A DNA stretch of 24,296 nt from Gemmatimonadota bacterium (GCA_003221005.1 QHTZ01000054.1:1-24296), one strand, 5' to 3'. Counted from the stretch's first letter, positions 1 through 24,296 are shown. Notes: a model not told the origin generated them from the sequence alone. Numbers and translations: made by a program.

Positions 1-1
1 G

Positions 2-1339
2 GACGGTGCGACCAGCCCCCACCAGCGCGAACGGCCGGTGCCCCGCGGCCTCGTGCACCCTGCGTCCGGAGGGCGGACCCACCGGCACGTCGCGCCGGAA
101 CAGCGTGAGGTCCGCGATCACGACTCCACCCCGAGGCCGCGCCGCGCCATTCCACACCACCAGAGACGGCTTCACGGCGTCGGGCCGCTGGCGCGCGACG
201 TCAGGGTCGTGTCGCACCAGGTCGTGCACGCTGCCCCGCACGATTTCCCGTGCGAAGGCCTCGACCTCGACGTAGCGCGCGGCGAGCGACTGGGCCACCG
301 CGTCGCTCACGCAGCCGGCGACGGCATCGTGGAACTGGCAGCCTACGAGGGCGCGCCACGCCAGGTCGAGCACGGGCCGCCGGTCGCGGCCTCCCGCGCG
401 CCGCGCGAGCGCCGCGAGCGGTTCGGCGAAGCGCTCGAGCCAGAGCTCGAGCTCCGAATTGCGCCGCTTGAGCGGCGCGCGCGTGCCGTGCACCCCTTGG
501 AGAGTCCAGGCGTACCGATACGACCACCGCAGCTCGCCGCTCAGGAGGGGCGCATTGGCGGACTCGGCGCCCTGGAAGAACTCGTCCAGGCGCGATATAC
601 GGAATGCATTGGCGGGGTCGAGCTCGGCCAACAGGTCGCGCAGCCGGGTCATGTGGGGGTGCGCCGCGTGGTGATCGGCGCCGATGAACACCGGGATGTG
701 CTTCCCGGCCGCGCGGGCGACGAGCGCATCCCGGACCGACGCCCACACGGCGGGTAGGCGGTCGGCGTCAGCGGGAAGTCCCGCGCCGATTTCGTACCCC
801 TGCGGCGGGAGGTGCCACAGGAGCACGTCCTTGCCGTCCGGCCCCCGCCAGCGGTACAGGTCCCGCTCCTGCCCAGCTTCGCCGCCGAGCCCCCGCCACA
901 CCACGCCGCACCGGATGTCGAATTCGCGCGCGAGCGTCGGCCACACGCCCGGGTGCCCGAACGCGTCCGGGGAGTACAGCACGTTGCTGCGACCACCCCA
1001 CCGCTCCGCGTCCGCCGCGCCGTAAAGCAGGTTGCGCACGAGCGCTTCACCCGAAGGGATCAGCTCGTCGGCGAGCACGTACCAGGGACCTACCTGGAGT
1101 CTCCCCATCTTGACGAGGGCACGCACGTCCATCTCGCGCTCCGGTCGCGCCTGCAAGTAATCCTCCAGCAGCACGGTTTGCCCGTCGAGCAGGAAGCTGC
1201 GGTACCCGGGATCGCCGCGCAGCAGATCCATCAGGTCGTCGAGCGCCGCGACCAGCCGCACCTGAAACGCCGCGCGCGGGAGATACCACTCCCGGTCCCA
1301 GTGGGTGTGCGGAATGAGGTGAAAGATGAAACCGGTCAA
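2..1339 (-). CDS. Glycoside hydrolase family 38 (alpha-mannosidase / mannosylglycerate hydrolase-like), N-terminal ~446 aa; runs off the window edge
   Basis: Manual translation from TTG at 1339 gives MTGFIFHLIPHTHWDREWYLPRAAFQVRLVAALDDLMDLLRGDPGYRSFLLDGQTVLLEDYL. HTHWDREWY and FLLDGQT are GH38 N-terminal motifs; FIGADHH and QFHDAIAG occur later in the same frame. It is missing from the ORF track because no stop falls inside the window. The + strand ORFs 38..757 and 812..1360 are its antisense shadows. Confidence 0.9.
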   Translation of the reverse strand, partial: MTGFIFHLIPHTHWDREWYLPRAAFQVRLVAALDDLMDLLRGDPGYRSFLLDGQTVLLEDYLQARPEREMDVRALVKMGRLQVGPWYVLADELIPSGEALVRNLLYGAADAERWGGRSNVLYSPDAFGHPGVWPTLAREFDIRCGVVWRGLGGEAGQERDLYRWRGPDGKDVLLWHLPPQGYEIGAGLPADADRLPAVWASVRDALVARAAGKHIPVFIGADHHAAHPHMTRLRDLLAELDPANAFRISRLDEFFQGAESANAPLLSGELRWSYRYAWTLQGVHGTRAPLKRRNSELELWLERFAEPLAALARRAGGRDRRPVLDLAWRALVGCQFHDAVAGCVSDAVAQSLAARYVEVEAFAREIVRGSVHDLVRHDPDVARQRPDAVKPSLVVWNGAARPRGGVVIADLTLFRRDVPVGPPSGRRVHEAAGHRPFALVGAGRTV

Positions 1340-1394
1340 GCGCGCGGCCGGCCGGGGTGAGACGACTTGGCAACGAGCGTCGGCGAGTACACTT

Positions 1395-1409
1395 TGCCAA
1401 TCGTTTCCA
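1395..1409. promoter_or_regulatory. Possible LacI-family operator between the divergent genes
   Basis: TGCCAATCGTTTCCA (minus strand TGGAAACGATTGGCA) has a central CG and one perfect TGGAAACG half-site, and lies upstream of a sugar hydrolase. It overlaps one arm of a TTGGCAA...TTGCCAA inverted repeat (1367-1373 / 1394-1400). Confidence 0.3.
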
Positions 1410-1465
1410 TGTCGCGGCACGCTCCGCCCGGCGAAGGTCAACTACCATAACAACCCCGGCGACTC

Positions 1466-3583
1466 ATGTCACGCAGATCGCTCCTCGTCCTCCCGCTCGC
1501 GGTCGTGTTCGCCGTGGTCGCGAAGCGACTCGTCCCCGGCCCACTTGCTGGCGGTGGCACCTTGCTGCCCTCCGGTTGGCGCATTCGGCCCGCCGGGCGT
1601 CAGGTGACGGTGGGGACACTGCCGCTGAACATCGTCACGCTCTCCGACGGCTCGCTGGTCGTCACCAACAACGGCAACGCGGAGAACGGGCTGATGGGAG
1701 TCGACCCCGCTACGGCGACGGTGACGTGGACGCGCCGCCTGCGCGCTGCCTGGCTGGGACTCGCGGCGAGCGGACCGTCAGGTGCCGATACCGTGTGGGC
1801 GAGCGGTGGCGGCAGCAACCGTCTGTACCGGTTCACGCGCGCCGGCGCCGACTGGCGTCCTGACACGGCGACGCTCGCCGATACCAGCGCTCAGCTGTTC
1901 GTCGGGGGCATCGCCGTGGTGCCGGGCCGAGGGCTCGTGGCGGCGGTGGGCAATCTGAGCGACAGCGTGTACCTCGTGGACGCGGGCTCGCTCGCGCGCC
2001 ACGGCGCGTTCGCCGTCGGGCATCGGCCGTACACCGTCGTCGCGGACTCGGCGCATCTCTACATCAGCAACTGGGGCGACTCGACGGCGTCCGTGATCGA
2101 TCTGTCCGACGGTCCGACCGTCCGACGGTCCATCTTCGTCGGCCCACACCCGTCCGCCCTCGCACTCAGCGGCACCGACCTGTTCGCCGCGCTCGCGGGG
2201 ACCAACGGCGTGGCGCGGGTCGATCTGGCAACCGGTCAGGTGACCGAGCAGCTCAGCGTGGCCCTCGCCCCCCGGGCACCTGTGGGCAGCGATCCCAACG
2301 CGCTCGCCCTGTCTCCCGACGGCCGGACCTTGTACGTCGCGATGGCGGGCAACAATGCGGTTGCGGTCGTGCGCGTCGCGCCACACACCCTCCGGGTCGC
2401 GGGACTGCTCCCCGCGGGGTGGTATCCGACCGCGGTCGCGACGTCCGCCAACGGGCGCACCCTCTACATCGCGAACGGTAAGGGAAATGGCTCCAAACCG
2501 AATCCCGACGGACTCTACGTCCCCAACCTCCTCACGGGCTCGGTCTCGATCGTTCCCGTCCCCGACTCCGCCGCGCTGGCCCGCTACACCCGTGAGGTGT
2601 ACGCGCTGAGTCCGTACTCCAACCCGCGGCTTCGCGCCGTCACCCGAACGGGTCGGTTCCCGCTCCCGCTCAAGCGTGTCGTCTACATCATCCGCGAAAA
2701 CCGCACGTACGACCAAGTCCTCGGGGATGTGGAGCGCGGCAACGGCGATCAGGCGCTCGCGATTTTCAACGACACCATCACACCGAACGCCCACGCGCTG
2801 GCGCGCCGCTGGGTGCTGTTCGACAACTTCTATGTGGACGGCGAGATCAGTGCGGACGGGCACGAGTGGACAGACCGGGCCTTCGCCAACGATTACAACG
2901 AGAAGACCTGGCCCCAGATCAATTCCCACCGAAGACCGTGGGACATGACGAGCGGAGAAGACGTCGTCAATCCGCGCGATGCCTATCTGTGGGACGCAGC
3001 CCGGAAGAAGGCCCTATGGGTGGTGAACTTCGGCGAATTGACCGAGTCCGGCGAGCGGGACCCCACCGCCGCCACGCGGGCGCGAACCAACATCCCAGGG
3101 CTCAAGGACATCACGTCGCCGACGTACCCCGGGTTCGTGCTCGATATCCCGGACACGACCCGCGCGCGGCTGTTCGCCGATTCGGTCGACAGCTGGGACC
3201 GCCAGGGGCGTTTCCCCGACCTGGTGTTCCTGTGGCTGCCGCGCGACCATACCAACGGGCGTCGTCCCGGCAAGGAGACGCCGCGATCCATGGTGGCGGA
3301 CAACGACCTCGCGCTGGGCCAGACCGTGGAGCGGCTGTCGAAGTCTCCGGCCTGGGCCTCGCTCGCCGTCTTCGTGCTCGAAGACGATGCCCAGAACGGC
3401 CCCGATCACGTGGACGCGCACCGCTCCGTGCTGCTTGTCGCCTCTCCCTACGCCCGGCGCGGCATCGTGGACAGCACCTTCTATACGACCAGCTCCGTGG
3501 TGCGCTCTATCGGGCTGATCCTCGGGCTCGCGCCGCTCAGCCAGTACGACGCCGCCGCAGCGCCTCTGTGGAATGCCTTCTAA
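1466..3583 (+). CDS. Bifunctional YncE/YVTN beta-propeller + alkaline-phosphatase-superfamily phosphoesterase, probably exported; C-terminus truncated by a premature stop
   Basis: N-terminal SRRSLL plus a hydrophobic stretch (possible Tat signal). Propeller repeats: LYISNWGDSTASVID, PNALALSPDGRTLYVA, GWYPTAV. Phosphoesterase motifs: IIRENRTYDQVLGD, SADGHEW, PRDHT, EDDAQNGPDHVDAHRS. Confidence 0.88.
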   Translation: MSRRSLLVLPLAVVFAVVAKRLVPGPLAGGGTLLPSGWRIRPAGRQVTVGTLPLNIVTLSDGSLVVTNNGNAENGLMGVDPATATVTWTRRLRAAWLGLAASGPSGADTVWASGGGSNRLYRFTRAGADWRPDTATLADTSAQLFVGGIAVVPGRGLVAAVGNLSDSVYLVDAGSLARHGAFAVGHRPYTVVADSAHLYISNWGDSTASVIDLSDGPTVRRSIFVGPHPSALALSGTDLFAALAGTNGVARVDLATGQVTEQLSVALAPRAPVGSDPNALALSPDGRTLYVAMAGNNAVAVVRVAPHTLRVAGLLPAGWYPTAVATSANGRTLYIANGKGNGSKPNPDGLYVPNLLTGSVSIVPVPDSAALARYTREVYALSPYSNPRLRAVTRTGRFPLPLKRVVYIIRENRTYDQVLGDVERGNGDQALAIFNDTITPNAHALARRWVLFDNFYVDGEISADGHEWTDRAFANDYNEKTWPQINSHRRPWDMTSGEDVVNPRDAYLWDAARKKALWVVNFGELTESGERDPTAATRARTNIPGLKDITSPTYPGFVLDIPDTTRARLFADSVDSWDRQGRFPDLVFLWLPRDHTNGRRPGKETPRSMVADNDLALGQTVERLSKSPAWASLAVFVLEDDAQNGPDHVDAHRSVLLVASPYARRGIVDSTFYTTSSVVRSIGLILGLAPLSQYDAAAAPLWNAF
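2104..2131 (+). repeat. 8-bp tandem repeat GTCCGAC(G/C) x3.5 inside the propeller coding region
   Basis: gtccgacg-gtccgacc-gtccgacg-gtcc, encoding part of LSDGPTVRRSI. Confidence 0.75.
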
Positions 3584-3736
3584 CAAGCATTTCGCTCGAC
3601 CATCCCCGATCGCGATTTCGCGGAGGCGGACAGAGCGGATGAGGCCACCCTCAACTGGGAGATCTGGACGAGCGTGCGCCCCGACGTGATACCGCCACCG
3701 TTCCGCCGATCGCTCGTCTTCGAGGGAAAACCCTAG
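3584..3736 (+). pseudogene. In-frame C-terminal remnant (50 aa) of the phosphoesterase gene beyond the TAA
   Basis: The same frame continues QAFRSTIPDRDFAEADRADEATLNWEIWTSVRPDVIPPPFRRSLVFEGKP to TAG at 3734-3736. The DF..ADRADE..LN..IW pattern is what I recall as the C-terminus of this family. Confidence 0.7.
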
Positions 3737-3818
3737 AGACGCTCCGCGAGCCGTTGAAGTAACGCGTGGCGCGACGCACATTTGCCGGTGCTGCGCCGCC
3801 ACTACGGCACCCGCGCCT

Positions 3819-3842
3819 CGCTGTAAGCCCTTGTCTACAGCG
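3819..3842. promoter_or_regulatory. Palindrome; candidate upstream activator site for a sigma54 enhancer-binding protein
   Basis: CGCTGTA-N10-TACAGCG with perfect 7-bp arms (TGT-N12-ACA core), about 145-170 bp upstream of the -24/-12 element. Confidence 0.45.
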
Positions 3843-3961
3843 CGTGCCCGCCGCTGCCGCCGCGCAGCGGTGGACGCGCATCCCCTGACGCAGCACTCCA
3901 TCCCATACTCGCACTACCCTGTTACGACACACGCTCGTCGTAGCGCCGCGCGTCCTCTCAG

Positions 3962-3980
3962 GCAGTGTCCGTGCAGTGTC
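3962..3980 (+). repeat. Direct repeat GCAGTGTC x2 with 11-bp period, just upstream of the -24 box
   Basis: GCAGTGTC at 3962-3969 and 3973-3980, about one helical turn apart. Confidence 0.5.
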
Positions 3981-3986
3981 TGCGCT

Positions 3987-4002
3987 CGGCACGCCCGTTG
4001 CA
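3987..4002 (+). promoter_or_regulatory. Sigma54 (RpoN) -24/-12 promoter of the 7-gene operon
   Basis: CGGCAC-GCCCG-TTGCA versus consensus TGGCAC-N5-TTGCW: exact GG-N10-GC spacing, one mismatch, correct orientation, ending 76 bp before the ATG at 4079. Confidence 0.75.
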
Positions 4003-4078
4003 CATAGCACACGAAGTCTGACGACGTCCCCACACGCGCCCAACGCCAACTCGGGGGAAGCCGGGGCGGCGAGAACCG

Positions 4079-6691
4079 ATGAGAATCCGCCACCTGCCTG
4101 GCAATCTGCCGTCGGATGCCGCCGACACCAGCGAGCATCCAGATAGGTCCCTGGTCGTCGACGCACCGCCCACGCGGAGCGTCGGCGAGATCCCCGCCAA
4201 ACCGGCACGTCGCTCCATTCGACCCGCTCCTCGCCTCCGCGCGCGCGGCAAATTCCTGTTTGCCGGCGACGCAAAGCTCTACATCCGCGGAGTCACCTAC
4301 GGGACGTTCCGCCCGCGCGTGGACGGCAGTGAGGTTCCTGATCCCGACATCGTCGAGCAGGACTTCACCCTGATGGCCGCGAACGGGATCAACGCTATCC
4401 GGACCTACAGCGTGCCGCCGCGTTGGCTCCTCGATATCGCGGAGCGGCACGGTCTCCGCGTCATGGTCGGCTTGCCGGTGGAGCGGTACATCGGCTTTCT
4501 CGCCGATCGGAACAAGGGCTCCCCCAACATCGAACGGCTGGTGCGGGCCGGCGTGCGAGCCTGCGCTGGTCATCCGGCGGTCTTGTGCTATGCGGTCGGG
4601 AACGAAATCCCCGCATCGGTGGCGCGGTGGTTCGGTCGCGGCCGAGTCGAGCGCTATCTCGAGCGGCTGTACCGCGCGGTCAAGGACGAAGCGCGGGACA
4701 GCCTCGTGACGTACGTGAACTATCCCTCCACCGAATACCTCCACCTCGACTTCCTGGACTTCGTCTGCTACAACGTCTACCTCGAGTCGCAGCAGTGTCT
4801 CCAGGCCTACCTCGCCCGCTTGCAGACCCTCGCCGGCGACCGTCCGCTCGTCATGACCGAGCTCGGGCTCGACAGTCGGCGCAACGGCGAGGACGTCCAG
4901 GCCCGCGTACTCGACTGGCAGGTACGCAGCGCGTTCGCCGCGGGCTGTGCCGGCGCGTTCGTGTACGCGTGGACCGACGAGTGGTATCGGGCGGGCGCCG
5001 ACGTCGAGGACTGGGACTTCGGTCTCACGCGCCGGGACCGGGCCCCGAAGCTGGCCCTGGCCACTGTGCGCCAAGCGTTCGCCGAAGCGCCCTTCGCCCC
5101 CAGTGTCCAGTGGCCTCGCATCTCCGTGGTCGTCTGTACGTACAACGGATCGCGCACCATCCGGGACTGCCTCAAAGGGCTCAGCCGACTCGCCTACCCC
5201 GATTACGAGGTCATCGTCGTGGATGATGGATCCCGGGACGCGACGGCGACCATCGCACAGGAATACAGCTGCCGGCTGATCCGGACCGCCAACCGGGGCC
5301 TCGCGAACGCGCGTAACACCGGCCTGAAGGCGGCCACCGGGGAAATCGTCGCGTACATCGACGACGATGCCTACCCCGACCCCCACTGGCTCAGCTATCT
5401 CGCGGCCACGTTCATGAGCACGTCGCACGCCGGGGTGGGCGGCCCGAACCTCGCTCCACCGGGCGACGGACCGATCGCCGAGTGCGTCGCCCGCGCGCCG
5501 GGCAGGCCCGTGCATGTGCTGGTGACCGACCGCGAGGCGGAGCACGTCCCCGGGTGCAATTTCGCGTTCCGCAAGAAGAGCCTGGAAGCAGTCTGGGGCT
5601 TCGATCCACAATTCCGCACCGCCGGCGACGACGTGGACATGTGCTGGCGGCTGCAACAGCTGGGCTTCACCCTCGGGTTCCATCCCGCCGCCATGGTCTG
5701 GCACCATCATCGCAGCTCGCTGCGCGCCTACTGGAAGCAGCAGGTCGGCTACGGCCGGGCGGAGGCGCTGCTCGAGCGCAAGTGGCCCGAGAAGTACAAC
5801 GGACCCGGGCACCTGCGCTGGGTGGGCCGCATCTACGGCAGCGGGTTGGCGCCGCCCTTCGGGTCGGGTCGGTCCCGGATCTATTATGGCGTCTGGGGAC
5901 ACGCGCCGTTCCAGTCCCTGTACGAGCCCGCGCCGAGTCTGCTGGGCTTCCTGCCGCGGATGCCCGAGTGGCATCTGATGACCGCTGCCCTCGCGGGGAT
6001 GGCGGCACTGAGTGTCGCGTTTGAGCCGCTGAAGATCGCGCTGCCGCTCTTGATCGTGGCCGTGCTGCCGCCTGTTGCCCAGGCGCTCCTGAGCGCGGCC
6101 CGCGTGCCGTTCCCGGAAGCGCCGCACCGCACCGCGCAGCTCAGGCGGCGACTGCTGACGGCGGCGCTGCACTTGCTCCAGCCCATCGCTCGGCTGCGCG
6201 GGCGTCTCACGGAGGGCCTCACCCCCTGGCGCCGCCACGGCGCCGTGCGTTTGGCCCCGCTCTGGCCAGTCACCACGTCCCTGTGGAGCGAGCGTTGGGA
6301 AGCGCCGCATGAGCGCCTGCGGGAGCTCGAAACGCGGCTGCGGCTCAGCGGCGCCTGCGTGCTGCGCGGTGACGCGCACGATCGCTGGGACTTTGAGGTC
6401 CGGGGCGGCATTCTCGGCGCCGCGCGGCTGCTCATGGGGACGGAAGATCATCCAGGCGGCAAGCAGCTGATGCGGCTGCGCTGGTGGCCCGACGTCCCCG
6501 TGCGCGGGCCGTTGCTCGCCCTGGGCCTCGCGGCGCTCACCGTTGTGGCAGCGCGGGGCGGCGCCTGGAGTGCAGCCGCCGTTCTCGGGCTGGGCGTCCT
6601 CCTGCCTGTGCTGAACATCGCGGCGCAATGCATGGCCGCGATGGGCACGATCTGCCGGGCGGTCAGGCTGTTGCGCAGCGGAGTCGAGTAG
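4079..6691 (+). CDS. Fusion of a clan GH-A (GH2-like) TIM-barrel domain, a GT2 glycosyltransferase and a C-terminal membrane domain (870 aa)
   Basis: GH part: LYIRGVTYG, GINAIRTY, AVGNEIP (acid/base), LVMTELG (nucleophile), AWTDEW. GT2 part: ISVVVCTYN, VVDDGS, ARNTG, YIDDDA, GCNFAFR, GDDVDMCWR, YWKQQVGYG. Hydrophobic helices at the C-terminus. Confidence 0.9.
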   Translation: MRIRHLPGNLPSDAADTSEHPDRSLVVDAPPTRSVGEIPAKPARRSIRPAPRLRARGKFLFAGDAKLYIRGVTYGTFRPRVDGSEVPDPDIVEQDFTLMAANGINAIRTYSVPPRWLLDIAERHGLRVMVGLPVERYIGFLADRNKGSPNIERLVRAGVRACAGHPAVLCYAVGNEIPASVARWFGRGRVERYLERLYRAVKDEARDSLVTYVNYPSTEYLHLDFLDFVCYNVYLESQQCLQAYLARLQTLAGDRPLVMTELGLDSRRNGEDVQARVLDWQVRSAFAAGCAGAFVYAWTDEWYRAGADVEDWDFGLTRRDRAPKLALATVRQAFAEAPFAPSVQWPRISVVVCTYNGSRTIRDCLKGLSRLAYPDYEVIVVDDGSRDATATIAQEYSCRLIRTANRGLANARNTGLKAATGEIVAYIDDDAYPDPHWLSYLAATFMSTSHAGVGGPNLAPPGDGPIAECVARAPGRPVHVLVTDREAEHVPGCNFAFRKKSLEAVWGFDPQFRTAGDDVDMCWRLQQLGFTLGFHPAAMVWHHHRSSLRAYWKQQVGYGRAEALLERKWPEKYNGPGHLRWVGRIYGSGLAPPFGSGRSRIYYGVWGHAPFQSLYEPAPSLLGFLPRMPEWHLMTAALAGMAALSVAFEPLKIALPLLIVAVLPPVAQALLSAARVPFPEAPHRTAQLRRRLLTAALHLLQPIARLRGRLTEGLTPWRRHGAVRLAPLWPVTTSLWSERWEAPHERLRELETRLRLSGACVLRGDAHDRWDFEVRGGILGAARLLMGTEDHPGGKQLMRLRWWPDVPVRGPLLALGLAALTVVAARGGAWSAAAVLGLGVLLPVLNIAAQCMAAMGTICRAVRLLRSGVE

Positions 6692-6693
6692 TG

Positions 6694-8433
6694 ATGAGCG
6701 ACCTCGTTCTCTACCGGCGATTGCTGCGTCAGGCCCGTCCGCACTGGATCCTATTCGTTGGGCTGCTGGTGCTCGGCTTGCTCGGGAGCCTCATCGCGCT
6801 CCTGAACCCGGTGCCCTTGAAGATTGTGGTTGATTCGGTCCTCGGGACGCGCCCGCTGCCGGCGTTCTTGGCCCCGCTCCTGCCAGAGGCGGTGGCCCGC
6901 TCGCCCGCAGCCATCCTGTTCGGGGCGATCGGCATGCTCCTCGTCGTCTCGGCGCTGGGGCAGCTCCAGGGTCTCGGCGGCACGCTGCTGCGCACGTACC
7001 TCGGCGAGCGGCTGGTCCTCGATTTCCGCGCTCGCCTCGTCAACCAGGTCCAGCGGCTGTCCTTGTCCTACCACGACTCGCGCGGCACCGCCGACTCCAT
7101 CTATCGCATTCAGCAGGACGCCCAGGCGATCCAATCCCTTTTGGTCGACGGCGCCATGCCAGCCCTGTCGGCCGCGATCACGCTCAGCACGATGATCGCG
7201 GTGACCGCCCGGCTCGACGGCCACCTCGCGCTCGTGGCCCTCTGCATTTGCCCGCCGCTCGCCTTCCTGTCGCGCGCGTACCGGCCGCGTGTGCGCAAAC
7301 AAGCCCGCCAGGTAAAGAAGCTCGAGAGCTCGGCGCTCGCCGTCGTTCAGGAGACACTCGGCGCGCTCCGCGTCGTCAAGGCCTTCGGGCAAGAGGCACG
7401 GGAGAACGAGCGGTTCATGCACCGCGCGAGCGAGGGCATGACCGCGCGCCTGCGGCTCGCGCTGCTGCAGGGTCGTTATGGCGCGCTCCTGGGACTCACC
7501 ACCGCGCTCGGCACGGCTGTCGTCCTGCTCATCGGCGTGGGTCACGTCCGCTCCGGCGTCTTGAGTCTCGGCCAGCTCCTGATGGTCATGGGTTACCTCG
7601 GCCAGCTGTATCAGCCGTTGAAGACGATCAGCCAGAAGGCGGGCAGTTTCCAGACGTATCTCACCGGCGTCGAGCGGGCCTTCGCACTCTTGGACGAGCC
7701 GTGCGACGTCCCCGAGCGGCCGCACGCCCGCCCCATAGAGCGAGCGCGGGGCGCCGTGGCCTTCCGCGACGTGTCGTTCGCCTACGACGCCGCGCATACG
7801 GTCCTGCACGACATCTCGTTCGAAGCGCCGCCGGGCGCGCGCGTGGCGATCGCCGGAGCGACGGGGGCCGGCAAGACAACGTTGGTGAGTCTGCTGACGC
7901 GCTTTTACGACCCGACCGCCGGCGCCATCCTGCTCGACGGCGTGGACCTGCGCGACTACCGACTCGCCGAGCTGCGCGACCAGTTCGCGATCGTGCTCCA
8001 GGAGCCCGTGCTGTTCTCGACCAGCATCGCAGAGAACATCGCCTACGGTCGCCCCGGGGCGAGCGAGCAGGAGATCGCAGAGGCCGCCAGGGCTGCGGGT
8101 GCGCACGATTTCATCACTCGCCTGCCGCATGGCTATGCGACGCCGGTCGGAGAGCGCGGGATGCAACTCTCGGGCGGCGAGCGCCAGCGGGTTGCCCTGG
8201 CGCGGGCGTTCCTCAAGAACGCGCCGCTCCTGATCCTCGACGAGCCGACGAGCTCCGTGGATGTCAAGACCGAAGCCGCGATCCTCGAAGCCATGGACCG
8301 GCTGATGCGCGGGCGCACGGCGTTCCTGATCACCCACCGGGCGACGGCGCTCAGCACCTGCGACGCGCGGCTACGCCTGGAGCGGGGCCGCTTGGTGGAG
8401 GCCACGCCGTCGCTCGTGGCCCAGGAAGCATGA
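6694..8433 (+). CDS. ABC exporter, fused permease + ATP-binding (MsbA/NdvA-like), 579 aa
   Basis: N-terminal TM domain; Walker A GATGAGKT, Q-loop IVLQE, signature LSGGERQR, Walker B LILDE, H-loop ITHR. The start at ATG 6694 (TAGTGATG junction) is preferred over the track start at 6484, which lies inside the previous gene. Confidence 0.95.
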   Translation: MSDLVLYRRLLRQARPHWILFVGLLVLGLLGSLIALLNPVPLKIVVDSVLGTRPLPAFLAPLLPEAVARSPAAILFGAIGMLLVVSALGQLQGLGGTLLRTYLGERLVLDFRARLVNQVQRLSLSYHDSRGTADSIYRIQQDAQAIQSLLVDGAMPALSAAITLSTMIAVTARLDGHLALVALCICPPLAFLSRAYRPRVRKQARQVKKLESSALAVVQETLGALRVVKAFGQEARENERFMHRASEGMTARLRLALLQGRYGALLGLTTALGTAVVLLIGVGHVRSGVLSLGQLLMVMGYLGQLYQPLKTISQKAGSFQTYLTGVERAFALLDEPCDVPERPHARPIERARGAVAFRDVSFAYDAAHTVLHDISFEAPPGARVAIAGATGAGKTTLVSLLTRFYDPTAGAILLDGVDLRDYRLAELRDQFAIVLQEPVLFSTSIAENIAYGRPGASEQEIAEAARAAGAHDFITRLPHGYATPVGERGMQLSGGERQRVALARAFLKNAPLLILDEPTSSVDVKTEAAILEAMDRLMRGRTAFLITHRATALSTCDARLRLERGRLVEATPSLVAQEA

Positions 8434-9413
8434 GCCGCTCCTCCGCCCCCCCCGTCTTGGTGGGAAAGCTCACCTGGCACGCCGCGGTCATCGCTTGGCA
8501 GGAGCTTGCACCTGCCGCGCCCGATCCGGAGCGCATCGAGGTGCTGCGCCGCGGGAAGAAATCCACGGTGTACCGCCTCGTCGGAGCGGGACCGGACGCC
8601 ACGGCGATCATCGCCCAGCGGTCATGCATGGCCAAGGCGGGCATCGAGCGGACGGTATACGAGAAGATCCTGCCGCACCTGCCCGTCACGGCGCCGCGCT
8701 ACTATGGCGCGCGACAGGAGAGCCCGGAATTCGCGTGGCTGTTCCTTGAGGACGTGGGCGACGAACGCTACGCGGCGACCGAGCCCGCCGAGCGCGCGCT
8801 TGCCGGTCGCTGGGTCGCGCTGATGCACGCGGCGGCAGCGCGCGTCGCGACGGCGCGCCGCCTACCGGGCGGTGGGCCTCGTCGCTACCTGACGTACCTG
8901 CAGGCCAGCCGCCGGACACTCGCCGCCCACGTCGCCAATCCCGCCCTCACGCCCGAGGAGGCAGCGACGATCCACCGGATCGTGGCTGACCTCGACCGCC
9001 TCGCAGGCGGATGGGCCCGCCTGGAGCGCGCCTGCGCCGGAGTGCCGGCCACTCTCGTTCACGGCGACCTGCAACGGAAGAACACGTACCTCCGCCGCAG
9101 CCCCGACGGGCCGCAGCTGTTCGCGGTGGACTGGGAGACAGCCGGGTGGGGTGTGCCCGCCGCCGATCTGACTCGGATCGATCTTCCGACCTACTGGTCC
9201 GTCGTGCGGCCGGCGTGGCGGGACGTGGAACTGGAGGACGTGCAGCGGCTCGCCGCGGTCGGGCGCGTCTTCCTGCAGCTCGCCGCCATCCACTGGGTGA
9301 GCCCAGAGCTTGCCTATGACTCGCCGTTGTACCTGCGCCGGCCCATGTCCTGGCTCCGGGTTCTGCACCGCCGACTCGTCGAGGCCGTGGGCGAGCTGAG
9401 AGCAGTCCCGTGA
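8430..9413 (+). CDS. Aminoglycoside-phosphotransferase/choline-kinase-like protein 1 (327 aa)
   Basis: ATGA overlap with the ABC gene. Motifs WLFLEDV, LVHGDLQRKN and AVDWETAGWG. The upstream part of track ORF 7248..9413 is spurious overlap with the ABC gene. Confidence 0.85.
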   Translation: MSRSSAPPVLVGKLTWHAAVIAWQELAPAAPDPERIEVLRRGKKSTVYRLVGAGPDATAIIAQRSCMAKAGIERTVYEKILPHLPVTAPRYYGARQESPEFAWLFLEDVGDERYAATEPAERALAGRWVALMHAAAARVATARRLPGGGPRRYLTYLQASRRTLAAHVANPALTPEEAATIHRIVADLDRLAGGWARLERACAGVPATLVHGDLQRKNTYLRRSPDGPQLFAVDWETAGWGVPAADLTRIDLPTYWSVVRPAWRDVELEDVQRLAAVGRVFLQLAAIHWVSPELAYDSPLYLRRPMSWLRVLHRRLVEAVGELRAVP

Positions 9414-10462
9414 GCGAGCTCCGTGCCGCGCTGCTGCGGAGCGTCATCGACACGGTCGACCCGGACGCGAGCGAGTTGTGTCGCGCCCTGGAGAACGCCC
9501 TTTTGGACTCCGGCGCCCTCGGCTCGCCTGTCGCGATCACACGGATCAAATCCCGCGTCTATCGCCTCAGTGCCGGGTCGAACGGCCAGGCGCGCAGCTT
9601 CGTACTCAAGCGCTTCGACCCCTGGCTGGCGCGTCGCAACGAGCTTGTCGCGCGGCGCTGGCTGCCCGCGCTCGGGCTGAGCGACCGTTGCGCGCGCCTG
9701 CTTGCCACGGCGGCCGACCCGCACGGCGACTCGACCTGGCACGTATACGAAGATCTCGGAGACGGCGCGGTGGACCCCACGCGACCGGATCCCCAATCAG
9801 TGATGGCGGTCGTGTGTCTGATCGCCGAGCTCCACACGAAGGCCGCCGGCCACCCGCTGGTCCCGGAGTGTCGGCATTACTGCGGCGATCTCGGGGCGCC
9901 ATTCTTCGCCGCCAACATGCGCGATGCCCTCGCCGTCGTCGAGGCGCTGGCCCCGCCCCGGGTCCAGCCCACGCCGGAACAAAGCGCGCTGCGTGACCGC
10001 CTGCTCGTCCGGCTCCGTGGGCTGCGCGACGAAGGGCCCGAGCGGGCCCGGATGCTCCGGGAGTCGGGGCAGCCTGATACGCTGCTCCACGGCGACCTCT
10101 GGACCACGAACGCTCTCGTGACCGCGACGGGCGATCGCCTGACGGCGCGGCTCATCGACTGGGACCACGCGGCCGTCGGCCCCCCGAGCTACGACCTGTC
10201 CACCTTCCTCTACCGATTTCCCCGGCGCGAGCGCCCGGCGATTCTGGCGGCATACCGGGGGGCGGTGGCCGGCGCAACGTGGAGCCTCCCGCCGGACGCG
10301 GAGCTCGCGGTCCTGTTCGAGACGGCCGAGTACGCGCGCTACGCGAACCGCGTCATCTGGCCCGCGGCCGCGGTGATCCAGGAGAGCGCTGCCTGGGGCT
10401 GGGAGCAGCTCGCCGAGGTCGAGCGTTGGTTCGAAGCGCTGGAGCCCGCGCTCCCCGACTGA
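9410..10462 (+). CDS. Aminoglycoside-phosphotransferase/choline-kinase-like protein 2 (350 aa)
   Basis: GTGA overlap. Motifs VYRL, FVLKR, VYEDLG, LLHGDLWTTN and LIDWDHAAVGPPSYDL. Confidence 0.87.
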   Translation: MSELRAALLRSVIDTVDPDASELCRALENALLDSGALGSPVAITRIKSRVYRLSAGSNGQARSFVLKRFDPWLARRNELVARRWLPALGLSDRCARLLATAADPHGDSTWHVYEDLGDGAVDPTRPDPQSVMAVVCLIAELHTKAAGHPLVPECRHYCGDLGAPFFAANMRDALAVVEALAPPRVQPTPEQSALRDRLLVRLRGLRDEGPERARMLRESGQPDTLLHGDLWTTNALVTATGDRLTARLIDWDHAAVGPPSYDLSTFLYRFPRRERPAILAAYRGAVAGATWSLPPDAELAVLFETAEYARYANRVIWPAAAVIQESAAWGWEQLAEVERWFEALEPALPD

Positions 10463-11616
10463 TGGCCACCGTCGTCGTCTCCCCGTTCGACGTCGCGAAT
10501 TTCCCGGAAGGCGGGGGGCACTTCTGGGTCTACATGCAATACGTCCAGGGGCTGCGCCGGCTCGGGTGTGACGTCTACTGGCTGGAGCAGTTCCGCCACG
10601 GCAAGGACCGGGACCGGGACGCGCGCGCCCTGACGACGTTCTTCACGCGCATGCAGCAGTTCCAGATGAGCGGCCGGGTCCTCCTGTACACGGTGGGCCA
10701 CGGAGAGGACGGGCGCATCGACCAGGTCGGCGTCACTGCGGCGCAAGCCCAGGGCGTGCTGCGACGCGCCGACTTGGTGCTGAACTTCCACCACGCGATC
10801 GACCCTCGGGTGCTGGCGTGCGCCCGCCGCACGGCCCTGGTGGATATCGATCCCGGCCTGACCCAGACCTGGATGAGCACCGGCGCGCTGCGCGTGCCGC
10901 CTCACGACGTCTACTTCACGATCGGCGAGACCGTCGGCACGCCCGCCGCGCGCTTCCCGGACTGCGGCGTCCGTTGGGTGCCCATCCATCCGCCGATCTG
11001 CCTCGACCTCTGGCCCTACGTGCATGACGCGCGCAGCGAAGCGTTTACCACGGTCGCAGGATGGTGGTCGGGCAAGTGGATCAAGCTGCTCGAGGAAGGA
11101 AGGGAAGTTCTGTACGACAACAACAAGCGCGTAGCGTTTCTCGAGTACGCGGCGCTCCCCCAGATGACGACGCAGCCGCTCGAGCTTGCCCTGCTGCTCG
11201 CGGATGGGGACGTCGAGGACCGGTGCCTGCTCGAGCGCCACCGCTGGCGCATTCGGGACGCCCGCGAAGTCGCGAGCACTCCGGAACGATATCGGGCTTA
11301 CATCCAGGGCTCGCGTGGCGAGTGGAGCTGCGCCAAGCCGGTCTTCGTCAAGCTCCAGAACGCCTGGGTCAGCGATCGAACCGTGTGCTACCTCGCCTCG
11401 GGCAAGCCGGCGGTCGTGCAGCACACGGGGCCGAGCGCTTACCTCCCCGACGGCGAGGGGATGTTCCGGTTCTCGACGCTCGAAGCAGCGGCGGCTGCGC
11501 TGGACGCCATCAATACCGACTACGAGCGGCACTGCCGCGCCGCCCGCGACATCGCGGAGACCCACTTCGATGCAACGCGGGTTCTCAGCCGCGTCCTGAG
11601 TGAGGCGCTCCCGTGA
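10462..11616 (+). CDS. Conserved uncharacterised protein, probable GT-B fold glycosyltransferase (384 aa)
   Basis: TGATG overlap. N-terminal GG..W...QY..GLRRLGCDVYWLE; C-terminal YRAYIQGS...SDRTVCYLASGKPAVVQHTG followed by a ...AARDIAETHFD helix, typical of GT-B C-terminal domains. Confidence 0.7.
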   Translation: MATVVVSPFDVANFPEGGGHFWVYMQYVQGLRRLGCDVYWLEQFRHGKDRDRDARALTTFFTRMQQFQMSGRVLLYTVGHGEDGRIDQVGVTAAQAQGVLRRADLVLNFHHAIDPRVLACARRTALVDIDPGLTQTWMSTGALRVPPHDVYFTIGETVGTPAARFPDCGVRWVPIHPPICLDLWPYVHDARSEAFTTVAGWWSGKWIKLLEEGREVLYDNNKRVAFLEYAALPQMTTQPLELALLLADGDVEDRCLLERHRWRIRDAREVASTPERYRAYIQGSRGEWSCAKPVFVKLQNAWVSDRTVCYLASGKPAVVQHTGPSAYLPDGEGMFRFSTLEAAAAALDAINTDYERHCRAARDIAETHFDATRVLSRVLSEALP

Positions 11617-12458
11617 CCGTGCGGATCGGATTCCTGCTGCCGAGCTACTCGAGCCGGAGCACGAGTCAATGGCCGGCCGTCGTTCGGGCCCTCGCGGACG
11701 CGGGTGCGGTAGTGGACGTTGTACACCCAGTAGGGCGCGGGGCCGCGCTCGATCTGGCGCTGCTCCGCGTCGCGCACGACCTCTACGTGCTGCGCAAGCT
11801 CAGCGGCTTCGCGCTCAGTCTGGGCGGAGCGTTGCACCAGCTCGGAGCCGCGATGGTGAATCCCTATCCCGCGACGATCACGCTGCGGGACAAGATCGTC
11901 GCCTCCCGCGTGCTGCAAACGGTCGGCGTGCCCATGCCCGCCACGTACGTCGCGTCGCACCCCGAGGACCTGGCCCCGTACCTGGACGAAGGACCCCTCG
12001 TCGTGAAGCCGTACGACGGCGGCGGGGGCCATCACGTGCAGATCGTCCGCACCGCCGCCGAGCTCGCGACCGTGCGCCACGACCGGCACAAGCCGGTGTT
12101 CGCGCAGCGCTATCACGCACCTGATGGCCGCGACCGGAAGATCTACGCGATCGGTGAGCGACTGTTCGGTGTCAAAAAGGTCTTCCCGCGCCGGACCGAC
12201 GCCGAAAAGCGGGGGGAACCCTTCACGCTCACGCCCGAGCTGCGCGACATTGCGGTGCGCTGTGGCCGCGCGTTTGACATCGATCTCTACGGCGTGGACA
12301 TCGTCGAGAGCCGCGGTCGGCCCTACGTCGTGGACGTGAGCGGTATCCCCGGCTTCAAGGGCGTCCCGGACGCCGCGCCGCTGCTGGCGCGGTACCTCTA
12401 CGGGGCCGCCGAGCGGGCCGCCCGGGGAGAGGTCGCGCTCACCGGGGCCGTGTCGTGA
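11613..12458 (+). CDS. ATP-grasp fold enzyme (RimK/ITPK1-like), 281 aa
   Basis: GTGA overlap. Motifs MVNPY...RDK, GVPMPAT, PLVVKP, FAQRY, DRKIYAIG, YGVDIV and VVDVSGIPGFKGV. Confidence 0.88.
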   Translation: MTVRIGFLLPSYSSRSTSQWPAVVRALADAGAVVDVVHPVGRGAALDLALLRVAHDLYVLRKLSGFALSLGGALHQLGAAMVNPYPATITLRDKIVASRVLQTVGVPMPATYVASHPEDLAPYLDEGPLVVKPYDGGGGHHVQIVRTAAELATVRHDRHKPVFAQRYHAPDGRDRKIYAIGERLFGVKKVFPRRTDAEKRGEPFTLTPELRDIAVRCGRAFDIDLYGVDIVESRGRPYVVDVSGIPGFKGVPDAAPLLARYLYGAAERAARGEVALTGAVS

Positions 12459-15400
12459 TCATGGAGACCCGGCTGCGGCGCCTGGGCCTGCCGGCGTTCG
12501 TCGTTCTGCTCGCCAGCGTGGCGTCGCGGCCGGCCGCCGCGCAGGTCGGCACGACGACGGACATCATCACCGGTACGGTCACCGGGCCCGACAGCCAGCC
12601 CCTCGCCGGCGCGACCGTCCAGGCCACCTCCGTCGAGACGCGCGTGTCGCGCCAGCGGACCACCGACGCGCGCGGTCGGTTCACCCTCGTCTTCCCGGAC
12701 GGCGGCGGGCGCTACGAACTGACGGCGCGCTTCGTGGGAATGGCGCCGGCGCAGATCACCATCGCCCGCCAGAGCGACGAGGACCGGATCGTCGCGAGCA
12801 TCCACATGGGGCTGCTCTCGGTGGCACTCGAGCCGGTCACCGTGACCGCACGCTCGAACGCACGCAGCGATCGCTCGGGCCCCGGGTCGAGCGACCGCAG
12901 CTTCAATCCCGACCAGCTCACCCGCCTGCCGATCGACGCCTCGGACCCCGTCGCCATCGCGACGCTGCAGCCCGGCGTGCTCGGGACGGGCGGCGACTCG
13001 AGCTCCATCACAGCCAACTTCTCCGTGGCCGGACAGCGGTCCACGGCGAACAACGTCACGCTCGACGGCCTCTCCTTCGGCTCGGCCAGCGTGCCCCAGG
13101 ACGCGGTCCGTTCGATCCGCGTCGTCACGAACACCTACGACGTCGCCCGCGGCCAGTTCTCGGGCGGCCTCATCGCGTCCACCACGCGCAGCGGCACGAA
13201 CATTCCCCAGGGGTCGTTCACCTACGCCCTGCGCGACCGCTCGCTCGCCTGGGGCGAAGTCACGACGTCGGCGTTCGGCCAGGGCTCCACACAGAACCAA
13301 CTCAGCGGCGGGATCGGCGGCCCGATCGTCTCGAACAAGTTGTTCGTGTTCGGCGCGCTGCAGGGGCGCTGGCGTGGCGATGCGCTTCCCTCGCTCACGA
13401 CAGCGGACGCGGGCACGCTGGTGCGCCTGGGCGTGAGCCCCGATTCCGCCGGGCGGTTCGTCGCGCTCGCCGCCGCGAGCGGGGCACCCACGTCTGTCTC
13501 AGGACTTTCGGCCGACCGCAGCACGACGACCACCCTCGCCCTGCTCCGCCTGGACTGGAAGGCATCGGAAGCCCAGACGCTCACCCTGCGCCTCGATGGG
13601 AGCTGGGACTCGCAGGAACCCACGCGGGTCGGCACCCTCGCCGTGCCCGCCACCGGGGGGACGCGCTCCACGCGGGGCGACGGGGTGTTCGCCTCCCTCA
13701 CGTCGTACTTCAGCGGCAATTTCATCAACGAGCTGCGCGGGTACTTCGGCCGCGACCGCCGTACTGCGCGCGGGTACCTCGCGCTCCCGGCCGCACGGGT
13801 GGAGGTCGCCTCCGACCTCCCGGACAGCGGCCAGGGGGTCGCGACGCTGGCATTCGGCGGCAATCCCGGACTCCCCGAGCGGATCGATAACCAGGGTTTC
13901 GAACTCGCCGACGAGTTCTCCTGGCTCCCCGGCCGCACGGCGCATCGCCTGAAGGTCGGGCTAGACGTACTCGGGACGCGGGTCGAGGAGAATCAGACGT
14001 CGAACCAGCTCGGCACGTTCGTGTTCCCATCGCTCGCCGCGCTCGCGGCGGACAGTCCCTCCTCGTTTACGCGCACCCTCGCACCCCTCGGGCGAGCAGG
14101 GACAGCGTGGAACAGCGCGCTCTACGCGGGCGACGCCTGGCGCGCCGCTGCGGGACTGTCGCTGTCATTCGGCATCCGCGCCGAGGCCAGCCGTTTCACC
14201 GGAGCCCCCGCCTACAACCGCGCCGCAGACTCCCTCTTCGGGGTCCGGACCGACCGGATCCCCAGCGAGATACACATCTCGCCGCGAGCGGGGTTCACGT
14301 GGCAGCTCGGCGGCGTGGGCCGGACGGACGTGATCCACTCCACGTACCTGCGCGGCGGCGTCGGTGACTTCCGCAGCATTACGCCGACGTCGCTCTACGC
14401 AGCGGCCCTCAGCGCCCCCGGGACAGCCGACGCGGCGACCGAACTCGTCTGCATCGGCGCGGCCGTGCCCCGCCCCGACTGGTCGCGCTACGCCCAGGAT
14501 CCGGCCACGATCCCCTCCACGTGCGCGGACACCGCGGGCGCCGTCACCGTCACGCCCCAGCCGAGCGTGACGGCGTTCGACGCTGGCTATCGAGCCCCCG
14601 CGGCCCGGCGTGCGTCGCTTGCCCTCGTCCAGCGCTTCGCCGGGAACTATTGGGTCACGCTCGATGGCAGCTACGCGCGAGGCCTCCACCAATACGGCTT
14701 CAAGGACCTGAATCTCACGACGGTGCCGCGCTTCACCTTGTCCGACGAGGCCGGCCGCGCGGTGTACGTGCCTGCGGACTCGATCGTTCCGGCCACCGGC
14801 GCGCTCAGCCCGACCGCTTCGCGCGTCCACGCCGAGTTCGGGCAGGTGCTCGACATCGGCTCCGATCTGCAGTCGGACACGAAGCAGCTCACGCTGTCGC
14901 TCACGGGTGCGACCTCACGGGGGGCGGCGTTCCGGGTGGCGTATACGTTCATGCGGGCGACCGATCAGTCGTCGTTCTCGTGCTGTTCGGCCGCCCAAGG
15001 CTTCGCGTCGCGGACCACCGCAGGCAATCCGGACGCCCGAGAATGGGGCACGAGCAGCCTGGAGCGGCGCCACTCGTTCGTGGGCACGGCGTCCTATCCG
15101 ATCACTCGGGCGCTCGAGATCACCGCCTACGGTCGTCTAGTGTCAGGCGCGCCATTCACCCCGCTCGTGGGGTCGGACATCAACGGCGACGGCGCGCGCA
15201 ACGACCGGGCCTTCTTGTTCGATCCCGCCACCGCCGGCGACTCGGGGCTAGCGAGCGGGATGCGCGCCCTCCTCGCCGGTGGGCCGTCCGCCGTCCGTTC
15301 CTGTCTGGCGAAACAGCTCGGCCGCATCGCCGCGCGCAATTCGTGCACGGGTCCATGGCAGCCAGCCTTCGACCTGCAGGTCAATTGGCGACCCGCCTGG

Positions 15401-16042
15401 TTCGGCCTCGATCGGCGGCTCACCCTGTCGGTATTGACGGTCAATCTGCTCGGCGGCTTGGACCAGTGGCTCCACGGGGCGGCGCACCTGCACGGCTGGG
15501 GATATGGGGCGTGGCCCGACCCCGTGCTGCTGTACGTCAATGGTTTCAACCCCGCCACCAATCGCTTCCGCTACACGGTGAACGGGCGGTTCGGAAGCGT
15601 CGCGAGCTCGAGCGGTGGCATCACCCTGCCGTTCCAGCTGGCCCTGCAGGGCCGCTACGCGCTCGGGCCGGCTCGCGTCCGCCAGCGGGCGCGCGCCGCT
15701 GCTCCCACACCGGCTGTGGAGGCCCCCGCGCTCCCCGCCAACCTCGTCGCTGCCATCCTGCAGCGGCGGGACTCGCTGGGCTACACGCCCGAGCAGGTCA
15801 CCCAGCTGGCCGCTATCTCGGACTCGCTCGACGCGCGGGACCGTATCCTGGCCGACTCGATGCAAGCCATCGTCCAGCAGGCCGGCGACCGCGCCGATCC
15901 CGCCATCGTGCTCGCGCGACTCGGGCCGCTGGTGGCCGCGGCGCGCGAAAATGTGCGGCGGGCGCTCGAGCGTGCGCGTGCCGTGCTCACACCCGAGCAA
16001 TGGAGCAAACTCCCGGACGCCCTCAAGGCCTCGGGGACGTAA
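12455..16042 (+). CDS. TonB-dependent-receptor-like (Oar-type) outer-membrane protein with N-terminal carboxypeptidase-regulatory-like domain and C-terminal LTxxQ helical domain
   Basis: Signal peptide ending PAAA|Q; ITGTVTG..SQPLAGATV domain; plug motifs (LQPGV, FSVAGQR..NNVTLDG, YDVARGQFSGG...TRSGTN); amphipathic beta strands; DINGDGARND loop. Start is GTG 12455 (GTGA overlap) or ATG 12461. Confidence 0.85.
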   Translation: MIMETRLRRLGLPAFVVLLASVASRPAAAQVGTTTDIITGTVTGPDSQPLAGATVQATSVETRVSRQRTTDARGRFTLVFPDGGGRYELTARFVGMAPAQITIARQSDEDRIVASIHMGLLSVALEPVTVTARSNARSDRSGPGSSDRSFNPDQLTRLPIDASDPVAIATLQPGVLGTGGDSSSITANFSVAGQRSTANNVTLDGLSFGSASVPQDAVRSIRVVTNTYDVARGQFSGGLIASTTRSGTNIPQGSFTYALRDRSLAWGEVTTSAFGQGSTQNQLSGGIGGPIVSNKLFVFGALQGRWRGDALPSLTTADAGTLVRLGVSPDSAGRFVALAAASGAPTSVSGLSADRSTTTTLALLRLDWKASEAQTLTLRLDGSWDSQEPTRVGTLAVPATGGTRSTRGDGVFASLTSYFSGNFINELRGYFGRDRRTARGYLALPAARVEVASDLPDSGQGVATLAFGGNPGLPERIDNQGFELADEFSWLPGRTAHRLKVGLDVLGTRVEENQTSNQLGTFVFPSLAALAADSPSSFTRTLAPLGRAGTAWNSALYAGDAWRAAAGLSLSFGIRAEASRFTGAPAYNRAADSLFGVRTDRIPSEIHISPRAGFTWQLGGVGRTDVIHSTYLRGGVGDFRSITPTSLYAAALSAPGTADAATELVCIGAAVPRPDWSRYAQDPATIPSTCADTAGAVTVTPQPSVTAFDAGYRAPAARRASLALVQRFAGNYWVTLDGSYARGLHQYGFKDLNLTTVPRFTLSDEAGRAVYVPADSIVPATGALSPTASRVHAEFGQVLDIGSDLQSDTKQLTLSLTGATSRGAAFRVAYTFMRATDQSSFSCCSAAQGFASRTTAGNPDAREWGTSSLERRHSFVGTASYPITRALEITAYGRLVSGAPFTPLVGSDINGDGARNDRAFLFDPATAGDSGLASGMRALLAGGPSAVRSCLAKQLGRIAARNSCTGPWQPAFDLQVNWRPAWFGLDRRLTLSVLTVNLLGGLDQWLHGAAHLHGWGYGAWPDPVLLYVNGFNPATNRFRYTVNGRFGSVASSSGGITLPFQLALQGRYALGPARVRQRARAAAPTPAVEAPALPANLVAAILQRRDSLGYTPEQVTQLAAISDSLDARDRILADSMQAIVQQAGDRADPAIVLARLGPLVAAARENVRRALERARAVLTPEQWSKLPDALKASGT

Positions 16043-16091
16043 ACCCTCGCGACGGTCGCCGCCCCCCGTTAGCTTGCGCCTCGAGGCTGTC

Positions 16092-18611
16092 GTGACACGC
16101 CCCAACGGTCTCACTCGCGTCCTCGCGGGCGTTGGCGCCGCGTCGCTCGTGCTCACCGCGCTGGCTTACGCCCTAGGCCCGCCCGATCGGTGGCACCGCG
16201 CGGTGATCGCCGACGTCTCCTGGACGTGGTCGGCCCTCTACGCCCTGCTCTGCTGCGGGCTCGCGCTCCGCCGGTCGCGTGCGGAGGAGCGGCGCGCCTG
16301 GACCTGGATCAGCGCCGGGTGCGCCGCCTACCTCTTCGGCCAGCTGGCCTGGAACTGGGACGAGCTGTGGCGGCGTGTGCAACCGCCGTACCCCTCGCTC
16401 GCGGACGTCGGCTACCTCGCGATGTACCCGTGCCTCGGCATGGCCGTGCGCGATCTCGTCCAGCTGCAGCCGCAACGACGGCTCGAGCCCCAAGTGGCCC
16501 TCGACGCGGGGCTGGTCACGTTCACCGCCGTGGCCCTCACCTACGTCTTTCTCGTCTCTCCTATTCTGCAGACCGGCGGCGCCCCGCTCGCCGTGGCCAC
16601 GACCGTGGGGTGGGCGATCGCGAGCGTCGCGGTGCCGTGGGCGATCTTGCGACAGATGGTGCGGCGCCAGGGCTTCCCGTTGGCCCCGGCAGGGGTCGTG
16701 ACCCTCGGCCTTGTCGTCCTGTCGGTCACCAACATCGTGTACGCACCGCGCGCCTTGAGCGGCGCGTACGCGTCGGGGGGGCTGCTCGACCTTGGCTGGG
16801 ACGCCGGGCTCTTGCTGATCGGCGGCGCCGCAGCATTCGCGCCGCAGTACGGCACCACCGCCCCCGATGGCACCACGCGCGGCCTTTCGAGCGAGCGGGC
16901 GCGGACCATCGCTCTCCTGATCGCGGTGGCAGGGATCGCGGCCCTTGCCGTGGCCGGCGCGCTGCGCCCGGGAGCGAGCGCGACCACGGCTCCGTGGGTA
17001 GTCGCAGGAATCGCCATCATTGGCGTGCGCTTCGTATACGCGCTGCGCGCCGACCGCCGCTACGCCACGCTGCTCGAAGGCGAGGTCGCCGCCCAGACCC
17101 GCTCACTCATGGACTCCCTCGCCGCGACCGCGGGCGCGGAGCGGAACCTCCGCCTGGTGATGGAAGCGGTTCCCGACGCGATCGTCGTGCTGGACCGGGA
17201 CGGGCGCGCCGTGGACATGAACGCGAACGCGCGCGCCATGCTCGCGCTCCCCTCGAACGCCGCGCCCGACCGCTCGATTTTCGAGTTCCTCGATGCCGAC
17301 GCCGGCCCCACGGCGCGGCAACACCTGGACGCCGCGTTTCAGGGGGAAGTGCGCCGCTTCGAAGTGTCGTTCCGCCGGCCTGACGGCGGTCGCGGCATGA
17401 GCGCGGTTCTGTACGCCCCCGTGCGCGAGGGCTGGCGCGTGTCCAAGGTCCTGGCGCTGGTGCGGGACGTCACAGACCAGCGGCGCACGGAGTCGCAGCT
17501 GCAGCAAGCCGAAAAACTCGCCGCGATGGGTCAGCTAGTGAGCGGCGTGGCTCACGAGATCAACAACCCGGCGGCCATCATCTCCGGCTTTGCCCAGACC
17601 CTCCTGCTGGACGAGCTCAAGGCCGAGCACCGCGAGATGGCGCAAATGATCTATGATGAGGCGACCCGCATCGGCCGCATCACCCAGAACCTGCTGGCGT
17701 TCGCCCGGGCGGGCGGCCGCGAGCGAACGCTAGTCGACCTGAACGACATCCTGCGCCGCACCTTCGCCCTGCGCTCGTATCACCTGTCCACGCTGAATAT
17801 CGCGGTCGCCCTCGAGCTCGACCCGAGCGACCCCAAGATCTGGGCGAACGCCTCCGAGGTGCAGCAGATGCTGCTGAATCTCGTGATCAACGCGGAGCAG
17901 GCGCTGATGACCGTCGAGACGTCGCGCACGATCACGATCCGTTCGACCTCCACGGAGGCCGAGGTCTGCTTCGAGGTCGCGGACAACGGCCCAGGGATCG
18001 CTCCCAAGATCCGCGGACGCGTGTTCGACCCATTCTTCACGACCAAACCGGAAGGCGTAGGCACCGGCCTCGGCCTATCGATTTGTTATGGCATCGTGCG
18101 GGAGCACGGCGGCCGCATCACCGTTGAATCCGAGCTGGGCCACGGCGCGACGTTTCTGGTGGCGCTGCCCCGTGATCCTCGTGCCGAGGTCCGCGCCGCC
18201 GAGCCGAAGGCCGCGGCCGCCGACCCGAGCGGCCACCTCAGCGTCCTCGTGCTCGACGACGAAGTGGGATTGCGCAACGCGCTGCTGCGCTTCCTGACGC
18301 GACGCGGGATCGACGCGGTGGGCGTCGGCGACGGCGCCGAAGCGCTGAGCCAGCTGCAGCAGCGCGACTTCGACGTCATCGTTTCGGACGTTCGCATGCC
18401 GGGAATGAGCGGGCGCGACTTCATCGCCCATCTGCGCCGCGAGCGCCCGCAGCTGGTGGCGCGACTGATCTTCAGCACAGGCGATTCCTTCGCAGCCGAC
18501 ACCGCGGCGCTGCTTCAGGACGCCGGGGTCCCTACCGTCGCCAAGCCCTTTGACTTCGCCTCGTTGGAGCAGCTGATCCGCGATGTAGCGGCGCGCACTC
18601 GAGCCGCGTAG
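16092..18611 (+). CDS. Membrane-bound hybrid sensor histidine kinase (multi-TM, PAS, HisKA, HATPase, receiver), ~839 aa
   Basis: GTG 16092 with GAGG upstream; many hydrophobic helices; PAS ([12 protein letters not shown]); H-box GVAHEINNP; N-box NLVINA; G boxes DNGPGI, PFFTTK, GTGLGL; receiver LDDE, SDVRMPG, KPF. Confidence 0.93.
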
Positions 18612-18617
18612 GCTGCC

Positions 18618-20585
18618 CTAGAACCTTGACCGCCAGAACTCGGCCGCCGTGGGGAAGAGCTTCTCGGTCAGCGTCGCCGACAGCGTGACGAACAGCCCGT
18701 GTCCACCCCGCACTGAGAAGTCGGGATCGGTCAGGTCGCCGAAGCGGTAGCCGGTCGCGATTTCGAGGCCGTTCACGGGGCGCACGGCCAGGCTGGGTGA
18801 GCCGTCCCATGTCGTGGCACCGCTGGCGCGCTCGATCAACAGGCGGCCGTCGCCGCGCAGGCTCAACCACGGGCTCAGCGCGATGCGCATCCGGCCGCCC
18901 ACGTAGTCCGCCCACGCCACCAGCGCCTGTGGTGTGCTGTCGGGGTAGAGACCCTCGGCCCGCGTGCGGCGCATCGCGTACCGCGCGCCCAGCTCGAGCG
19001 CCGGGGCCGGCGTCCAGATCATCTCCGCCGCGCCGATCATCCGCTGCTCCGCCCCCTGGCTCACCAGGACACCGCCCCCGATCGGGTTGCGCTGGTCGGT
19101 CCACTGGAACTTCGCCAGCATGTTCAGCCGATCGCTGTGCGCCGGGCGGAACGCGAGCCCCCACACGCTCGACAGTTGGCGCGACAGCGGAGCACCCAGC
19201 AGGGCGTTCTGGGTGAACTGTTGCCGGGACAGCAGGGCGAGCGACGCGTCGAAGGCGACGTCTCCCGCCACCGTGACGAGACGGCTCGACTGGAGCGCGC
19301 CGTCCTTGTACTCGCCACGCGCGCTGAGCCGGTACGGCCCGTGCTTCGGCAAGAGCTCCAGGCCGGCGCCGGCGGACCAGTAGTTGTCCTCCGTCTGGAG
19401 GAACGGGAGCGCCCGGACGGGATCCGTGACGGCGGCGCTGCCCACTCCCGCCCGCCGCTCGAACATCACGTTGACCGACAAGTCCGACGTGAGCTGGAGC
19501 CGGTTGCGGAGCCCGACCACTGCGGCGTTGCCCGCTCCGTTGATGCCGCCGCTCAGCTGGTAGCCGCCCCATGCCTGGGTCCCGCGCCCCACGTCGGCGC
19601 GCACGCCGACATTCGACACCGAGTAGTGCCCGAGGCTGTCCGTCCGCGACACGAAGCGCTGGCCGGCCTCGAGCGCCACGGCCGGCGTGAGGCGGTAGCT
19701 GCCGCCGAAGCCCCAGAAGTCGGGAGCCAGCTCTTGGCCGTCGAGGCTCAAGTGGCGTTGGACCTCGGTCCAGAGCTGCACGTCGCGGGACGGCCCCCAC
19801 TTGGTCTTGAGGTTGGCCACGGTCGCGTCGCTCGACCCGAGACCGCCACCCAGCCCACCCGTCACCAAGTCGCTCGCGACGCCGGCGTCGAGCTGCAGGT
19901 TGGGCAGGACGGACTGCACGATCCCGACGCGGCTGTGCTCGCGGCCGAGGCCTTGCAGCTCGAACTGCTGGCTCGAGTGCTCGGCCAGCAACGCCGTGGG
20001 CCCGAGCTTGAGGGCGCTCTTCACGTTCACCTCGGTCAATCCGGGCTGGAGCGCCACGTTGGCCGGGTTCGTGAATTCGCGGTCAATCCGCATGTAGCCC
20101 GCGCCGAGCGTGAACGCGCCTTTGAACAGGCTGTAGCTCGCCTTGGCCAGCGCCCCGAAGCCCGCGGAGTCACCCCGCTCAGCGTAGGCGACCTCAGCGG
20201 ACACGTCGAGCGCGCCGAACCGCAGCACCCGCAGGTCGCCGCCCAGCAGCCGGTAGGGGTCGCCGACTTGGTCGGCGTTCACGGCGGTGAGCCCGAGGCG
20301 GAGCGAATCCAGCCGCACCATGCCCGCGAGCTGGCGCACGTCCAGCGCTGCCCGCCCCGCCGCCACGAGCCGCTGCTCCCCGCCCGAGGCCGCTTCGAAC
20401 GTGGCGACGATGAAGAGCGGATTCCCGCTCGCGTCGGCGGCGGGAATCGGCTGCTTGAACAGCACGATCCCGCTGGCGTAGTCGATCTCGTAATCCACGA
20501 AGCGGATCAGGGCCTGCGTGGCGACGGCGCGCTCGGGGTTCTCGACGTCCCGCGTCTCGATGCGGAGGACGTCGGTGCCCGGGAG
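18618..20585 (-). CDS. Segment 3 of the surface protein: C-terminal beta-barrel region
   Basis: LIRFVDYEIDYASGIVLFKQPIP, then many amphipathic beta strands, ending GLFVTLSATL...FWRSRF. The frame is open upstream of the track start (20498) to the junction. Confidence 0.8.
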   Translation of the reverse strand, partial: LPGTDVLRIETRDVENPERAVATQALIRFVDYEIDYASGIVLFKQPIPAADASGNPLFIVATFEAASGGEQRLVAAGRAALDVRQLAGMVRLDSLRLGLTAVNADQVGDPYRLLGGDLRVLRFGALDVSAEVAYAERGDSAGFGALAKASYSLFKGAFTLGAGYMRIDREFTNPANVALQPGLTEVNVKSALKLGPTALLAEHSSQQFELQGLGREHSRVGIVQSVLPNLQLDAGVASDLVTGGLGGGLGSSDATVANLKTKWGPSRDVQLWTEVQRHLSLDGQELAPDFWGFGGSYRLTPAVALEAGQRFVSRTDSLGHYSVSNVGVRADVGRGTQAWGGYQLSGGINGAGNAAVVGLRNRLQLTSDLSVNVMFERRAGVGSAAVTDPVRALPFLQTEDNYWSAGAGLELLPKHGPYRLSARGEYKDGALQSSRLVTVAGDVAFDASLALLSRQQFTQNALLGAPLSRQLSSVWGLAFRPAHSDRLNMLAKFQWTDQRNPIGGGVLVSQGAEQRMIGAAEMIWTPAPALELGARYAMRRTRAEGLYPDSTPQALVAWADYVGGRMRIALSPWLSLRGDGRLLIERASGATTWDGSPSLAVRPVNGLEIATGYRFGDLTDPDFSVRGGHGLFVTLSATLTEKLFPTAAEFWRSRF

Positions 20586-20586
20586 G

Positions 20587-22470
20587 AAAGCCGCTCCACG
20601 TGACCGCGCCGGTCGTGACGCGCGCGGCGAGCCCCGTCACCGATCGCCGATACTGCGCGAGGCTCAAGCCGCCCGCGAAGCCCGTCGTGGACAGGTCGCC
20701 GAACGCGGCCCAATCGAAGCCGTGCTCCAGCCGGGCCGAAAACCAGCTCTGCGAGGCGGTGCGCGTCTCAAGCTGGCTCGCGTCCCCGAGGAGGGGGTAC
20801 TGCGACTCCTTCAACGGATCCGCGCTGCGGCCGAACACATCCTGCCCGTCGTTCAGGCGGCGCGAGTCCACACCGAGCGTCAGCGACGTCCGTGAGTCGA
20901 GGCGGCCGCGCGCCGTGATGGCGCCGTAGGCGTCCGGGCTCGCGCCGACGCCCACCATGCCCGATCCGGTGACCGTCAACGGCCGCACCTCGGGGAGGAT
21001 CTCGAGCGGGAGCGTGACCGTCGCGTCCCCCGACTTGAGCTCGAGCACGCCGCGCCTCACCTCGCGACCCGGACGCAGGCTCACCGTCAGCCACCCGGTC
21101 GAATCCGAGAGCTGCTGCACCCCGACCGACGACGCGTCTGCGTCCGGTCCCACGGGCTCCGCGCCTTTGGCGCTCACGGTGACGTACGCCGGCTGCACGA
21201 CGGGCACGTCCCACGCATCGAGCACGCGCACCTTCGCGGCGGCGACCGTGTGTCCGTCCGCCACCAGGGTGAGCCGGCTCGCGTTCACCGCGAAGCGGGC
21301 CGGGAGCCCGGTCACATGGACCGCGATCGAGTCCCGGCGCTCGGCGCCCCAGGAATTCTTCATGCGCACGCGCAGCAGATGCGGCCCCGGCGTGAGGGGG
21401 ACCGCGATGAAGTCGTACACGCCGTCGATCCGCGTCCGCCCCGAGTCGATCGCGGTCGCGCCGTCGTAGAGCACGACCGGTGCGTTGGGCTCGCCCTTCA
21501 CGCCGACGTACACCCGGTTGGCCGCGAGCACCGACCCGTCGAGCGGGGCGAAGATGTCGATGCCCGGACCCACGGCGAACGGGGCCGCATACCCCCCCGA
21601 CTTCGCAGCCCGGGCGCGCGCCGGCGGCACGGTCACCGGATCCGGCAGCGGGGATTCGCCCGGCCGCACCGCTCCGGCGACGGGCCACGAGCTGTCCTGG
21701 ACCGGGACGGTGGCCATGGGCCACCCGGGCGGGAGCGGCGCGCGCGCGGCTTGCAGCACCTGGCCGCTGAACGCGCTGTAATCCGGCCGTGTCTGGCGGA
21801 CCACCAAGCCCGTCCAAGACGAGGCAGCATCCGGTTGCGGCGCCTCGGTGACCTGGACCCGCACCGGCCAGCGACTCTTGCCGACGCGCAGCGTCGCCGT
21901 GGCGGAATCGACGCGCACCGACGACCACGCCACAATGCGGAAGTCACTCCGCGGCTCGCCCACCGGAAGCGGAATTGCCGTGCGGCCGAGCCAGGTATAG
22001 CGGGTGAACTGGGTGGCGCCGACGAACACCAGCGCTGAATCCGCGACGGGAGAGAACTCCACCATCGCGTCGAGCGGCAGGCGGGCGTCCTTCCTCACGC
22101 TCACCTCGTAGCGCGCCTGCGGCTGGACCACTCCGCTGAGGGCCACGCGCGGTCCGCCCACCCGGACGGCCGTGAACTTAAAGGCCACCATCGTCGAGAT
22201 CTCCGCCGCGCTCCCCGCCTCCGTCCGTTCCTTCCCCTCCTTGCCCTCCGCCCGCTGCGCATCGGTCAGCCCGTCCGCCCCCTGCGTCCCGCTCGGGACG
22301 ACGCGGAAATCCACCTGCGGGGTCGTCCACCCGCTGGCCTCGACCGCCTGGATCTCGTCGCCCGCCACGCGATAGCCGGCTGGCAGCGTGCGCGGGTCAA
22401 CGCGGAACGCATGGCCTCCCGGACGCAGGTTGGCGAACGAGAACTTGCCGGTGGAATCGGTGGTCGCTCC
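20587..22470 (-). CDS. Segment 2 of the surface protein: end of SdrD-B-like domain, linker, Ig-like domains, start of barrel
   Basis: TTDSTGKFSFANLRPGGHAFRVDPRTLP; IFAPLDG; LTPGPHLLRV; ADGHT...VRVLDAWDVPV; QYPLLGDAS; AAFGDL. This is the coherent core of track ORF 20194..23070. Confidence 0.75.
22216..22287 (-). repeat. Degenerate 9-bp purine-rich tandem repeat encoding a charged linker
   Basis: ACGCAGGGG GCGGACGGG CTGACCGAT GCGCAGCGG GCGGAGGGC AAGGAGGGG AAGGAACGG ACGGAGGCG = TQG ADG LTD AQR AEG KEG KER TEA. Confidence 0.4.
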
Positions 22471-24290
22471 CGGTCGATCCACACCTTCCCGATCGCGGCC
22501 CGCGTCTCCATCGGCCAGGCGCGCCGCACCTGCACCCACGCCACGGCCGGCGGCGAGACGGGCTGAAGCGCTCCGGCGGTCGCCCGTGCGATCGCCTGGA
22601 CCGAGGCGACGGTCCCCGGCGCCGCGGCGAGCGCTACCGCGTAGTGCAGCGTCCGCGTCGCGCCGGGCGCCAGCGGCGCCGTAGTCACGAGAATCAGGTG
22701 GCCCGCCGAGACCAGCACGGAATCCGCGCCGATCGCGGTCCCGGTCGCATAGCGGCCGCCTGTGAACAGGGTGTTGTCGATCCGAATGTCGGAGATCGGC
22801 ACGATGCCGGGGTTCCGCACTACGATCGTGTACGGAATCACCTCGCCGACCGCTACATCGAGCGCGTTGGCAGTCAGGTCGAGCCCGATCACGGCGGTGG
22901 GCGGGCCGATGAGGGCCACCTGCGCAGCGCTCGAGCTCAGCGCCGTCGCGTTGGTCCCGGTCAGCGCGGCTACGTTGCGCGACCATACGGTATCCCGCAC
23001 CGTGCCGCTCACCTGCAACACGAGATTGACGACGCCCGAGTCCCCCGCGGCCAGGGCGCCGATCGCCCAACTCAACACCGGTCCCACTGTGGACGGCGCT
23101 GGCACTGCGCTCACGTAGTTAAGGCCCACCGGGAGGGTGTCGGTCAGGACGACGTTGGACACCGCCGCAGCGCCGGCGGCGTCCCCGTAGCGCAACGTGT
23201 ATTGAACCTGCTGTCCGATGAGCGCTTGGGCCGGACTCACGAGCGCCTTGGTCAGCGTGAGCGCCGGAACGAGCACGCTTGTCTGCACGGCGTTGGAAGC
23301 CGCCGTATCGGACGTTCCGGACCACACGTACGTGGCGGCGCTACGGTTGGTCACGGTGCGCGCCGGACCAGAATCCACCTTGGCCTGGAACGTCACCGTG
23401 CCCGCCGTGCCGCCCGTGACTGACCCCGCGCTCACGACCACCACGCCGTTCCCGGCCACGATCAAGGAGCCCGCGTCGTCACCCGAGGCGTCCGTCAGGG
23501 GCACGCCGTTCCAGCGCATCGAGCCCGCGACATAGGACACGCCGGCTGGGATCGTGTCCGCGAGCGTGACGTTGGAGTCTGCCCCACTCCCGGACGCGGC
23601 GTAGTCGAGGGTGTAGGTGAGCACGTCCCCCGCGACCGCCGTCGGGCGATCCACCAGCTTGGTGAGAGCCAACGTCACCGCGCCCGACGCCGTGACGTCG
23701 AGCCGGTCCTGCACGGCGCTGCTCACGGCGGCGTTGAACCGGCTGCGCGCGGTCAGCGTGATGGTGTCGCTCACGCCGACGCTGGCACCGCCCGGAATCG
23801 CGACCTGCGCGACCAGCGACGCCGTAGCGCCGTAGACGAGCGGAACAGGTCCCGTGAGCACGGAGTCGCCCGCGTCCAGGAAGCCGTTCCCGTTCCAATC
23901 GCGATACAGCGTCACCGGCCATCCCCGAGCCGAGACGGCGGCGACGGTGAAGGAATCGGCAGCGTTGCCGCCGTTCGTGAGGGTGTGGGAGAACACGACG
24001 GCGGTGCCCGGCGCGCCGCTCGAAACGCGCGGCGGCTGCAGGGTCACCCCGGCCACCTGGCCGACCAGGACGGTTGCGGTGTCGGAGGGAAGGGTGTAGC
24101 CGCTCCCTGCGAAGATGAAGCTGAAGCTCGCCCAGTTGGAGACCTGGGTTCCCGCAGGCGTTCCCTGGGCTTCGAGCGACGGTGCGGCGAGCAACCCGAC
24201 AGCAAAGAGGAAGGCGGCCGCCCAGGCCGCAGCCGTGTGGCTGCGGTGGGCGTACCGCCCTCTCTCTACTGCGCGGGAATCGAGCCGCAT
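22471..24290 (-). CDS. Segment 1 of the surface protein: signal peptide, Ig-like domain, three DUF11/OmcB-type repeats, start of an SdrD-B-like domain
   Basis: Signal ...GLLAAPSLEA|QGTPAGT; DWNGNGFLD calcium-type loop; LTKLVD...GDVLTYTL...LADTIPAGVSYV; LTKA...GQQVQYTL...LTDTLPVGLNYV. Track ORF 22266..24290 reads as nonsense after KVWIDR. Confidence 0.85.
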
Positions 24291-24296
24291 GGCGCC

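Follow-up and report, generated by a model that had tools for sequence, protein, structure and literature searches.

A seven-gene operon with a putative sigma-54 promoter as a candidate pathway for synthesis, phosphorylation and export of a glycan or glycoconjugate in a Gemmatimonadota bacterium

Here, we describe a cluster of seven co-directional genes at positions 4079-16042 of a contig from a Gemmatimonadota bacterium (QHTZ01000054.1; the window, below, is the whole 24,296-nucleotide stretch analysed). The host is a soil bacterium. The genes are tightly packed, with overlapping or abutting stop and start codons, and their order and junctions are as an earlier note on this DNA had described them. 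The gene identities proposed there were all borne out as well: a GH-A/GT2 fusion, an ABC exporter, two APH-fold kinases, a GT-B protein (by fold), an ATP-grasp enzyme and an outer-membrane barrel. The features are as follows.

3987-4002, + strand: sigma-54 type -24/-12 element, GGCAC-N5-TTGC (CGGCACGCCCGTTGCA; GGCACGCCCGTTGC at 3988..4001), 76 nt upstream of the g1 ATG
4079..6691, + strand: g1, 870-aa GH-A/GT2 fusion (Pfam, hydropathy, alignment, AF2, Foldseek, VIA-align)
6689-6696, + strand: junction g1/g2, TAGTGATG
6694..8433, + strand: g2, 579-aa fused TMD-NBD ABC exporter of the MsbA/NdvA/HlyB-like fold class (Pfam ABC_membrane and ABC_tran)
8430, + strand: junction g2/g3, ATGA
8430..9413, + strand: g3, 327-aa APH-fold kinase (PF01636, E 2.8e-11; start bounded at 8430)
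9410, + strand: junction g3/g4, GTGA
9410..10462, + strand: g4, 350-aa APH-fold kinase (PF01636, E 1.8e-13)
10460, + strand: junction g4/g5, TGATG
10462..11616, + strand: g5, 384-aa predicted GT-B fold glycosyltransferase, GT4/CgeB-like (AF2 model, Foldseek)
11613, + strand: junction g5/g6, GTGA
11613..12458, + strand: g6, 281-aa RimK/LysX-type ATP-grasp enzyme (PF08443, E 2e-12)
12455, + strand: junction g6/g7, GTGA
12455..16042, + strand: g7, 1195-aa outer-membrane barrel resembling TonB-dependent receptors (Pfam, ESM Atlas)

The first gene product, g1, consists of a clan GH-A (beta/alpha)8 barrel at about residues 50-340, a GT2 domain at 346-650 with the motifs DDGS, DDD, GDDVD and QQxxYG, and a C-terminal helical membrane anchor with hydrophobic segments at 653-671 and 831-849. 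The barrel retains both catalytic glutamates, and N175-E176 and E261 are invariant across 16 homologues. Pfam identified a Glyco_hydro_2_C TIM barrel (E 1.2e-10) and Glycos_transf_2 (E 2.5e-33); a search of residues 1-344 at E<=10 returned GH2_C (5.6e-12) and GH72 (4e-4) and no match to GH17, a family that also belongs to clan GH-A. Using an AF2 model (pLDDT 66), Foldseek and VIA-align matched the barrel to those of GH2, GH157, GH5 and GH72 (Z 26-29.6); GH17 was not among the top-listed matches and could still match lower down. In a 19-residue Kyte-Doolittle scan at a threshold of >=1.1, no segment precedes residue 653; the N-terminus is polar, with no signal peptide. Since there is neither a signal peptide nor a membrane segment between the two domains, the GH domain is predicted to lie on the same side of the membrane as the GT2. 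Only two helices are strongly hydrophobic, both C-terminal, which is too few for a BcsA-like channel to be formed. At residues 554-558, QQVGY takes the place of Q(Q/R)xRW, and Q554, Q555, Y558 and G559 are invariant in the 16 homologues.

Among named models, the GT2 domain scores highest with the NCBIfam family MftF (TIGR03965), at 171 bits over residues 319-573, under its equivalog cut-off of 280. MftF, the mycofactocin oligoglycosyltransferase, is described as a GT2 enzyme that makes a short beta-glucan chain on a small molecule (PMC7491314). The chains that it builds on this aglycone are cellulose-like. Unlike MftF, g1 has an additional GH-A barrel and membrane anchor, and no mft genes lie nearby.

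The two kinases score 44.1 (g3) and 51.2 bits (g4) with PF01636, against a cut-off of 23.2. The g3 alignment shows HGDxxxxN and DWE without variation, and that of g4 likewise K67, HGDLWxxN and DWD. At the position of the beta3 ATP-anchoring lysine, the g3 family has Gln in 6 of 16 sequences (the window, L020, L002, L018, L004 and L006) and Lys in the remaining 10. The canonical lysine is thus missing from g3 in the window's clade, and g3 might be a pseudokinase. Relatives in the PDB are weak for both proteins, those of g4 being capreomycin, macrolide and viomycin phosphotransferases (E 1e-3 to 5e-2).

No Pfam family matched g5 at E<=10, nor did any NCBIfam model. Its homologues number more than 4772 and are mostly named ‘hypothetical’; PF13524 is precomputed on 1 of 120 listed homologues and on 10% of one Atlas cluster. 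The AF2 model (pLDDT 92.4, pTM 0.91) has the two-Rossmann GT-B fold. Foldseek listed at least 500 matches at E<=0.001, headed by GT4 enzymes (prob 1.0, TM 0.59-0.66), and tll1591, BGluT, MshA, PimA, BshA, GlgM and SPS are among them. For g6, PF08443 scores 47.6 bits against a cut-off of 21, and the NCBIfam cut-offs are not reached (LysX 75.2 against 275.6, rimK_fam TIGR00768 67 against 143.4); in a profile search of the PDB, the matches were ArgX/LysX (1.7e-18), RimK (1.8e-17) and inositol-trisphosphate 5/6-kinase (8.5e-14).

The exporter, g2, falls short of every specific model: it scores 394.8 bits with MsbA (TIGR02203), which is among the best ABC models, against a cut-off of 602, 357 with the glucan exporter PRK13657 (cut-off 733) and 297.7 with TIGR01192 (cut-off 585.4). 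The last protein, g7, is translationally coupled to g6 and comprises an N-terminal signal-like sequence, CarboxypepD_reg, OMP_b-brl_4 (E 2.2e-49, 169 bits against a cut-off of 30) and an LTXXQ-like C-terminal extension. In the ESM Atlas, it falls into clusters that bear the name TonB-dependent receptor family (score 0.99), some with PF00593; no Plug domain was seen in residues 1-416 at E<=1, and no PDB sequence matched at E<=0.01. By its sequence, g7 appears to belong to an uptake-receptor class and not to a known glycan export porin, and a role in export is therefore doubtful.

To place the operon among its relatives, we compared 80 sources, comprising 79 loci and the window. Dozens of loci, spread over eight or more phyla that include Actinomycetota, Chloroflexota and cyanobacteria, share a core of GH-A/GT2, ABC, kinase and GT-B genes in conserved order. 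Contig ends truncate many of the loci, and with this limit g5 is present in all 80 sources, the ABC gene in 64, YdjC in 60, APH in 58, g1 in 55, ATP-grasp in 28, an outer-membrane protein with DUF5916 and CBM9 in 26 and g7 in 8. All seven genes stand in identical order in L002, L004, L005, L008 and L018. Four type-A relatives (L004, L005, L008 and L018) keep the gene overlaps of -1, -4 and -8, which are also mostly kept in L002, L006, L020 and L037. This gene-neighbourhood comparison, which the earlier note had suggested as a check, supports its view of a single unit for making and exporting a glycan or glycoconjugate, with a core that is co-inherited in order in many genomes.

The relatives also differ from the window. 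Three quarters of the sources (60/80) carry a YdjC/ChbG deacetylase, a type known from chitobiose catabolism by its source names, and it is absent from both the window and the whole, 94%-complete genome. The window thus holds a reduced variant, and its product may differ from the family norm; that the system is self-contained, as had been claimed, is doubtful. In other clades, the outer-membrane partner bears the carbohydrate-binding CBM9 domain. The cyanobacterial variant has no kinase and is adjoined by four more GT2 genes, three more g5-family genes (one with a Glyco_trans_1_2 match) and a HlyD-type protein. Type-C loci have a third kinase with a weak Kdo/WaaP family match (E 7.4e-4), and some relatives have a gene for a patatin-like phospholipase upstream.

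The promoter element has GG and GC doublets 10 nt apart, in the frame TGGCAC-N5-TTGC at 3988-4001, and is the sole + strand match of the sigma-54 pattern in the window. Shuffling the window gave at least one GGCAYN5TTGC match in 29 of 100 shuffles, so the element alone is not beyond chance. Its position, however, is conserved: 11 of the 41 related loci with enough upstream sequence share the element close to g1, at 34-207 nt upstream of the g1 homologue in ten and ambiguous, at -22, in one. In most of these cases, a stretch of about 21 kb holds no second match on either strand; the background rate is 0.011 per kb. Within the window's own clade the element is conserved. The -24/-12 promoter that had been proposed exists as a sequence with a conserved position, and it is absent upstream of g1 in the other 30 loci, including all 10 cyanobacterial ones. 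The genome encodes rpoN (215.8 bits) and nine strong Sigma54_activat (enhancer-binding protein) genes; neither the window nor the 79 loci contain a gene of the latter type. The operon is probably read from this putative sigma-54 promoter.

The claim that the cluster matches no recognised pathway has stood up: none of its proteins reached an NCBIfam equivalog cut-off, source names are generic and we found no paper on this operon or its pathway. Two well-known pathways resemble it, or its relatives, in their logic. Lipooligosaccharide core assembly uses WaaG (GT4), the WaaP/WaaY kinases and the MsbA flippase, and shares with the course predicted for the operon glycosyl transfer at the cytoplasmic face and phosphorylation of sugars by protein-kinase-like enzymes, followed by an MsbA-class exporter. 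However, no operon protein reaches any LPS family cut-off, and the cluster's phyla extend to Actinomycetota, Chloroflexota and cyanobacteria. The Nod-factor pathway comprises the GT2 NodC, the deacetylase NodB, decorating enzymes and the exporter NodIJ, and the relatives similarly pair a GT2 oligosaccharide synthase with a deacetylase for sugars, enzymes for ATP-dependent decoration and an ABC exporter of their own. Its parts are nevertheless non-homologous: the relatives' YdjC is not NodB/CE4, the exporter is of a different ABC class, the NodC model scores only 29.8 bits and the window has no deacetylase.

We give about an even chance to the reading that this is an accessory operon, probably sigma-54-read, whose products build an oligosaccharide or small glycoconjugate, phosphorylate it and export it. 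From the observed domains, catalytic residues, topology, synteny, promoter element and gene overlaps, we infer the chemical steps, their order and the nature of the product. As neither a signal peptide nor a membrane segment precedes residue 653 of g1, and both are lacking from g3-g6, all the chemistry is predicted to be cytoplasmic and a separate exporter to be needed. Assembly would take place at the inner membrane, on its cytoplasmic face, where the GT2 of membrane-anchored g1 would add beta-linked sugars to an acceptor and its cytoplasmic, retaining GH-A barrel would trim, release or transglycosylate the chain. A further sugar would be added by g5, which folds like the retaining GT4 enzymes, a group with many members that use small or phosphorylated acceptors. 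The kinases g3 and g4 would then phosphorylate the product, or the acceptor or precursor sugar, and g6 would join an amino acid to a carboxylate or add a third phosphate. Finally, g2, of the MsbA/NdvA class, would carry the product across the inner membrane, and g7 would interact with it at the outer membrane, with transport in either direction. Counting against this reading are the loci without the promoter element, the want of a nearby enhancer-binding protein gene, the possible pseudokinase g3, the receptor class and rarity of g7, the possible departure of the window's product from the family norm, and the absence of nucleotide-sugar and lipid-carrier genes from the window.

An unlikely alternative is that a low-molecular-weight phosphorylated glycoside made in the cytoplasm is exported by the ABC protein and retaken or sensed via g7, or else that phosphorylation serves as self-protection for a bioactive glycoside. 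Siderophore and other ‘public good’ clusters have such an export-then-recapture layout. An MsbA-like exporter beside a TonB-dependent receptor is the classical arrangement in siderophore clusters, and the receptor type of g7 and its coupling to g6 fit it, as do the small-acceptor GT4 enzymes BGluT, MshA, BshA, GlgM and SPS among the nearest folds to g5 and the small antibiotics phosphorylated by the nearest solved relatives of the kinases. The nearest named GT2, MftF, is likewise described as glycosylating a small cofactor (PMC7491314). All these similarities are weak and generic, however; no enzyme of the operon would form an aglycone, no Plug domain was detected, and g7 occurs in only 8 of the 80 sources, with the DUF5916/CBM9 protein instead in 26. 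We consider it quite improbable that the product is instead a lipid-anchored, lipooligosaccharide-core-like oligosaccharide, with the GT2 and GT4-like enzymes extending a membrane lipid acceptor at the cytoplasmic face, WaaP/WaaY-like kinases phosphorylating its sugars and an MsbA-like flippase carrying it outward. The high rank of MsbA among the models for g2, the anchor of g1, the third kinase of type-C loci and the patatin-like gene of some relatives argue for it. The MsbA score is well below its cut-off, though, the window has neither an acyltransferase gene nor one for a lipid carrier, and the cluster also occurs in bins of Actinomycetota and Chloroflexota, which are mostly single-membrane phyla.

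The cyclic-glucan analogy that had been drawn with NdvB/NdvA is not supported, failing on the topology of g1, on its motif and on the scores of g2. In such a scheme, the GH domain of g1 would cyclise a beta-glucan, g2 would export it like NdvA/ChvA, and the kinases and ATP-grasp enzyme would add substituents, which we judge very unlikely. The likeness lies in the order of a clan GH-A TIM barrel N-terminal to GT2 in a single membrane protein some 870 aa long, as described for NdvB (PMC10237404), in an ABC exporter that shares the fold class, in GH72 and GH157/158 beta-1,3-glucan enzymes among the structural matches of g1, and in the 357 bits of g2 with PRK13657. NdvB makes cyclic beta-1,3-glucan. 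It is described as carrying a signal peptide and a GH17 domain that lies in the periplasm, together with a transmembrane region and a GT2 that resembles BcsA and contains Q(Q/R)xRW (PMC10237404), whereas the g1 barrel is predicted to be cytoplasmic and has no Pfam match to GH17 at E<=10, QQVGY replaces the motif and the strongly hydrophobic helices are too few. Moreover, g2 lies far under the NdvA and ChvA model cut-offs (less than half that of NdvA), ndv loci have no counterpart to the kinases, GT-B enzyme and ATP-grasp, and the YdjC deacetylase frequent in relatives points to an N-acetylhexosamine rather than a plain glucan. Uptake and salvage of an environmental glycan, imported by the receptor and an exporter-fold ABC protein, cleaved by GH-A and its sugars phosphorylated by the APH kinases, is extremely unlikely. 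APH-fold anomeric sugar kinases (NahK, AmgK) and exporter-fold importers exist, and the receptor class of g7, the intact glutamates of g1 and the catabolic association of YdjC/ChbG are consistent with it. Against it, the GT2 and GT-B modules are the most conserved members, no periplasmic binding protein or downstream catabolic enzymes are present, and the cyanobacterial variant combines seven extra glycosyltransferase-type genes with no kinase.

Returning to the assembly and export of a phosphorylated oligosaccharide or small glycoconjugate, there is a slim chance that the conserved core, the usual YdjC and the carbohydrate-recognising outer-membrane protein together represent an unrecognised pathway, common among soil bacteria, for a new class of secreted phosphorylated oligosaccharides or glycosides. 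The APH kinases might then supply sugar-1-phosphates or phospho-acceptors, replacing the usual nucleotide-sugar genes, and the product, once released, might be taken back or sensed via a TonB-dependent receptor. If this were so, the product would be a diffusible glycan signal or public good, not a capsule.

The seven co-directional genes studied here (g1-g7) are a real, conserved operon, predicted to serve a glycan or glycoconjugate, and the cluster is a variant within the known class of glycan biosynthesis and export clusters. The earlier note had described seven genes with overlapping or abutting junctions, and both the genes and every junction from g1 to g7 were found in place as described. 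Its proposal that these genes belong together is also borne out in other genomes, where core partners recur around g5 in many of the 80 sources. The genes are:

4079-6691, + strand: g1, 870 aa, clan GH-A TIM barrel joined to a GT2 domain
6694-8433, + strand: g2, ABC exporter
8430-9413, + strand: g3, APH-fold kinase
9410-10462, + strand: g4, APH-fold kinase
10462-11616, + strand: g5, predicted GT-B/GT4-like glycosyltransferase fold
11613-12458, + strand: g6, RimK/LysX/ArgX-type ATP-grasp
12455-16042, + strand: g7, outer-membrane barrel

The window is an entire 24,296-bp contig (C37) of a 2.79-Mb genome assembled in 141 contigs, with an estimated completeness of 93.9%. GC content stays at 67-74% along the window and does not shift at the cluster, the nearest related loci belong to Gemmatimonadota bins, and the stretch is present in soil metagenomes (20 DNA runs from 15 studies, each with at least half of the sampled words), with no RNA run among the matches listed. 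The operon is preceded by a gap of 495 nt, in which we found only low-complexity ORFs of 20-58 aa overlapping larger spurious frames; a RiPP or precursor-peptide reading was rejected, this gap being without a credible small ORF. On the 3' side, 148 nt separate g7 from a PAS hybrid histidine kinase gene. The window holds no Rfam family at gathering score that would indicate a riboswitch or leader RNA, and no tRNA. Matches to Rho-independent terminators (3) and sigma-70 promoters (0) in the window were no more than shuffle expectation and are uninformative at 70% GC.

Directly 5' of the operon, at 1466-3583 (+), lies the gene for a 705-aa protein that begins with a signal-like sequence, contains beta-propeller repeats and has a phosphoesterase stretch (PLC/acid-phosphatase family) at its C-terminus. 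A 77% identical copy occupies the equivalent position in the related locus L022, and 77 of the other 79 loci have no copy (tblastn E<=1e-10, at least 40% of length). The histidine kinase at 16190-18611 (+) is a PAS-HisKA-HATPase-receiver hybrid, with weak homologues 3' of the cluster only in L018 (38%) and L022 (44%). The contig also carries the N-terminal part of a GH38 alpha-mannosidase, cut by the contig start (2-1441, -), and a DUF11-repeat protein at its far end (22266-24290, -).

A g5 scan of species-representative genomes yielded 79 loci, and ORF families were clustered over these and the window; many of the 80 sources behind the resulting counts are cut by contig ends. The g5 family was found in 80/80 sources, the ABC exporter in 64/80, a YdjC/ChbG deacetylase in 60/80, APH kinases in 58/80, g1 in 55/80, the ATP-grasp enzyme in 28/80, a DUF5916+CBM9 outer-membrane protein in 26/80 and g7 in 8/80. 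The DUF5916+CBM9 protein (~910-970 aa) lies 3' of g5, e.g. at 10939-13839 in L024 and 16386-19127 in L040; no mention of DUF5916 was found in the literature searched, mostly outside subscription journals. By our own grouping of gene orders, four layouts recur:

Type A (window, L002, L004, L005, L008, L018): g1-ABC-APH-APH-g5-grasp-g7
Type B: g1-ABC-APH-APH-YdjC-g5-DUF5916
Type C: an additional third kinase and a second g5 paralogue
Cyanobacterial type (10 loci): g1, two ABC half-transporters, YdjC and four g5-family genes, without kinases

L004, L005, L008 and L018 retain the -1/-4/-8 overlaps of type A, and L002 does so apart from one broken junction. Terrestrial Nostoc and Nodosilinea carry the cyanobacterial variant, which in one Nostoc locus (L010, 132-21238) is followed by four GT2 genes and an HlyD-type protein. 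No YdjC is encoded anywhere in the window's genome, and the window's variant has lost it.

The g5 family is accompanied by the same partners in Gemmatimonadota, Acidobacteriota, Actinomycetota, Chloroflexota, Planctomycetota, Myxococcota, candidate phyla and terrestrial Nostoc. Long contigs bearing it in Nostoc isolates, Actinomycetota (497 kb), Solirubrobacterales (183 kb) and Acidobacteriota (456 kb) make this phylum breadth real; several cross-phylum g5 neighbours, on short contigs of soil bins, may be mis-binned. The distribution of g5 is patchy: it was found in none of six same-genus genomes (71-100% complete) and in one of the 40 nearest relatives, and an even phylum sample gave a match at E<=1e-40 in 19 of 301 genomes (G000 counted in), with identity of at least 60% in 11 of the 19. 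Inheritance of g5 is largely clade-wise with some switches, since its tree, which agrees with the phylum labels only in part, shows 15 label changes against a shuffled mean of 32.8 (minimum 8). A tblastn search of g5 against 72,556 plasmids returned no match.

Upstream of g1, CGGCACGCCCGTTGCA at 3987-4002 has the canonical GG-N10-GC spacing of a sigma-54 element. Taken alone it is unremarkable, as GGCAYN5TTGC gave at least one match in 29 of 100 shuffled windows. By upstream-region alignment and scan of the 41 related loci with at least 250 nt upstream, the element adjoins the g1 homologue in 11, lying 34-207 nt 5' of the estimated g1 start in 10 of these and ambiguously in one. It is the sole match within ~21 kb, both strands, in most of the 11 (background 0.011/kb), and it is absent in the other 30, including all 10 cyanobacterial loci and the type-B Gemmatimonadales clade. 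The window's genome carries rpoN (215.8 bits) along with genes for nine strong Sigma54_activat proteins, but neither the window nor the 79 loci include an activator gene of this kind. The operon is probably dependent on sigma-54. A second, weaker GG-N10-GC match, GGGTACGGCGGTTGCA at 16393 (-) inside the histidine-kinase gene, is probably due to chance, and that kinase has no obvious connection with the element upstream of g1.

In g1, the acid/base pair N175-E176 and nucleophile E261 of the barrel are invariant among 16 homologues, Nostoc included, as are the GT2 aspartates D383, D428, D430 and D517-D520. With a pLDDT of 66 overall and 75-90 in the two domains, the AF2 model is of moderate confidence. 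Because its best structural alignments are with GH2 beta-glucuronidase/galacturonidase (Z 29.6) and GH157 (Z 29.5), followed by GH5 mannanases and GH72 Gas/Gel (Z ~26), no family can be assigned to the barrel, which is a retaining GH-A enzyme of generic type. Hydropathy analysis found no signal peptide or hydrophobic segment before residue 653 and only two strongly hydrophobic helices (653-671 and 831-849), so that g1 cannot form a BcsA-like channel; the GH-A and GT2 domains are predicted to lie on the same, cytoplasmic, side. The best named model for the GT2 domain is MftF (171 bits, below cut-off), which, according to PMC7491314, puts a cellulose-like chain on a cofactor. A search for the GH-A domain standing alone returned mostly fragments of the fusion family, and split forms may exist, given a few short forms on long contigs.

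The exporter g2 has its membrane and ATPase domains fused, and its scores against the MsbA, cyanophycin-associated, NdvA and HlyB models each reach 40-65% of the respective cut-off; it is an equivalog of none of NdvA, ChvA and MsbA. Both g3 and g4 have the APH fold with invariant catalytic loops, and their closest solved relatives (capreomycin, viomycin and macrolide phosphotransferases and the ACAD11 kinase domain) are weak matches confined to the catalytic loop. At the position aligned with residue 63 of g3, the beta3 ATP-anchoring Lys (VIAKR, 10 of 16 homologues) is replaced by Gln (IIAQR) in the other six (window, L020, L002, L018, L004, L006), with the catalytic loop intact; g3 in the type-A clade may be a pseudokinase or have an atypical nucleotide-binding mode. 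A deposited 1265-aa protein (P0200) joins ABC, APH and APH at 98-99% identity to the window's three proteins. We rejected it as a 'Rosetta-stone' fusion and attribute it to frameshifts, probably assembly errors, in the sequence of a near-identical strain, because the ABC and g3 matches end before the proteins do (residues 558/579 and 301/327).

No Pfam or NCBIfam family matches g5, whose confident model (pLDDT 92.4) has the fold of a GT-B/GT4-like glycosyltransferase; public data contain more than 4772 proteins of this family, nearly all annotated 'hypothetical'. The profile of g6 also matches ATP-grasp inositol-phosphate kinases. In g7, a signal sequence is followed by CarboxypepD_reg, an OMP_b-brl_4 barrel and a C-terminal LTXXQ-like tail; the protein falls in language-model atlas clusters named TonB-dependent receptor, and no Plug domain or PDB sequence relative was detected. 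The tail, an LTXXQ-motif (Spy/CpxP-like) stretch at residues ~1106-1186 (15770-16039; E 2.1e-5), is an odd appendage on an outer-membrane barrel, and PF07813 occurs on 14% of the members of one g7-related Atlas cluster.

How these parts might work together can be sketched from the sequences. Export signals are absent from all enzymes of the cluster and both catalytic domains of g1 appear to be cytoplasmic, from which we infer that the chemistry is cytoplasmic; a dedicated ABC exporter would then make sense. The GT2 domain of g1 would lengthen a beta-linked chain, and the retaining GH-A domain fused to it would act on that chain by editing or transferring it. A further sugar would come from g5, phosphate on the product or its precursors from the g3/g4 kinases, and an amino acid or a phosphate from g6, with export of the product through g2. 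That YdjC is so frequent may point to N-acetylhexosamine chemistry in this family. The outer-membrane partners, g7 of the uptake-receptor class and, in other clades, an alternative protein bearing a carbohydrate-binding CBM9 domain, fit glycan recognition at the outer membrane, where transport might run in either direction.

The general idea of the earlier note, a glycan or glycoconjugate pathway, is thus plausible, but three of its particulars need correction. According to PMC10237404, NdvB depends on a signal peptide, on a GH17 domain in the periplasm, on a transmembrane region ahead of GT2 and on a Q(Q/R)xRW motif. Unlike NdvB, g1 has neither that topology nor that motif; its barrel belongs to GH-A, the clan that also includes GH17, but gave no Pfam hit to GH17 at E<=10. 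It may work in a loosely NdvB-like way, as synthase plus chain-editing hydrolase, but it is no NdvB member. That the system is 'self-contained' is doubtful, given the YdjC common in the family and missing here, and so is an 'export barrel', as g7 belongs to an uptake-receptor class. NCBIfam equivalogs and source names assign no function to the cluster, and no published description was found in the literature searched, which was mostly outside subscription journals. The lipooligosaccharide-core and Nod-factor pathways resemble it in logic only.

A cytoplasmic glycoside-hydrolase/GT2 fusion is an enzymological puzzle. Should the cluster be another exopolysaccharide variant, its value would be chiefly for annotation. 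A distinct phosphorylated glycan or glycoside as its product would mean an additional biosynthetic route, probably to a new cell-surface or secreted molecule. The makers of such a molecule would be soil bacteria that are abundant but poorly cultured, and it might help them to tolerate stress or desiccation, to aggregate or to signal.
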